DNA from: a virus | Taxonomy: Duplodnaviria; Heunggongvirae; Uroviricota; Caudoviricetes | Virus record (IMG/VR): IMGVR_UViG_3300006145_000003 | DNA: 64,000 nucleotides | Direction: 5' to 3' (one strand) | Shown: one piece after another, positions 1-64,000 of the stretch | How positions within the stretch are numbered: the first letter of the stretch is position 1 | Layout of the letters: every line of letters starts with the position of its first letter | The notes under the pieces: model-generated | What the model was told of the DNA's origin: nothing | What the model saw: the letters and a program-made list of their open reading frames with translations, nothing else | Databases searched by the model: none | Made by a program: the position numbers and the translations under genes

Positions 1-77
1 TTAGGGGTGCAAGGCAAGCCCAGCGCCGCCCAGCCCGCCGGGGTGACCCCCCTTTGCGGTTAGGGGTGCAAGGCAAG
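1..77. repeat. Two direct copies of ttaggggtgcaaggcaag (1-18 and 60-77) in a GC-rich tract at the window edge; followed by hairpin agggcttttcgtaaaagccct (88-110)
   Basis: Exact 18-bp direct repeat read from sequence; local GC much higher than rest of window. Confidence 0.5.
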
Positions 78-770
78 AAACGTTTTCTAAAGGGCTTTTC
101 GTAAAAGCCCTATTTCCATCGGCCTGACCTAATGGGCCGTAGTCGTGTCCGAGTTACGGCGGATTTCCGTAATGCCAAAAGGCGGGCTATAACAGCCGCA
201 GTCCATCTGATGTTTAGATGGGCGGGTGTGGGAGCAATACCCACTAATCCGGACCTTCAGCAAATCCGGTATGTTCTAAAGCGACCTTTACGCTATATCA
301 AAGGTTCACCAATAAACTTGGTCGTCGCCGGTGCGTGGGAAATAAGCCCACGGTTCGAGATTGTGAAAATCCCCGGAGGTTTGCGCCTATGAACCTAAGC
401 GCGGCTTGCGTAACGGATGGCTATACAAGAAAAGCCATTGAGGGCAAGTAGTATCGTCCAAGTTTTCCACCCTAGGGTGTTATGCTCCGAGGAGCTGAAA
501 AGGCGGGCAATAGATATGAAAGTCTAATTTGGTCTAGTATTGCGAAATGAACGGAACTATCCCTGATGGTGTGAGTATCAGAAATGGTGCGACCATCGAG
601 AGATACTGCAAAGTTGGTAGATGGGACATTGTGTCCCCATCACTTCAAGTGCAGAGCCGATGCACACTTGATGGGTTTATCATTGATAGAGCTGCCGGGG
701 TTTTCTCCGGCGGTTCCAATGAGTGATAAAACCGCTCAACCAAAAAACCTTTAATAAGGAGGAACTACAA

Positions 771-1547
771 ATGACAATTGAAGAAATCACCGCAAAGGTG
801 CAGGAGCGTATACCCAGTGCGGAAATGGTCCAGATACGGTCCGGGGTTGATGCCCTCGTCCGTGATTACAATGAGGCCATTCAGACCGGGAACTATGAAG
901 CGGCTACCAAGGCCGATACGTCCATGGGCGAGAAGGTCAATGACTACACCGCCGCCGCTCGCGATATCTACTTTGATATCTGCAAGGAAAGTGACAGCCC
1001 TATGCTCACCGCCGTAACTATCCTGTCCTTTACAACTCTTGGGATAAAGGACGAGAAAAAGGGTGATGACAAAGTTCCGGTCCGCACAGTTGTCGATAAG
1101 GAGCGGGCAATCGACCTACAGAAACTGCATAAGTACTGCGGCGGAATCGGGGCTGATGAGAATTGGTCCCATATCGCCCAGAAAATGAACTTCCTGCTGA
1201 CCGCCCAAAAGGCCGTTGACCTTGGCCTTGACCCGAAAGCTGTCAATGACAGTTACGCAATGAGCGAAATTGCCCGCGAGTTCAATATGGGCAAAAATCC
1301 CACGAGTAAGACCAATCTCCTGCGAACTTTGCAGGCAGTTATCACAGCTATGTTGGGTGATGGCTATAAGGCCACTTCCCACGATGTCAACTTCCTGCTG
1401 TCTGTGTACTCCAAGAAGAACCGCAAGGCGCTGGTGGTATCCTGTGCAAATCACCGCAACTTCCGGAACTACCTGGCCGAAATCTGCCACCGCATCGTAA
1501 CCGGAAAGTCTTATGAACTGGACTACAAGACCAAAAAGGACGCCTAA
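771..1547 (+). CDS. hypothetical protein
   Basis: ORF with strong RBS aaggagg 10 nt upstream of ATG 771; no recognisable motif. Confidence 0.6.
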   Translation: MTIEEITAKVQERIPSAEMVQIRSGVDALVRDYNEAIQTGNYEAATKADTSMGEKVNDYTAAARDIYFDICKESDSPMLTAVTILSFTTLGIKDEKKGDDKVPVRTVVDKERAIDLQKLHKYCGGIGADENWSHIAQKMNFLLTAQKAVDLGLDPKAVNDSYAMSEIAREFNMGKNPTSKTNLLRTLQAVITAMLGDGYKATSHDVNFLLSVYSKKNRKALVVSCANHRNFRNYLAEICHRIVTGKSYELDYKTKKDA

Positions 1548-1684
1548 TGGGCGTGAGTTGGGGGTTTTCTATAAGCCGCACTGATGAGCCGTAATGGCGG
1601 CGAAACGGTGGTCTGATGGCCACCGTCTGCGGATTCCGCAAGCTAATTCTCATGGCTTAGTAAGTGACAAGAGGGGGTTAGTGC

Positions 1685-2431
1685 ATGGTGGGTTATTTGG
1701 CATCGCTTATCATATATGGTATGGGTTGTGTGATAAGTGCTATGCCAGGAGAGGTCGCGAACATTCCGTCAATAGGCTTTCCATCCGCTGTGGTAGCACA
1801 AGAGTTGATGGAACATAATGAAGTTTCTATCAACACTTATGGCACGGACCTGGAGTTTAAGAAAAACCTGTTGGCTGAGATTCAAGCGTATGTTGATGCA
1901 GTTTCCGTTACATCAACTACCCCAAAGGTAAAAGGTTCTGTTGTCAATGGTGGAGGGCAAAACGAGAAAGCACAGTTTTCGCTAATCTTTTACGACACGG
2001 AGTTTAGTGAAATTGAGCTAGAAGCCTTGTCCTCAAAAGCTGGCAGCACAGAAGACTCAATCAATGAGTTTTTGTGTGAATCTCTTACTTATGCTGACAT
2101 TGGTGGAAGTAAGATAAGCTTGGAATCTTCTCCGGCAACGGCTAAAGGGTCTATAGAAAATGGCGAGGCAGTTTGTGAGGGATATGCAAATGCTTTCTCT
2201 GTTTTGGCAGAGTACGCCGGGATTAAATCGGTCAAAGTTCGCGGCTATACGGGAGATATTCCCCATGTCGTGAATGTGATAGACGGGGGTTTTGTGGTTG
2301 ATGTTACTTGGAACGATAAGTCAGAAAACAGATATTTTATGGTACCGCTGAGCGAGTATTGTGAGATGACTGGATTTGTTCCAATAGTTGATTATGAAAC
2401 CGCCTTTTTTCTAAAGTATGGAATAGTTTAA
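1685..2431 (+). CDS. transglutaminase-like cysteine protease domain protein with N-terminal hydrophobic segment
   Basis: Cys (CEGYANAF), His (PHVVNV), Asp (DVTWND) spacing typical of transglutaminase-like core; RBS gagggggt. Confidence 0.5.
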   Translation: MVGYLASLIIYGMGCVISAMPGEVANIPSIGFPSAVVAQELMEHNEVSINTYGTDLEFKKNLLAEIQAYVDAVSVTSTTPKVKGSVVNGGGQNEKAQFSLIFYDTEFSEIELEALSSKAGSTEDSINEFLCESLTYADIGGSKISLESSPATAKGSIENGEAVCEGYANAFSVLAEYAGIKSVKVRGYTGDIPHVVNVIDGGFVVDVTWNDKSENRYFMVPLSEYCEMTGFVPIVDYETAFFLKYGIV

Positions 2432-2686
2432 GGGAGTTGATAATCTTGAAATTTGGGGCATGGATTTTTACATATAGCGAAGTTAGCGATGTTGTGAAGT
2501 TTCGCTCCATCTTTTCGGATTCTCCTGCAAGTTTGAAACGCAAGCAGGAAGATGTAGTGACAGAACTGATTGGTGATGAAGCCAATTCGTTCTGGAGTTC
2601 TTACCCGACTAATCGTGGTAGCTTTCAAAATGCTTCTGCTGATTTTAGAAACCAAGTAATGTGTTACAAAGAAAGGAGTCCACGCT

Positions 2687-2878
2687 ATGCCATTTAATGT
2701 TTTTCAGAAAAAAGTAAGAGGTCTTGCGAAAAGGACAGGTTCACGGGTGAGCTTTCTACATGAAAATGGGAAACACATTGCCCGGTGTTCCGATGGCGTA
2801 ACGATTATTGGTAATACTTCCTGCCAGCAAGTAATGGTAAAGTGGGGAAGCGGGCATAAAGCGCTTGCCACGATTTGA
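2687..2878 (+). CDS. small hypothetical protein
   Basis: ORF with strong RBS aaaggag. Confidence 0.5.
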   Translation: MPFNVFQKKVRGLAKRTGSRVSFLHENGKHIARCSDGVTIIGNTSCQQVMVKWGSGHKALATI

Positions 2879-3300
2879 TTCCCTGATACATATAACCGTC
2901 CTGATGAGTCTTTGAAAATTAAGACGAAACCGCCTTGCGGCGGTCGGCGGGTTGAGAGGGCGCGGGATAAAATAGAAATACTTAGCGCCGTTCCGCCAGA
3001 ATTCTTTGCAAGCTTTTGCACATTATCTCTGCTGTTCAGAATAAAAGAGTGTGGAACCGAGAATCGAAGCGCTTGGTTCCAAGCTCTATAATTCTGAAAG
3101 GCTTCGCAGCGTAGATTATGCAGCAAGGTTTTGCAATGCTCTGCCGGAGAGTATTTACCGGATTAGTTGTCAGAGTTATTTAATTTAATTTATTAGATTT
3201 TCTATAGTTGAATTAAAAAGAATTGAGGCAGGCTGGACGCGACGGTTCCTGTGGCTCTGACGATGAAATTGCACACAGATTGCTGTTGCTACCCAGTAGC

Positions 3301-3360
3301 CCTCGTAATGCGGCTCGGTTTTCCGAACAGTCACAAGCCTGTGTAAACGCAGAGTGCGAG
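3301..3360 (+). repeat. Copy 1 of ~60-bp intergenic element CCT(c)GTAATGCGGCT...ACAGTCACAAGCC.GTG.AAACGCAGAGTG
   Basis: Three near-identical copies (3301, 3419, 3935) plus shorter CCTGTAATGC-initiated relatives at 8182 and 15538. Confidence 0.6.
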
Positions 3361-3418
3361 TTATGAGTATAAGCGTTCCTCCTAAAAATATGTCCCAGGG
3401 GCGATGCAATAGCATCGC

Positions 3419-3480
3419 CTGTAATGCGGCTCAGCAGTTTTGTTGAACGGTCACAAGCCCGTGGAAACGCAGAGTGAAAA
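3419..3480 (+). repeat. Copy 2 of the CCTGTAATGCGGCT element, immediately upstream of RBS/ATG 3500
   Basis: Sequence identity with copies 1 and 3. Confidence 0.6.
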
Positions 3481-3499
3481 ATATATCAGGAGGTATAAC

Positions 3500-3625
3500 A
3501 TGGAGAGCAAAAAGGCTGAGGTCTGCAAGGATTGCAAGAACTATGACCGCCGCACTAAGAAGTGTGTTGCCACTGGTAAGTATACTGCCAGAAAGCAGCA
3601 CTGCGGCAAGTTCGCTTCCAAGTAA
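3500..3625 (+). CDS. small Cys-rich (zinc-ribbon-like) protein
   Basis: CxxC...CxxxxxxxxxxC; RBS aggaggt; follows repeat copy 2. Confidence 0.55.
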   Translation: MESKKAEVCKDCKNYDRRTKKCVATGKYTARKQHCGKFASK

Positions 3626-3662
3626 GGTTCGTCCAGTATAAAAAACATATGGAGGTTTTACT

Positions 3663-3881
3663 ATGAAGACATTCGCATCTTTCGCAGAACTTGGTGCAGC
3701 GCTGAACATTCGTCGCAAGCGTGAAGAAGATAAGCCGGTTTCCAAAAAGTGCTTCAAATGTGGCGGTGATATGGTGCAGATTCCCGGCACCAATGTATTC
3801 GCCTGCTTGGGCAACGGAAACAAGCCTTGCGACGAAAAGGATAAGGAACGGGTTCACTATGCGCTCCAGCGGGCTAGATAA
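3663..3881 (+). CDS. small zinc-finger-like protein
   Basis: CFKCGG...C...C pattern; RBS tggaggt. Confidence 0.55.
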   Translation: MKTFASFAELGAALNIRRKREEDKPVSKKCFKCGGDMVQIPGTNVFACLGNGNKPCDEKDKERVHYALQRAR

Positions 3882-3934
3882 CATCGCAATTTTGGCGTTT
3901 TTCCTTTCTTTGCTGTGGCGGCGCAACCGCGCCG

Positions 3935-3995
3935 CCTGTAATGCGGCTTACCAAGTTTGGCAAACGGTCACAAGCCCGTGGAAATGCAGAGTGAA
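3935..3995 (+). repeat. Copy 3 of the CCTGTAATGCGGCT element, upstream of gene 4017
   Basis: Sequence identity with copies 1 and 2. Confidence 0.6.
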
Positions 3996-4016
3996 TAAAA
4001 CGGCAAGGAGATTATC

Positions 4017-4289
4017 ATGTGGTCTAAATCCTGCGAGTATTTCAATCCCTATCTTGAACTTAGAAAGGCTGAGTTCATCCGCGAGTCCAAAGGCAAGCGT
4101 TTAAGTCTGAGTAAAACCATGATGGTTCAAAAGCTCATTGGGTTTGCCTTGTTGTTAATCTCTGTTGTTGCAGCTATCATGGTTTCAAATGGCAGGACGG
4201 TTGAAGATAGAGATGCAACGGGCGCTGTTTTTGTAGCCCTCATTGGATTGTACCTTTTGTTTACAAAAGAACATTGCATTGACATTTAG
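4017..4289 (+). CDS. small membrane protein
   Basis: RBS aaggag; long hydrophobic stretch LIGFALLLISVVAAIMV. Confidence 0.55.
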   Translation: MWSKSCEYFNPYLELRKAEFIRESKGKRLSLSKTMMVQKLIGFALLLISVVAAIMVSNGRTVEDRDATGAVFVALIGLYLLFTKEHCIDI

Positions 4290-4298
4290 TAGGGAGGA

Positions 4299-4703
4299 AT
4301 GAGCGTGCAAGCTATCAAACTTTCTCCAAAGCATGGAGTGAATCCAACAATCCCCATCTGTTTTTGGTGTGGGGATGAGCGCAACGAAGTTGCGCTGATG
4401 GGGCGTATTGGTGACGGAAGAAAAGGGGAGGAATATGGAGCCCCGCACCACATGGTAGTGGACTATGAACCGTGCGACAGATGCAAAGCTGCAATGGAGA
4501 GCGGCTTCACAGTTCTGGAAGTGACTGAGAGCCCTAACGAGAATTCCTCGGTTGAGATACAAGACGGGATTTATCCCACTGGCCGGTTCGTTGTCTTGAC
4601 CAAGGGCGCGGCAGAAAGGATATTCCGTGGTGTTGCTGAAAAAAACACCAAGGTGTTTATGAACTCAGAAATCTTTTCCAAGATGGTGGAAAAGATTCAG
4701 TAA
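4299..4703 (+). CDS. hypothetical protein (start ATG 4299 or GTG 4305)
   Basis: ORF after RBS agggagg. Confidence 0.5.
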   Translation: MSVQAIKLSPKHGVNPTIPICFWCGDERNEVALMGRIGDGRKGEEYGAPHHMVVDYEPCDRCKAAMESGFTVLEVTESPNENSSVEIQDGIYPTGRFVVLTKGAAERIFRGVAEKNTKVFMNSEIFSKMVEKIQ

Positions 4704-5021
4704 GGAGCGAGGTTCGATGGCTTTTAGGCCGGGTACGGTACGATTCCGTAGGGCGGCTTGCCGCCTAACGCTTAGACCCCACATCAGCGATGGTAAGTGA
4801 GGACGGCCATCCAAAATCTGAAAGCTGGTCTGGGGCGTGCAGACTACGTAAGTGTTCTGGACAGGGGACTGGTCACAATGTGTTCAAGTGTAGGAAGTGC
4901 TGCCTATGCGTGGGAAACAGTGACACTGTCACTACATAGAAAAGTGCATCCTTTGGAAGTGGGAGATAAAGGTATGAACGGAGTCATGACCGGAATAACC
5001 CGAGGTTAAACTTCCTCCCAT

Positions 5022-5098
5022 GGCCCCTTGGTCAAGCTGGTCAAGACACCACCCTTTCACGGTGGTATCGGCGGGTTCGAATCCCCCAGGGGTCACCA
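5022..5098 (+). tRNA. tRNA-Glu (anticodon TTC), CCA encoded
   Basis: Manual cloverleaf: acceptor GGCCCCT/AGGGGTC (one G-U), anticodon stem CCACC/GGTGG with loop CTTTCAC, T-loop GGTTCGAATCC. Confidence 0.8.
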
Positions 5099-5284
5099 TC
5101 AAATTCTAGTTTTCTACAAGGAGGTTTTTATATGGGTCTTCCATATAGACGAACTACGTGGTCTTGAGCAATCATCCCGCCCAAAATGATGCTCCGTCCT
5201 TCCTGCCTTGCGGCACGATATCGCGAGTCGTGTGTCAGCAGTAAATCTACTTACACTAAGGGTATGGAGGATGTAATTATCAAT

Positions 5285-5371
5285 GCTGGTGTGACGGAAC
5301 TGGCAGACGGAACAGACTTAAAATCTGTTGCTAGAAATAGCGTGTGGGTTCAACTCCCATCACCAGCACCA
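5285..5371 (+). tRNA. tRNA-Leu (anticodon TAA), long variable arm, CCA encoded
   Basis: Acceptor GCTGGTG/CACCAGC; anticodon loop CTTAAAA; T-loop GGTTCAACTCC. Confidence 0.8.
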
Positions 5372-5373
5372 TA

Positions 5374-5466
5374 TGCAGATGTGTCCGAGTGGCTTAAGGA
5401 GCTTGTCTTGAAAACAAGTGAGTCGTGATGAGCGGCCCGTGGGTTCAAATCCTACCATCTGCGCCA
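5374..5466 (+). tRNA. tRNA-Ser (anticodon TGA), long variable arm, CCA encoded
   Basis: Acceptor GCAGATG/CATCTGC; anticodon loop CTTGAAA; T-loop GGTTCAAATCC. Confidence 0.8.
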
Positions 5467-5818
5467 TTCGCTGTTGGGAGTAACATCTCCTCATGTACTG
5501 TGCGTAAAGCAGTACACACACCTTAGGACTGGCATTTGCTGCTAAGAGGGGTCTTTAGCCCGACGAGGGCACGGCGCATAGCGTCAAACTGCTTGCAAGC
5601 ATCAGTGTCGGTGAAATTCCGACTACACTTTGCAAGATGTTCAGTGGATTAGCTTGCCTTGCTCGAATGGGAGGCAAGTTCTTGCAAAGGGAGGCGCTCC
5701 AAGATGAGCGATGGCTAAGGGCTGATGTCTGAGTCAGCACTTGTTCAGTCAAGGCTCCAGTAACTTAGAAGGGTACAACAAACCCTTACGGACCTTGTGG
5801 TTTCGCAAGGCCAACCGT

Positions 5819-5892
5819 GCCCAAGTAGCTCAATCGGAAGAGCACTCGGAGGTATTCCGGAGAAGATTCAGGTTCGAGTCCTGACAGGGAAA
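5819..5892 (+). ncRNA. degenerate tRNA-like element (good D-, anticodon- and T-arms; acceptor stem does not pair)
   Basis: GTAGCTCAATCGGAAGAGC D-arm and TCAGGTTCGAGTCCTGA T-arm are canonical, but 5' GCCCAAG does not pair with 3' CAGGGAA. Confidence 0.3.
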
Positions 5893-6200
5893 TCCTTTTA
5901 AAATCTGACACTTGGAGGGTGCTTAAAATGATTATTAGTAACTTCATCATGTGTAGGTAGGGTTGCACGGTGAGCCCGCCCCGAAAACCGTGCCCGTTAT
6001 GATAGGAAACAAAGGCTGATATTCGCAGTTGGCTGGAGTTTTCATCATAATGCGAATGTAGATTATTTTATAATACGGCTTAGTTTTCTTCTAATTCGGT
6101 GGCTTTTGGCATAGTGAGATGACGGTGTATCCGCCGCCCAAGTTAGCCAAGCGCTGAAGTTCGCGATATAATTGATGCGAACAATTATGTCGCACTATTT

Positions 6201-6276
<76 letters not shown>

Positions 6277-6404
6277 CGGCAGTAAATGCATCTTACAATA
6301 AATCTACAAGCTGTTGCAAGATGTAACCCACCAGGCACCGTACCTAACCTGGGAAATCAAAACCGGTAGAGGTATGACGATAAAACCCGTCAGCCTCGAA
6401 ATAT

Positions 6405-6480
6405 GAACCATTAGCGCAGCGGTGAGAGCAACCGGCTCATAACCGGTAGGTCGTAGGTTCGATTCCTACATGGTTCACCA
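6405..6480 (+). tRNA. tRNA-Met/Ile2 (anticodon CAT), CCA encoded
   Basis: Acceptor GAACCAT/ATGGTTC; anticodon stem ACCGG/CCGGT with loop CTCATAA. Confidence 0.8.
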
Positions 6481-6508
6481 AAATATTTAAGAAAGAGGTT
6501 GTGTTTGT

Positions 6509-6955
6509 ATGCGGAGATGTATACTACTTGTTGCTGCGATGGCGGCAATGCTGATGACAACGATGGGTTTTGTCCCTGCTCATGCCAGCATGGATAGCGC
6601 ACTTCTTGTCTGTAAGAGTGATTATGAATCAATCGAGCACGCACTTGTCGACCTGTTGGATGCCGCCGGGAATAAGGAAATCGTTGTCTATGATTCCAGT
6701 GAACTAAGTGCAGAAATTTTGGAGAACAGACTTGGGCAGACAGTTGTTGAAAGATGCATCGGTATTGTAAAAGATGTGGATACTGGCGAGGGTATATTGC
6801 TTAACACCGAGGACCCAAATTTCAATTTCATAAGTTATCGCGGTATTTATCGCCCTATCAGAAACGGTAGCATCGTATTATCTTACATGGTGTATTCGGC
6901 GTGCAATAATAGTGTGGACGACATTGTAGAACGATATGATTTTGTTGTTGAGTAA
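6509..6955 (+). CDS. secreted hypothetical protein (signal peptide)
   Basis: N-terminal MRRCILLVAAMAAMLMTTMGFVPAHA signal-like; RBS aagaggt. Confidence 0.55.
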   Translation: MRRCILLVAAMAAMLMTTMGFVPAHASMDSALLVCKSDYESIEHALVDLLDAAGNKEIVVYDSSELSAEILENRLGQTVVERCIGIVKDVDTGEGILLNTEDPNFNFISYRGIYRPIRNGSIVLSYMVYSACNNSVDDIVERYDFVVE

Positions 6956-7057
6956 GATTGCATGAACTGGGTGCGAAATTTTGTTTTGTGTATGGCAGTT
7001 CCGTATGTATCATTATTTCTTATATATAAGCTCTTAAGCGAATTCATTAGCGAAAAG

Positions 7058-7240
7058 CTATTTCTTTTCTAGTTGCTCAGCAGTCAGTCCAAGAAATTTG
7101 AATGGTAATGCTACAAATTTCATCAGACCCTCAGCACCTTGTCCGATTTGTTTCATAGCTGGGCTAGCTACATCTTTGTAAAGGTTAGTAGCTAATTTAC
7201 TGTCAGCGATGTCTATAATATCTTTAGTCTCCATACCCAA
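7058..7240 (-). CDS. small hypothetical protein (only minus-strand gene in this stretch)
   Basis: Reverse-strand RBS aggggg upstream of ATG; no competing + ORF. Confidence 0.4.
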   Translation of the reverse strand: MGMETKDIIDIADSKLATNLYKDVASPAMKQIGQGAEGLMKFVALPFKFLGLTAEQLEKK

Positions 7241-7484
7241 CCCCCTGCAAATAAATATTTCAAATTAAGATTACTCCATCTATCTTGATTTGTCAAGATA
7301 GATGGCTCAATATCTTCTGATATCATAGAACATAATATTACTCTTCTATGAGAGAAAGGCGGCATATGTACGAAATTAAGAGAGTCAGAGAACACGTTGA
7401 AGTGTATCTTGATGGAGAGTTTCTCTTTTCTGCGGATACAGAGCAAGAAGCACAACACGAAATCGAAATGATAAGGAGAGCATT

Positions 7485-7763
7485 ATGACAAAAACAAAAG
7501 AAATGCTGGCCGTTTCTTTGGCCGGCGAGACGGGTATGACCAAAGTGGACGCAGCTAATACGGTAGATGCAGTTTTTGACATCATCACGCGCATGTTGTC
7601 TAATGGAGACAAGCTCCAGATTGTGGGATTCGGTACGTTCGAAATCAAAGAACGTGCAGCTCGTGTCGGAAGGAACCCAAGAACAAATGAACAGCTGGAG
7701 ATTCCAGCTCGAAGAGTTCCTACTTTTAAGCCCGGAAAAGTGCTCAAGGATTCTATCGCATAA
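7485..7763 (+). CDS. hup: HU/IHF-family histone-like DNA-binding protein
   Basis: GFGTFEIKERAARVGRNPRTNEQLEIPARRVPTFKPGKVLKD is canonical HU arm; RBS aaggagag. Confidence 0.9.
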   Translation: MTKTKEMLAVSLAGETGMTKVDAANTVDAVFDIITRMLSNGDKLQIVGFGTFEIKERAARVGRNPRTNEQLEIPARRVPTFKPGKVLKDSIA

Positions 7764-8470
7764 GATAGGTTCCAAAATCAAAACTCAAAGTTAAAGGAGA
7801 CACGGTATGACAAAAGAAGATTTATGGTTTGTAGGGTGTGTATGTTACCGCAGGGTGTTCCACTTGGCTGGGCGGTAGCGAATTACATTTTTTCGATTGG
7901 GTTCCGCCCCACTGTGCGGACATGAGAGGGAAAAATATGGCTTATAATGCACGAGACCAGCCCCAAGTTGACTCCTTGTCTTATGGCAGATAGGCGAGGG
8001 GTCTAATAGAGTCTGCTATTCATGATAATTATTCTTTAGCTTACATAGCGCTGCTGCCTGATAATCTAATTGGAGGAGTTTGCATGTGGGTGTCTTGCAG
8101 CAGTGCTTCATATGGGGATGTCGCTGATTTAGGGCGCAAAAGTGGTGCAACTCCAAGCATCCTCACTGGATAGTTCTATCCCTGTAATGCAATAACCGTT
8201 AATGCGGTGCTTATCGCCATAGGCATAAGTAACACATGGCTGGACAAGGAAGCCGGGCACGGGATACCTGAAGACTGCAGCCTGGCCACCCCAATACCGA
8301 CGACATCGCATCTCGAACTCACAAACCCGCGTCATCGGACAATGGGGCCCAATGACCAGCCCGAAGCTCCAGGCTGCAGACCGAGTCAGATGAGCATCCG
8401 ACGGCAGCGCCGAGGCTAAAATCAATCCTATGTAGATTATAGGGGTAAAGCATTTTGGAGGTGGTTACAA

Positions 8471-9061
8471 ATGGCTGTGAAGATTTATGTCGAGCCAGAT
8501 GATACCTGGGATTTCTTCGACGATAATCTGTACCGGCTAAAAGAGGAAATGGTTCTTATAGCAGAAAATGAGGAAACAGAATATTCAGTGTTCATTACTG
8601 AGAATAATGGGAATCCGCTATTTTCTGTTTGCAAAGGAGATGCAGCTCCTGAGTATGAGGCTGAATCATCTGATGAAATAGATTGTGTAAATACAGCCGA
8701 GGTATTGTACATGCAGTACCTATATCCAGTCGTCGTTGTTGATGGTCACTCGATTCAACTGGACGATATTGACGATGAATCTGCAACACGGAGGCAGGAG
8801 CTGGAAGATGGACAATACGAACGGGAAGACGAGCTTACGATGGCACTTTGCGAATTCCTTGAGATTGTATTACAAGGAGATTTTTGCTTTGAAGAATCGT
8901 GCGACTTGAAAATGGTTGAAGATACTTTGGACTATATTTTGAAATATCTTACAAAAAACTGGAATTTTTCGATATACCGCCCAATGTTTATAGACGACGG
9001 AAACGGTGGAGAGGTATATAGCGAGTTTCCATATGACGAGTTCAATTTTTCGGAGGAGTGA
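8471..9061 (+). CDS. acidic hypothetical protein
   Basis: ORF with RBS ggaggtgg; D/E-rich. Confidence 0.5.
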   Translation: MAVKIYVEPDDTWDFFDDNLYRLKEEMVLIAENEETEYSVFITENNGNPLFSVCKGDAAPEYEAESSDEIDCVNTAEVLYMQYLYPVVVVDGHSIQLDDIDDESATRRQELEDGQYEREDELTMALCEFLEIVLQGDFCFEESCDLKMVEDTLDYILKYLTKNWNFSIYRPMFIDDGNGGEVYSEFPYDEFNFSEE

Positions 9062-9066
9062 AGTTT

Positions 9067-9726
9067 ATGCCCAGATGTTTAGACGATATGCCCTGGCGCT
9101 CCTTAAAGGGTTTAGGAAATTTAGCACCTAAGCTACTTCACGTTGGTGATTTCAAAAATGAACAACTAAAAAACGGAGTGGATGTCCAATTTAGATTGAT
9201 TGGACTAAATCATGATGTAACTGAGAACGGTATCATTCTTCCCATGACTTGGGAAATGATTGAGTGCTTGCCCGAGAGGTATAGGTGGAACAACAACGAC
9301 ACGACGCGCGGTTCCTGGGCTGGAACCAAACTGTGCCAGAGTATGAATAACCCAGACGGGGAAATATACCAGCTCCTTCCAGACGAGATTGTTTCACTGG
9401 CTGAACCTGTGGTGAAACTCACTGCTAATACATACGACGGCTCAAACAGTATTATCGAATCAGTTCATAAGTTCTGGATAAAGTCTGAAAAGGAAACATA
9501 CGGCAGATGCTTTTACTCTGCTCCTGGCGAGGGTAAGTGGTATGAATACTATCGCCAAGAGGATGTTCCGTGGAGTAAGAAACGTAATGGAGCAGAAGAG
9601 AACTGTTCACTACGGTCGCCGTGTGAAGGGAGTGATTACTCCTTCTGCAGTGTGTACACGGACGGCACCGCGAACGGCAGCAACGCCAGGTATTCCATTG
9701 GCGTGGCCCCGGCTTTCAGTTTCTAA
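9067..9726 (+). CDS. hypothetical protein
   Basis: RBS ggaggag then ATG 9067 (GTG 9058 alternative). Confidence 0.5.
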   Translation: MPRCLDDMPWRSLKGLGNLAPKLLHVGDFKNEQLKNGVDVQFRLIGLNHDVTENGIILPMTWEMIECLPERYRWNNNDTTRGSWAGTKLCQSMNNPDGEIYQLLPDEIVSLAEPVVKLTANTYDGSNSIIESVHKFWIKSEKETYGRCFYSAPGEGKWYEYYRQEDVPWSKKRNGAEENCSLRSPCEGSDYSFCSVYTDGTANGSNARYSIGVAPAFSF

Positions 9727-9912
9727 TCTGCTATATCAAAAGAGTCTGCACCACGCAAGTGGTGCAAGAGCAAACAAATATAGTAATCCGCCGGTCGATA
9801 ATGACCGGCGGGAATTTATGCCCACAATGGCTCCAACCTCCTCGTGGTGTGGGTGGAAAGTCGAAAGACGAACCGATTGGAGTACATTATTATAATTAAA
9901 GGAGTTTTTACT

Positions 9913-10314
9913 ATGGCAAAAATCGTAATCGCGGGGGACGCAGCTGTTATCACTTCTAGCGCTAAGCTGGAGGACATCAAGACGCTGGAGAAGTACCGGC
10001 CCAAGGCGCTGACCCTGACCGAGACCAATGACGACGGCAAGAAAGAGGTTGCCTTCCGCGTCGGTACCACTGCTGGCGCTGGTGACATCAGCAAGTTCGG
10101 AATTTCCTTTGGCAGTGCATCTCATGACGAAAACAAGCTGGCCACTCTCACCATCGGAATCCCCAGCAATGTTGAGGATGCGAAAGAGTATGCGGCCGAG
10201 CACTTCGGTTATGCCGTTATGCTGCTGAACCAGGTCGAGGCTGGGTTTGAGGAAGCGCTGGCGGATGTTAAGACCGAAAAGGAAAAGGTCATGAGCAATA
10301 TCTCCCTGGCGTAA
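9913..10314 (+). CDS. hypothetical protein
   Basis: Strong RBS aaaggag; ORF list start 9844 judged too early. Confidence 0.6.
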   Translation: MAKIVIAGDAAVITSSAKLEDIKTLEKYRPKALTLTETNDDGKKEVAFRVGTTAGAGDISKFGISFGSASHDENKLATLTIGIPSNVEDAKEYAAEHFGYAVMLLNQVEAGFEEALADVKTEKEKVMSNISLA

Positions 10315-10415
10315 TCAACAAACGCAAACGAAACAACGTGTGTTTGGGGCGGCAGTGAGTCGCCCCTCAAATCTTTGAAATCAAAAAAATTCATTTATAA
10401 AAGGAGTATTCTACT

Positions 10416-10643
10416 ATGATTAAAGTTACTGTTGGCAACAATCTGAAGCGCGAGGCCGTTATCATCGACAAGAACACTACTCTGCGTACCTGCCTGGAAG
10501 ACAACGGCGTAGATTATACCCGTGGCACGATGAGCCTGGATGGTTCAACATTGGCTCCCGGCGACCTGGATAAGACGTTCGAGCAGTTCGGCATCACTGA
10601 GAAGTGCTTCCTGCTGAACGTTGTTAAGGCTGACAACGCCTAA
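10416..10643 (+). CDS. small beta-grasp (ThiS/MoaD/ubiquitin-like) protein candidate, 75 aa, no C-terminal GG
   Basis: MIKVTV start, size and hydrophobic periodicity like MoaD/ThiS; sits first in an E2-like/JAB/E1 operon. Confidence 0.45.
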   Translation: MIKVTVGNNLKREAVIIDKNTTLRTCLEDNGVDYTRGTMSLDGSTLAPGDLDKTFEQFGITEKCFLLNVVKADNA

Positions 10644-10680
10644 GCCGACAAGTTCGTTATACATACCCACCTCCTAACGC

Positions 10681-10713
10681 AGAGGGACATCTAAATGATG
10701 TCCCTCTTTTATT
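10681..10713 (+). terminator. rho-independent terminator (agagggacat ctaa atgtccctct + TTTTATT)
   Basis: 10-bp perfect stem followed by T-run. Confidence 0.7.
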
Positions 10714-10715
10714 AT

Positions 10716-10800
10716 GAGGAATTGGCGGAATAGGTAGACGCGCCAGATTTAGGTTCTGGTGGTTTATACCGTATCGGTTCAAGTCCGATATTCCTCACCA
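10716..10800 (+). tRNA. tRNA-Leu (anticodon TAG), long variable arm, CCA encoded
   Basis: Acceptor GAGGAAT/ATTCCTC; anticodon stem CCAGA/TCTGG loop TTTAGGT; T-loop GGTTCAAGTCC. Confidence 0.8.
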
Positions 10801-10824
10801 AATTTTATAAATTGAGGTGTTAAT

Positions 10825-12357
10825 ATGTTCAGAACAAGCATAACATCAACGCCGCTTACATCAAGTACAGCAAATGGATGCTTTCCAAACATCAATGGTA
10901 GGCCTTTTTCAAATGATATATCTTTTTTGGCAACACTGCGAGCGCTGGTTGCCCCTAGGATTCCTGCGGATGAAGAGATATATTTGTTTTTTGGCTCTTC
11001 TTCATATGGGGCTAGCGTAGTAAAAGATAACTCTGCACGCGACATTGTGAGGGCAATCTGCGGAGGTTATGACCTTGAATCTACCGGAAGATTGTTCGTA
11101 CACAATCTTCGTGGTGGACAAGACGACATAAAGGCTAACCTTAAGGTGATAGATGAGACTCTTTGCGCGGTGTATCCGGGCTATCATCGGCTTGACAAAG
11201 TCAAGGAGTTTTATAAGAAGAGTTTCGATGTGGATTGTTATATCAATCCTGAAATAAAGTCTACAATTGTATTTGTTGACAATTTGGACAATCGAAAGCT
11301 CCATTACTTAGAGGTGTCCATTCTGGCCTTTTTCCCTTGGTACTTTAATCCCGAAGATGGATTGGCTGAGGATGAATTTGCGTTAATTAAATCCCTCAGA
11401 GAGAATAAGCCAGACAGTTATAAAGCCTGCATTGAAAAGTTGGCAGAGAAATATGACTTTAGAACTGCCCGCATCAAGCAAATGCTTAGTGGTTTTGAAA
11501 CTCGTTATGAGCGGATTGAGCTAGAAAGGGTGCAAGAATCTATCCGTGCTATCGAAAGAGATATAAACAATCTAAATCAGCGAATTGGCACTTACCTGAC
11601 TGATAGACATGAGAAGTGTATTCGGGTGATGGGGTTACAGAACAAGATAGCGAGTGGAGGCAGCGAAAGCTCGGAAATTATGGACTACTTCTTATGCAAT
11701 AAGAGGCTTGTTTTGGAAGAAGTTTCCGACACCGATATGTTTTTTGCAGTCAAAGATTACTACGAATTCTTTGACAAGGATGCAGCAGAAACCATTATAG
11801 ATAACAAAAATAGTTTCGTGTATTACGGACATTCGCATCGTGATGGCATGAATCCTGATAAAATGGAGCGGCTGTTGCGTGAGCTATTTGTTAGTGATTC
11901 ACCACGACTTCGGATGCGGGTATGTGCAGCTTATCGGTTTGACCTAAATGGTAGTGTGCAGGGACGTTCTGGTCATGACTTCGGAACTGAGTTTACGGGG
12001 TATATGCCTAATCCTCATATAAATCGCTATTCTTGCATGGGCAATTATCAAATGATAATCAACGAATTGCTTATGCAGCAAGATTACATAGGGGCATTAG
12101 AGCAGTGCGTTGCTTCGTGCAAAAGTTTGAATTGGAACGACAGCACAGTGATGGAATCTTTTATGGACACATTGTGGAGCAGCGGAGAAGCAAGCAAGTG
12201 TATAGAACTTCCTAATGGCAAAGTAGTTAAGCCATATGAGGCTGTACAATGGCTTGAAGAGCAAGATGAAGATTCCCAGGGTAAAGAGGAAGCAAAAATC
12301 GATTGCAGTGGTGAGCAGTCGTCTGAATCAGATGGTGAAGAAGAGCCTTTGTTTTGA
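10825..12357 (+). CDS. 510-aa protein with candidate E2-like (UBC-fold) catalytic region near C-terminus (PNPHINRYSCMG)
   Basis: HPN-like His then Cys ~8 aa later resembles E2 active site; operon position between Ubl and JAB/E1. Confidence 0.35.
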   Translation: MFRTSITSTPLTSSTANGCFPNINGRPFSNDISFLATLRALVAPRIPADEEIYLFFGSSSYGASVVKDNSARDIVRAICGGYDLESTGRLFVHNLRGGQDDIKANLKVIDETLCAVYPGYHRLDKVKEFYKKSFDVDCYINPEIKSTIVFVDNLDNRKLHYLEVSILAFFPWYFNPEDGLAEDEFALIKSLRENKPDSYKACIEKLAEKYDFRTARIKQMLSGFETRYERIELERVQESIRAIERDINNLNQRIGTYLTDRHEKCIRVMGLQNKIASGGSESSEIMDYFLCNKRLVLEEVSDTDMFFAVKDYYEFFDKDAAETIIDNKNSFVYYGHSHRDGMNPDKMERLLRELFVSDSPRLRMRVCAAYRFDLNGSVQGRSGHDFGTEFTGYMPNPHINRYSCMGNYQMIINELLMQQDYIGALEQCVASCKSLNWNDSTVMESFMDTLWSSGEASKCIELPNGKVVKPYEAVQWLEEQDEDSQGKEEAKIDCSGEQSSESDGEEEPLF

Positions 12358-13289
12358 GTTGGAGGGTAGATATGAGCAAACCGATTAAGATAACGGAGCA
12401 GTTTCTAAATGAGTGTCGTGCTGATTTTGAAAAGGCACTCCAGCTAACGAAGTTAGCAGACGGGAAAATTTCGTTTACGAAATCTTTTTCTGCTGGGAAT
12501 GAGAAAGCAGCCATTTTGTTTGCACCGATTGCTTGGGCCAAGATGGTAATGCTCATCAAAGAATTCGATAAGGAAGTTGCTTGGCATGGTGTAGCGTTCC
12601 GCAGTGATAACACCGAAGCAAATGAATACATCATTAAGGATATCCTCGTCTATCCTCAGGAGGTTACGCAGACCACGGTAGAGATGGATACGGAGAAGTA
12701 TTCACAGTGGTTGATAGATAACATTGAGGATGAGCGATTCAATAACATCAGAATGCAAGGTCACTCCCATGTGAATATGGGGGTGACACCCTCATCGGTA
12801 GACCTAAATCATCAGGAGGAAATTCTGAACATGCTCGGCGATGATGACTTTTACATTTTTATGATTTGGAATAAGTCATTCGCCAGCTTCGCTAAGATTT
12901 ACGATATGAGAAAAAATCTCCTGTTTGAAAATGGTGATATAACTACCAAGGTAATTGGTGAGGGCGAGGATTTGGGCGAGTTTATCAAGGGTGCCAAGGG
13001 GATGGTGGAGACAAAATACACATACAACAGCACAGGTTATGGCCAATACGGTAATAACGGTTACTGCAATACTGGATATGGGTCATACCCCAATAATATC
13101 ATCGAGGCATCTTCTTATACACAGGGAAAAACCTCTGATGAAAAGAAAGACAAGAAGTCCGATGGTAAAAAGACTGAAAAAAAAGAAAAAAACAAAAAAG
13201 ATAAGCCGCGCACAAGAATTGGAGCTGGATGGCACGGGCTCAATAGCCAGGAAATAGAAGACCTGTATTCAAAGGGATACTATGACTAG
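12354..13289 (+). CDS. JAB/MPN (JAMM) metalloprotease-like protein with Lys-rich low-complexity C-terminus
   Basis: HSHVNMGVTPSSVD fits JAMM motif HxHx7Sx2D; overlaps upstream gene by 4 nt. Confidence 0.6.
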   Translation: MSWRVDMSKPIKITEQFLNECRADFEKALQLTKLADGKISFTKSFSAGNEKAAILFAPIAWAKMVMLIKEFDKEVAWHGVAFRSDNTEANEYIIKDILVYPQEVTQTTVEMDTEKYSQWLIDNIEDERFNNIRMQGHSHVNMGVTPSSVDLNHQEEILNMLGDDDFYIFMIWNKSFASFAKIYDMRKNLLFENGDITTKVIGEGEDLGEFIKGAKGMVETKYTYNSTGYGQYGNNGYCNTGYGSYPNNIIEASSYTQGKTSDEKKDKKSDGKKTEKKEKNKKDKPRTRIGAGWHGLNSQEIEDLYSKGYYD

Positions 13290-13296
13290 GAGGTAA

Positions 13297-13974
13297 ATGA
13301 CTATGGATTTGTCTAAAAGTTATGAGTATTTTCAGCCTGAGAAGGTGACCGAAAGAATCAATATTGTCGGTTGCGGTTCTGTGGGAGCTACTATCGCAGA
13401 GAATTTGGTGAGGCTTGGACTCACCAAAATTTCTTTGTGGGATATGGATGCCGTTACACCACACAATCTTGCCAATCAGATTTTCCGGCATAAAGATATT
13501 GGGCACGCAAAGGTCGAAGCGCTGGCGGACATTCTCACAGAGATAAATCCTGATATCCAAGACGACTTGAAACTGTTTTCTGATGGATGGAACGGTCAGC
13601 AGCTTAACGGGTACGTCTTTTTGTGCGTGGACAATATTGAGTTGCGGCGGCAGATTGTCGAGAAGCATCTCAATAATCCCTATGTCAAAGCAATGTTCGA
13701 CTTCCGCACATTACTGGAGTCTGCGCAGCATTATGCGGCGGATTGGTCTAACTACAAGATGAAAAAGGACTTTCTTAACTCCATGGCGTTCTCTCACGAA
13801 GAGGCGGCAGAAGAGACTCCTGTGTCGGCCTGTGGGGTTACTCTCGGTGTTGCGCCAACTGTACGGATGATATGTGCTTTTGGTGTAACAAATTTCGTGA
13901 ATTTTGTCAGAGGGAACGGTCTGAAGAAGATGATTCTTAATGATGCGTTCCACTATATGCTTGATGCTTTTTAG
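13297..13974 (+). CDS. ThiF/MoeB/E1-like adenylyltransferase (Rossmann GxGxxG)
   Basis: INIVGCGSVGATIAENLVRLGLTKISLWDMDAVTPHNLANQ matches E1/ThiF nucleotide-binding motif. Confidence 0.65.
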   Translation: MTMDLSKSYEYFQPEKVTERINIVGCGSVGATIAENLVRLGLTKISLWDMDAVTPHNLANQIFRHKDIGHAKVEALADILTEINPDIQDDLKLFSDGWNGQQLNGYVFLCVDNIELRRQIVEKHLNNPYVKAMFDFRTLLESAQHYAADWSNYKMKKDFLNSMAFSHEEAAEETPVSACGVTLGVAPTVRMICAFGVTNFVNFVRGNGLKKMILNDAFHYMLDAF

Positions 13975-14016
13975 GGTGTTTGCAACGACATTCTCCCTAT
14001 AAAACTATGATTTTAT

Positions 14017-14357
14017 CTTAAAACTGTAACGTATATCCTGTTAAGGAGCTTTACGCTATAAGCTAAAGTGTCAAATTGCTGGGGAAGATACCCGCCGGAA
14101 GGGAAGCACTCCGCTCCGGACGCACGTCGGAACCCACCGGTCAAAAGGCAACAGCAGCTCGCTAGGGCAATTCGCAATACAGCAAACAGAGGATATTTCG
14201 GAATCACCAGGAGTTTGAGCAACAAAAGTCGCAATATAACCCAAATGACTTCAGGAATAACCCGCCCAACTGCGGCGAGTCAGCAACCAACGCCGCAAAT
14301 ATCACAGCTAAACGGAGGCGTGCCCAGACCAATACTCTATGTTAGGTTACAGCTAAG
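14017..14357 (+). ncRNA. candidate retron msr/msd non-coding region bounded by inverted repeats a1 (cttaaaactgtaac) and a2 (gttacagctaag); interior strongly A/C-rich
   Basis: 11/12 complementary inverted repeats flank ~315 nt directly upstream of the RT start, the arrangement typical of retrons. Confidence 0.35.
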
Positions 14358-14373
14358 TAAAGGAGAGACTATT

Positions 14374-15534
14374 ATGGTGTTTATAACAGTTAGGCAGTCA
14401 CCATTTTATCATCAAATGTCCTTGGAGGAATATCTGTTTCAGAACTTTGAATCGCCAGTGCTTATCAATGAAAACACAGCAAACACCAGAACGTATCAGT
14501 GTCGCACTGTGAGCTCCAAGTTTTTGGACAAGATAAATGTAGATGGGCTGATTTCAAAGCTCAAAAGGTTCAATGATTCAACAACAGAGCTGCGCAAAGA
14601 AAATCGCGAATCTCTATATAAAACATTTTACATTCCAAAGAAGTCTGGTGGGTTGCGCAAAATAAACGCACCAAAGCCAGATTTGATGGACGCACTAAGG
14701 AGGCTGAAAAGAATCTTTGAAGATGATTTTCATGCACTTTACCATACATCAGCCTTCGCTTACATACAAAATCGATGCACTGTAGATGCTGTAAAGCGGC
14801 ATCAAAATAATAAGAGTAAGTGGTTCGGTAAGTTAGACTTACATGATTTCTTTGGAAGCACTACTCTAGAATTCGTGTTAAATATGTTCTCGCTGATTTT
14901 CCCATTTAGCGAAGTAGTTAAGGTTCCAGATGGAAAAGAGGCGCTTGTAACTGCACTAGAACTTGCATTTTTAGATGGTGGGTTGCCTCAAGGAACTCCT
15001 ATATCTCCAACTATAACAAACATTATGATGATTCCAATTGATTTCGAACTTACAAAGGCATTTCGAGAGTTTCAAGTTGGAGTACCTGGCAAGAAAAAGA
15101 CGCAAAGTTTCATATATACAAGATATGCCGATGATTTCATTATTTCATCGAAGTATGACTTCGATGTTCGGAAAATTGAAGAATTTGTTGTGAACACTTT
15201 GGAGAAGTATAACGCTCCATTCACAATCAATGCAAAGAAGACAAGATATGGCTCATCTGCTGGCAGAAATTGGAACTTGGGCGTTATGCTTAACAAGGAT
15301 AATGAAATTACAGTAGGACACAAACGTAAGAAACAGTTTCAAGCAATGATGTATAATTACGTAACTGATAAGCGCAATGGCGTTGAGTGGACTCGTGAAG
15401 ACCTGATGACGATGCATGGCTTGTACAGCTATTATAGGATGGTTGAAAAGGATGTGATAGACGCAATTGTAAAGCATATGAATGACAAATTGAACGCAGA
15501 TGTTATCGCCTTGATAAAAGGTGATTTAAGATAG
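14374..15534 (+). CDS. reverse transcriptase, retron-type
   Basis: IPKKSGGLRKI, LDLHDFFGS, LPQGTPISP, YTRYADD, NAKKT motifs (RT motifs 1-7); no maturase or endonuclease domain; RBS aaaggagag. Confidence 0.85.
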   Translation: MVFITVRQSPFYHQMSLEEYLFQNFESPVLINENTANTRTYQCRTVSSKFLDKINVDGLISKLKRFNDSTTELRKENRESLYKTFYIPKKSGGLRKINAPKPDLMDALRRLKRIFEDDFHALYHTSAFAYIQNRCTVDAVKRHQNNKSKWFGKLDLHDFFGSTTLEFVLNMFSLIFPFSEVVKVPDGKEALVTALELAFLDGGLPQGTPISPTITNIMMIPIDFELTKAFREFQVGVPGKKKTQSFIYTRYADDFIISSKYDFDVRKIEEFVVNTLEKYNAPFTINAKKTRYGSSAGRNWNLGVMLNKDNEITVGHKRKKQFQAMMYNYVTDKRNGVEWTREDLMTMHGLYSYYRMVEKDVIDAIVKHMNDKLNADVIALIKGDLR

Positions 15535-15843
15535 TACCTGTAATGCATAACTGTATAGACAGTGCTTCTCGTTGTAAACAGAAGTAACGCTTTGCTGGGC
15601 AAGGAAAGAACCTTGCGGAAAGTATCCCAGATGCCCCGACCCAGTCGACTACAGAGAGCCCAACTACCACCAAGTCATCCAATACCTAAACACATAAGCA
15701 ACACTATGGCTCCCATCGTCTCGACACTCAGGCCCGAAATGAAACGACCCCTTCACCACCTAGCCCCGCAGCAGAAACCTGCGTTTTAGAAGGACAGTCA
15801 CATACTCAGATTACAGGTTATCACAAATGAAAGGTGTGGTATT

Positions 15844-16188
15844 ATGACAAGAGACGAGTTTATTACGGCAGTAGAGGGTGGAAGAATTATCTATTGTTCT
15901 TGTATCGAAGAAAGAAATGATGTGTTACAATATCTGTTTGACTGTGACTTTAAAATAGGAGGAGCTTCACTTGGGTATCTGGAACCTGGCAATTGTGATG
16001 ATGAGTTTTTGAGCCCTGGATTTAACCAGAGCGCAGGATATATAAGTTGTTATAGGAACGCCGCTTTGGACAGAAGAATTCGCCTTATACACTATAATGA
16101 AATATCTTCACTTATCGAAGGGCCACCTCAAAATGAAATGTCAGATGATGAATTTAAAGAATCGCTATTAAACCTTATTGCTGGATAA
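15844..16188 (+). CDS. hypothetical protein (N-terminus MTRDEFI, paralogous to the start of 16394)
   Basis: ORF; shared N-terminal heptapeptide with 16394 product. Confidence 0.5.
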   Translation: MTRDEFITAVEGGRIIYCSCIEERNDVLQYLFDCDFKIGGASLGYLEPGNCDDEFLSPGFNQSAGYISCYRNAALDRRIRLIHYNEISSLIEGPPQNEMSDDEFKESLLNLIAG

Positions 16189-16200
16189 TTCCAGCAACAC

Positions 16201-16277
16201 GCAGCATTAGTGTTCAACGGTAAGCACACCAGTCTTCCAAACTGGGAGTGCCGGTTCAAATCCGGTATGCTGCTCCA
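16201..16277 (+). tRNA. tRNA-Gly (anticodon TCC)
   Basis: Acceptor GCAGCAT/ATGCTGC; anticodon stem CCAGT/ACTGG loop CTTCCAA; T-loop GGTTCAAATCC. Confidence 0.8.
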
Positions 16278-16283
16278 TAATAC

Positions 16284-16359
16284 TGGGCTGTCGCCAAGCG
16301 GTAAGGCAACGGACTTTGACTCCGTCATCTCGTGGGTTCGAATCCCGCCAGCCCAGCCA
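16284..16359 (+). tRNA. tRNA-Gln (anticodon TTG)
   Basis: Acceptor TGGGCTG/CAGCCCA; anticodon stem ACGGA/TCCGT loop CTTTGAC; resembles bacterial tRNA-Gln. Confidence 0.8.
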
Positions 16360-16393
16360 CATCGTTTAGTTTCATAATGGAAGGAGTTGCTTT

Positions 16394-16909
16394 ATGACAA
16401 GGTCAGAATTTATAGATGACATTACCTCATGGAGTGAGCTTTTGGAGTTTTGTTCGGAAGAAAGCTGTGATTTGCTTGAAGATATCTTCGATGAGGAATC
16501 GATGGATTCTGAAATCAACGAATTTCTTGGTGATTATGTAAGGGATTACGATTGGTACAATTTAAGAGATAACCTAAAAGAAATTCCAACCGGATATGAT
16601 TATTATAGACAAAATGGCCCATTAGATTGGGTTGGACTTACAGATGATGATTTAGATGATTATAAAAATGATGTGCTTCAGTGGGCAGAAGACTATGATG
16701 TCTTCGAGGATGAAGATGATGAAGGCGATGATGGCATAGATAACGAAGAACAGGAAGAACCAGAAGACCCACCCATAGAAGATGAAGACTTTCCTTTTGA
16801 CGAGCTGTTTGGATTGTGCGCACAGGCATGTAGTTCAATTCAAGAGGTCAATAGGCATCAAGAAGAGGCAGAGTATACCGAGTTTGAAAATTTTGTAAAG
16901 TGTGGGTGA
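16394..16909 (+). CDS. highly acidic protein (D/E-rich)
   Basis: RBS aaggag; long D/E tracts. Confidence 0.55.
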   Translation: MTRSEFIDDITSWSELLEFCSEESCDLLEDIFDEESMDSEINEFLGDYVRDYDWYNLRDNLKEIPTGYDYYRQNGPLDWVGLTDDDLDDYKNDVLQWAEDYDVFEDEDDEGDDGIDNEEQEEPEDPPIEDEDFPFDELFGLCAQACSSIQEVNRHQEEAEYTEFENFVKCG

Positions 16910-17215
16910 AAAACTTGGACGAGGTGAAAGTAGGGGAAGGCATTGGGTTTGAAAGAATTAGAAGAATTACCGGATACTTGGTTGGTACGACTGACAGGTG
17001 GAATAACGCTAAGCGCGCAGAAGAGCGCGACCGAATCAAGCACTGTGTTGACAGTGCCAAAACGTAAAGTGCTGGCTACAATATAAGCCAGTTAATATAG
17101 TTGCTTTGCATATTTGCTGTTTTACATATTGAACGTATTATACGGCAGCTTTTCGCTTTTAGCAAAAGAAAAGGTTCGTTTGCTTCGCTTCCTGCTTAGA
17201 TAATTTACTCTGAAG

Positions 17216-17253
17216 TTTTAATTATATATATCCGGAGGCATATATAATTAAAA
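17216..17253. repeat. AT-rich perfect inverted repeat TTTTAATTATATATA-tccggaggca-TATATAATTAAAA
   Basis: Read directly; lies in 460-bp AT-rich intergenic region. Confidence 0.6.
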
Positions 17254-17371
17254 CTCAGACTAACTTATCTAGCAAAGAAGCGTCGCCCTTGTGTATACAA
17301 AACCCTTCCACTCGAAGGCTTTTGTACAGAAAGCAACTATAAGACTATAACTAAAAACAGGAGGATAAGAT

Positions 17372-17926
17372 ATGCGGGTTTTAGTAGTTGTTGATATGCA
17401 GAATGATTTTATTGATGGTACGCTTGGTACAGACGAGGCCATTACCATTGTGCCAAGGGTTATCGAAAAAATCAAGAAGTTTGATGGCGACATGATTATC
17501 ACTCATGATACCCACAAAGAAAATTACCTGGGTACGCTAGAAGGAAGAATGCTGCCGGTGACACATTGTATTCAAGGGACGGAGGGGTGGAAACTGCATG
17601 ATGAAGTTTTTTCAGCGGTTGACAACCGTGTCCGAGCCGGTACTGCTAATGCGCAGGTATTTATGAAACCTACATTTGGTTCGGTAGAATTGGGTGAATA
17701 CCTGGTTAACAAGAGTCATGATGTGGACATTGATGAGGTCGTTCTGGTGGGTTTGTGTACCGATATCTGCGTTATATCCAATGCTCTACTCATTAAAGCA
17801 TTTCTGCCAGAGATTAAGGTGACTGTGGATGCTGCCTGCTGCGCTGGGGGCACGCCAGAGAGCCACGAGAATGCTTTGCGGGCTATGCGGATGTGTCAGG
17901 TTAATGTCGAGAATTGGGAGGGATAA
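17372..17926 (+). CDS. pncA: nicotinamidase / isochorismatase-family hydrolase
   Basis: VVVDMQNDF and GLCTDICV catalytic motifs. Confidence 0.8.
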   Translation: MRVLVVVDMQNDFIDGTLGTDEAITIVPRVIEKIKKFDGDMIITHDTHKENYLGTLEGRMLPVTHCIQGTEGWKLHDEVFSAVDNRVRAGTANAQVFMKPTFGSVELGEYLVNKSHDVDIDEVVLVGLCTDICVISNALLIKAFLPEIKVTVDAACCAGGTPESHENALRAMRMCQVNVENWEG

Positions 17927-17927
17927 A

Positions 17928-18719
17928 ATGATTGCAGTTAATGGGGCACCAGTAGACTTCACACAGTTCCCGGATGGTACAACATCTTTCCGTTTTGACC
18001 CCGATTCAAGCACTACCATTTATTGGGGGTATGACGGAGACCATGAGTGTATCTTGCTGTGGTATTTAGTGAATCATGTCCGCTCTGTGGTAGGACATGA
18101 CACCTATATTCGTCTTATTATGCCATACATTCCAAATGCCAGAATGGATAGAGTAAAGAACAAGGATGAAGTGTTCACCCTAAAATGGTTTGCCGCTTTC
18201 ATTAACAATATGCATTTGAATGAGGTGATTGTGTTTGACCCACATTCCAATGTATCCGCTGCGCTTATCAATCACATCCAAGTTATTCAACCGGATAAAT
18301 ACATCAAAGAAGCAATCTCTGCTATCGGTGATAACAACCTTTTGCTGTGCTACCCAGATGAAGGTGCGGCTAAAAGATATTCTGAGCTGATGGAGGCCGA
18401 GTACATTTTCGGTATTAAGCATAGGGATTGGCGCACCGGCAGAATTGAGCGGCTAGAGTTGACCACTCCAGATAAGGTAGTAGGTCGTACTGTTCTAATT
18501 GTGGACGATATCTGTTCGCGTGGTGGCACGTTTACACATACGGCAAAGGCATTAAAAGAAGCAGGTGCCAATGACATATATCTATATGTTTCCCACTGTG
18601 AGAACACCATTACGAAAGGTACGGTACTGACAGACGACCTGATTCGTCATGTTTTTACCACTGACAGTATATATCGTGGTGAATATGAAAGAATCACCGT
18701 ATTAAAACAGGAGGCATAA
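17928..18719 (+). CDS. prs: ribose-phosphate pyrophosphokinase (PRPP synthetase)
   Basis: VLIVDDICSRGGTF PRPP-binding motif; overall Prs layout. Confidence 0.8.
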   Translation: MIAVNGAPVDFTQFPDGTTSFRFDPDSSTTIYWGYDGDHECILLWYLVNHVRSVVGHDTYIRLIMPYIPNARMDRVKNKDEVFTLKWFAAFINNMHLNEVIVFDPHSNVSAALINHIQVIQPDKYIKEAISAIGDNNLLLCYPDEGAAKRYSELMEAEYIFGIKHRDWRTGRIERLELTTPDKVVGRTVLIVDDICSRGGTFTHTAKALKEAGANDIYLYVSHCENTITKGTVLTDDLIRHVFTTDSIYRGEYERITVLKQEA

Positions 18720-18720
18720 A

Positions 18721-20235
18721 ATGATTCTATATAACCCATTGCTTTGTTTGGACTTTTACAAAACTGCCCATGCAGAGCAGTATCCGCAAACATTAACCAA
18801 AATGGTTTCTTACTATACGCCGCGAATGACCCGCTTGGAAGATACGGATAAGGTCACATTGTTTGGACTACAAGCGTTTATTAAGGAATTTCTTATTGAT
18901 GCGTTCAATATCAATTTCTTCTGGAAAAATTGGGAAGACGTACTTACGGAATATAAGCGTATTCTTAACGCCACCATCAATACGGATGGTATCGGAGAGA
19001 AACGGATGAAAGCACTGCACAACCTCAGGTATCTTCCTTTGGAGATTCGAGCTGTGCCAGAGGGTACTCGTACAAATATTAAGGTGCCACAGATTGAGAT
19101 TTCTAACACTCACCCGGATTTTGTATGGCTAGTCAACTCCATCGAAACCATGCTATCCTGTACCATGTGGCACACTCAGGTTTCCGCTGAGGTAGGATAC
19201 CGCTATCGTCAAATCGTCAATGAGTACGCCGAACGTACTTGTGATGATGGCACGGTTCGCGCAAGACTCCTTGGCGATTTTTCTATGCGCGGCCAGGAGA
19301 GTGCAGAAAGTGCAACTAAAAGCTCTGCTGCATTCTGTCTTAGCTTCCTGAATACAGCTACAGTTCCGGCCATCCTCTGGCTGGAGGACAACTATAACTG
19401 TGATTGTACCAAGGAGCAGGTTGCTTTCGGCGCTCTGTCCACAGAACACAGTGTGATGTGTTCGAACTATGCCATCGACGGCGATGAGATTACTCACATC
19501 AACCGACTTTTGACAGAGGTTTATCCGCATCAGAGTTTCTCTATGGTTAGCGATAGCTACGACTACTGGAATCTGGTGAACGAAATTCTACCCCAACTCA
19601 AGGATGAGATTCTGGCGCATGACGGTTGCTTGTCTATTCGCGGTGACAGCGGAGACCCTGTAGAAGTTGTTACTGAGACTGTATTTAGACTATGGGATAT
19701 CTTTGGCGGAACGGTCAACAGTAAAGGCTTTAAGGTTCTAAATCCTCATGTTAAGGCGTTGTATGGTGACAGCATTACACCCCGGCGCTGCAAGCAGATT
19801 TACGAAATCCTTGAGAACGCCGGGTTTGCCATTAACAATGTTGCTCTTGGTGTTGGTTCTTTCTCCATGCAATGTCTGGAGACAATTATCAGAAATGATG
19901 AGGGGCTAGCTGGTTATTCTGAGGTAAAAGCCTATGCGCCATATACTCGCGATACATTTGGTATCGCTGTTAAGGCCACATATGCCGAGGATGCTGATGG
20001 CAAGCCTATTATGATTTTCAAGAACCCCAAGACCGATACTGGACACTTTAAGAAGTCACAACGTGGTTGTTGCCGCGTGTATAAGGACGGTGACAACTAC
20101 ACCTATGAAGATGGCCTGACCTGGGCAGAAGCGCAAGGAAACAACGAGCTTCGGACGGTCTTCAAGAATGGTGAGTTTATCAAGACATACACACTATCCG
20201 AAGTACGCCAGAATCTTCACGGCGGACGGTTCTGA
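18721..20235 (+). CDS. nadV: nicotinamide phosphoribosyltransferase (Nampt/NadV)
   Basis: N-terminal DFYKTAH motif, ~500 aa; NAD-salvage neighbours. Confidence 0.8.
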   Translation: MILYNPLLCLDFYKTAHAEQYPQTLTKMVSYYTPRMTRLEDTDKVTLFGLQAFIKEFLIDAFNINFFWKNWEDVLTEYKRILNATINTDGIGEKRMKALHNLRYLPLEIRAVPEGTRTNIKVPQIEISNTHPDFVWLVNSIETMLSCTMWHTQVSAEVGYRYRQIVNEYAERTCDDGTVRARLLGDFSMRGQESAESATKSSAAFCLSFLNTATVPAILWLEDNYNCDCTKEQVAFGALSTEHSVMCSNYAIDGDEITHINRLLTEVYPHQSFSMVSDSYDYWNLVNEILPQLKDEILAHDGCLSIRGDSGDPVEVVTETVFRLWDIFGGTVNSKGFKVLNPHVKALYGDSITPRRCKQIYEILENAGFAINNVALGVGSFSMQCLETIIRNDEGLAGYSEVKAYAPYTRDTFGIAVKATYAEDADGKPIMIFKNPKTDTGHFKKSQRGCCRVYKDGDNYTYEDGLTWAEAQGNNELRTVFKNGEFIKTYTLSEVRQNLHGGRF

Positions 20236-20264
20236 TGGTGGCGATAGAGAAAAGAGGATAAGAA

Positions 20265-21019
20265 ATGATTTTTAACCCACAAGAAACAAAAGATGACCTC
20301 GTCCAATGGATTCGTAAGTATTTTGCCGACAATGGCCCGATGTGCAGCGCCGTTGTTGGTATATCTGGGGGTAAAGACAGCACCATTGTTGCGGCATTGT
20401 GCGTAGAGGCGCTTGGTAAGGACAGAGTTATTGGCGTCTTGATGCCAAACGGTGTCCAGAATGATATTGATGACTCTTTTAGTGTAGTGAACAGCCTCGG
20501 CATCCGGAACATCAAAGTCAACATTGGAGCCGCATATAAAGAACTAGTTGAAGCAGTCGATGGTGCACTAAATGAAAGTGTGAGTACGCAGACACGGGTA
20601 AACCTCCCCCACGACTCCGCATGGCAACGTTATATGCGGTTGCTCAATCACTGCCAAACGGAGGGCGCGTTGCTAATACTTGCAATATGTCCGAGGACTA
20701 TGTGGGATACTCCACAAAGTTCGGTGACAGTGCAGGTGATTTTAGTCCGCTTGCTAACCTCACAGTAAGTGAGGTACGACAGATTGGGTGCATTCTTTCA
20801 AATGAGCTTTCAATTCCGGCATACTTAATAACAAAGACTCCATCGGACGGTCTATGTGGTAAAACTGACGAGGATAACCTTGGCTTTACGTATAACCAGC
20901 TGGATGCATATATCATGACGGGGACATGCTGTGACGAAGAAATTGACCACAGGATTGCGAGTATGCACGACGCTAATCTACACAAGTTATTACCCATGCC
21001 AACATTTGCAATACTTTGA
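20265..21019 (+). pseudogene. nadE: NAD+ synthetase (NadE) interrupted by a -1 frameshift at C5 run 20606-20610
   Basis: Frame 1 has PP-loop GISGGKDST; frame 2 (from ~20600) has RLRMATLYAVAQ...GYSTKFGD; adding one C restores continuous NadE. Confidence 0.75.
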
Positions 21020-21342
21020 TGGAGGATAACAATACGGAGAAAAATAAAAGGAGTACGCGGAGGAAGTGTAAGACAGGCTTTCAGGTATATGTTCTGTACA
21101 CTTATTGGGATACACCGGATACCGAAGGAAACGAAGTCCTCGGTGTCTTCTTAAATCTGTCTGACTCCATTCTCGCTATGAAATCTGCTGCGGAATCTCT
21201 AAAAGTCCAATATCCTAGTGACTATTGGGAAGAAGACTTTACGTGGCGGGATGAACTTGAGATACATCTTGGAAGTCAAAAGGATAACCCGAGCCACGCA
21301 ACAATATATTGCTGGACAATTTCTGAGGAAACTTTGCAATAA
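21016..21342 (+). CDS. hypothetical protein
   Basis: ORF overlapping previous stop. Confidence 0.45.
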   Translation: MMEDNNTEKNKRSTRRKCKTGFQVYVLYTYWDTPDTEGNEVLGVFLNLSDSILAMKSAAESLKVQYPSDYWEEDFTWRDELEIHLGSQKDNPSHATIYCWTISEETLQ

Positions 21343-21351
21343 GGAGGTATT

Positions 21352-22629
21352 ATGAGGAATTCCTTAGTTCAGATTGAAGCGCTTTGTAAGGCGAAAGGAA
21401 AGAACGATAAATTGGACATCATTCGTCGAAATAGCAATAACGATGAGTTTTGCCAATTCCTCTACTATGCATTGAATCCAATGCTAACCTACAAGGTATC
21501 GGAGAGCAGGCTCCGGCAACCATTTATCTATACCACATCTGCACCTATTCCACCTTCAATGCTGAACATCTTTTCAATATGCGAAGAGTTATCCTCGCGC
21601 AAAGCTTTGGATTTTATAACTTTGGAGCAGGTATGCGCTTTTTTGGAAGCGTGTGAATCTGACGAGAAAGAGATATATATTAAGCTTCTGGCAAAAACAT
21701 TGCGGCTAGGTGTCACTGCGAAATCTGTCAATAAGGTTATCCCTGGTCTAATACCAACATGGGAAGTTCAACAGGCATATCCTATTGATGAACACTCCAT
21801 CAAGGACGGAGAATGGTTCGCTTTAACCCAGAAATTAAATGGGGTTAGAGCAACTTTTTATAAAGGAAAGCTTTATGCGCGAAGCGGAATCAAGTTTGAT
21901 GGTCTTGAGCATATCATACAGGAATTCTCATGGGATGTCAATGCGGAGTATGTGTTCGATGGAGAGCTTACTTTGCTGGATAAAGGTAGGCTTTCTGATA
22001 ATGAAGCCTTTCGGAAGGCAACAGGAATTATTAACTCGGATAGAGATAAAACGGGCATTTGCTATACAGTCTTCGACATGGTGAGTACATTAGAGTTTGA
22101 ATCGGACGGTTGCCTTACGACGTATGCAGTTCGACGTAAGGAGCTGGAAACAATAGCCCATAACTTTTCTGTCAACGGATACGTTCAGATTCTTCCAGTT
22201 CTTTATATGGGTACAGACCAGTCGAAAATTCCCGAACTTTTGGAGAAGATGGTTAACGAAGACAAAGAAGGGCTGATAGCAAATCTCGATGTCCCATATA
22301 GAAGGAAACGACATAAAGGAATATTGAAAATTAAAGAGTTCTACACTATGGATTTACCAATCATTCGTTGCGAAGAAGGAACTGGAAGACTTTCAGGTAC
22401 ATTAGGTAGTTTTGTTGTAAGTTTCTTCGATGATGAAGTTGGTATTGGTTCAGGATTTACGGATAGGGAAAGAGAAGAATTTTGGGGTATGCGTGAAGAA
22501 ATTGTAGGAATGCTTTGCGAGGTAAGATATAAGGAAATATCAAGCGACAAGAATACTGGAGCAAAAAGTCTACAATTCCCATCATTTGTACGCTTGCGCT
22601 TAGACAAGGAGGATGTAAGTTATGGCTAA
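21352..22629 (+). CDS. ATP-dependent DNA ligase (nucleotidyltransferase motif I KLNGVR)
   Basis: TQKLNGVRATF (motif I), EGLIAN (IV), ILKIK (V). Confidence 0.65.
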   Translation: MRNSLVQIEALCKAKGKNDKLDIIRRNSNNDEFCQFLYYALNPMLTYKVSESRLRQPFIYTTSAPIPPSMLNIFSICEELSSRKALDFITLEQVCAFLEACESDEKEIYIKLLAKTLRLGVTAKSVNKVIPGLIPTWEVQQAYPIDEHSIKDGEWFALTQKLNGVRATFYKGKLYARSGIKFDGLEHIIQEFSWDVNAEYVFDGELTLLDKGRLSDNEAFRKATGIINSDRDKTGICYTVFDMVSTLEFESDGCLTTYAVRRKELETIAHNFSVNGYVQILPVLYMGTDQSKIPELLEKMVNEDKEGLIANLDVPYRRKRHKGILKIKEFYTMDLPIIRCEEGTGRLSGTLGSFVVSFFDDEVGIGSGFTDREREEFWGMREEIVGMLCEVRYKEISSDKNTGAKSLQFPSFVRLRLDKEDVSYG

Positions 22630-22990
22630 GTGTATGGTATATACCGTCTACGACTTAATTGAGTTTTTGAAAAATAAGGGCGCAATTAGATGTACAACCT
22701 TAAGTGAACGAAAAAGGATTATTGAAGCTATTACCGAACTTGGAGCTTTTGACATGGCCCATGCCATTGAATATCTTGCGAATAATGGCGAAAGTACAGA
22801 GTATATGCATCCTACTCTGTGTAGTGAAAATACCATTGCATTTTTTAATGATGATGGACTGAGTGTGCGCGACTATGTTGAGTACAAAGAGGCAATGAAT
22901 GCAATCTATAGCGAAGGAATAGAAGATTGCTGTATGACAGAAAATGATTTTGAGGCAAAGGTTGCAGAAATGCTCTCTATTAAGCTATAG
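22622..22990 (+). CDS. hypothetical protein
   Basis: ORF overlapping ligase stop. Confidence 0.45.
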   Translation: MAKCMVYTVYDLIEFLKNKGAIRCTTLSERKRIIEAITELGAFDMAHAIEYLANNGESTEYMHPTLCSENTIAFFNDDGLSVRDYVEYKEAMNAIYSEGIEDCCMTENDFEAKVAEMLSIKL

Positions 22991-23075
22991 CAAATATGGC
23001 GATAAGGGTTGAACCCATATAATATATGAGACGTATTGGAAACGTGCGTCTGAACGATGAAACGGAGGAGACACA

Positions 23076-23231
23076 ATGAACTTTGTCTTCTGGATAGGCA
23101 TCATTATTGCAGTGGTGCTTCTATGGTTTTGTTTGAGCTTTGCATTTAAGGGAATTGGCGGAGCTGCACTGCACTTGTATAATGATGCGAAGAAGGAAAT
23201 CAGAGGTGAAAACTCTGATAAAAAACAATAA
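23076..23231 (+). CDS. small membrane protein (51 aa; below ORF-track cutoff)
   Basis: RBS ggaggag; single TM WIGIIIAVVLLWF; precedes SPFH gene. Confidence 0.45.
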   Translation: MNFVFWIGIIIAVVLLWFCLSFAFKGIGGAALHLYNDAKKEIRGENSDKKQ

Positions 23232-23252
23232 TTTGTAAAGGTGGTTTGCTGA

Positions 23253-24167
23253 TTGAAGGGAAAAATTGGAGCATTGATTCTGGCCGTGATTCTAATTCTC
23301 GGCATCGTGTGCTGCGTAGTATGTTTGGAGAAAATTCCTGCGGGCTATGTTGGTGTTGTGTACAATATGAACGGAGGAGTAGATGGAGAGGTTCTGCCGC
23401 AGGGGTGGCATCTTGTGCCACCTACTAAGAAAATAACCAAGTATTCAATTGGAATTGAGCAGTCGTATTTGACTGCGGAGGATAAGGGAGACTCTCCAAA
23501 AGACGAGAGCTTTAATATTCCAACGTCTGATGGAAAGACAGTGCGCGTTAACCTGGAATTTTCTTATCGTTTTGATGAGGCCCGAGTTTCTGAGACATTC
23601 GCGACATTCAAGGGCAAGTCTGGCGATACTATCAAGGACTCCTTTATTAAGCCAAAGGTTATTGCTTGGACTCAGGAAGTGTCTGCAAACTATCCCGTTA
23701 CAGACATATTCGGCGACAAGAGGACTGAAATCAATGCTGAGCTAGATACATACCTTCGCGAGAGATTTGACCAGTATGGTATCATCATTGATACGGTGAA
23801 CTTTACCGACATATCCGTGGACGATGAAACCGCATCGGCAATTCAGAAGAAAGTAACCGCTCAGCAGGAGCTAGAACTTGCTAATATTGAGGCACAAACA
23901 GCAAAGATTCAGGCCGAAAAGGACAAGGAAGTTGCCCAGATTCAGGCAGAGAAAACTATTATTGAGGCAGAGGCAAGCGCCGAAAAGGTGAGAATTGCCG
24001 CAGATGCCGAAGCCGATGCCAATCAAAAGATTGCTCGTTCACTAACTGGTGAACTGATTGAGAAAATCAAGTACGAGCGGTGGAACGGTGAGCTTCCTAC
24101 AGTTTCAGGCGGGAGTGCCATTGTAAGCATTGGGGAGCCCAATAACGAACCTGCTCCAGCTGAATAA
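23253..24167 (+). CDS. SPFH/band-7 (stomatin/HflC-like) membrane protein with C-terminal coiled coil, TTG start
   Basis: N-terminal TM then PAGYVGVVYN...G..LPQGWHLVPP; heptad-rich AQQELELANIEAQTAKIQAEKDKEVAQIQAEK. Confidence 0.65.
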   Translation: MKGKIGALILAVILILGIVCCVVCLEKIPAGYVGVVYNMNGGVDGEVLPQGWHLVPPTKKITKYSIGIEQSYLTAEDKGDSPKDESFNIPTSDGKTVRVNLEFSYRFDEARVSETFATFKGKSGDTIKDSFIKPKVIAWTQEVSANYPVTDIFGDKRTEINAELDTYLRERFDQYGIIIDTVNFTDISVDDETASAIQKKVTAQQELELANIEAQTAKIQAEKDKEVAQIQAEKTIIEAEASAEKVRIAADAEADANQKIARSLTGELIEKIKYERWNGELPTVSGGSAIVSIGEPNNEPAPAE

Positions 24168-24227
24168 CTAACGCATAAAAGTGAGGCATATTTACTCTTA
24201 TCGCAAGCCTCACAAAGTTATGCTAAG

Positions 24228-24290
24228 CGCAACCATATGCCATGCGATTGTTTCCGTCGCTTTGGCACACTGGTTGCGCTTTTTTTTTAT
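24228..24290 (+). terminator. candidate terminator: stem gcgcaacca/tggttgcgc followed by T9
   Basis: 9-bp stem with large loop then TTTTTTTTT. Confidence 0.45.
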
Positions 24291-24300
24291 TATATAGGTG

Positions 24301-24801
24301 ATGCAAATGGGTCGCAGAGTAATAGATTTATCTGGCAAAAAGTATGGAAATTTGACTGTCATTAGGCGCATTGATTCAGAAGATGAGCGAATTTTATGGG
24401 AGTGCAAATGTAGGTGCGGCAATTCTATTGTGGTGCGTGGAGACCATCTAAAGTCTGGCCGCGTAAGGTCATGTGGATGTATCCCGCGAGGGAAAAAGAG
24501 GGCCAGAGCTATGTCATCACAGGAGATGACCAGAACTACAGAAAGTCTTTTTAGACTAGAATATGACAAAGACAATCCATACCAGTCTCTCGCTAATGCA
24601 ATTGTTGCAATTGCGGTAGATGATTATCGTTCTGCTTTGCAGAGTAAAAACAATGAACTAGAAAGTTCCGTAAATGAGTTTTTTGATTCTAACTGGTTCA
24701 GAATGCTGACAAAAGTTGATGCATCTGTATTGAAAAGTTTAATCAGAAAAGAGCAAAATGGCGAAATGAACAAAATAAATATTGCGGAAGTAGTAGACTG
24801 A
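24301..24801 (+). CDS. Cys-rich hypothetical protein
   Basis: CKCRCGN...SCGC cluster. Confidence 0.45.
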   Translation: MQMGRRVIDLSGKKYGNLTVIRRIDSEDERILWECKCRCGNSIVVRGDHLKSGRVRSCGCIPRGKKRARAMSSQEMTRTTESLFRLEYDKDNPYQSLANAIVAIAVDDYRSALQSKNNELESSVNEFFDSNWFRMLTKVDASVLKSLIRKEQNGEMNKINIAEVVD

Positions 24802-24880
24802 TGATGGCTTAATATGCGAATATATGAGCTGGCATAAATCGAAAAAAACAGAAGCAAATACATAAGATGGGGCGTGTCAT

Positions 24881-25249
24881 ATGGACGAAATTTTTGAGAA
24901 AGAGTGCACAGAAAGCATCGAGGCAGAAGATATTGATGCTGCCGAAGAAAAAAGCATCATGAAGCAAAAAGTGGCACAGAGGAGAAGGAACACTTTTCTT
25001 AAGCGTAACCGACTTCTGCGTTTATCTAAGATAAGCCCTTACAACCCACGAATTTATCCATATGAAAGGGAAGTGTGGGAGAATGACGACTGGAAGTGTA
25101 TCAATAGGCCGTATGCAGTTCGCTCTCATAATTCAAATAGGTCTAAGTTCGCAAAGAGACGCTCTAACAAGCTGGTACGAAGGTACAATGGTACTTTTGT
25201 TGGAAGCAAGTATAAAAGAATGTATGATTTATGGTGGGAGGTTTACTGA
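24881..25249 (+). CDS. basic hypothetical protein
   Basis: ORF, K/R-rich. Confidence 0.45.
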   Translation: MDEIFEKECTESIEAEDIDAAEEKSIMKQKVAQRRRNTFLKRNRLLRLSKISPYNPRIYPYEREVWENDDWKCINRPYAVRSHNSNRSKFAKRRSNKLVRRYNGTFVGSKYKRMYDLWWEVY

Positions 25250-25252
25250 GGT

Positions 25253-26050
25253 ATGGGGAAAGCTTCATTGGGAAACAGAATGAAGAGGTATGAAATGGTG
25301 TCCTCAAATAGCCTAACACGTAGGACACCAGCAATCATTCGGATTGACGGTAAGGCATTTCATTCGTTTACGAAGGGAATGAATAGACCGTTTGACCCAG
25401 TATTTAGGAATACAATGGCCGAAACCATGAAAGAACTATGTCAGGGCATACAAGGTTGTGTGTTTGGATACACGCAGTCAGATGAAATATCGTTGTTACT
25501 AACAGATTACTCCACATTAGATACAGATGCCTGGTTTGGGTATGAAGTGCAAAAAATGTGTAGCATTGCGGCCTCCACTGCAACCCTATCATTTAATATC
25601 AATTTCATCGACCAAGCAAATGCTGCACAGCAATTCTACGATACAGAGGCAAGTATTGAGGGTTATATGAAATTTGACTATTCTGTGTATGAACGAAGGT
25701 TCAACAAAGCAAATTTTGATGCCCGAGTATTTTCGCTTCCAAAAGAAGAAGTATGTAATTATTTTATCTGGAGGCAGCAGGATGCAACAAGGAATAGCAT
25801 ACAATCAGCTGGTCAGGCTTATTTTAGCCATCATGAACTTCAAGGTAAAAATCAGACAGATATACAGGAAATGCTATGGAGTACACAAAACCTGAACTGG
25901 AATGACTACCCAGTGTGGTATAAACGTGGTGTTACTTGCTATAAGACACCCCAGAACATAGACAAAAAGACAACCCGCATGAAATGGGTAATTGATGATA
26001 AGCCTCCAATTTTTTCACAGGATAGAACCCATGTTGAGGCGTGGATATAG
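25253..26050 (+). CDS. Thg1-like protein (tRNA-His guanylyltransferase family 3'-5' polymerase)
   Basis: IRIDGKAFHSFTKG...FGYTQSDEISLLL matches Thg1 palm motifs. Confidence 0.8.
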   Translation: MGKASLGNRMKRYEMVSSNSLTRRTPAIIRIDGKAFHSFTKGMNRPFDPVFRNTMAETMKELCQGIQGCVFGYTQSDEISLLLTDYSTLDTDAWFGYEVQKMCSIAASTATLSFNINFIDQANAAQQFYDTEASIEGYMKFDYSVYERRFNKANFDARVFSLPKEEVCNYFIWRQQDATRNSIQSAGQAYFSHHELQGKNQTDIQEMLWSTQNLNWNDYPVWYKRGVTCYKTPQNIDKKTTRMKWVIDDKPPIFSQDRTHVEAWI

Positions 26051-26084
26051 TACAAATTTAGAATGTACTTAGAAAGGAGAAACT

Positions 26085-26885
26085 ATGAGCCATTATTCAG
26101 TTGCAGTTTTTTCAAGAAATGGTGGTAATGATGTTGATGAATTGTTGGCACCATTTGATGAGAACATGAGAGTAGATAGATATGTGTCTCATACAAAAGA
26201 AGAGTTAATAGAAATAGGCAAAAAGAACATACAAGACTATCGTGATTCTGTGTATGCAGAATATCTTCGTGACCCGGCCAAGTACCTCAGGGAACGTTGC
26301 GAGAATGACCCCGAGAATAGACACTATAGATATTTGCGTGACGAATTTCCACAAAGGCTCTCATGGACGGATGAAGAGATATATCAGTGCGAAATCGACG
26401 GATATGAACCTGACGAAATCGGTGATGATGGAGAGGTATACTCAACATATAATCCTCGGTCGAAGTGGGACTGGTATGAAGTCGGAGGAAGGTTTTCACA
26501 TCTTCTTCAATGCAAAGAGGAAATTCCACTAAGAGACCAGGCGTATGCGCTGGATGTGGATTTCGATGGTATGAAAGCAAGAAAAGAAAAATCGCTTATT
26601 CCATATGATGAGTTTATCTCACGGAATACTTTTTGGAAGCCAGAATATCTTAGAGAGATGTATCCAGACGAGCAAACATACATCGCAAGTAGGACATGCT
26701 TTAGTACATATGCGGTTATTACGCCCGACGGGGAATGGCACGCTCCAGGTAAGATGGGGTGGTGGGGTATGAGCAGCGAAACCCCAGACGAAGAGAGGGA
26801 GTGGGATTTAAAATATTACGAAAGATTTATCGCCCCAGCGATTGAGCATAACTGGCATATCACAATTGTAGATTGCCACATATAA
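26085..26885 (+). CDS. hypothetical protein
   Basis: ORF with RBS aaaggag. Confidence 0.5.
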   Translation: MSHYSVAVFSRNGGNDVDELLAPFDENMRVDRYVSHTKEELIEIGKKNIQDYRDSVYAEYLRDPAKYLRERCENDPENRHYRYLRDEFPQRLSWTDEEIYQCEIDGYEPDEIGDDGEVYSTYNPRSKWDWYEVGGRFSHLLQCKEEIPLRDQAYALDVDFDGMKARKEKSLIPYDEFISRNTFWKPEYLREMYPDEQTYIASRTCFSTYAVITPDGEWHAPGKMGWWGMSSETPDEEREWDLKYYERFIAPAIEHNWHITIVDCHI

Positions 26886-26899
26886 AGGAGAACCGCGTT

Positions 26900-27319
26900 A
26901 TGAAGATTGACTGTTTTAGGGGAAGGTATTTCTTCCTTAGCAACTTCTTTGCGTCCGATATCAGATACAATGGAGTGACTTTTCTGAATAATGAGGCAGC
27001 TTTTCAAGCTCAGAAATGCCCTGAAAGAGCAAGTGAGTTTTGTGAGCTGAATCCATCAGATGCAAAGCGTTTGGGCAGAAAAGTAAGGTTGAGAAGCGAC
27101 TGGGAATCTGTCAAAGATGATGTTATGTATGATGTCTGTCGCGCAAAATTTTCCCAAAACGCAGAGCTTAGAAGACAACTGCTCAATACAGGCGATGCAG
27201 AACTGGTTGAAGGAAACACCTGGGGTGATAGAGTTTGGGGTGTCTGCGGAGGCGTCGGAGAAAATCGGTTGGGTAGAATACTGATGCGCATCAGAGATGA
27301 GATGAGGGGACTGGATTGA
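26900..27319 (+). CDS. NADAR (YbiA-like, DUF1768) domain protein
   Basis: FLSNFF...YNGVTFLNNEAAFQAQK...W.....G matches NADAR signature; RBS aaaggag. Confidence 0.7.
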   Translation: MKIDCFRGRYFFLSNFFASDIRYNGVTFLNNEAAFQAQKCPERASEFCELNPSDAKRLGRKVRLRSDWESVKDDVMYDVCRAKFSQNAELRRQLLNTGDAELVEGNTWGDRVWGVCGGVGENRLGRILMRIRDEMRGLD

Positions 27320-27609
27320 GTATGCTGAAGACAATTTTGAGTGGTTATAGTTTGAACAGGGTGAAAGATGTGCTAGATGGCGATAATTTCAGTATCCGTG
27401 ATATTCCAGTGTTTATTTTATGGGGGTTCGTTTTTCTTCTATTGGTTGTAATTGGGATAGGAAGTGTAATATACGCCTTAGCCATTCCAATTATTGCACT
27501 GGCCTCATATGATGCTGGTAAACTTTTGCTATATGTACCAGACCTACTTGTTATGGCGATTTGCGCAGCTTCGCTTTTTGGATTTTTTAAAGTGATTGCC
27601 GATGGGTAA
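27316..27609 (+). CDS. membrane protein
   Basis: Two hydrophobic helices. Confidence 0.45.
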   Translation: MSMLKTILSGYSLNRVKDVLDGDNFSIRDIPVFILWGFVFLLLVVIGIGSVIYALAIPIIALASYDAGKLLLYVPDLLVMAICAASLFGFFKVIADG

Positions 27610-27802
27610 AGCAAAAAGAAAGGCTAGACCTTCTATGCCAAAGTGGTACTGGTATGTACAGGACGGGTGCTGGTTTTGTAAAACACCTAATAATTGCAGT
27701 CAATGTAAGCCAAATCGTGAGTTCCTAAAAGAGTTTGGGGCGAAAAAGCAAAAGGGGAAAACAGCTGCCTCGAAGAAAAGTAAATATGATGAGCAATATT
27801 GA
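27596..27802 (+). CDS. small basic Cys-containing protein
   Basis: ORF; CWFC...CSQC. Confidence 0.4.
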   Translation: MPMGKAKRKARPSMPKWYWYVQDGCWFCKTPNNCSQCKPNREFLKEFGAKKQKGKTAASKKSKYDEQY

Positions 27803-28274
27803 GCTATGTGATTCATATGGAATTATGTCTATAGGCAAGACCAAATTCCTGTTTGATATTGAGGATTTACATATTGCTGAGAACCGAGATTGGTATTGTG
27901 ACAAAGACGGCTACTTAGTAAGTTGCTATTACTACAATGGAGCACGTAGATTTGTGAGGTTTCATCGTATTGTGGTGGGGGCAATGCCTCAAGAAATTGT
28001 TGACCACATCAATGGAAACAGGGCAGATAATCGAAAAGCAAACCTTCGGTGTTGTTCAAGGGCCGAGAATAGTAGAAACAGAAAGGTATCCTCTACAAAT
28101 AAATCCGGTGTCACAGGCGTTTTCTATGACAGCGAGCGAGGAAAGTGGAGTGCGAATATTATCTACAACGCCAAAAGGATATATTTGGGGCGCTTTGAAA
28201 ACAAAGAAGATGCAGTAAGAGCTCGTCTTGCAAAAGAGCAAGAACTATATAAAGAATTCACACCAGTTCATTAG
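27786..28274 (+). CDS. HNH endonuclease with AP2 DNA-binding domain (homing endonuclease-like)
   Basis: VDHINGNRADNRKANLR (HNH) and SGVTGVFYDSERGKWSANIIYNAKRIYLGRFENKEDAVRA (AP2). Confidence 0.8.
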   Translation: MMSNIELCDSYGIMSIGKTKFLFDIEDLHIAENRDWYCDKDGYLVSCYYYNGARRFVRFHRIVVGAMPQEIVDHINGNRADNRKANLRCCSRAENSRNRKVSSTNKSGVTGVFYDSERGKWSANIIYNAKRIYLGRFENKEDAVRARLAKEQELYKEFTPVH

Positions 28275-28349
28275 GGCAAAAAGATTTAACTTATATTCTT
28301 CAATAGGGAAATAGTATTTCGGCCTGAAAAACAAGAGGAGAAAATAGAA

Positions 28350-28676
28350 ATGGAACCTGAAGTTAGAAAAATATATGATAGATTCTACGATGACCAGACA
28401 AAACAACAGAACGCAAAATTGCTCGGCGAATTCCAGGTGATTGAGCAAATCATGGAAGATGGATATGATGAATTATTTATTGGTCGCAATATAGAGTCAG
28501 GAGAGATATGCCTAATAAAAGGATATGAGGTTTGCTACTATAACAGCGGAATGGGTTATGCTGTATATCCTTTGAAGAATTTGCTCTCACCATGTGATTT
28601 GTGTATATATAATCCACCGTCAAGTATGGATGGGAAACCTTGTAGCATATGTCCAGCTTGTGCCATTCCGAGGTGA
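28350..28676 (+). CDS. hypothetical protein
   Basis: ORF. Confidence 0.45.
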   Translation: MEPEVRKIYDRFYDDQTKQQNAKLLGEFQVIEQIMEDGYDELFIGRNIESGEICLIKGYEVCYYNSGMGYAVYPLKNLLSPCDLCIYNPPSSMDGKPCSICPACAIPR

Positions 28677-28762
28677 AGAATGAAATTCTTCGTGTGGATT
28701 ATCTTGTCGTCCGGCGAAACCTCAAGAAGATATAAAAATGGGACTTGTTATGAGGAAACCTA

Positions 28763-28960
28763 ATGTATATTGATAAGCAACTTTTCGATTTGATTGTGGT
28801 TAAGCTTACGGTAGCATCCATTATAATGATTGCTAATTTCGTAAACGCAGCGAGGAAGCACGAAGAAGTTAACTCCGTTACATGGTTTAGTAACGGCTTT
28901 TGCATTATCACAACATTCATCCTTTGGATTATATGTATTTGTCTTGGAGATATATCATGA
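28763..28960 (+). CDS. small membrane protein
   Basis: Hydrophobic; preferred over overlapping minus ORF. Confidence 0.4.
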   Translation: MYIDKQLFDLIVVKLTVASIIMIANFVNAARKHEEVNSVTWFSNGFCIITTFILWIICICLGDIS

Positions 28961-29154
28961 GCTATAAAGAAACTATAGCTCTTACACAAGAAAGCATCAA
29001 CCTTTTTGAGGTCATACTTTCCACTTATCAGCTGGAAGCTGCCAGGAAAGGGTTGGAAATTACAATAAATGAAGTGAAGAAGTGTATTCCGACAAAGCCT
29101 ATTCAAAAAATGGTCGCCAAATCGTTGCCCAAATTGCGACGATGGCTATTTTAA
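28957..29154 (+). CDS. small hypothetical protein
   Basis: ATGA overlap with previous. Confidence 0.4.
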   Translation: MSYKETIALTQESINLFEVILSTYQLEAARKGLEITINEVKKCIPTKPIQKMVAKSLPKLRRWLF

Positions 29155-29239
29155 AAATCCATGGTATGAGTTTTTTGTCCGGCATGTAGGCAGACTCTTG
29201 ATTATGAATAAATCATTTTGGATAAAGGGATGGTAATCA

Positions 29240-30238
29240 ATGGCATATTTTGAAAACATCACCCTGGAAAAAGGTATGTACAACGTTTCAGGTAAGAACT
29301 TTACACAGGTTTTAGAGGAACTGGACAGCTCATGGAACTACCGTGGCACCCCTCTAGAGGGGTTTGACGCATATCATCGCCAGCTTAATCGCTACGCTAT
29401 TAAGGTGAGTGGCCCAGAAAGTAGCCCTGTGGAGAGCTTCTTTCAGAACAGCAACAGCGCTGTCCTTTTCCCGGAATATGTGGCAAGGGCTGTACGGCAG
29501 GGGATGGAGAGCGTCAATAAAATAAGCGATATGGTGGCAACGGTCACGAAGATAGAGGACCTGGACTACCGCAGCATCTCCGCCGGAGTTGATGATGACC
29601 CTAAAGGAGATGTGGCGGTAGAGGGTGCAGAGCTGCCTAAGACCAATATCACCACTAACTCCAGGCTAGTAAAGATGCAAAAGCGCGGCAGGATGCTGAC
29701 CGCCTCCTATGAGGCTTTGCGTTTCCAGAAACTTGACCTGCTCACCGTAGCCCTGCGGCAGATTGGCGCGTACATTGCGTATGCTACTACAAATGACGCA
29801 GTGGACGTGTTAGTGAATGGCGATGGCAACAAAGCAGGAATTGATTTCACACCTGGCTGCAAACCAGACTATACGGATTTTATCGGCTTGTGGGCAAAGA
29901 TTTCCCCCTATAGCCTGAACACAGTGGTTGCTGGTACTGCTGCCATGCAGAAGCTGCTGAATATGCCAGAGTTCAAGGACGCACAAGCGGGGACGAACTT
30001 CCGGGGCACTGGAAACCTGTGCACCTTCTTTGGAGCGAAGCTCATTCATGTGCCTGGCATGGACGAGTATAAGATACTGGCCTTGGACAAGAACTGTGCC
30101 CTGGAGATGGTACAGTCCGGCGATATCTGCACTGACACGGACAAACTAATTGACCGACAGCTAGAGCGAGCTGCTATCAGTGTGACGGCTGGGTTTGCGC
30201 GGATTTTTGAAGGGGCTGCTGTGGGGCTAGAATGTTAA
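29240..30238 (+). CDS. HK97-fold major capsid-like protein
   Basis: VEGAELPKT...RLVKMQKRGRMLTASYEAL resembles HK97-family EGAAKPES...VKKIAA...DELLED. Confidence 0.45.
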   Translation: MAYFENITLEKGMYNVSGKNFTQVLEELDSSWNYRGTPLEGFDAYHRQLNRYAIKVSGPESSPVESFFQNSNSAVLFPEYVARAVRQGMESVNKISDMVATVTKIEDLDYRSISAGVDDDPKGDVAVEGAELPKTNITTNSRLVKMQKRGRMLTASYEALRFQKLDLLTVALRQIGAYIAYATTNDAVDVLVNGDGNKAGIDFTPGCKPDYTDFIGLWAKISPYSLNTVVAGTAAMQKLLNMPEFKDAQAGTNFRGTGNLCTFFGAKLIHVPGMDEYKILALDKNCALEMVQSGDICTDTDKLIDRQLERAAISVTAGFARIFEGAAVGLEC

Positions 30239-30256
30239 TACTTATTTAAAAGTGCG

Positions 30257-30457
30257 ATGTGTTGGATACTTTTAACCGATGTGATTCAAAACAACTGTCT
30301 CTTTATTGATGGAGAGCAGGTTGAAATCCCAAAGTCATTTAGAAATACGGGCTTAAATGTTACTCAGTGTGATGGGAGACTGTATGTAAATGGATTTGAA
30401 TTAGTCAATGGTAAGTGGAAACGTACTCTGGCAACAATCTGGCGCTATATATTTTGA
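30257..30457 (+). CDS. small hypothetical protein
   Basis: ORF only. Confidence 0.3.
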   Translation: MCWILLTDVIQNNCLFIDGEQVEIPKSFRNTGLNVTQCDGRLYVNGFELVNGKWKRTLATIWRYIF

Positions 30458-30469
30458 AAGGATTACTTT

Positions 30470-30772
30470 ATGAATGAGTATAAAGATAGGCTACGCTCTG
30501 TCTTAAATGATGTAGAGAGAATAATCGAAGATGAACACGACATGGTTAAACTATTTCTTCGGGAGCTTTTCAACTTGCTATTCTGGAAGGATTATCGCGA
30601 AGGATATGTAGACCTCGACACCAGATATGAACTTATTAAGCTGATAGATTTCTATACGAAGCGAAAATCTGGAGACGATGAATGGTACGGGTTTGATGAT
30701 GTTGACCATGTGCACAGTGTTATTAGTAAAGTCCGTAACATGATTGGAATTAAAGAAGACTTACCAAAATAA
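30470..30772 (+). CDS. hypothetical protein
   Basis: ORF. Confidence 0.45.
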   Translation: MNEYKDRLRSVLNDVERIIEDEHDMVKLFLRELFNLLFWKDYREGYVDLDTRYELIKLIDFYTKRKSGDDEWYGFDDVDHVHSVISKVRNMIGIKEDLPK

Positions 30773-30780
30773 AAGGTTAA

Positions 30781-30791
30781 TTTGGTGGTGA
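30781..30791 (+). promoter_or_regulatory. Copy of conserved motif AAAA-N6-TTTGGTGGTGA (also at 35391, 39565, 41500)
   Basis: Four near-identical occurrences in short intergenic spacers. Confidence 0.5.
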
Positions 30792-30795
30792 CATT

Positions 30796-31251
30796 ATGTT
30801 GCAAATATCTAAAGGTGATATTTTACACGCCAAAGCAGCGTTTATTTGTCATCAGGTGAATTGCATGAACGCTATGGGCTCTGGAGTGGCAAAAGTTATT
30901 TGTACCAAATATCCAGAAGTGAAAACGATGTATCATGAATTTTGTTCAACAGCAGAAACGCCAAATGAGTTACTCGGAAAAATTCAAATTGTTCCGCTAC
31001 ACGGAGTTGGTATGGCTGTAATAAACATTTTCGGGCAATTAGATTATGGAAGATGTAAAGGAAGAATTTTTACAGACTATAACGCTTTGCAAAAGGCGTT
31101 CGCAGAAATTAACAAGCAATGCGCTGGAAAGTCCATTGCATTTCCATATGGATTTGGTTGTGGATTGGCAGGTGGGGATTGGGTTACAGTAGAAAAGCTC
31201 ATGTTAAATTACCTATGGAATTGCGATGTAAAAATCTACATGAAAGAATAA
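30796..31251 (+). CDS. Macro domain protein (ADP-ribose binding / hydrolase fold)
   Basis: AAFICHQVNCMNAMGSGVA and FPYGFGCGLAGG match Macro domain motifs. Confidence 0.7.
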   Translation: MLQISKGDILHAKAAFICHQVNCMNAMGSGVAKVICTKYPEVKTMYHEFCSTAETPNELLGKIQIVPLHGVGMAVINIFGQLDYGRCKGRIFTDYNALQKAFAEINKQCAGKSIAFPYGFGCGLAGGDWVTVEKLMLNYLWNCDVKIYMKE

Positions 31252-31295
31252 TTTTATGAAGGCGGACAATCTCTTAGTTAATTGACAATCTTACT

Positions 31296-31526
31296 CTATC
31301 GACTCTTTTTAGGCTCCTCGCTTTCACCGCGCTCCCTAAGAACGTCATTACAGATACGCCATACTTGCTCATACCATTCGTATGGCTTTGTCTCTTTGTA
31401 ATCGTAAACACTGTATGCATCATGAATAGCCTTTCGGAGGTCTTGTGAGGAGTAACTTTCCGGGTCATCGGTTATAGCATCTATATCGCTGAATTTATTT
31501 GTGTACCCATAGTCGTCTTTACGCAC
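31296..31526 (-). CDS. small charged protein on minus strand (GTG start)
   Basis: Minus-strand RBS aaaggag 9 nt upstream of GTG; 5' part of the longer listed ORF looks non-coding. Confidence 0.45.
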   Translation of the reverse strand: MRKDDYGYTNKFSDIDAITDDPESYSSQDLRKAIHDAYSVYDYKETKPYEWYEQVWRICNDVLRERGESEEPKKSR

Positions 31527-31634
31527 TTTGCTACACTCCTTTTTATGTCCGCCTTCAATAACAATTATAAACGATTTCAAAATGTGAGTCAAGAAGAAAA
31601 AATGAAAGATTAGTTTTAAGAAAGATGTAGGAAT

Positions 31635-31901
31635 ATGATTAAACAGAAACCATATCAAATTGAGCTGTTCTATGGGTTTGAAGAGTGTGAAGACGGTATT
31701 TGGCACGCATTTGAAGTGTGCGACCCAGACACATTTCCATGTGAAGATGAAATTGGGCAAAAACTTGCTAATACTCTTCAAGTTTCACCGAACAGTTTTT
31801 CGTTCAAATTTGACTCAATGTATATCAACTTGCCAGAATCTGTCGTAGAAAAAATAAGGGCTGATGCAGTGAAAGAGTATATTGGAAATATGGGACGGTA
31901 G
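31635..31901 (+). CDS. hypothetical protein
   Basis: ORF. Confidence 0.45.
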   Translation: MIKQKPYQIELFYGFEECEDGIWHAFEVCDPDTFPCEDEIGQKLANTLQVSPNSFSFKFDSMYINLPESVVEKIRADAVKEYIGNMGR

Positions 31902-31948
31902 AATGAAATTTGATAGAAAATTGAAACAACCTTCTGAGGAGAAACGAT

Positions 31949-32272
31949 ATGGCGGAAACGTTGTACTTATCCAGTGGAGAGGTAAAAGTCATCTTTGACA
32001 AAAACAACAAAGAGCAAATTCTTAGCGATATAATTAGAGAAAAACTCGGGCGTGATTGCGAAGAGCTGTTTTATCACATTATCCAAAATGATACAGAGCA
32101 GGATTGTGGTGATGACTACGAAAGCATTGCAGATGGGTATAGAGCAATGTTAATGAGTGCGGTGGAAGAATTAGACGAGGCATTACTTCTTTTTAATTTC
32201 CAGAGATTAAAAAGAAGTGATTTACAGAAAATGCTGCAAAGATGTCGAAACAATATATACAACAATTTGTAG
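31949..32272 (+). CDS. hypothetical protein
   Basis: ORF. Confidence 0.45.
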   Translation: MAETLYLSSGEVKVIFDKNNKEQILSDIIREKLGRDCEELFYHIIQNDTEQDCGDDYESIADGYRAMLMSAVEELDEALLLFNFQRLKRSDLQKMLQRCRNNIYNNL

Positions 32273-32304
32273 GGTAATAAAATAAGGTTTTGGTTGTTAG
32301 TGTA

Positions 32305-32562
32305 ATGTTTGAATATAATGTGGAATCATCAAAGGCAGCGGAAAAACTCGATAGATATGACTTAACTGATGTGCTGAAAGATGTTCATGGAGTAGATGTC
32401 TATGAAGTAGCGGAAAAAATTAGTAGCATGGGAAATGTAGAAATATCTGAGGCGATAGATTGCCTAACAATAGATGAATTAGTCTTATACCTTGAAAGAC
32501 GATACAAAATGGGAACCACAGAAGAGGTACGAAGTTTTATGTGGTGGAGGAGCAAATATTGA
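32305..32562 (+). CDS. hypothetical protein
   Basis: ORF. Confidence 0.4.
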   Translation: MFEYNVESSKAAEKLDRYDLTDVLKDVHGVDVYEVAEKISSMGNVEISEAIDCLTIDELVLYLERRYKMGTTEEVRSFMWWRSKY

Positions 32563-32563
32563 A

Positions 32564-32917
32564 ATGAGTGAAATTATATATTTTGAACTTAACAACTGGT
32601 TTGCGGAGAGGGATTATCCAGACGAGGAGCCGTTTTTAACATGGATGGACGATGACAATGTATACGACGACTCATTCATGACGAGTGAGGATTGGGCTAA
32701 GGAAAATGGAATTTGCGTTATTGCACATTTTGTTGATATGTCTATAAACCTCTGCATCACGGCAACAAAAGAATGGATAGACAGTAACTGCCCTAATCTC
32801 CTCACAAAAAATGCGCAGTTCTTGCGATATCCTGATGAATGTGGTGATGTCTATGGAAGATTCGGAGCAAAGTTTTTAGAATATCATGAGGATAATTTTG
32901 GTGTTACATGGATTTAG
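32564..32917 (+). CDS. hypothetical protein
   Basis: RBS ggagg. Confidence 0.45.
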   Translation: MSEIIYFELNNWFAERDYPDEEPFLTWMDDDNVYDDSFMTSEDWAKENGICVIAHFVDMSINLCITATKEWIDSNCPNLLTKNAQFLRYPDECGDVYGRFGAKFLEYHEDNFGVTWI

Positions 32918-32953
32918 TAAAATACTTTTGTACAATATAATAGATGAAGGAGT

Positions 32954-33142
32954 TTGGCTATGGCATCATATTGGTGGGGATATATTCCTCCAGATTACGG
33001 CGAAACCGAAGAATATCGGAGAATCATGAAGCAAAACGATATCGCGGTGGAATTGTTCAAGGAAAGGCAAAATGCTACCCCATCTGCAAAGCGAATAACG
33101 GACTTGCAGGTGAAGTATGACCTTCTTGACCGTAATAAATAA
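32954..33142 (+). CDS. small hypothetical protein
   Basis: RBS aaggag. Confidence 0.4.
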   Translation: MAMASYWWGYIPPDYGETEEYRRIMKQNDIAVELFKERQNATPSAKRITDLQVKYDLLDRNK

Positions 33143-33162
33143 CAGTGAGGGAGGGTATAGAA

Positions 33163-34368
33163 ATGGTTGAATTGCAAGGGAAGTACGCATCTGCAAAGGT
33201 ATTTACCAATATTGTTGATGAAGCATCCATATCGCAAGTAATAAATCTTTTGAACCAGCCTTACATCGATGGCAGCGTTGTCAGAATGATGCCAGATATT
33301 CATGCCGGGGCTGGCTGCACTATTGGCACGACAATGACTATCAAGGATAAGATTTGTCCTAATCTTGTTGGGGTTGATATTGGTTGCGGCATGGAGACAA
33401 TCCGAATTAAGGAGAACTTCATCGAACCAGCAAAACTTGATAAAGTAATTCGTGAGTTGATTCCATCTGGATTCAGTGTGCGTTCTACTAACCATAGGTT
33501 TGCAAATGACATAGACTTGTCAAAGCTATCTTGTGTGAAAAAGATAGACATAGACCGTGCATACAACAGCATAGGCACACTCGGTGGTGGCAATCATTTT
33601 ATAGAAGCCAATAAAGATGGAGATGAAAATATCTACATTATTGTCCACTCTGGCAGTCGTCATCTTGGCCTTGAAATTGCCAATTACTACCAGGAAGCGG
33701 CATACAATACTCTAACATCATATAGCAAAGAAGAGATTAACAGTATTATTAAGACGCTGAAAACTTCTGGACGCGCAAAAGAAATTCAAAATAAATTGAA
33801 AAAGCTGAAATCAAAAAGGTCTCCAGTTCCAAAGCAGTTAGCGTATGTGGAGGGCGAGCTTTTTGACCGATATATCCACGATATGAGAATAGCACAACAA
33901 TTTGCAGAGTTAAACCGTCAGGCAATGATGGACAGCATTGTTAATGGAATGGGACTCCATGTTATAGAACAGTTTACAACTATCCACAATTACATTGACA
34001 CAGATAATATGATTCTTCGAAAAGGTGCGGTTTCCGCCCAGAACGGGGAACGCTTGCTTATCCCCATAAATATGAGGGATGGTAGTTTACTTTGCACCGG
34101 CAAGGGTAATGAAGATTGGAACTTCTCCGCTCCTCATGGAGCAGGCCGACTAATGAGCCGCAGTGATGCAAAAGAAGCGTTTACAGTTTCTGAGTTCAAA
34201 CAACAAATGGAGGGTATCTATACAACATCTGTTGGACGCAGCACATTAGATGAGTGCCCCATGGCTTATAAGAGAATGGATGATATAGTTGGAAATATTG
34301 AGCCAACAGTAAGTGTTGATGCAGTTATCAGGCCAATATATAATTTCAAGTCTGGCGATGGAGAATAA
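33163..34368 (+). CDS. rtcB: RtcB RNA 3'-phosphate ligase
   Basis: MPDIHAGAGCTIGTT, GVDIGCGM, SAPHGAGR catalytic motifs; RBS gagggaggg. Confidence 0.85.
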   Translation: MVELQGKYASAKVFTNIVDEASISQVINLLNQPYIDGSVVRMMPDIHAGAGCTIGTTMTIKDKICPNLVGVDIGCGMETIRIKENFIEPAKLDKVIRELIPSGFSVRSTNHRFANDIDLSKLSCVKKIDIDRAYNSIGTLGGGNHFIEANKDGDENIYIIVHSGSRHLGLEIANYYQEAAYNTLTSYSKEEINSIIKTLKTSGRAKEIQNKLKKLKSKRSPVPKQLAYVEGELFDRYIHDMRIAQQFAELNRQAMMDSIVNGMGLHVIEQFTTIHNYIDTDNMILRKGAVSAQNGERLLIPINMRDGSLLCTGKGNEDWNFSAPHGAGRLMSRSDAKEAFTVSEFKQQMEGIYTTSVGRSTLDECPMAYKRMDDIVGNIEPTVSVDAVIRPIYNFKSGDGE

Positions 34369-34371
34369 CAG

Positions 34372-34629
34372 ATGAAAATAGAATGGTTCCCAATAATTGC
34401 AGAATGTCTCAGAGATTATTCTGAGGGAGAAGTGTGGGGCAATGGTGGAGACGAGATAATGTGCAGAAGCGAAAGCGTTGCCAACGCGATGGAAGATTTG
34501 CTTACACAGCTCTATGCTTCACAAGGAGATAAAATCACAATATGTACCGGGTACTATGACCCAGATGAAGATAGGCGTAACGGCGAAGAGGATAGATGTA
34601 CTGGCTGGTGGTATGTGAATATCAACTAA
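34372..34629 (+). CDS. small hypothetical protein
   Basis: ORF. Confidence 0.4.
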   Translation: MKIEWFPIIAECLRDYSEGEVWGNGGDEIMCRSESVANAMEDLLTQLYASQGDKITICTGYYDPDEDRRNGEEDRCTGWWYVNIN

Positions 34630-34648
34630 TTTCAAAGGTGGTGCGATA

Positions 34649-35038
34649 TTGAGCAAAGAGTTTGTTTTTTTGAGTATGCTGTTTTTCCACATCGTGGACG
34701 ACTACTATCTCCAAGGTATCTTGGCTTCGATGAAACAGAAGAACTGGTGGGAAAACAACGCTCCACAGCGATTGTATAAGTATGACTATATAGTGGCGCT
34801 CATTATGCATAGTTTGAGCTGGGCTTTTATGATAATGCTGCCGATTGCAATACAAACTCACCTGAATGTCGGAAATGCCTTTCTCTGCGCCCTCATTGTC
34901 AATGCAATAGTACATGGTGTTGTGGATGACATTAAGGCCAATAAACTTAAGATTAACCTTATTATTGACCAGACAATTCATATCGTTCAAATAGTTGTAA
35001 CATTCATTATCAATGTGCATTTCTTGGGGGTGGTATAA
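34649..35038 (+). CDS. membrane protein (TTG start)
   Basis: Several hydrophobic helices. Confidence 0.45.
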   Translation: MSKEFVFLSMLFFHIVDDYYLQGILASMKQKNWWENNAPQRLYKYDYIVALIMHSLSWAFMIMLPIAIQTHLNVGNAFLCALIVNAIVHGVVDDIKANKLKINLIIDQTIHIVQIVVTFIINVHFLGVV

Positions 35039-35376
35039 TGAATAGGCACGAAGTTACTATCCATATTACGTCAGATGAATTTACAAGAGTCAATCGACTT
35101 TTAGCAATAGAATCCTTAGAGGATATGACGGACGACGAATTGATTTTGCAAGGAGCGAACACCCATCACAACGAGGGTATCTATTACGCCGAGTTTGACA
35201 ACGGTAGTTCTATCAATTTCGACCTTTGTTCCGGAGTACTCAACTACTGGGATGATGTGGTGTGGACAAACCGAGACAGAAGCATAGATGTCATGCTCGA
35301 TTGTGAATATAAACTTGGAGATATTGAGGTAGAGATTGAATCCGAGTTGTATATCGTAAAGATAGCAATAGAATGA
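35038..35376 (+). CDS. hypothetical protein
   Basis: ATGA overlap. Confidence 0.45.
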   Translation: MNRHEVTIHITSDEFTRVNRLLAIESLEDMTDDELILQGANTHHNEGIYYAEFDNGSSINFDLCSGVLNYWDDVVWTNRDRSIDVMLDCEYKLGDIEVEIESELYIVKIAIE

Positions 35377-35390
35377 CAGCAAAATAGAAT

Positions 35391-35401
35391 TTTGGTGGTG
35401 A
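35391..35401 (+). promoter_or_regulatory. Copy of AAAA-N6-TTTGGTGGTGA motif
   Basis: See 30781. Confidence 0.5.
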
Positions 35402-35405
35402 TGAG

Positions 35406-36385
35406 ATGACTTTGGATAGCGTCATCGTTTCTGCCCCTGATAACTTTGTGATTCGAGATGCTCTTGCCAGATGCTTTGAGGTGGTGCAAGAGCACAGACA
35501 CATCGTGTGCTCTTGCAGCGGGGGGGCGACAGTGATGTGATGGTTGACCTGCTCTTGCGATGTGGTGCAGGTGAGAAAACGGATTTTGTGTTTTTCAACA
35601 CCGGACTTGAATATGTCGCCACCTTCGAGCATTTGGAAGAGATAGAGCGGAAATACGGGGTGTCAATCCACCGCATAGATGCTATTAAGCCAATTCCGAT
35701 ATGTGTGAAGGAGTATGGTGTTCCGTTTTGGAGTAAGTTCGCATCAGATATGATTCATCGCTTACAGCTGCACAATTTCCAGTGGGAGGACGAATCGTTC
35801 GATGTCCTTATTCAACGGTATCCAAGATGCAAAACCGCATTGGAATGGTGGTGTAACGTAATCACAGGAAACACCACACAATATGCAATCAAACGAATAC
35901 CATATCTGAAAGAGTTCATGATAATCAACCCGCCGTCATTCCGAATCTCTGATAAATGCTGTACATACGCAAAGAAGAAAGTGTCTGAGCGGTTCATTAA
36001 GAACGGTGACTATGACCTGTCTTGCATTGGTGTCAGGCAGTCGGAAGGCGGGATACGCTCCGCAACATACAAAACGTGTTTTTCAGATGGCGATGATATC
36101 GACCACTTCCGCCCAGTATTTTGGCTAAGGGACAATGATAAAGAGGAATATTGTGAGCACTATGGTGTCACACATAGCAGATGCTACACCCAGTATGGCT
36201 TAGCCCGTACTGGGTGTTTTGGTTGTCCATTCGGAAAGCGGTTTGAAGACGAGTTAAAGTCGATAGAGCAGCACGAACCTAAATTGCTCCGGGCCGCAAA
36301 TAGTATCTTCGGAGAGAGTTATGACTACACTCGCAGATACCTTGCATTCCGAGAAAAAATGAAGCGGAAGCAGAAGAAACAATAA
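35406..36385 (+). pseudogene. PP-loop ATP pyrophosphatase (PAPS-reductase/QueC-like family) with frameshift in G7 run 35520-35526
   Basis: Frame A ends HIVCSCSGGATVM*; frame B continues GGDSDVMVDLLL; one extra G gives CSCSGGGDSDVMV (SGGxDS PP-loop). Confidence 0.65.
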
Positions 36386-36433
36386 AACAGAACTTTTATA
36401 TCGTTAGATACAATGTCTCAAGGGGTAAGGTAT

Positions 36434-36643
36434 ATGATAAAAGTTGTAACAGGAGAACTGAGGGAAGCCGTTAAGCATATAGACGTTCCCAAAGTGCAGG
36501 ACTATGTGGCAGAATACAGGAACAAATGTATGGGACTTTGGTTCAGCAACACCCATGATGAACTGGAAGACTTCCTGCGGTTGCTGGAGCAGAACTTTGC
36601 CCGGGTGGACAGGTCGCTGGGGAAGCCAGCGACCGGGAGATGA
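36434..36643 (+). CDS. small hypothetical protein within GC-rich insertion
   Basis: RBS aaggggtaagg. Confidence 0.4.
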   Translation: MIKVVTGELREAVKHIDVPKVQDYVAEYRNKCMGLWFSNTHDELEDFLRLLEQNFARVDRSLGKPATGR

Positions 36644-36975
36644 TTTTTTGCTATGCCGGGATGATGAAAGGCATCTTGCAGGTGCTTCGGCAGATGCTGA
36701 AGGAAGAGGTCCGGAATGTGGATGTGGAAGAGCTGGCGGCGCTCCAGAGCGCAAAAACAGACCGAATCCTGCTATGCCTGTACAACCACCGCAGCGGCAT
36801 GGGAATGCGTCATGGGGAGCTGGCAGAGGCTGCAGACCTGTCCGGCAGCGCCCTGACCAACATGATGAAGCGGATTTTAAGTTCTGGCGCGGCAGATTGT
36901 ACCAGAATAGGAAAAAACGCCTGGTATATGCTGACAAAGGCTGGCCGGAGATACTGTGAATCGGTTATGATATAG
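36640..36975 (+). CDS. MarR-like winged-helix transcriptional regulator (in ~550-bp GC-rich island)
   Basis: RHGELAEAADLSGSALTNMMKRILSSG...WYMLTKAGRRY wHTH pattern; GC far above genome average. Confidence 0.5.
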   Translation: MIFCYAGMMKGILQVLRQMLKEEVRNVDVEELAALQSAKTDRILLCLYNHRSGMGMRHGELAEAADLSGSALTNMMKRILSSGAADCTRIGKNAWYMLTKAGRRYCESVMI

Positions 36976-36998
36976 ATAAAAGAAAAATTGGAGGAAAA

Positions 36999-37514
36999 AT
37001 GTATCGGATAAGAGAAGGCGTATTTGAAACAAATTCTAGCAGCACACATAGCATCTGCATAACAACGAATCGCCGAACCTCAATGTGTCATCCAGAGCAC
37101 GTTCATTTCCGATGTGACGAATTCGGATGGGAGTGGCGAAGGCTTGATACCGTGGATGAAAAGGCTGCATATCTATATTCAAGCATGGTTCTTTTACTCA
37201 ATCAAAGGGAACTTCAAAAATCAACGGAGCATATTATGGACACTTTATATCGGTTCGGAATAACTTGCACCTTTGATGAACCGGAATATAATGACCTTGG
37301 TTCCGGGTTCAGATATTGCTCTAACGCTGATATCGACCACTGTGGTGCAGATGAGCATCGAAATTTCGTGTCTAAAACTATCTATAATGAAGGCAGACTT
37401 GTACGCTACCTTTTTTCAAGAGATAGCTTTGTTTTGACTGGTAATGACAACCAAGATGGAAGTGTTGCTGTTAATGTAAAATATCCGCACGAAACATTTT
37501 ACAAAGGATGCTAG
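36999..37514 (+). CDS. paralog 1 of GVFETNSSSTHSI family (171 aa)
   Basis: Shared N-terminal motif with next two genes. Confidence 0.55.
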   Translation: MYRIREGVFETNSSSTHSICITTNRRTSMCHPEHVHFRCDEFGWEWRRLDTVDEKAAYLYSSMVLLLNQRELQKSTEHIMDTLYRFGITCTFDEPEYNDLGSGFRYCSNADIDHCGADEHRNFVSKTIYNEGRLVRYLFSRDSFVLTGNDNQDGSVAVNVKYPHETFYKGC

Positions 37515-37525
37515 GAGGTATACAT

Positions 37526-37813
37526 ATGAAACAAGTTAGACAAGGCGTTTTTGAGACAAACAGCAGTTCAACGCACAGTATTACAATTTGTACAAAGGAA
37601 GAATATGAGAAGTTCAAAGCCGGTGAGCTAATGTGTGACAGCTATGGTGGAGGAATGAAACCAACCTCTGAAGTAGAACGAGATGAAGACGGGTATTGCA
37701 GGTTTGAAACTTATGAAACTCTTGGCGGCGACTGGCTTGAAAACGATATAACTCCTTTCACTACGCCAAGTGGCGATGAAATGGTGGCAATCTGTACATA
37801 TGGACATGATTGA
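37526..37813 (+). CDS. paralog 2 of GVFETNSSSTHSI family
   Basis: N-terminal MKQVRQGVFETNSSSTHSITICT; C-terminal TPSGDEMVAICTYGH shared with paralog 3. Confidence 0.55.
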   Translation: MKQVRQGVFETNSSSTHSITICTKEEYEKFKAGELMCDSYGGGMKPTSEVERDEDGYCRFETYETLGGDWLENDITPFTTPSGDEMVAICTYGHD

Positions 37814-37838
37814 GTCATAGTGCGGGAGGGCATTAGGA

Positions 37839-38138
37839 ATGAAACAAATTAGAAAAGGTGTATTTGAAACTAACAGCAGTTCTACGCATTCAATTACGAT
37901 TTGTACCGACGAAGAGTACAGGGAATTTATCAAAGGAAACTTGATGTATGATAAATTTGACGAAACTCTTGTTCCATTTTCAAAAGATGATTTGGATTCG
38001 AAGCAGTACAGGTATAGTGATTTCAAACGTCTAGGCAATGTTATTGATGACATAAGCCTCGAAACATACAAGCATGAGTTTGTGACTCCGAGCGGAGACA
38101 AGATGGTCGCATTTGGTACGTATGGATATAATGGGTAA
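37839..38138 (+). CDS. paralog 3 of GVFETNSSSTHSI family
   Basis: MKQIRKGVFETNSSSTHSITICT ... TPSGDKMVAFGTYGY. Confidence 0.55.
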   Translation: MKQIRKGVFETNSSSTHSITICTDEEYREFIKGNLMYDKFDETLVPFSKDDLDSKQYRYSDFKRLGNVIDDISLETYKHEFVTPSGDKMVAFGTYGYNG

Positions 38139-38154
38139 ATAGGAGGATGAAGGA

Positions 38155-39072
38155 ATGAACCTGTTAGGAGAATATCAAAATGGGAACTACACAGTGAGCA
38201 TCTTTGATGATGGTACCAAAGTAAGGAAAAATGAGTTGGATTTCTTTGAGCCAGATTATCCAGAGTCTATGGATATCAAAATTACAAACTCCTGTGATAT
38301 GATGTGCCCTTTTTGCCACGAGGCTTCAACGCCAAATGGGAAACACGGTGATATATTGAACCTCCCATTTTTGGATTCGTTACTGCCATATACAGAGCTG
38401 GCTATCGGAGGAGGAAACCCTCTGTCACATCCAGACTTAGTTCCATTTCTCCAAGGCTTGAAAGATAGAAAGCTTATTGCAAATATGACGGTAAATCGGG
38501 TTCATTTCCTGAACAATATACCCCTACTTCAAGAGTTGGTAAACAGGAATCTGATTTATGGGTTAGGCATATCCTTTATCTCTGGCACACCGCTTGAGCA
38601 GGTTTCACATTTAGTGCGTGAAGCCAGCAAATTTTCCAATGCGGTGTTTCATGTTATAAACGGGCTTGTGACTCTAAGAGAGTTATCGGAAATGTCTGGA
38701 GCCAATGCCAAGGTTCTGATTCTAGGGTATAAGCAATTCCGCAGGGGAAAGGAAAACTATAAAGCCCAAGCCGACCAGATTCAAAGCAGGCAGGATGATT
38801 TGTATGATTATCTTCCAATGATAGTCAATGATAGCTGGTTCGATGTGGTAAGTTTTGACAACCTAGCAGTGAAGCAGCTTGACGTGAGTAGGTTGGTCAG
38901 TCCATCTGCGTGGGAGGAGCAGTACATGGGAGACGATGGAAGTTTTACGATGTATGTGGATGCGGTTAACCGAGAGTATGCAGTATGTTCTGTTTCGAAA
39001 GAACGGTATCCCATCACAGGTAACATCAAGGAGATGTTTGGCACCGTAAGAGGTAAGCACGGGGGTGATTGA
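38155..39072 (+). CDS. radical SAM enzyme (CxxxCxxC)
   Basis: ITNSCDMMCPFCHE and glycine-rich LAIGGGNPL SAM motif. Confidence 0.75.
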   Translation: MNLLGEYQNGNYTVSIFDDGTKVRKNELDFFEPDYPESMDIKITNSCDMMCPFCHEASTPNGKHGDILNLPFLDSLLPYTELAIGGGNPLSHPDLVPFLQGLKDRKLIANMTVNRVHFLNNIPLLQELVNRNLIYGLGISFISGTPLEQVSHLVREASKFSNAVFHVINGLVTLRELSEMSGANAKVLILGYKQFRRGKENYKAQADQIQSRQDDLYDYLPMIVNDSWFDVVSFDNLAVKQLDVSRLVSPSAWEEQYMGDDGSFTMYVDAVNREYAVCSVSKERYPITGNIKEMFGTVRGKHGGD

Positions 39073-39076
39073 TACC

Positions 39077-39538
39077 ATGGGGTATTATGATGAATGTTTA
39101 GATGATTTGCGCTCACTAATTCCATCTGGTGAAATGAAACAAGTTATGTTTCAGCGTGAATGTGAACTTGCGGAAAATTTTCTAGGGTTTATTCATGTAT
39201 ATAAGGCTCTAAGTGTGGTGATACCCAAAAGCAAAATAGTAATTGATTTCGGATGTTATCTTGCAGCACAAAGTTATTATTTTGCAGAACACAATAAGTA
39301 TATTGGCGTTGACACGGTACAGTTAAAAAGGTTTTCGCCTAAGAATGCGGTTCACTATGTGATGTCCATCCAGGAGTTCATAAAAAATGAATTAGAAACT
39401 TTATTTTCCGCCAATGACCCAATGGACTTTTTTGCAATTTGTTCTTTTGTTCCGGACGACAATGCAACAAAACTTGTAAGAGAAACCTTTCCTAATGTGT
39501 GCTGCTACTATCTTTCTACCGAAAAGGTTAGTATATAA
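39077..39538 (+). CDS. hypothetical protein, possibly SAM-methyltransferase-like
   Basis: KIVIDFGCYLAAQSYYF vaguely resembles MTase motif I; weak. Confidence 0.3.
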   Translation: MGYYDECLDDLRSLIPSGEMKQVMFQRECELAENFLGFIHVYKALSVVIPKSKIVIDFGCYLAAQSYYFAEHNKYIGVDTVQLKRFSPKNAVHYVMSIQEFIKNELETLFSANDPMDFFAICSFVPDDNATKLVRETFPNVCCYYLSTEKVSI

Positions 39539-39564
39539 TCATTTAGTCAATCATAAAACTTAGG

Positions 39565-39575
39565 TTTGGTGGTGA
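39565..39575 (+). promoter_or_regulatory. Copy of AAAA-N6-TTTGGTGGTGA motif
   Basis: See 30781. Confidence 0.5.
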
Positions 39576-39816
39576 AAAGTAATTCTGGGAAGCGACAGAG
39601 ACCCAGGGCATATCTATTCGTTTTTTGAGTGACCTGGGTGTGCTGTGGGCCACTCAATGTCCACAATGGAGATTTGGGCAGCTCATGGAAAATGTGATGA
39701 GATATATCAGGAATAATGGAGATGACCCATTCTATTTAGAGGAAACCACTTTTCGTGAGTATATAGAGAAGTACCTGAGAGTCAATGGCGAAATCTAGGG
39801 ATTGGAGAGGATATTC

Positions 39817-39981
39817 ATGGGATACCAAATTTATGGTAGCGGTATCGAGATAGATAAGAAGAGCGTTGAAATGGCTGAGCAAATCCTAATAGATAATGGT
39901 ATCGAACCTGATGAGGCCTGTGTTGTATTGCAGGCCGTTGGATACGCATTGTTGGATACAGAGTTATATCCGGAATCATGA
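39817..39981 (+). CDS. small protein (54 aa; below ORF-track cutoff)
   Basis: RBS ggagagg; ATGA-coupled to next gene; preferred over minus ORF 39815-40027. Confidence 0.4.
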   Translation: MGYQIYGSGIEIDKKSVEMAEQILIDNGIEPDEACVVLQAVGYALLDTELYPES

Positions 39982-40187
39982 AATTGCTAGGAGCAGTTCT
40001 AACTGAGGAAAGTTCGTACAAATCCAAGGGTGGATATGTTCTGGTGAAGTACCGCTGCTCTGCGTGTGGACACTCGATTACGTTCCCAGAGCAGCAGGGT
40101 TTTAACTACTGCTATGTATGTGGCGCAAAGATTAGAGAGATTAAGTCACAAACATTATCTTGGAATCCATTGGCTTTATGGAGGTAA
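39978..40187 (+). CDS. zinc-ribbon protein
   Basis: CSACGH...CYVCG. Confidence 0.5.
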   Translation: MKLLGAVLTEESSYKSKGGYVLVKYRCSACGHSITFPEQQGFNYCYVCGAKIREIKSQTLSWNPLALWR

Positions 40188-40190
40188 TGC

Positions 40191-40445
40191 ATGGAGAGTA
40201 AATTGGAGTATGAGTATATAATCGACTATATTAACAGTGCATTCTTTGACAATGAAGTTTGCCGTGACCAGCTCCGGTGTTTGTGGACGGCTTATTGCTT
40301 GCACTGTGATATCGAGGTTGACACTGATAGGTACGACAGTAATCTTCTGCAGTTGTGGGGAGAGCTGCTTAAGACAGAGGAAGATACGGCGGATTGGTCG
40401 GGGTATGAGAGCTTTGACAATTATATGTGTAGATACCTTGTGTGA
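40191..40445 (+). CDS. hypothetical protein
   Basis: RBS ggaggt. Confidence 0.45.
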   Translation: MESKLEYEYIIDYINSAFFDNEVCRDQLRCLWTAYCLHCDIEVDTDRYDSNLLQLWGELLKTEEDTADWSGYESFDNYMCRYLV

Positions 40446-40525
40446 GGGATGTAGATGAATACGCAGAATACAGCAAAAGCACTTCGTGAATATGAATATG
40501 AGTTTTGTTTATATTTGCGGAGAAT

Positions 40526-41425
40526 TTAAACATCCAAAAAGGCATCCAATATATCAAAGTACTTATTGAAGTTATTAAACACGTTATTGCTATACGGAAA
40601 AGAAATGCTAATTGAAAATTTCTCGGCATCTTGCACATTGATGGAGAAGTCTATAGGAAAATCTGTTGTAGTAAGGGTGTACTCTTTCTTTTCTCCATTG
40701 TCTGCAGTGAGCAGAACCTGGGCTTCTCCATTAAATCCGCTACCAAAACCTCCAGAAGTTGGTGAAATATCATCAAAACAAATCTTCCCTGATAACTCAT
40801 GATACTTTTTTTCAAGATTATATATTATTTCAAATGGAGTATAACCACAAACAGATATAGTGTTGTCATATGAAATTCCACCAGCCGCAGCAGTAAAACC
40901 CTTTTCGAATCCACTTCCCTGCAACGTACTAAAATCACTATTTACAATGTAACCATGTGTATCAACAGTTTTTGCTAATGTAGCAGAGGAGAGCGGAGTG
41001 AGGGGTTGGAGAGTAGGTTCTGGAAGCGGTTCAGAAACAGAAGATTGTTGTTTGAGCTTTGAATTTTCTTCGGACAAGGAGGAAAGTTGTTTTTCCAGCT
41101 CAGAACGTTCTGATTGCAAGGCGGAAACAGTATCCTCTAAAACTCGCTTTTCGACTTCGAGTTTTGAAGTTAAGGACTTATAATCTTCACTCTCTGACAT
41201 TACATTGTTTAACGTGGCATTATAATAAACATTGATGTTTTCTCCCTCAATGTTTTTAACGCCTTCAAGTTTTTCAATAGTTTCTTCTTGAATTGTAATT
41301 TGTCCATCTTCAAATCCTTCAGAATATCCTATGTTTTGACCAACGACAAAAGAAGGGATGATTCCAATGAGGGCAGTGATAACAGGTATAATCTTTTTGA
41401 TTATAAATTCTGTGTCTTTTTTCAT
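40526..41425 (-). CDS. membrane-anchored coiled-coil protein (N-terminal TM)
   Basis: Minus-strand RBS aagggaagga; TM IIPVITALIGIIPSFVV then coiled coil. Confidence 0.6.
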   Translation of the reverse strand: MKKDTEFIIKKIIPVITALIGIIPSFVVGQNIGYSEGFEDGQITIQEETIEKLEGVKNIEGENINVYYNATLNNVMSESEDYKSLTSKLEVEKRVLEDTVSALQSERSELEKQLSSLSEENSKLKQQSSVSEPLPEPTLQPLTPLSSATLAKTVDTHGYIVNSDFSTLQGSGFEKGFTAAAGGISYDNTISVCGYTPFEIIYNLEKKYHELSGKICFDDISPTSGGFGSGFNGEAQVLLTADNGEKKEYTLTTTDFPIDFSINVQDAEKFSISISFPYSNNVFNNFNKYFDILDAFLDV

Positions 41426-41499
41426 ATTAACACATCCTTCCCTTTTTATATTATATCAAATCTAAATGCAAAATGCAATAAGTGTTAATAAAAGTTCAG

Positions 41500-41510
41500 T
41501 TTGGTGGTAT
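41500..41510 (+). promoter_or_regulatory. Copy of AAAA-N6-TTTGGTGGTAT motif
   Basis: See 30781. Confidence 0.4.
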
Positions 41511-41727
41511 AAATTAGGGTATATACCGCTATTACGGGATGGAACCTGTGGAACGATATGACATAAATATTTATGGATATTCAAGCCCATTTATTGCCCT
41601 GGATGATGAAGAACTTGAGTAGTATTTGACCCACTGACATAACAGCTTTGTATATTGGCTGCAGATACATATTTCATATTTTGCAGCGGCTTCTCGCCAA
41701 TAGCAGAAGTAAGAGTTCGACACTTAC

Positions 41728-41812
41728 GTTTTCAGACTGAACAAGAACTCTCGGCGCATTTGCGCCGCACGGTCTCACAACATCGGTTGTTCGACCGTGA
41801 CAGTCTGAAAAC
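41728..41812. repeat. Imperfect long inverted repeat (gttttcagactg ... cagtctgaaaac with nested gaacaag/ttgttc) upstream of serine recombinase; candidate attP/recombination site
   Basis: 12-bp perfect arms read directly, ~61 bp apart. Confidence 0.4.
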
Positions 41813-41892
41813 TACCTTTATGCACATCGCGCTTACCCAATAACTCTACGCGATGCGGAAAGCTGTTACATAATATATAAGGAGGGATAAGG

Positions 41893-42975
41893 TTGACAAA
41901 TCATGACCGGAAAGAGAGTGCTCGGAATGAAATTCGTTCGGCCTTTGAAAACAAGGGACGAGTTGAATATATCCCCCCGTCGGAACCAATGGCCAAGTCA
42001 AATAATGAGAAACATAGGCTGAAGGTTGCAGTTTATTGTAGAGTAAGTACAGATAATTTGAACCAAGCTGGTAGCTATGAATTACAGATTCAAACTTATA
42101 AGGAGTATGTTTCATCTCATCCAGAATGGGAGTTGGTTGAGATTTATGCAGATGGAGGGATTTCAGGCACATCAACACGGCATAGAGTAGCTTTTAATAA
42201 AATGATTGAAGATTGTAAAGCAGGAAAAACCGATATGATAATCACAAAGAGCATTTCAAGGTTCGCAAGGAATGTAGTAGACTGTGTTTCGATAGTACGG
42301 TCATTAAAGTCTTTGAATCCACCAGTTGCCGTTCTGTTTGAAGACGTTAATATTAACACACTAACCCAGACGGGCGAACTGTTAATGGTGGTGATGGCGG
42401 CTCTTGCCCAAGGAGAATCCGAAGCTAAGTCTGTAAGTGTTAAATGGGGATTTAGGAGAAGGTTTGAAGCTGGAATCCCGAAAATATCGCCTTTATATGG
42501 ATTTGAAAAGGATGGTAGAAATCTATATGTCAATGAAACCGAAGCAGCCGTGGTACGACTAATGTTTCAAATGTTCGATGATGGATATAGTATATCTGAC
42601 ATTTGTGTGGTTTTAAATTCCCGAAATATTCTTTCGCCGAAGGGTGTACAATGGAGCTATTCAACTGTTAAAAATATATTGCACAATGAGAAGTATTGTG
42701 GAGATGTGATAATGCAGAAAACCGTATGCGTAGATATGTTTTCACATAGGTCAGTGCCAAATACAGGACAAGCTGGAAAGTATAAAATGGAAAACTATCA
42801 TGCTCCAATTGTTGAAAAGACACAATGGGAACGGATACAAAAAAAGCTGGAAAAAAATAAGTCAACTCATCAGGATGCTTGGAGGTATTGGCTAGAGGAA
42901 CAAGGTGTTGGCGACGAGCGGCCAGCTATACTTAACAATTTCATTCAAATAAAGAATCGCCGAAGGGGGAAATAA
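41893..42975 (+). CDS. serine recombinase (resolvase/integrase family)
   Basis: VAVYCRVSTDNLNQ catalytic Ser motif, SYELQ, recombinase domain GYSISDICVVLN. Confidence 0.85.
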   Translation: MTNHDRKESARNEIRSAFENKGRVEYIPPSEPMAKSNNEKHRLKVAVYCRVSTDNLNQAGSYELQIQTYKEYVSSHPEWELVEIYADGGISGTSTRHRVAFNKMIEDCKAGKTDMIITKSISRFARNVVDCVSIVRSLKSLNPPVAVLFEDVNINTLTQTGELLMVVMAALAQGESEAKSVSVKWGFRRRFEAGIPKISPLYGFEKDGRNLYVNETEAAVVRLMFQMFDDGYSISDICVVLNSRNILSPKGVQWSYSTVKNILHNEKYCGDVIMQKTVCVDMFSHRSVPNTGQAGKYKMENYHAPIVEKTQWERIQKKLEKNKSTHQDAWRYWLEEQGVGDERPAILNNFIQIKNRRRGK

Positions 42976-42978
42976 ATA

Positions 42979-43476
42979 ATGTCTGTTCTGGACTATTTTG
43001 ATGTTATTGAGGTTCCACGTACTTTTAGTATTGCGGAGGTGAAAGTGCTGAAGAACAAAGTTTCGTTTAACCTTTCGACCGCTTCTGAACTGGGATATCC
43101 TCCATATGTGCGCCTCTTTATAAGTAAAGACAAGACACAATTGGCGGTTCAACCATGTGCAAAAGAAGCTGCAAATGCGATGCAGTTCTTCAAAAATCCA
43201 AACCAAAGTAAAAAGAGACGAAGAGTAGTAAGCGTTGGGAATAGGGCTTTGACGTCACTGATTAAGGCTGGGATGGGTTTCGAAATGTCAAAAATAGTAT
43301 GTGCTCCGGGTATAAGATTCGGGGACGAAAATGTAATTATTTTTGATTTGAAACAATCATATGAACATCAAACACCAACTGTGGAGAAAAGACTTTGCAC
43401 TATTCCGCGCCCTGCACTCCCATTTCAGGCTCTCCCTGCAGAATATTTTAGTGACGGAATTAGTGTAACTTCCTAA
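42979..43476 (+). CDS. hypothetical protein between the two recombinases
   Basis: ORF. Confidence 0.45.
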   Translation: MSVLDYFDVIEVPRTFSIAEVKVLKNKVSFNLSTASELGYPPYVRLFISKDKTQLAVQPCAKEAANAMQFFKNPNQSKKRRRVVSVGNRALTSLIKAGMGFEMSKIVCAPGIRFGDENVIIFDLKQSYEHQTPTVEKRLCTIPRPALPFQALPAEYFSDGISVTS

Positions 43477-43494
43477 CCAAATGGAGGTTAAATA

Positions 43495-44322
43495 ATGTCA
43501 AATATAATAAAAGTTGATTTTGCCACGAAAACAACTGAGAATAATGTTATAGACGTTAGGGTTGTCCAAAATAGCAACCGAAAGCTCAAAACCGGATTGA
43601 TAGCGCCAGCATCAGAAAGAGTAGAACAAGAACTCGCTCAAGAGCACGCAGCAGAACCTATTAAGGATATGAATGACATCATTCGGATATCTCAGTATCT
43701 GATTAGCAAGGAACGGTTTCGAGATAACATGCTCTTTATCGTTGGAATAAACTTTGGGTTAAGGGTAAGCGACCTCAGAATGTTGCGGTTCTCAAATCTA
43801 ATAAATGATGATTTTACATTTAGAGATAGATTCCCCATTCTTGAGAAGAAGACCAAGAACACGCGTAAACGGCAAAGAAATAGGTATATCACAATTAACT
43901 CGGCGGTTATTGATGCAGTTACGCTATACCTGGAGAACACCCCTGGAGTCAGGTTGGACGATTATATGTTTAAAAGCGTATCTAACAATAGTAGCGGCAA
44001 AAATGCACCAATGAGTAAGCAAGGTGTTGATTTGATATTGAAGGGGGTCGCCAGAGACCTCGGTTTGGGTAATAGAATGGCGACACATTCACTGCGTAAA
44101 ACGTTTGCTTATCACCAGATGGTTATGAGCGGCAACGACCCAAGGAAACTTCTACTCCTACAAAAGATGTTTGGCCATTCCAGTGCGGCACAGACTCTTG
44201 ATTATATAGGTATCACTAGCGAAGAAATAGATGACGCATACAGAAACCTCAATCTCGGTAGTATAACTCAGAACTATATGATGAAGACAGACATAAAAGA
44301 ATATGAAATAGGGAGCGCCTAA
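43495..44322 (+). CDS. tyrosine recombinase / phage integrase family
   Basis: C-terminal HSLRKTFAYHQ...GHSS...TLDY (R-H-R-Y box). Confidence 0.8.
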   Translation: MSNIIKVDFATKTTENNVIDVRVVQNSNRKLKTGLIAPASERVEQELAQEHAAEPIKDMNDIIRISQYLISKERFRDNMLFIVGINFGLRVSDLRMLRFSNLINDDFTFRDRFPILEKKTKNTRKRQRNRYITINSAVIDAVTLYLENTPGVRLDDYMFKSVSNNSSGKNAPMSKQGVDLILKGVARDLGLGNRMATHSLRKTFAYHQMVMSGNDPRKLLLLQKMFGHSSAAQTLDYIGITSEEIDDAYRNLNLGSITQNYMMKTDIKEYEIGSA

Positions 44323-44324
44323 GT

Positions 44325-44678
44325 ATGACATATGAAGAGTTAGTCGATTTCATGAAAGTTGATGAAACAGTAGTTGTTGGTAAAAATTTCCAACAAAGAC
44401 GAGATGCCGTTAACATTTTGCTTGACATGGGATTTGAATATGAACTTACTACAGAGGATTATTTGAACAAGAGTGAAGAATCTGACGATGAAAGATTTTT
44501 AAATCCTGGAATTAGTAATTTCCAGATACTTTGCTTTAACTCCCAATATGCTCCTCACAATTCCATAAAATTCTCTGAGGTAATGGAGATAATGAATAGA
44601 GCGGATGAAGCTAAAAATAAGGTAGAGGATAAAAAGGAGTTTGAAAAACGGTTTCATGTTTTGATGAGAGGGGAGTAA
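44325..44678 (+). CDS. hypothetical protein
   Basis: ORF. Confidence 0.45.
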   Translation: MTYEELVDFMKVDETVVVGKNFQQRRDAVNILLDMGFEYELTTEDYLNKSEESDDERFLNPGISNFQILCFNSQYAPHNSIKFSEVMEIMNRADEAKNKVEDKKEFEKRFHVLMRGE

Positions 44679-44682
44679 TATT

Positions 44683-45285
44683 GTGGCAAATGTAAAGATT
44701 AGCCCTGGAAATTCGAAACTCGGCGCAATACCAAGCGTTTCACTACCGTCTATTAAGACCTGCAGAAAATGTGATTGCCAGAAAAAATGTTATGCTCATA
44801 GATTAGAAAGAATAAGGAAAAGTGTTCGAGAAGCATACCAGCATAACTATGAAGTCTTGCAAGAGAATCCAGAAGTGTATTGGCGGGAGGTCGAAGCGGC
44901 AGTAATGCTTGCGCGGTTCTTCCGCTTTCATGTTTCTGGCGATATCATAAACACTGATTATCTGGCTCACATGGTAGCTATCGCTACTAGGAATAAACAC
45001 TGTCAAATCCTGTGTTTCACCAAGAGATATAAGATGGTGAATGAATACATAGAGCAGAACGGTAATTTTCCAAATAATTTACATATGATTTTTAGTGGGT
45101 GGGTTGGCCTAGAAATGGTCAATCCTTTTTCTTTGCCTGAGGCGCATGTTAGATACCGTGATGGTTCTACCACGGCTCGGGCTGGAGCGCATGAGTGTGG
45201 AGGTAATTGCTCGGAATGTGCAGTAACCGAGGGAGGATGTTGGGCGCTTAAAGCGGGGGAACAGGTAGTTTTCAATGAACATTAG
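44683..45285 (+). CDS. Cys-rich hypothetical protein (GTG start)
   Basis: ORF; CRKCDCQKKC. Confidence 0.45.
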   Translation: MANVKISPGNSKLGAIPSVSLPSIKTCRKCDCQKKCYAHRLERIRKSVREAYQHNYEVLQENPEVYWREVEAAVMLARFFRFHVSGDIINTDYLAHMVAIATRNKHCQILCFTKRYKMVNEYIEQNGNFPNNLHMIFSGWVGLEMVNPFSLPEAHVRYRDGSTTARAGAHECGGNCSECAVTEGGCWALKAGEQVVFNEH

Positions 45286-45321
45286 CATACTTATATGCCG
45301 ATGTAGGCGGTAATATGGGGG

Positions 45322-46161
45322 GTGGGAATAACGGTGAAAAATGATACAATTTCCATAGATGAACTAAAAATGATAAACCACTATACCCGGCATAACTGTG
45401 AGTCTGATGAATTGTACACATTTTCCATGGTGTTGTGCGACAACGAGGTGGACGTGGACTTTGAACGGTTCTCCGTTGATAGCCTGGAGAAACTACAGAA
45501 ACTGTTTTTGGGGAAGTCCTGTATCTTCGGTCATGAGCGCAGGAGCGCCAATCAGACGGCGCGGATATACCAAACAAGGCTTGAAGAAAGGACATGGAAA
45601 ACCACTCAGGCTGGAGAAATTTTTGTGCAGTTGATGGCTAAAGCATATATGCCAAAGAATAAGTGGAATGAGGAAATTATTGAACTCATTGAGAGTGGCA
45701 TACTCAAGGAAGTTAGCATAAGTTGCAGCGTAAAGCGTAGCGTTTGCTCTATCTGCGGCAAGGAGAGTTGCCAGCACGTAAAGGGCGGAAACTATAACGG
45801 CAAGCAGGCTCATACGGTTCTACTGGAACCTATGGATGCGTATGAGTGCTCGTTTGTGGTCACACCTACAAGGCGAGCTAATACGATAACAAAGAAAAAA
45901 GACAATGTCGACCTTGCTTTTTATAGTAGAAATGTACATGGCGGTGTAGAGAAGAATCTTTCTACAGACAATTCAAGTCATGAGCAAATACTGCGGAGTT
46001 ATGTGAAGTTTTCAGCTGACTTACGAAGCGCGGTAGAATTTTATAAGGTATATAGGCCCGACCTTCCAGACGTAATCGCAACATATAATAAAGCCGCTGA
46101 TGTTATTGACGCTTTACTTGAGTTAAAGAATAAGGCCACCATTAGGTGGCCTTTGGGCTAG
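45322..46161 (+). CDS. hypothetical protein, possibly prohead protease (S78/U35-like)
   Basis: Loose resemblance: FSMV..N..DVDFERFSVDSL and ELIESGILKEVSISCSV; weak. Confidence 0.3.
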   Translation: MGITVKNDTISIDELKMINHYTRHNCESDELYTFSMVLCDNEVDVDFERFSVDSLEKLQKLFLGKSCIFGHERRSANQTARIYQTRLEERTWKTTQAGEIFVQLMAKAYMPKNKWNEEIIELIESGILKEVSISCSVKRSVCSICGKESCQHVKGGNYNGKQAHTVLLEPMDAYECSFVVTPTRRANTITKKKDNVDLAFYSRNVHGGVEKNLSTDNSSHEQILRSYVKFSADLRSAVEFYKVYRPDLPDVIATYNKAADVIDALLELKNKATIRWPLG

Positions 46162-46364
46162 TCGAGCTCTATTCCGAGTTTTTCCGCAATCTCGTTAGCT
46201 GTCAAACCAAGCTCTTTGGCTTTCGCCATAACAGTCCTCATGTTGACTGGATGCAGAAGCTTTTCTTTTTGAGCTTCGAGAGATGCAAGTTCGGCTTTCT
46301 TTTTATCAATTTTTTGTTCCAGAACAGAAAGTCTCTCCTCTTTAGACCTGACATTTCGAGCCAT
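46158..46364 (-). CDS. small coiled-coil protein on minus strand
   Basis: Strong minus-strand RBS ggaggtg. Confidence 0.5.
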   Translation of the reverse strand: MARNVRSKEERLSVLEQKIDKKKAELASLEAQKEKLLHPVNMRTVMAKAKELGLTANEIAEKLGIELD

Positions 46365-46463
46365 AATATAAACACCTCCAATTGGATTTTAGAACATTAT
46401 AAATCATAAATCTCAAGAAGTCAACGTGCAGATTATATAAAATGAAGATTGGGTGGAATGAAA

Positions 46464-46688
46464 ATGACAAATGAACTTTGGATTCGCTCTAAATTGACCA
46501 CTAAAACAATTGCAAAACTGCTCTTATATCATGACCGCATAGAGGAATTTGATTATAACTACGACGATGAGTTAGAGTGCGTGAGACTCAAAGACATATG
46601 GATAGCACATGACGGCCAAGAGTTTGAATCATTAGACGAGGCGATATGCTATGAAGTAAATTGGTTATCCTGTCAATATGCAGAGTGA
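46464..46688 (+). CDS. small hypothetical protein
   Basis: ORF. Confidence 0.4.
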   Translation: MTNELWIRSKLTTKTIAKLLLYHDRIEEFDYNYDDELECVRLKDIWIAHDGQEFESLDEAICYEVNWLSCQYAE

Positions 46689-46706
46689 TGGGAAAGGAGG
46701 GTATTT

Positions 46707-46949
46707 ATGATAAATGAAAAGACCAAAGAAAAATATGAACGCTTAACGAAAGAGGGTGGCGATTATTGCCGTGATGTGTGTGGTATGTCAACATGCAAGC
46801 GCATCTCTGAAACTGGACAACGATGTAGTGATGCCTATAGGTATGACCGGTTGCGCGAATATGAGGATATTGGAATGTCACCCTCAGAGCTAAAAAAGCT
46901 AATAGCTACGTTTAGACAGAAGTCTGTTGGAAAAAATCATGTGGCATAA
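46707..46949 (+). CDS. small hypothetical protein
   Basis: Strong RBS aaaggaggg. Confidence 0.5.
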   Translation: MINEKTKEKYERLTKEGGDYCRDVCGMSTCKRISETGQRCSDAYRYDRLREYEDIGMSPSELKKLIATFRQKSVGKNHVA

Positions 46950-47028
46950 TCCGTTGCCACCCAACGTTTTGTGCCGTGTGTGATGGCGAGTATATGTGCA
47001 TATATACGGCAAAAGGAGGAAGCTGAAA

Positions 47029-48213
47029 ATGATTTATCTTGACTCTGCAGCAACTTCGCAGATTGACAAAAGAGTCTTAGATGTTATGATGCCATATCTG
47101 GAAAATCAATATGGCAATCCGGGCTCGATACACATTCTTGGCAGGACTTCAAAAGCAGCTGTCGATAGGGCAAGGAGGCAGGTTGCTAACCTAATTGGAT
47201 GCGGCCCAGAGCAAGTGGTATTCACCTCGGGTGGCAGCGAATCAAATTCAACCGTGTTTAGTGGAGTAAAGGATTATCTTTTTTCATCTGGGAAAAAACA
47301 CATACTAATTTCAGCTGTTGAACACGATTCAGTTATTAAAGCAGCTCAAAAGCTTATAAAAGACGGGTTTTATGTTGAGTTTATACCTGTATCTTGTGAT
47401 GGGGTGGTTTCCGTTGCGGATATAGAGCGTAGGATAAAGTCAGATACTGGGCTGGTATCGGTGATGTATGTAAATAATGAGACCGGGTCAGTAAATCCAG
47501 TTGAAGAGATTGGGACACTATGTCTTAAAAGAGGAATACTGTTTCATACAGATTGTGTCCAGGCTGCATCTTGTTGTGAGATTGATGTTGGTAAGATTGG
47601 GTGTGACTTTCTGTCTATATCATCCCATAAGATACATGGCCCCAAGGGAGCAGGTGCTCTATTTATAAAAGAGCAAGGCGTACTGTCTCCGTTGGTGTAC
47701 GGCGGAGCTGAACAGGAGCATGGAATGCGGGGCGGCACAGAGAATGTGGCCGGCATTGTTGGGTTTGGAGAGGCTTGTGAAATTCTTATGTCGCAACTGG
47801 CTGCAGATATAGTTATGACGTCTGTATTAAAGCAAAAGTTTTATGAGGTATTGCAGGACACCCTCCATAATCAGCTCGATATAGGAAATATTGTTTCGGT
47901 TAATGGTATGTCTGTAATTCATCCAGGAAAGATACTAAATATAAAAATAGACAATGTGGATGGTGAAACTCTTTTACTTATGTTGGACGGACAGGAAGTA
48001 TGTATGTCCGCCGGCTCTGCGTGTCGCAGCCATGAAAAAGAGCCCAGCCACGTTTTAACTGCAATGGGTCTATCAGCAGAAGAGGCCAGGAGTTCTATAA
48101 GGGTGTCTTTCTCAAGAATGAATGACGTTGATGAGGTAAGTAAGGTCGCAAATATGCTGGCAAACGATATTGCAACACTAAGGGCAGCAGGAGGATTTGA
48201 TGACAGTAAGTGA
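47029..48213 (+). CDS. iscS: cysteine desulfurase (IscS/NifS, class V aminotransferase)
   Basis: MIYLDSAATSQ start, PLP-lysine SSHKIHGPKGAG, catalytic SAGSACRS. Confidence 0.85.
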   Translation: MIYLDSAATSQIDKRVLDVMMPYLENQYGNPGSIHILGRTSKAAVDRARRQVANLIGCGPEQVVFTSGGSESNSTVFSGVKDYLFSSGKKHILISAVEHDSVIKAAQKLIKDGFYVEFIPVSCDGVVSVADIERRIKSDTGLVSVMYVNNETGSVNPVEEIGTLCLKRGILFHTDCVQAASCCEIDVGKIGCDFLSISSHKIHGPKGAGALFIKEQGVLSPLVYGGAEQEHGMRGGTENVAGIVGFGEACEILMSQLAADIVMTSVLKQKFYEVLQDTLHNQLDIGNIVSVNGMSVIHPGKILNIKIDNVDGETLLLMLDGQEVCMSAGSACRSHEKEPSHVLTAMGLSAEEARSSIRVSFSRMNDVDEVSKVANMLANDIATLRAAGGFDDSK

Positions 48214-49258
48214 AATCAAGAAAATGTTAGATGGTCATGATTATGACTTTCTTAGAACTAATGAACATCTTAAAGACAGGATAGTATTCCTAACACTGGG
48301 CGGAAGTTATTCATACGGTACCAACATAGAATCATCTGATGTAGATATTAGGGGTTGCGCCCTTAATTCGCCATCTGACTTGCTAGGACTTTCACATTTT
48401 GAGCAGGTTGTCAATACTGAAACTGACACAACTGTATATAGCTTTAATAAGCTAATTAGTTTGTTGCTAGATTGTAATCCAAATACAATTGAGATGTTAG
48501 GATGTAAGCCGGAACATTACATGTATCTTTCTGATATTGGAAAAGAATTGATTGATAACAGACAAATGTTTCTGTCCCGTAGGGCGGTACATGCTTTTGG
48601 AGGATATGCAAATCAGCAGTTACGAAGGCTTGAAAATGCTATCGCAAGAGATAGAATGGAACAGTCGAGAAAAGAGGAACACATTTTAGCCTCATTGAAA
48701 AATTCTGTCCATGCTTTCGAAAAGAAGTATACTACCTTTGAAAATGGAAGTTTGACACTCTATACTTCTGATAGCACCAGAGATGACCTGGATAGAGAGA
48801 TTTTTGCGAACATACATATTGATGGATATCCAGCTCGCCAGTTCACCAGTATCCTCAATGACCTTTCATTGGTGATTAAGGACTATGAAAAGCTTAATAA
48901 GCGGAATCACAAGAAAGATAGCAACCATCTCAATAAGCACGCGATGCATTTGGTGAGGCTCTATCTCACCTGTTTTGACATACTTGAAAGAAAAGAGATA
49001 GTAACATATCGTGAAAATGACCTTGAACTTTTGAAAAGTGTTCGAAGAGGAGATTATCAGAATGAAGACGGCACATATCGTCAGGAGTTTTTTGAGATAG
49101 TAAACTCATTTGAACAGAGGTTGAACTATGACAAAGAGAACAACGACCTACCAGACAGTCCAGATATGAAAAAGGTTGAAGAATTTGTTATGAGTGTGAA
49201 TAGGAGGGTGGTTGATGGGCTGTGTGTGCATTCCGAACGGAGCTCAGAACATCATTGA
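48200..49258 (+). CDS. Pol-beta-superfamily nucleotidyltransferase of unknown specificity
   Basis: GGSYSYGTNIESSDVDIRG = G[GS]x9-13DxD NTase motif. Confidence 0.55.
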   Translation: MTVSEIKKMLDGHDYDFLRTNEHLKDRIVFLTLGGSYSYGTNIESSDVDIRGCALNSPSDLLGLSHFEQVVNTETDTTVYSFNKLISLLLDCNPNTIEMLGCKPEHYMYLSDIGKELIDNRQMFLSRRAVHAFGGYANQQLRRLENAIARDRMEQSRKEEHILASLKNSVHAFEKKYTTFENGSLTLYTSDSTRDDLDREIFANIHIDGYPARQFTSILNDLSLVIKDYEKLNKRNHKKDSNHLNKHAMHLVRLYLTCFDILERKEIVTYRENDLELLKSVRRGDYQNEDGTYRQEFFEIVNSFEQRLNYDKENNDLPDSPDMKKVEEFVMSVNRRVVDGLCVHSERSSEHH

Positions 49259-50549
49259 TACATTAGAAGCATCAGGTTATGAAGCGTATGTTGTTGGTGG
49301 ATGTGTGAGAGATAGTCTGCTTGGGATAGTTCCCCACGACTGGGATATATGTACAAGCGCAGTTCCAAGCGAAATAGAATCGTGCTTTGAAGACCGAAGA
49401 ATTGTTGAAACTGGACTCCAACATGGAACAATAACAATCATTGAAGATGGTGTTAGTTATGAGGTTACAACATTCCGAATCGATGGGAAATACAGCGATT
49501 CTAGGCATCCAGATAAAGTCACTTATACAAAGGACATAGATAGTGACTTGTCCAGGAGAGATTTCACCTTTAATGCGATGGCATATAACGAGCGGGTTGG
49601 ATTGATTGACCCATTTGGTGGAGCATTTGACCTAATACGTGGGGAAATATCCTGCGTTGGAAACGCAAATGATAGATTCAAAGAGGATGCCTTGCGAATT
49701 ATGAGGGCGCTGCGGTTTGCATCAACGTATGGTTTTACCATATCAGAAAGAACCAACGAGGCTATTCATATTAACAAAAAACTCCTAAACAATATTGCAG
49801 CTGAAAGGATTCGTGAAGAGCTATGTAAAATTGTAATGGGGAGAGGTGTTCTTGGGGTGTTGCTCAACTATAGCGACATCATTGCAACTATTATTCCAGA
49901 GATTGAGCCATGTATAGGATTCCAGCAGAATAATCCATATCACCAATATACAGTGTACGACCATATCGCTCATGCCGTTTCCAATTATTCTGGTGATGAC
50001 CAGTCGGTTAAGTTAGCGTTGTTACTTCATGATATAGGTAAGCCCCTTTGTTACACGGGGGATGAAAAGGGTGGACATTTTTATAGGCATGGAGTATATT
50101 GTCATGATGTCGCAGAAAAAGTTATGGAAAGACTGCGATTTGATAACAGAACCGCTGACGAAGTTCTCACGCTTGTTCTGTACCACGATGCAATAATTGA
50201 ACCAACGACTAAGGCCATAAAGCGGTGGCTTAACAAAATCGACCCGCAAAGGTTTTGTCAACTTATGGACGTGCGAATGGCAGATATCTTAGCTCATACG
50301 AAGGGTACACAGGCATCAAGAGTTGATAAGTGCAATATGGTCAAGGCGGTTCTTGAGCAGGTAATTGAGGAGGAACAATGTTTTTCAATATCTGACCTAG
50401 CTATAAACGGACATGATATTATGGACTTGGGGGTTCCAGAAGGCAAACGGGTTGGTGAGGTTTTGAAAAAACTCCTAGATGTCGTAATTGCAGAAGATAT
50501 CGAGAATGAACATACGGCCTTGGTTGAGTATGCGAAGAGGTATGTATGA
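49215..50549 (+). CDS. cca: CCA-adding tRNA nucleotidyltransferase with HD domain
   Basis: VGGCVRDSLLG, RRDFTFNAMA, HD motif HDIGKP. Confidence 0.85.
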   Translation: MGCVCIPNGAQNIIDTLEASGYEAYVVGGCVRDSLLGIVPHDWDICTSAVPSEIESCFEDRRIVETGLQHGTITIIEDGVSYEVTTFRIDGKYSDSRHPDKVTYTKDIDSDLSRRDFTFNAMAYNERVGLIDPFGGAFDLIRGEISCVGNANDRFKEDALRIMRALRFASTYGFTISERTNEAIHINKKLLNNIAAERIREELCKIVMGRGVLGVLLNYSDIIATIIPEIEPCIGFQQNNPYHQYTVYDHIAHAVSNYSGDDQSVKLALLLHDIGKPLCYTGDEKGGHFYRHGVYCHDVAEKVMERLRFDNRTADEVLTLVLYHDAIIEPTTKAIKRWLNKIDPQRFCQLMDVRMADILAHTKGTQASRVDKCNMVKAVLEQVIEEEQCFSISDLAINGHDIMDLGVPEGKRVGEVLKKLLDVVIAEDIENEHTALVEYAKRYV

Positions 50550-50761
50550 GAGGCAATGTGAGACCACCCCGTGGAGAGATTGTTTGGGTCACTTATCTCA
50601 ATACTAAGCATGAGCCAAAGTTCATAGTCACCAGTAAGCAAAATAGGGATTATTACTTTCTTTATGAAGCATCTGCATCCGAACTTAAAAAGCTAGGTAA
50701 GGCACGTTCTCCACTTGAATTTGAATCAAAATATGAAATTTCTAAGTCATTAGCTAAGTAG
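50546..50761 (+). CDS. small hypothetical protein
   Basis: ATGA overlap. Confidence 0.4.
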   Translation: MRGNVRPPRGEIVWVTYLNTKHEPKFIVTSKQNRDYYFLYEASASELKKLGKARSPLEFESKYEISKSLAK

Positions 50762-50832
50762 TTATTGCAAAATCTAGAAAATATGTTACAATAGATAGAA
50801 ATAGGTGCGTATGAATTAAAGGAGTGATATAA

Positions 50833-51219
50833 ATGGACGAAAAGGTACTTGATGAAATGATAGGCCCATCGTTCGATAAGGAGTTTGATGAATTAGTAGA
50901 AACGATTCGCAAGCTCCCTGCAAACACATCGGTGAATTTTCCAAACGTCCAGCGAATTCGTGATGTCGCAGTAGTAACCGACATGATGTACAGGCTTGAC
51001 TTGGGCGACAAGGTCAAAATCACTAACAGTCTCCCGGACATAAGCAATGGATTCGCCGAGGTCGTGGTAGAAGGGACTTCCTTGGAAATATTCTTTACAG
51101 ATGTCTTTCAGTGGGCCATTAAATTGGCGAATAACTTTGAGGTATATCCATTAAAAAATGGAAAGGTAAGGATGGCATTCGGGTTTTATGGACTAAAGAC
51201 CAAAGTGGAGGAAGAGTAA
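50833..51219 (+). CDS. hypothetical protein
   Basis: RBS aaaggag. Confidence 0.5.
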   Translation: MDEKVLDEMIGPSFDKEFDELVETIRKLPANTSVNFPNVQRIRDVAVVTDMMYRLDLGDKVKITNSLPDISNGFAEVVVEGTSLEIFFTDVFQWAIKLANNFEVYPLKNGKVRMAFGFYGLKTKVEEE

Positions 51220-51220
51220 G

Positions 51221-51592
51221 ATGTCAACATGTTATGAAGTTGCAGCAGCGCTAGTGGACGAGATGTCTAGTAAGCTTGGAAAAGTCTACAAGTTTGATAG
51301 AAAGAAGATGGCGTTTCTGAAAGAGACGTGCGATGCTGTTGAAAGATTATCAGAAGATATTTCGTGCGATGTTCTGGATGTATCAGTGGTTGGACAGGAA
51401 AATGACCTTATATTTACCATGATGTCGGATGATATTACGTTGGATACCGAGGAACTGATGAGAAACTTTGGAGGTGTGCTGCCAATGGTTGATTCGGTAC
51501 GGTTTGCTAAAGCAAAATATGATGATAAAGGAATTGTTAAGTTGCGCACAGATATAGCCATTCATCGTCTCTGGGTGGGTGCTGATGAATAG
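51221..51592 (+). CDS. hypothetical protein
   Basis: ORF. Confidence 0.45.
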   Translation: MSTCYEVAAALVDEMSSKLGKVYKFDRKKMAFLKETCDAVERLSEDISCDVLDVSVVGQENDLIFTMMSDDITLDTEELMRNFGGVLPMVDSVRFAKAKYDDKGIVKLRTDIAIHRLWVGADE

Positions 51593-51815
51593 GCAGCGCC
51601 GTGTAAGGCTGCAAGAAGCAGTAAGGTATTTATCCAAAGCTGAAACTATTGTGGACGCAGTATGCGGCGAAGAAGAAGATAGCATGGATAATGTACCAGA
51701 GAGTTTACAATGCTCTGAAAGATTTGAACTAATGGAAGAGGCAATTGATAATCTAAATGATGCGATAGACAGTATAGGTGAAGCTAAAACGAAAATAGAA
51801 ACAGCCATAAGATAA
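51579..51815 (+). CDS. small hypothetical protein
   Basis: ORF overlapping previous. Confidence 0.4.
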   Translation: MLMNRQRRVRLQEAVRYLSKAETIVDAVCGEEEDSMDNVPESLQCSERFELMEEAIDNLNDAIDSIGEAKTKIETAIR

Positions 51816-51828
51816 GGAGTGTAGTTTT

Positions 51829-52569
51829 GTGTTCGGGGTTGGAGATTTGTTGTTGATTTTATTGGGCGGTGGTACTCTTGCGACTAAGTCTTTCAAAGAA
51901 AGTGAGGCGAAGATGGACCAGCGTGTAAAGGAGGAATTAGAGCAAAAGTTCATTGAAAGATACACAGACTCAGAACTAGAGAAGAAAATAGAACAAGATA
52001 TTCTCAATCCTGATAAGTATGAAGAAATATGGGATAGAATCGAGAGATATAAAAAAGAAGGCGGAGAAGTATGTGAATGGGATATACAAAAGAACCCCAC
52101 GTATTCATACTGGAATGTATTGGTAGGTAAAAGCAGGAGGCCATTCCGTGATATCAATGGCAACCTTGTAGCAAAAACGAAGGCTGACACTGCAAGGCTA
52201 GAGGGAAATAGGAGTGTTGCCTGTGGGCTGCTGATGCACACATATGGTAAGATGACCATGCATAACGCTAAATGGGTAGCTATGAGAGCAACATCGGATG
52301 AATTATCTGCGTGGCTAAAAGGTGGGTGGCCAGGGCGGGTAGATATGTATAACGCAACGTTAGCTGACTTGAATAACGATGCAGCCTGTGGTCAACCCAA
52401 TTTAATAAAACCCTGGCGAGTTTTGGTCATGATATTGATTTGTGTACTGTATTTATGGCTTATAAGTATGGCAAAAGAAATAAGTAGCCCAATTGCTAGA
52501 CTAGCGCTTGGGACAGGTGGACTGATAATGATTACTTTTATGATATGTTCCTGGATTAAGCGGCCGTGA
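51829..52569 (+). CDS. membrane protein (GTG start; TM at both ends)
   Basis: Hydrophobic N- and C-terminal segments. Confidence 0.5.
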   Translation: MFGVGDLLLILLGGGTLATKSFKESEAKMDQRVKEELEQKFIERYTDSELEKKIEQDILNPDKYEEIWDRIERYKKEGGEVCEWDIQKNPTYSYWNVLVGKSRRPFRDINGNLVAKTKADTARLEGNRSVACGLLMHTYGKMTMHNAKWVAMRATSDELSAWLKGGWPGRVDMYNATLADLNNDAACGQPNLIKPWRVLVMILICVLYLWLISMAKEISSPIARLALGTGGLIMITFMICSWIKRP

Positions 52570-52592
52570 AGAACGAACTTTCGATTGCCTAT

Positions 52593-52621
52593 TGACAAAG
52601 CGACACTTTTGTGGTAAGATA
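52593..52621 (+). promoter_or_regulatory. sigma70-type promoter TTGACA-17-TAAGAT
   Basis: Consensus -35, 17-bp spacer, good -10; lies in 250-bp intergenic region. Confidence 0.6.
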
Positions 52622-52825
52622 CGTGTCAGAACGACACAAAGCCCAGCCAAAAAAACATGGCTAGGCTTTGAAAAAACAACATATGAAGAGTCGACTCTAC
52701 CACAAGCTACTCTTCTAAGCGCAACTCGTAAGACTACGAGTAGATATTGGAGCTACCACACACCAACATCTACTATGTAGTATACCACATCCTACATGCA
52801 AAATCAATAGGAGGTTTACTGCAGC

Positions 52826-53149
52826 ATGAAAAAAATTGCCTCGTTAGGGGAGTTTAAAAGGTACTACTCCTCTCGTAACCCACAAAAAATTATTTTTTGT
52901 AGTGAAAATCAAGACAACATACTTTCTGGATTACCATGCAAAATGAGACTTTCCTTTTCTTCGATGATGATAAGCGAAAGCCCAAACCAGATTTGCCTTA
53001 AGGATAACTCTGGAGTCATTTCCTTGACAAAAGTTTGCTTTGTCGAAATAAATTCTAGAAAATCTATTTTGGGTGATGTTATCACTGTGTTTTGTGGAGA
53101 TGTTGGGGCTCAAAGGCCCGAAGTTACATATACCCTTATTGCTGCATAA
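52826..53149 (+). CDS. hypothetical protein
   Basis: RBS aggagg. Confidence 0.5.
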   Translation: MKKIASLGEFKRYYSSRNPQKIIFCSENQDNILSGLPCKMRLSFSSMMISESPNQICLKDNSGVISLTKVCFVEINSRKSILGDVITVFCGDVGAQRPEVTYTLIAA

Positions 53150-53179
53150 AATTTATGCTTTTTCGCCCATTTAATTGAC

Positions 53180-53208
53180 TTGACTCCCAAAACTTGATGT
53201 GTTATACT
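53180..53208 (+). promoter_or_regulatory. strong sigma70-type promoter TTGACT-17-TATACT with TGT extension
   Basis: Near-consensus; 38 bp upstream of MazF-like gene. Confidence 0.65.
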
Positions 53209-53245
53209 CTAGTCATAAAACACATCAAACAAAGGAGCAAGAGAC

Positions 53246-53680
53246 TTGAATCAAAAGAAACATGAGTTCCGCCCACAGATAGGCGAGGTATATCTGATGA
53301 AGTTCGATGGTGACGATAGTGAACAGAAGAAATTGAGGCCAGGCATTGTATTTCAAAATAACATAGGGAACGTACATAGCCCTAATATAATAGCCCTGCC
53401 ATTGACCGGGCACCTTAAAAAAATATCTCAGCCAACGCATGTAATTGTTAGAGCGAGTGATACTGGACTGAAATGCGACAGTGTAGCATTATGCGAGAAC
53501 CCGGTCTGTATGTCTAAAAAGAAAATTGGCAATTACATTACAACTTTGCCAGATAAGTATATGAAACAAATTGCTGCCGCCAGCCTGCTGGCTACATCTG
53601 CTATCGCTTATTTAGATATGGATTCATTAGCGGATGTCTGGGAAAGAGCAATAAGCTTTAACTCTGCTATCCCGGCCTAA
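53246..53680 (+). CDS. mazF: MazF/PemK-family endoribonuclease toxin-like protein (TTG start), no adjacent antitoxin
   Basis: GEVYLMKFDGDDSEQKKLRPGIVFQNN...IALPLT...PTHVIV matches MazF/PemK fold pattern. Confidence 0.65.
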   Translation: MNQKKHEFRPQIGEVYLMKFDGDDSEQKKLRPGIVFQNNIGNVHSPNIIALPLTGHLKKISQPTHVIVRASDTGLKCDSVALCENPVCMSKKKIGNYITTLPDKYMKQIAAASLLATSAIAYLDMDSLADVWERAISFNSAIPA

Positions 53681-53714
53681 TACTAAGCTATCATATATTT
53701 GAGGTGTATGTACT

Positions 53715-54647
53715 ATGTACAATGAGGAACAAAAAGCTTGCTTTATCAGAAGCTATACTCAAAGTGAAAAGACTGCCAAAGTAGCTGTAGGTGTTTTTAA
53801 TACATGTGAGAGTTATGAGAGGGCATACAACTCTGATTTATGTATGATGGACACCGACAAGCTCCAAGAGATAGTTGATGCGGTTGCCGGAGTGCGTGCT
53901 GCTAGTAAATGGTCAAGATTATCCATTTTAAAAGCATATACTAAATGGTGTCTGGCAGAGGGAATCCCAAACGCAACGGGCAATATGAGTAAAATTAACT
54001 TTGTCGGCCTTGGCAAAATCCGAAATACGATGATAGCTAATCCGATGCATTTGCAAACCTACCTCAATGCAGTTTTTGAGGAAGAAACGTTGAATACGAT
54101 TGACATTTTATATAGGTGTTACCTTTGGTTGGGGTATGGTGGGATTAGGGAAAACGATTTATTCAAAGTAAAAGTTTCTGATGTTCAATTTGAAAACATG
54201 GAAGTTCATTATGGTTTGAAGACGGTTTATTTGTATAGAGAGGCTGTTCCTGCATTTATGAGGGCGGTCAACTCAAACAAATTCACCTATCTGCATCCTA
54301 ATTATTCAACAGAAATTAGAAGAATCCCTGGCGATGAATTATTGCGCGGAATCAAGGGGAATATGAATATCATGACAATGAGAGCGCGGTTATCTAGATA
54401 TGCAAAAGAGGCGGTGTCGGCTGGTCGAACAGAACAACATATATCATTCACGAGAGCTGCTCTTTCAGGGGTTTTCTACCGGGCATATGAACTGGAAAGA
54501 TACGGAGATATTCCTGACTTTGAATCGGCTGTAGATGAATTTATGTTTGGCAAAGAGTATGCAATCGGATGGGATGCGGCCAGAAAGAAATTGCTCAGGG
54601 AGTATTTAGAAGATTACCAAAGATGGAAGCTTGCATTTTCTGTATAG
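53715..54647 (+). CDS. hypothetical protein
   Basis: ORF. Confidence 0.45.
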   Translation: MYNEEQKACFIRSYTQSEKTAKVAVGVFNTCESYERAYNSDLCMMDTDKLQEIVDAVAGVRAASKWSRLSILKAYTKWCLAEGIPNATGNMSKINFVGLGKIRNTMIANPMHLQTYLNAVFEEETLNTIDILYRCYLWLGYGGIRENDLFKVKVSDVQFENMEVHYGLKTVYLYREAVPAFMRAVNSNKFTYLHPNYSTEIRRIPGDELLRGIKGNMNIMTMRARLSRYAKEAVSAGRTEQHISFTRAALSGVFYRAYELERYGDIPDFESAVDEFMFGKEYAIGWDAARKKLLREYLEDYQRWKLAFSV

Positions 54648-54677
54648 ACATCGAGGAATATGGGGTGATAATTAGTA

Positions 54678-55112
54678 ATGCGCTGGAATAACCCGACATT
54701 TGGGGTTAGGCGTATCGTTGAAAAGTACGCCTTTTTGCCAATTAAAGCAGGTGCAGAGACCAGATGGCTAGAGCGTGTGGTATTACGACAGCAATGGATT
54801 GTTGCACCGTTTGGTGGCAAACAATGGGTCAACGACTGTTTTATGGACAAAATTTTTGTGGCAGGGTGCATCCCCCAAATCTGTGATTTGGTAGAAATGA
54901 AGGAAAAGACTGCAAATAGGTACTTGCTGGGAAATCACAGGGATAAGCTTAGAGCCTCTTGGAGAAAGCCAGATGTGAGCCTTCCAAAAGAAGACTTATG
55001 GAGGACAGATGATAGAATCGTCTTTGCTGATATAGGCTTCATAGACACTGCTACGATTTCAGTTATCTACGACGATATGAACAAAGTTGAAAAATGCAAA
55101 TTTCTTGAATAA
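54678..55112 (+). CDS. hypothetical protein
   Basis: ORF. Confidence 0.45.
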   Translation: MRWNNPTFGVRRIVEKYAFLPIKAGAETRWLERVVLRQQWIVAPFGGKQWVNDCFMDKIFVAGCIPQICDLVEMKEKTANRYLLGNHRDKLRASWRKPDVSLPKEDLWRTDDRIVFADIGFIDTATISVIYDDMNKVEKCKFLE

Positions 55113-55127
55113 ATAAAGAAGAAAAAG

Positions 55128-55155
55128 AGAACCCACTGATATGGGTTCTTTTTTA
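55128..55155 (+). terminator. rho-independent terminator agaaccca-ctgata-tgggttct + TTTTTTATT
   Basis: 8-bp stem and T-run. Confidence 0.7.
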
Positions 55156-55188
55156 TTATACAAAAATAATTTAGAAAGAGGCGTAGAC

Positions 55189-55785
55189 ATGGATGAAACA
55201 ATAAGAAAATGTAAAGACCGTTTCATGGAGATTTATAAAAGCTCTGTCTCTCGCGAAGGGGCGAGCGATTTTCTGGAATGGTTAGAAAGCACAGACTTCT
55301 TTGTCGCTCCCGCGTCAACTAGGTTTCATGGCAATCATGATGGTGGACTGTTACAACACTCGCTCAATGTTTATGATTGCCTAAATGAAGAAGTAGCCAA
55401 TGCAGGTTTGCAAGAGGTATATAGTGCAGAAACTATAGCAATAGCGTCTTTGCTGCATGACATCTGTAAGGTCAACTTCTACAAGAAAGGTTTCCGGAAT
55501 GCTAAAGACGAACAAACGGGGCAGTGGTACAAAAAAGAGGTGTATGAGATTGATGAGAAGTTCCCATGTGGAGACCATGCGGACAAGTCAATTATAATTT
55601 TGCAAAACTTTATGCGATTAACAGCTGAAGAAATTTTGGCAATTCGTGCCCATATGGGAGGATGGGATAATGCTGTGAAAGGAGGGAACGGGTTTGTAGG
55701 TAAGATATTTGAGAGAAGTAAGTTAGCCGTTCTTCTACATGTTGCGGACATGAAGGCTACATACTTTATGGAAAGCAGCACTTAA
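55189..55785 (+). CDS. HD-domain phosphohydrolase
   Basis: FHGNHDGGLLQHSLNV and LLHDICKV HD motifs. Confidence 0.7.
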   Translation: MDETIRKCKDRFMEIYKSSVSREGASDFLEWLESTDFFVAPASTRFHGNHDGGLLQHSLNVYDCLNEEVANAGLQEVYSAETIAIASLLHDICKVNFYKKGFRNAKDEQTGQWYKKEVYEIDEKFPCGDHADKSIIILQNFMRLTAEEILAIRAHMGGWDNAVKGGNGFVGKIFERSKLAVLLHVADMKATYFMESST

Positions 55786-55818
55786 CCGAAAGGAGAGATA
55801 CATATCAGTTATCTAAAA

Positions 55819-56049
55819 ATGGCAGAAGAGTGCCGAGCGGATGCAGCAGTTTTTGATAAGAAAATTCAAAGTATAAAAGCGAGTTCTCCAGCTAACCAAT
55901 GGAAGTGGAATGGGAATATTGCAATATACGAAGAGATTCGAGATGAACTGCTGGGAAATGCGTGTCTGTATGAAAGACTCTCTAAGCAGAGAGGCGAAGA
56001 TACTAAGGCAAAAATTCATGTACAGATTAAGGAGGAGTCTTGTGGCTGA
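55819..56049 (+). CDS. small hypothetical protein
   Basis: ORF ending just before ERF start. Confidence 0.35.
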   Translation: MAEECRADAAVFDKKIQSIKASSPANQWKWNGNIAIYEEIRDELLGNACLYERLSKQRGEDTKAKIHVQIKEESCG

Positions 56050-56053
56050 AGAA

Positions 56054-56737
56054 ATGAATCTATACCAGAAGTTAGCCAAAATCAGAAAGCAGGTCGAGGT
56101 CATTCGGAAGAATAAGAAGGGTTTCAATTATAGTTATGTTTCAGATGATGAGATTCTTGCGAGAGTCTCTGTTTTTTTGGATAAATATGGAATTTCGCTA
56201 ATTCCAAATGTGTCTATGGGCACACTTAAGGTTGAACCGTATACATATAAGAAAACAAAAGTATCAAAGCAGGGTGAAATTTACGAAGAAACCGTAAATG
56301 AAGTGCTTGTAAGCGCTGATATGACATGGACATGGGTTAACAATAACAAACCTGAAGAGCGAATCAATGTTGACTGGGTTCTTGTCGGACAGCAAGCGGA
56401 TGCATCTCAGGCACTCGGTTCAGCACTAACATATACGAACCGGTATTTCTTGCTAAAATTCTTCAATATTGCCACTCCTGACAATGACCCGGATAACTTT
56501 AGGGGTAAGCAGCGTGAAGCAGAGGCTGCAGAGGATAGAGCAATTGCTGACGAAATTATCAACACGTTTGATGAAGAATTAAAAGAGTTCCTTGAATCAC
56601 ATAAAGGAAAAACTGAAGATGCCAAAAGGCTAGTGGCGAAGTATGTGAAGGACGGGAACTATTTCAAAATTAAGGAATCTGCCGTAGCAGCCAAGCTGTT
56701 GGACGATTTTGAAAAAACATTTTTAGATAAGGAGTGA
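56054..56737 (+). CDS. erf: ERF-family single-strand annealing protein
   Basis: LYQKLAKIRKQV...KKGFNYSYVSDDEILARVSVFLDKYGISL matches ERF N-terminal signature. Confidence 0.7.
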   Translation: MNLYQKLAKIRKQVEVIRKNKKGFNYSYVSDDEILARVSVFLDKYGISLIPNVSMGTLKVEPYTYKKTKVSKQGEIYEETVNEVLVSADMTWTWVNNNKPEERINVDWVLVGQQADASQALGSALTYTNRYFLLKFFNIATPDNDPDNFRGKQREAEAAEDRAIADEIINTFDEELKEFLESHKGKTEDAKRLVAKYVKDGNYFKIKESAVAAKLLDDFEKTFLDKE

Positions 56738-56742
56738 TTATA

Positions 56743-57111
56743 ATGGGTTTTAGGACAGGTGCATATGCGAAAGTGTGGGAGGTAACTCCGATGAGTGACA
56801 CCAGTACCAAAGTTAGAATGTCTGTCAGCCGGAAAAATAAGCAGACGGGTGAATATGAACAGGATTTCTCTGGTTTTGTACTTGCCATTGGCACTGCCTC
56901 AGCTACTAAGGCAGCTCGTCTCAAAAAGGGGGACAAGATTAAACTGGGCGATGTTGATGTATCTACGAAGTATGACAAAGAAAAGGAGGTTACATATACC
57001 AATTATAAAATGTTCTCCTTTGATATTGAGGGAGAGTCAGGCGAACCAGCCGAAGCCCCACAACCTGTGGTTGATGATGGAGAGGTTGACGATTCACGTT
57101 TGCCATTCTAG
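56743..57111 (+). CDS. ssb: single-stranded DNA-binding protein with acidic C-terminal tail DDSRLPF
   Basis: OB-fold-sized, C-terminal acidic tip ending PF. Confidence 0.7.
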   Translation: MGFRTGAYAKVWEVTPMSDTSTKVRMSVSRKNKQTGEYEQDFSGFVLAIGTASATKAARLKKGDKIKLGDVDVSTKYDKEKEVTYTNYKMFSFDIEGESGEPAEAPQPVVDDGEVDDSRLPF

Positions 57112-57121
57112 GTGAACGTAT

Positions 57122-57937
57122 ATGGTAGAGATAGACTACACCCCTATCATTGACAATATGGTATGGAGCTATTCTCGGATAAAGTCATTTGAAATGTGTC
57201 CATATCGTTTTTACCTAAAGTATATATGGCCGAAGCTTCCTGAGAATTCAGGCAAACGTCTTGAGCCAAAAGATATGTTCTTTTCAAGCTATGGCTCGTT
57301 TGTTCATAAGTTGCTGGAGCACTACTTCAAAAATGAAATGACACAGAGGGAACTTATACGTTCCTATCTGCGTGATTTTAAAACTGAAGTAAAAGCAAGG
57401 GCTCCAAATCCAAAGATATTTAAAAGCTACTTTGATAGCGGGCTACAGTACCTTAAAGAGATTGTGCCATTACCATATGATATGATGGCTGTAGAAAAAG
57501 AAGTGAATTTCAAACTTGATGGAATTCCTTTTGTGGGTTATATAGACTTTTTGGGTAAAAAGAATGGAGAGTTATTTGTTGTTGATAATAAATCCAGAAT
57601 GTTAAAGCCTCGCAGTCAACGACCAAAGCCTACGAAATCAGACATGGAGCTTGATTCGTATCTCAAGCAATTATATATCTATTCATATGCCGTGGAAGAA
57701 GCGTATGGTACGCTCCCAATGGCGCTATGTTTCAATTGCTTTAGAAGTAATACGCTGATAGTGGAGCCGTTTAGCAAAGAAGCGTATTCGAACTCAAAGA
57801 GGTGGCTTATGGATAGCATAGGCGAGATTAGAAAGGAGAAAGAATTCAAACCGGCAATCGAATACTTTCAATGTACACACCTGTGTGAGATGCAGGATGA
57901 TTGCGAATACTTTGATTTGACAAAGAAAAAGAGGTGA
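57122..57937 (+). CDS. PD-(D/E)XK nuclease, Cas4/RecB-like with C-terminal Cys cluster
   Basis: SYSRIKSFEMCPYRFYLKY and QCTHLCEMQDDCEY. Confidence 0.65.
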   Translation: MVEIDYTPIIDNMVWSYSRIKSFEMCPYRFYLKYIWPKLPENSGKRLEPKDMFFSSYGSFVHKLLEHYFKNEMTQRELIRSYLRDFKTEVKARAPNPKIFKSYFDSGLQYLKEIVPLPYDMMAVEKEVNFKLDGIPFVGYIDFLGKKNGELFVVDNKSRMLKPRSQRPKPTKSDMELDSYLKQLYIYSYAVEEAYGTLPMALCFNCFRSNTLIVEPFSKEAYSNSKRWLMDSIGEIRKEKEFKPAIEYFQCTHLCEMQDDCEYFDLTKKKR

Positions 57938-57943
57938 CCATTA

Positions 57944-59278
57944 TTGAGGCCAGAAGATACGATTGCACGAGTGGATAGTGAGGCGGGAATTATAGCAACT
58001 TTGGTACATCATCCTGACTTTGTATATTATTCTGAGGATTTGCTTCCTGGCCACTTTACTAATGAAGATAACCGATACATATATCTGGCGATTTGTAATC
58101 TTGTTAACGACGGGATAACGACAATTGACCCATATAATATCGTTCAGTCATTGAGTTCTTCTGAGGCAACTAAGAGATTTGCAGATGAAATGAGCATTGA
58201 CCAGCTTTATACTCTTATAGAGAATAGCGAGTACATTAGTCGTGGTACTGTTGAGGAATATCAGCAACTCGTCAAAGCGGTAAAAAATGCAGCGTTTCGT
58301 AGGGATACCTATGTCCAGCTTAAAGAGTGTGAGGGTATGTGTCTTAAAGCAAGTCCAGATGATGATATACAGCAGCTAATCTACAAAAAGTTGGACGATG
58401 TCATGACCGAATTTTCTACAGCCGACGACGTTCCACCGTACAAAGATGTAGTAGATAAACATTGGGGCGATATCCAGATGAGACAAGGTGCAGGATACAC
58501 AGGTTTTCCTTTCAAGTTTCCTGCGCTAAATGAGTATGCTACGATAGAAAAAAGTGAGCTATTTATATTCGGTGCCGAGCAGAAGCAAGGAAAGAGTATG
58601 ATGCTGCTAAATTGTGCTGTTGACCTACTTAAACAAGGACTGTCGGTTCTATATCTTGATAGTGAATTGAACACTCGGATGTTCACGGCAAGATTGTTAG
58701 CACACCTAACACAGATAGAATACAAACGTCTAACAGCCGGGAATTACTCTAAGGAAGAGGCTGCACGAATTGATGAAGCAATCAGGTGGATAAAAGAGCA
58801 AAGTTTCACACACATCTATATACCAATGTTTGACCCTCAGACTATTTATACCGCAGTAAAAAAGGTTGAACATCTTCAAGGTTTAGATGTCTTGATTGTG
58901 GATTACTTCAAAGGCAAAGGCGAAGGCGATGCTTTCGATAGTTATCAGGAGCTCGGTAGGTTTGTAGATTTGGTCAAAAATCAGATTTGTGGGAAAATGA
59001 ATATTGCTGGCATAGGGGCCGCACAAGCTACGGCCTCTGGAAAGCTTGCCGACAGCGCCAAGATAGCACGAAATGCTTCCACGATTGCAATGATAACTGA
59101 CAAATCCCCTGAAGAGATAGATATTGACGGAGCAGAGTGCGGAAATAAAAAGCTGCGAGTTATCTATAATCGTAACGGAATGCAAATGGCACAAGACGAA
59201 TATATCGACCTTAGATTTGATGGTAATCATATCTTATACGAACAAGCAAAGCAACATATACCACAATCACCATATTGA
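57944..59278 (+). CDS. dnaB: replicative DNA helicase, DnaB-like (TTG start)
   Basis: Walker A GAEQKQGKSMMLLN, DnaB-like N-terminal domain. Confidence 0.8.
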   Translation: MRPEDTIARVDSEAGIIATLVHHPDFVYYSEDLLPGHFTNEDNRYIYLAICNLVNDGITTIDPYNIVQSLSSSEATKRFADEMSIDQLYTLIENSEYISRGTVEEYQQLVKAVKNAAFRRDTYVQLKECEGMCLKASPDDDIQQLIYKKLDDVMTEFSTADDVPPYKDVVDKHWGDIQMRQGAGYTGFPFKFPALNEYATIEKSELFIFGAEQKQGKSMMLLNCAVDLLKQGLSVLYLDSELNTRMFTARLLAHLTQIEYKRLTAGNYSKEEAARIDEAIRWIKEQSFTHIYIPMFDPQTIYTAVKKVEHLQGLDVLIVDYFKGKGEGDAFDSYQELGRFVDLVKNQICGKMNIAGIGAAQATASGKLADSAKIARNASTIAMITDKSPEEIDIDGAECGNKKLRVIYNRNGMQMAQDEYIDLRFDGNHILYEQAKQHIPQSPY

Positions 59279-59291
59279 TGGAGGACAAGTT

Positions 59292-59567
59292 TTGAGGAAA
59301 TTGCAGAAGAAAACTTTCATTAACATGTCAAAGAGAGCTTCATTTATCCATGAAGGTGACAAGGTTATGCTCAACATCAATCGCATTACTTCGAGAAAAG
59401 ATTATCACCGTATGCAAACCGGTTATAAGAAGTTTATCGAAGAAAGCAAGGGAAAAATCTATACCGCTCATTGTGTTAGGCCCAAAAGCGATGGCTTTTC
59501 TGTATTGATTGAGTTAAAAGAAAAACCCAAATGGCTCTTTGTACAAGATGATTTACTAAAAATTTAA
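59292..59567 (+). CDS. small hypothetical protein (TTG start)
   Basis: RBS ggagg. Confidence 0.4.
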   Translation: MRKLQKKTFINMSKRASFIHEGDKVMLNINRITSRKDYHRMQTGYKKFIEESKGKIYTAHCVRPKSDGFSVLIELKEKPKWLFVQDDLLKI

Positions 59568-59572
59568 AGGAT

Positions 59573-59779
59573 GTGGACAAGGATATGAAAAAGGCGGTTC
59601 TTTTTTATATGGCCGGCATATTGATAACATTTGGCCTTAGCTTTTTAATAAGCGCTGGACTAATATGGGTAGTCTGCTGGGCTTTTGGATTTGCCTGGAG
59701 TTGGAAGCTAGCTTTGGGCCTATGGGTAGTTATGTTACTTGTTTCAAGCGCTGTTAAAGCACATAATAGCCGTACATAA
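59573..59779 (+). CDS. small membrane protein
   Basis: Two hydrophobic helices. Confidence 0.45.
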   Translation: MDKDMKKAVLFYMAGILITFGLSFLISAGLIWVVCWAFGFAWSWKLALGLWVVMLLVSSAVKAHNSRT

Positions 59780-59818
59780 AAATGCGTAAGTCTCTGTAAT
59801 TGTTGGAGGTGAAAGGGC

Positions 59819-60799
59819 TTGGAGTTATCGGAACTAATAGAATCCATTGACATCCTTGAATATATATCACAATACACTGACTTTACGGAAAAAAATGGAG
59901 AGTTCTGGGCTCTTTCACCATTCAAGGATGAAAAAACTCCATCGTTCTCTGTTAGACAAGAGAACAATACTTTTTTTGATTTCTCATCAGGGATTGGTGG
60001 TAATGTTCTTACCTTCATTCGATACTATGACAAGTGCGGCTATAAAGAAGCTATTGAAAAGCTCAAGAAGTACAGCGGAGTAAATGGTAGTATAGTCTCA
60101 CACGGCAGATTGACAACAACAGAAGTGGCGAAAAGGTTTGCCCCACCCAAAAGAACGGTTAAACAGGTGAAAACAACAATTCTTCCAGACGATTATATGA
60201 AAAGATATGAAAAAAACAATGAAAAACTTAAGATTTGGTTGGATGAAGGCATTTCAATGGCTTCTTTGGAAAAATTTAATGTGATGTACGACGGTTTTTC
60301 AAATTGTTTGGTCTATCCGATACGGAATCCAGATGGAAAAATTGTCAATGTGGGTGGTAGAACACTTGACCCAGATTGGAAAGAGAAAAAAATAAGGAAA
60401 TATACATACTTTCACAGCTGGGGTGAGCTGAGAACTCTATATGGGTTAGCGGAAAACAGAGAGCAGGTTGAAAAGGCACGAGAAATTATCCTGTTTGAAG
60501 GGTGTAAGTCGGTTTTACTTGCTGACACATATGGTATTCATAATACAGGGGCCCTACTAACATCTCATTTAAACCCCAATCAGATGAAAATCCTTATAGA
60601 ACTCGGTTGTAGAGTCGTTTTTGCACTCGACAAGGACGTTGTAGTTAGGAATGACTACAACATTAAGCGCTTAAAGCAGTTCGTTAACGTTGAGTATATT
60701 TGGGACAAGGATGATTTATTAGGCGAAAAAGATAGCCCCATAGACAAGGGCAAAGAAGTATGGAATAGACTATATGAAGGGAGGTTATCATGGCGATAA
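59819..60799 (+). CDS. dnaG: DnaG-like DNA primase (TOPRIM) whose zinc-binding cysteines are replaced
   Basis: PFKDEKTPSFSV and FFDFSSGIGGNVLTF align to the primase Zn-ribbon but lack Cys; TOPRIM ILFEGCKS and ALDKD. Confidence 0.75.
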   Translation: MELSELIESIDILEYISQYTDFTEKNGEFWALSPFKDEKTPSFSVRQENNTFFDFSSGIGGNVLTFIRYYDKCGYKEAIEKLKKYSGVNGSIVSHGRLTTTEVAKRFAPPKRTVKQVKTTILPDDYMKRYEKNNEKLKIWLDEGISMASLEKFNVMYDGFSNCLVYPIRNPDGKIVNVGGRTLDPDWKEKKIRKYTYFHSWGELRTLYGLAENREQVEKAREIILFEGCKSVLLADTYGIHNTGALLTSHLNPNQMKILIELGCRVVFALDKDVVVRNDYNIKRLKQFVNVEYIWDKDDLLGEKDSPIDKGKEVWNRLYEGRLSWR

Positions 60800-63700
60800 G
60801 TGGTCAATATGTTAAATTTCACGTTCATAGCGACCTATCGAATGGAGTAACCAATATTGACTCTGTTACAAAATATGGGGATTATATTAAGAAAGCCAAG
60901 GAATGCGGCATGAAAGCATTTGGGTTTTCTGAACATGGGTCGCTATTCGAGTGGTGGCACAAGAAATGTGAAATTGAAGCAGCGGGAATGAAGTATCTAC
61001 ACGCCGTTGAAGCCTACCTCACTGCTAACTTGGATGAAAAGGTACGCGATAATTATCACTGTGTTTTAATTGCAAGGAATTATGAAGGTTTCTTAGAACT
61101 GAACCGCCTCGTTTCAAGGAGTTTTAGTAGAAAAGATAACCATTTCTATTATGTTCCTCGAATTAGTTTTGAGGAGCTGTTTGGAACAACTGACAACATC
61201 ATAATAACCACGGCGTGCATTGGTGGAGTGTTGGGGAAAGCAGATGAACTGGTACAAAGTCAGTTCATCAATTTTTTGCAAAAAAATAAGCACCGCTGTT
61301 TTCTTGAGATAGGCCATCACTTAGATGATAGGCAGGTCGCTTACAACCGCCATCTGCTAGGTATAAGCAATGAGACGGGTATCCCATTGATTGCAGGAAC
61401 TGATACACATGTGTTGAACAGCGAGCATGAAATGGGTCGTAGTATTCTACAGGTGTCCAAAAATATACTCTTTGATGGCGAAGAAAAATGGGATTTAAAG
61501 TTTAAGACATACGACGAGCTTGTTTCATCGTATGTCAAACAGAACTCATTGTCTGAAGATGTTTACATGAATGCTATCGAAAACACAAATGTTATGGCAG
61601 ACATGGTCGAAAGTTTTAAGTTAGATAGAGGTACAAAGTACCCACACATCTATGATGAGCCAGAAAAGACATTCTATGATAAGGTTAACCTCGCAATAGA
61701 ACAGCATCCGTATGCATTGAAGTATCACATGAAGAACGAATTACAACGAGCGGTTGACGAAGAATTTGAGGTATATAAGGCTACCAAGTCTATCGACTTT
61801 ATGCTGTTGCAAACCTATCTTCGGGAGTGGGAAAAGGAAAATGATATACAGTGTGGATACGGAAGGGGTTCTGTGTCGGGCAGCATGATTGCATATCTGC
61901 TGGGGATAACCCAAATGGACAGTTTAAGATATAACCTGAACTTCTTTAGATTTATGAATCCATCGCGGGTTACCAACGCCGACATAGACACGGACTATTC
62001 TGGCAAAGACAGGGATAAGGTTAAACAGTTCCTACTAAGGGACAGAATGAACTTGCCAAACATCAAGTCGGCCGAAATTATAACTTTCAACACGATTGCG
62101 ATGAAAGGTGCTATTCGAGATGTATGCAGGGCACTTTATAAAGACCGAAATGATGTAAACTATATCCAAATATCAAATGCGATATGTAAAGAAGTTGAGC
62201 TGCACGAACAGGAAGTTCGCAAAAAGTATCCTGAAGTATTTAAGTATGTAGACATCGTGAAAGGCACTATAGTTTCCATTGGGACTCATCCAAGCGGAGT
62301 GCTTATCAGTGACTTGCCCATCGACGAGACTGTGGGTTTGTGTAGCGTAGCAACGTCGGACTATCCAGTTTCTATGATAAACATGAAAGAGCTAGATGAT
62401 TTGATGTATGTCAAATTGGATATCCTAGGGCTGGATAATATAGGTGTTATCAATGAGACCTGTAAAATGTTGGGGATAGAACGGCTTACACCAGACAATA
62501 CAGACATGGAAGATATGGACGTCTGGAAGAGTATTCGAGATAACACGACGCTCATATTCCAATGGGAATCTGATAGCGCCCAGCATTACCTCAAACAGTT
62601 TATGTCTGATGCGACAATTGAGATTGCGAAATCAAAGATACCAAACTTTTCAATGCTAAAGTGGATGTCTTTTGGAAATGGGTTGATACGACCTGCGTGC
62701 GCAAGTTTCCGGGATAGCGTTGCTAGAGGTGAATTTTATGATAATGGGTTTGAGGCGCTAAATCAGTTCCTGGCCCCCGAAGGCGGCAGAATAGCTATGC
62801 AAGAGACTGTAATGCAGTTTCTTGTTAAGTTCTGTGGATACTCCGCAGCGGAGTCTGACAATGTCAGGCGGGCCATCGCTAAGAAGAAGGGGACTGAAAA
62901 GTTGCTCCCAGAGATAGAGGAAAGGTTTATATCATACTGTTCAGAGCATTACAGTATGACAACAAAACAATGCGAAAAGGTGATTAAGCCGTTCCTGCAG
63001 ATTATCTTGGACGCATCAGATTATGGGTTTTCTTGGAATCACTCAGATGCGTACTCGTCAATAGGCTACATTTGTGGTTATCTGAGGTACTATTACCCGC
63101 TTGAATTCTTGACAGCGGCTCTCAATATTTTTGGAGACAACACAGATAAGACAGCTGATATCACCAACTACGCCACCAGGGTTGGCATAAAAGTTACATT
63201 GCCAAAATGGGGGTTGTCAAGAGGAGAGTACTTTTTCGACAAGGAGAAGAGAATAATTGCTAAGGGTTTGAGCTCAGTTAAATATATGAGTGCCAATCTT
63301 GCAAATGAGCTATATGAACTTTCCAAGGAAAAGACATACACATCATTTATGGACTTGCTGAAAGACCTAGATGAAAAAAGCTGTATAAACGCAAGGCAAC
63401 TTGATATTCTGATTAAGCTAGACTTCTTCTCCAACTTTGGAAATCAGCGCGAACTCTTTAGAATGGTAAGTATGTTTACTGAAACCTTTAAGCGTGGACA
63501 AGCGAAACAAATAAAAAAGTCTTTAGTTGATGGTACTCCACTAGAACCCATTGTCAAGAGATATGCTGTTGGGGTAACAAAGTCAGGCGGTGAGGCAAAA
63601 AACTATACACTGCTGAGCGTAACGTCTATACTTCGAGAAGTTGAGACAGCTATCAAAAATGCTAATTTGCCAGACCTTGATGATTTGACAAAGGTGCGCA

Positions 63701-63987
63701 ACTTCTATGACGTCATGGGATACATAGGGTACGTATCAGGGAAAGACTCAGACAGACGAAAACTATACATAACAGATATGAAGCCAATTTATAGAAAACG
63801 AGACGGGAAACAGTGTGGATATAGTTTGTTCACCAAGTCCATCGGAAGTGGGAAAGAAAGCAGATTCACAGTCTTCAATGATGTTTACAACAAGGCACCA
63901 GTCAATGTTGGTGATATCATCTATTGTAAGCGTCACGAGAGGGATGGAGTCTACTTCACTCTGAAGGACTATGAAATAATATATTAA
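60790..63987 (+). CDS. dnaE: DNA polymerase III alpha subunit (DnaE-type, PHP domain)
   Basis: N-terminal PHP HVHSDLSNG, 1065 aa. Confidence 0.85.
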   Translation: MAISGQYVKFHVHSDLSNGVTNIDSVTKYGDYIKKAKECGMKAFGFSEHGSLFEWWHKKCEIEAAGMKYLHAVEAYLTANLDEKVRDNYHCVLIARNYEGFLELNRLVSRSFSRKDNHFYYVPRISFEELFGTTDNIIITTACIGGVLGKADELVQSQFINFLQKNKHRCFLEIGHHLDDRQVAYNRHLLGISNETGIPLIAGTDTHVLNSEHEMGRSILQVSKNILFDGEEKWDLKFKTYDELVSSYVKQNSLSEDVYMNAIENTNVMADMVESFKLDRGTKYPHIYDEPEKTFYDKVNLAIEQHPYALKYHMKNELQRAVDEEFEVYKATKSIDFMLLQTYLREWEKENDIQCGYGRGSVSGSMIAYLLGITQMDSLRYNLNFFRFMNPSRVTNADIDTDYSGKDRDKVKQFLLRDRMNLPNIKSAEIITFNTIAMKGAIRDVCRALYKDRNDVNYIQISNAICKEVELHEQEVRKKYPEVFKYVDIVKGTIVSIGTHPSGVLISDLPIDETVGLCSVATSDYPVSMINMKELDDLMYVKLDILGLDNIGVINETCKMLGIERLTPDNTDMEDMDVWKSIRDNTTLIFQWESDSAQHYLKQFMSDATIEIAKSKIPNFSMLKWMSFGNGLIRPACASFRDSVARGEFYDNGFEALNQFLAPEGGRIAMQETVMQFLVKFCGYSAAESDNVRRAIAKKKGTEKLLPEIEERFISYCSEHYSMTTKQCEKVIKPFLQIILDASDYGFSWNHSDAYSSIGYICGYLRYYYPLEFLTAALNIFGDNTDKTADITNYATRVGIKVTLPKWGLSRGEYFFDKEKRIIAKGLSSVKYMSANLANELYELSKEKTYTSFMDLLKDLDEKSCINARQLDILIKLDFFSNFGNQRELFRMVSMFTETFKRGQAKQIKKSLVDGTPLEPIVKRYAVGVTKSGGEAKNYTLLSVTSILREVETAIKNANLPDLDDLTKVRNFYDVMGYIGYVSGKDSDRRKLYITDMKPIYRKRDGKQCGYSLFTKSIGSGKESRFTVFNDVYNKAPVNVGDIIYCKRHERDGVYFTLKDYEIIY

Positions 63988-64000
63988 GATTGGAGAGATG

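Follow-up and report, generated by a model that had tools for sequence, protein, structure and literature searches.

A conserved phage gene cassette pairing a radical SAM enzyme with proteins that share an N-terminal tag

Tagged genes and a radical SAM gene in the window

The window, which is the whole stretch of 64,000 nucleotides of viral DNA that was analysed, carries three genes for proteins with a common N-terminal tag, followed by a gene for a radical SAM enzyme (rSAM). These genes, their diagnostic segments and the ORF beyond them are as follows.

36999-37514, + strand: long-type tagged protein, class L1, 171 aa; tag and globular domain, ending in YPHETFYKGC
37011-37055, + strand: tag of the long protein, residues R5-I19, REGVFETNSSSTHSI
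37526-37813, + strand: short-type tagged protein 1, 95 aa; tag, EEYxKFxxGEL, variable acidic middle, then TPSGDEMVAICTYGHD
37538-37582, + strand: tag of short protein 1, RQGVFETNSSSTHSI
37839-38138, + strand: short-type tagged protein 2, 99 aa, with the C-terminal end TPSGDKMVAFGTYGYNG
37851-37895, + strand: tag of short protein 2, RKGVFETNSSSTHSI
38155-39072, + strand: radical SAM enzyme, 305 aa; three-stranded sheet at the N-terminus (residues 3-25), then the rSAM core, with a cysteine-free beta-hairpin and helix at the C-terminus
38293-38316, + strand: codons of the [4Fe-4S] motif C47-x3-C51-x2-C54 (CDMMCPFC), the family's only invariant cysteines
39065-39538: ORF of 157 aa, outside the cassette

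A GGAGG-type ribosome-binding site lies ahead of each tagged ORF, with spacers of 11, 25 and 16 nt, and the rSAM gene begins 16 nt past the third of them. Short protein 2, directly upstream of the rSAM gene, occupies the short type's usual slot. For short-type protein 1, an upstream ATG at 37508 is an alternative start.

The first-pass annotation had reported a near-identical N-terminus in the three genes, and this was confirmed: residues 7-19, GVFETNSSSTHSI, form a run of 13 residues identical in the ORFs starting at 36999, 37526 and 37839, and beyond this run M1, R5, I21 and T23 are also identical in all three. Since the codons for 7-10 of the 13 identical residues differ between copies, including switches between TCN and AGY serine codons, the identity of the tags is due neither to chance nor to recent gene conversion. 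The same amino acids are encoded by largely different codons, and the tag is thus under purifying selection. The common C-terminus of the two short ORFs was likewise found as annotated (TPSGD.MVA..TYG, preceded by a divergent middle). The description of the genes as three paralogs holds for the N-terminal tag, but past approximately 22 residues the 171-aa protein and the two short proteins have no detectable homology. The 157-aa ORF, previously called MTase-like, gave no match in Pfam, PHROGs, NCBIfam or PADLOC and had no homologue in 89 related loci, so that the label is unsupported and the ORF is not counted as a member of the cassette.

Distribution of the tag and its coupling to the enzyme

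Across phages the tag spans approximately 22 residues, M-x-Q-I/V-R-x-x-V-F-E-T-N-S-S-S-T-H-S-I/L, with a constant start at residue ~9 and the form RxxVFETNSSSTHS almost invariant. R(-4), F, T, the third S and H, all of which the search pattern left unforced, are invariant in 293 unique tagged proteins. The tag has no conserved glycine, as position -2 can be G, N, S or M. A profile of the first 35 residues recovered at least 4,545 tagged clusters (50% identity). In the 150 matches listed the tag is N-terminal; a few other offsets look like mis-called starts. An internal tag in P0265, the sole internal match inspected, was rejected as a frameshift read-through from a Long gene into a Short gene. 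Profile searches, which had been proposed in the first-pass annotation as a check, placed the motif in no known family, and a literature search on the tag motif strings found nothing relevant. Carriers include phages of Clostridia, Bacilli and Bacteroidota from gut and rumen, the Lak megaphages, a phage of a bloom-forming cyanobacterium and a phage of a thermophile.

Tagged genes were present at 44 of 48 dereplicated rSAM loci, with one to six per locus, on the same strand and at a median of 0.9 kb upstream. When loci were retrieved solely by a DNA pattern for the tag and counted where at least 2.5 kb of flank was available on both sides, an rSAM was found at 57 of 59 viral loci and at 68 of 71 loci from genome bins. 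Both search directions, by rSAM and by motif, put co-occurrence at approximately 96% of the loci that have enough flank, and this tight genetic coupling supports a functional link between the tagged proteins and the enzyme. The usual architecture is Long-Short-rSAM, with one of each in about half of the architectures; L-S-S-R, S-R and L-R also occur, as do loci with up to six tagged genes per rSAM. Even at extreme divergence the link is kept, as in Microcystis cyanophage Ma-LMM01 (gp130/gp128), in the Lak megaphages, with four tagged genes downstream, and in Rhodothermus phage RM378, whose rSAM has 24% identity and a partner carrying STNSSSSHS. The four cassette genes in the window, whose DNA showed no nucleotide similarity to known phages, are one copy of this conserved and previously undescribed phage operon, here with two Short genes.

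The cassette is set among replication and nucleotide-metabolism or repair genes of lytic-type large phages. Neighbours recurring among the 48 loci were an AAA_33 kinase with HD (23/48), RNA ligase (10/48), Thg1 (7/48) and RlaP (6/48), along with cysteine desulfurase, AAA_24 and DnaB; none of the recurrent neighbours was a protease or peptidase, an exporter or ABC transporter, or an immunity gene. In RM378 the kinase/HD gene p110 adjoins the cassette. In the window RtcB lies 2.6 kb upstream, eight tRNA genes and a CCA-adding enzyme are found elsewhere, and the major head gene, at 29240, is approximately 7 kb away. A literature search for a link between phage rSAMs and RNA repair found nothing relevant.

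The radical SAM enzyme and the two tagged families

The CX3CX2C motif that serves as the criterion of the radical SAM superfamily is present in the enzyme as C47, C51 and C54, invariant in alignments of 16 and 34 sequences, and a partial (beta/alpha)6 TIM-barrel core is also present. PF04055 gave 22.4 bits against the window rSAM, the gathering threshold being 29.5, and many homologues at 56-65% identity have a precomputed PF04055 match. Residues 31-282 aligned to positions 5-270 of 288 in phrog_16999 ('Fe-S oxidoreductase') with an E-value of 3.6e-48. No cysteine outside CX3CX2C is conserved in either alignment, meaning that the auxiliary-cluster cysteines of SPASM and twitch enzymes are absent, and in the structural model the C-terminal hairpin (267-276) and helix (291-302) bear no ligands. 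The model lies nearest to the peptide- or protein-modifying maturases SkfB, SuiB, EpeE, anSME and ChlB, placing the predicted fold closer to peptide maturases than to rSAMs that modify RNA or nucleotides. Curated NCBIfam maturase models (e.g. WgkB, ScmE, HxsC, N_Twi_rSAM) scored 13-19 bits against cut-offs of 170-650, and the top NCBIfam match was NrdG2 at 20.6 bits against a 131-bit cut-off. A standard QueE or NrdG identity, which had been raised in the first-pass annotation together with classification by HMM, was rejected along with MoaA, as the enzyme scored far under the equivalog cut-offs of all three. Remote relatives of approximately 23% identity and 384 aa occur in the T4-like phages RB16, RB43 and KP15.

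The partners of the rSAM range from 95 to 240 aa overall and belong to two families, a long form of approximately 170 aa and a short form of approximately 95-155 aa, for which hhalign gave a probability below 1% of homology beyond the first ~22 residues. For the same reason, a resemblance by eye between VAFGxYGYD of the short forms and FxxGEFGWE of the long forms is not claimed. The long form matched phrog_28997, of unknown function, over residues 3-170 (5-164 of 165, E-value 1.8e-24), and the match of the short forms to it was confined to the first ~22 residues (residues 3-24 in short protein 1). The tag is therefore portable, carried by two families that are detectably alike in nothing else. 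The long form is modelled as a conserved globular domain (pLDDT 90) and its superfamily keeps the further enzyme-like motifs KAxYLY, (V/I)DH and TGNDN/DNDN; the C-terminal end is YYKGN in long forms and VAFGxYGYDG in short forms, which are conserved at both ends around a hypervariable acidic middle. Within the long-form model the pLDDT of residues 1-11 is under 50, as would be expected of a segment ordered only with a partner, while tag residues 15-22 form a core beta-strand, suggesting that only part of the tag is free. The tagged proteins fell into no family in Pfam, NCBIfam, PADLOC or PDB sequence profiles, and the long-form model had no structural relatives, the search of BFVD returning only an uncharacterised homologue. 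Neither family has been named or has a Pfam entry or structure.

Possible roles of the cassette

A widespread cassette of an rSAM and tagged proteins is most likely a new phage protein-modification system. The form of this that we favour, at roughly even confidence, is that the single-cluster rSAM is a dedicated maturase modifying the tag of its co-encoded client proteins. The first-pass annotation had offered protein substrates for the rSAM as its alternative; the genetic coupling and the maturase-like fold bring this to the fore, and the modification itself is a prediction. Clients would be recognised by the shared ~22-residue tag, whose hydrophobic and basic first half (IRxxVF) would dock on the rSAM, possibly by adding a strand to the enzyme's conserved three-stranded sheet at the N-terminus. 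This would bring the invariant polar loop T-N-S-S-S-T-H-S to the SAM/[4Fe-4S] site, where the 5'-deoxyadenosyl radical would abstract a hydrogen from the loop and install the modification. Among reactions that could run with no auxiliary cluster, or with no more than a simple return of the electron, the candidates are oxidation of Ser, giving an aldehyde or a dehydro residue, formation of an intramolecular cross-link, and epimerisation. Two unrelated client families may then have the modified loop as their functional centre, one an enzyme-like domain of ~170 aa whose fold has no known relative, the other the ~95-155-aa protein with its hypervariable acidic middle. The varying number of clients, from one to six, also speaks for one enzyme serving several proteins. 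We infer that the tag is the substrate, and the docking mode and chemistry given here are to be read in the same way.

Several points weigh against a maturase. The evidence behind it consists of genomics and models, and in the long-form model tag residues 15-22 lie inside a core strand. In addition, a run of eight polar residues that stays invariant in phages whose hosts belong to different phyla is better conserved than recognition leaders usually are, a pattern typical of loops that catalyse or bind a ligand. The fixed order and number of genes that prevail (Long, Short, rSAM) would also fit a multi-subunit enzyme or pathway, in which the tagged proteins are partners of the rSAM rather than its substrates, the invariant loop is a shared motif for catalysis or for binding a ligand, metal or nucleic acid, or else a docking peptide, and the target of the complex is a nucleotide, tRNA or DNA, possibly as part of RNA repair or modification in the phage. 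We consider this a genuine contender, though on balance doubtful. The enzyme-like motifs of the long superfamily, the near-invariant polar loop, the RNA-repair genes that recur close by and the lack of an auxiliary cluster all agree with it, but the short family is too small and its middle too variable for an enzyme, the motif sits at the extreme N-terminus of two families without detectable homology, each rSAM has between one and six tagged genes, and the predicted fold of the rSAM is nearer to peptide maturases than to rSAMs acting on RNA or nucleotides. The RNA-repair neighbours, moreover, may mirror the shared ancestry of many gut-phage contigs and not function.

Among known systems, the SPASM/twitch peptide maturases with their precursors (SkfB/SkfA, SuiB/SuiA, EpeE(YydG)/YydF, ChlB) also have an enzyme gene beside one or several ribosomal products with a common conserved N-terminus, and an extra N-terminal sheet before the rSAM core. 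The phage enzyme differs from them in having neither auxiliary-cluster cysteines nor a winged-helix RRE and in scoring far below the cut-offs of the NCBIfam maturase models; its partners are proteins, one type of them folded, rather than short leader-core peptides, and the cassette is phage-borne, presumably intracellular, and has no protease or exporter. PqqE/PqqA/PqqD and mycofactocin MftC/MftA/MftB similarly place the rSAM gene next to those of a small ribosomal product and another small protein, whereas the phage cassette has no PqqD-like RRE protein, SPASM cysteines or downstream processing enzymes, and its partners are much larger, with conserved C-terminal domains. A classical RiPP cassette, as the first-pass annotation had suggested, in which the N-terminus is a leader and the variable core is modified by the rSAM, cleaved and released as a bioactive peptide, is in our view highly improbable. 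It would account for the hypervariable middle between conserved ends in the short forms, for several precursor-like genes per rSAM and for a fold closest to SkfB and SuiB, but the polar loop of the putative leader is the most conserved segment, the C-termini are conserved too, and the long form is modelled as a confident globular domain of 170 aa. The recurrent neighbours and the replication region of lytic-type phages in which the cassette lies do not suit a released peptide either, nor do the missing SPASM/twitch cysteines.

A sorting signal unrelated to the rSAM would recall the capsid-targeting sequences of T4 internal proteins, which are also short conserved N-termini on unrelated small phage proteins encoded in tandem; a prohead protease would cut after VFE, which we take to resemble the hydrophobic-x-Glu sites at which such proteases of the T4 type cleave. 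To this we give hardly any credence, since it leaves the co-occurrence with the rSAM in both directions unexplained, the most invariant residues (TNSSSTHS) lie past the putative cleavage site, and the segment is tied to an rSAM gene, among replication and repair genes, and not to head genes. A glycyl-radical scheme, in which the rSAM would act as an activase and leave a stable radical on small proteins (for example in VAFGxYGYDG of the short forms), as in PFL-AE or NrdG with GrcA, PFL or NrdD, was rejected as very improbable: the partners have no GRE fold and no RVxG[FWY] loop in common. The enzyme is indeed small and single-cluster, lies beside a folded protein and has NrdG2 as its best, weak match, and the short forms do have a conserved Gly-rich, aromatic C-terminal segment, but that match is far under its cut-off, the long forms lack the VAFG.YG end, and what all partners have in common is the tag, with no conserved glycine.

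Returning to the maturase for tagged clients, a parallel is anSME, where one rSAM serves several paralogous or unrelated clients and a short invariant Ser-containing motif near the N-terminus is both modification site and active site. The phage system is alike in having one rSAM and several clients with such a motif; unlike in anSME, the rSAM has no SPASM domain, and the tagged proteins do not show the C/S-x-P-x-R of alkaline-phosphatase-fold sulfatases; an aldehyde here is a speculation. More speculatively still, and we think rather unlikely, the rSAM may turn T-N-S-S-S-T-H-S into a protein-derived group (aldehyde, dehydro residue or cross-link) that activates a phage-specific superfamily of at least 4,545 clusters, including an enzyme of unprecedented fold, in RNA repair or counter-defence; this would be a previously unknown post-translational modification. 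If the tag is indeed modified by a dedicated maturase, the cassette would represent a new rSAM-dependent protein modification that needs no auxiliary Fe-S clusters and is directed by a portable tag at the N-terminus of folded proteins instead of peptides. Cassettes of this kind are common and broadly distributed, with thousands of tagged sequence clusters, and so small a system could reveal new radical chemistry and a new enzyme fold and, given its frequent RNA-repair neighbours, a new layer of phage-host conflict.

The cassette and its genomic surroundings

The window is a portion of a large phage genome, and no deposited phage is related to it at the nucleotide level. It encodes a major head protein, Nampt, DNA ligase, DnaB and a Pol III alpha-type polymerase, among others, and nearly everything lies on a single strand. 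Five closely spaced plus-strand ORFs occupy 36999-39538.

Table. ORFs called in the cassette region.
36999-37514, plus strand: Long-type tagged ORF, 171 aa
37526-37813, plus strand: Short-type tagged ORF 1, 95 aa
37839-38138, plus strand: Short-type tagged ORF 2, 99 aa
38155-39072, plus strand: radical SAM (rSAM) ORF, 305 aa, with motifs CDMMCPFC and GGGNP
39065-39538, plus strand: fifth ORF, 157 aa

Each ORF is preceded by a GGAGG-type ribosome-binding site, with spacers of 11-25 nt; the last two overlap by 8 nt, and no outstanding promoter-like or terminator-like site was found within the block. This L-S-S-R order is a variant of the Long-Short-rSAM cassette in which the Short gene is duplicated. 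The first-pass annotation had placed an rSAM gene with these two motifs after the tagged genes, which was borne out. Its MTase-like label for the fifth ORF was not upheld, as that ORF matched no family in any library searched and had no homologue in the related loci.

The near-identical N-terminus (the tag) reported for the three tagged genes was also found: residues 7-19 (GVFETNSSSTHSI) are identical, as are M1, R5, I21 and T23, and both short proteins carry the C-terminal TPSGD.MVA..TYG previously noted. In any pairwise comparison of the copies, codons differ at 7-10 of the 13 identical tag residues, TCN/AGY serine switches among them, so tag identity is maintained by protein-level selection and does not stem from recent duplication or conversion.

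Shortly upstream of the cassette lie genes for an RtcB RNA ligase (33145-34368) and a DUF3307 membrane protein (34649-35038), followed by a PAPS-reductase-like PP-loop protein (35507-36385) with weak BrxP and SspD matches; homologues of the DUF3307 and PAPS-reductase proteins were found again in about 9-10 related loci. Several long ORFs overlap on both strands of a local GC-rich stretch at 36404-36975, where the likeliest gene, directly 5' of the cassette, encodes a 111-aa MarR-like protein (36640-36975; Pfam MarR E 0.0025, under cut-off). The sole sizeable minus-strand gene nearby (40526-41425) encodes a protein of 299 aa that has a coiled coil and, at its N-terminus, a membrane anchor; next comes a 360-aa serine-recombinase-like ORF (41893-42975). 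With eight tRNA genes in 5022-16359 (Glu, two Leu, Ser, Pro, Met, Gly, Gln), a CCA-adding enzyme (49212-50549) and RtcB, the phage has a sizeable translation and RNA-repair toolkit. A 488-aa ORF (14068-15534) matches PHROGs labelled polymerase and reverse transcriptase (phrog_2825, E 2.5e-38; phrog_1423, E 2e-10). The gene at 18721-20235 codes for nicotinamide phosphoribosyltransferase over its full length (phrog_448, E 7.5e-158) and is of an NAD-salvage type linked to countering NAD-depleting defences.

The tag and the proteins that carry it

BLAST clustering of tag-trimmed proteins gave two groups, a long superfamily and a short family. Long subclass L1 ends in YYKGN, L2 contains VDGDE and L3 ends in DNDNH, with FGW, KAxYLY, (V/I)DH and (G/D)NDN common to all three. 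Short proteins comprise the tag, EEYxKWxxGEL, an acidic linker that varies in length by up to about 90 residues, and (Y/F)TTPSGDxIVAFGxYGYDG. The short VAFGxYGYD resembles the long FxxGEFGWE by eye, but not significantly. Profile-profile comparison of the trimmed groups gave a probability below 1%. The three window genes, earlier described as paralogs, have the tag in common; long and short proteins have no detectable homology beyond it. At least two families therefore carry the tag, which makes it a portable module.

R(-4), F(0), T(+2), S(+6) and H(+8) never vary among 293 unique tagged proteins, although the search pattern did not impose these residues, and the initiator Met lies 8-9 residues ahead of the tag F. 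A profile search with the first 35 residues alone (E <=0.001) matched 4,545 cluster representatives (50% identity) of 1.84 billion. The tag was N-terminal among the 150 matches listed, a few small offsets resembling mis-called starts, and the single internal match inspected was a frameshifted Long-into-Short read-through. In six contigs from related loci (L057 5612-5713, L058, L060, L067, L077 and L078) the Short gene ends after 33 codons at the A-run GGAAAAATAA, and the +1 frame resumes to the normal end, ...TTPKGEDVVAFGYCGYDG; this could be a homopolymer sequencing error, a pseudogene or programmed frameshifting.

Co-occurrence of tagged genes and rSAM

The PHROG family of the 171-aa protein is phrog_28997 (unknown function) and that of the rSAM is phrog_16999; members of the two adjoin each other in several distant phages. 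Microcystis phage Ma-LMM01 encodes both types (gp130 and gp128, respectively), and in all Lak megaphages the rSAM is followed by four tagged genes downstream. The rSAM of Rhodothermus phage RM378, Rm378p108, shows only 24% identity; Rm378p106 begins MKAFIRFGLSTNSSSSHS and retains DFGWE, CDH and GGNDN.

Searching with an rSAM alignment gave 80 IMG/VR loci, or 48 after dereplication at 90% identity, and 44 of these carry one to six same-strand tagged genes, whose median distance upstream of the rSAM is 0.9 kb. Loci were also picked solely by a DNA pattern encoding VFETNSSSTH. Among 80 such viral loci the rSAM was present in 57 and absent from two that had 2.5 kb or more of sequence on each side, the other 21 being truncated. 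The same pattern had 96 genuine matches in 185,579 species genomes (rSAM present in 68, absent in 3, 25 truncated), nearly all on MAG contigs of Clostridia, Bacilli and Bacteroidota from the gut or rumen. Long-Short-rSAM is the commonest order; 108 distinct architectures include L1-S-R (32), S-R (12), L3-S-R (10) and L2-S-R (6).

The rSAM enzyme and the proposed function of the cassette

The rSAM family is large (6,651 matches), and the CX3CX2C trio are its only conserved cysteines. Against the curated NrdG, MoaA, SPASM maturase and HxsC models the enzyme scored far under the cut-offs, and PDB sequence profiles cover only the first ~100 core residues. Its AF2 model (pLDDT 90.5) starts with a three-stranded sheet that is conserved (residues 3-25, motif NGNY...DGTK.R), then has six beta/alpha units, a long helix and a C-terminal hairpin and helix. 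Pseudotevenvirus and Slopekvirus phages conserve a remote 384-aa relative with about 23% core identity, which occurs in Escherichia phage RB16 (related locus L209, 3827-4981) and in some 160 T4-like phages of Klebsiella, Enterobacter and Cronobacter.

With moderate confidence, we regard the rSAM as a putative maturase acting on tagged client proteins: a single enzyme would recognise the tag common to several clients and then act on it. This reading is based on the near-obligate coupling of rSAM and tag genes, the portable, strictly N-terminal tag under purifying selection, the fact that the tagged genes accompanying an rSAM vary in number, the maturase-like rSAM fold, and the disordered tag start in an isolated long-form model. 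In the main rival reading, which we think rather unlikely, Long, Short and the rSAM would be the subunits of one fixed enzyme whose substrate is a nucleotide or RNA. The fixed gene order, enzyme-like motifs of the long form, extreme invariance of the tag loop and lack of auxiliary clusters in the rSAM fit such an enzyme, as do recurrent RNA-repair neighbours. Within 6 kb of the cassette in the 48 loci, an AAA_33 kinase and HD gene was found in 23, RNA ligase in 10, Thg1-like in 7 and RlaP in 6 (examples from related loci: L081 3949-4875, L023 2262-3440, L065 8030-8863, L069 1545-2354, L089 2262-3347); the RM378 HD-plus-kinase gene p110 adjoins the cassette on the opposite strand, and a cysteine desulfurase is nearby in 8 related loci. 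However, this recurrence could reflect either functional linkage or the common ancestry of many gut-phage contigs.

The nearest working analogy to a maturase with tagged clients is anSME with the sulfatases, a system in which the many clients of one rSAM carry a short, invariant motif with a Ser, and this motif serves as target and active site alike. The cassette has no defining feature of anSME/sulfatase, RiPP or glycyl-radical systems; it is filed under none of them. Classical RiPP, capsid-targeting and glycyl-radical readings are each highly improbable, the first being close to the RiPP-like arrangement raised in the first-pass annotation; the remaining probability is given to no particular reading. 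The cassette is a widespread, unnamed phage system of two or three components, and the arrangement first noticed is real and far more general than was visible from the window alone.
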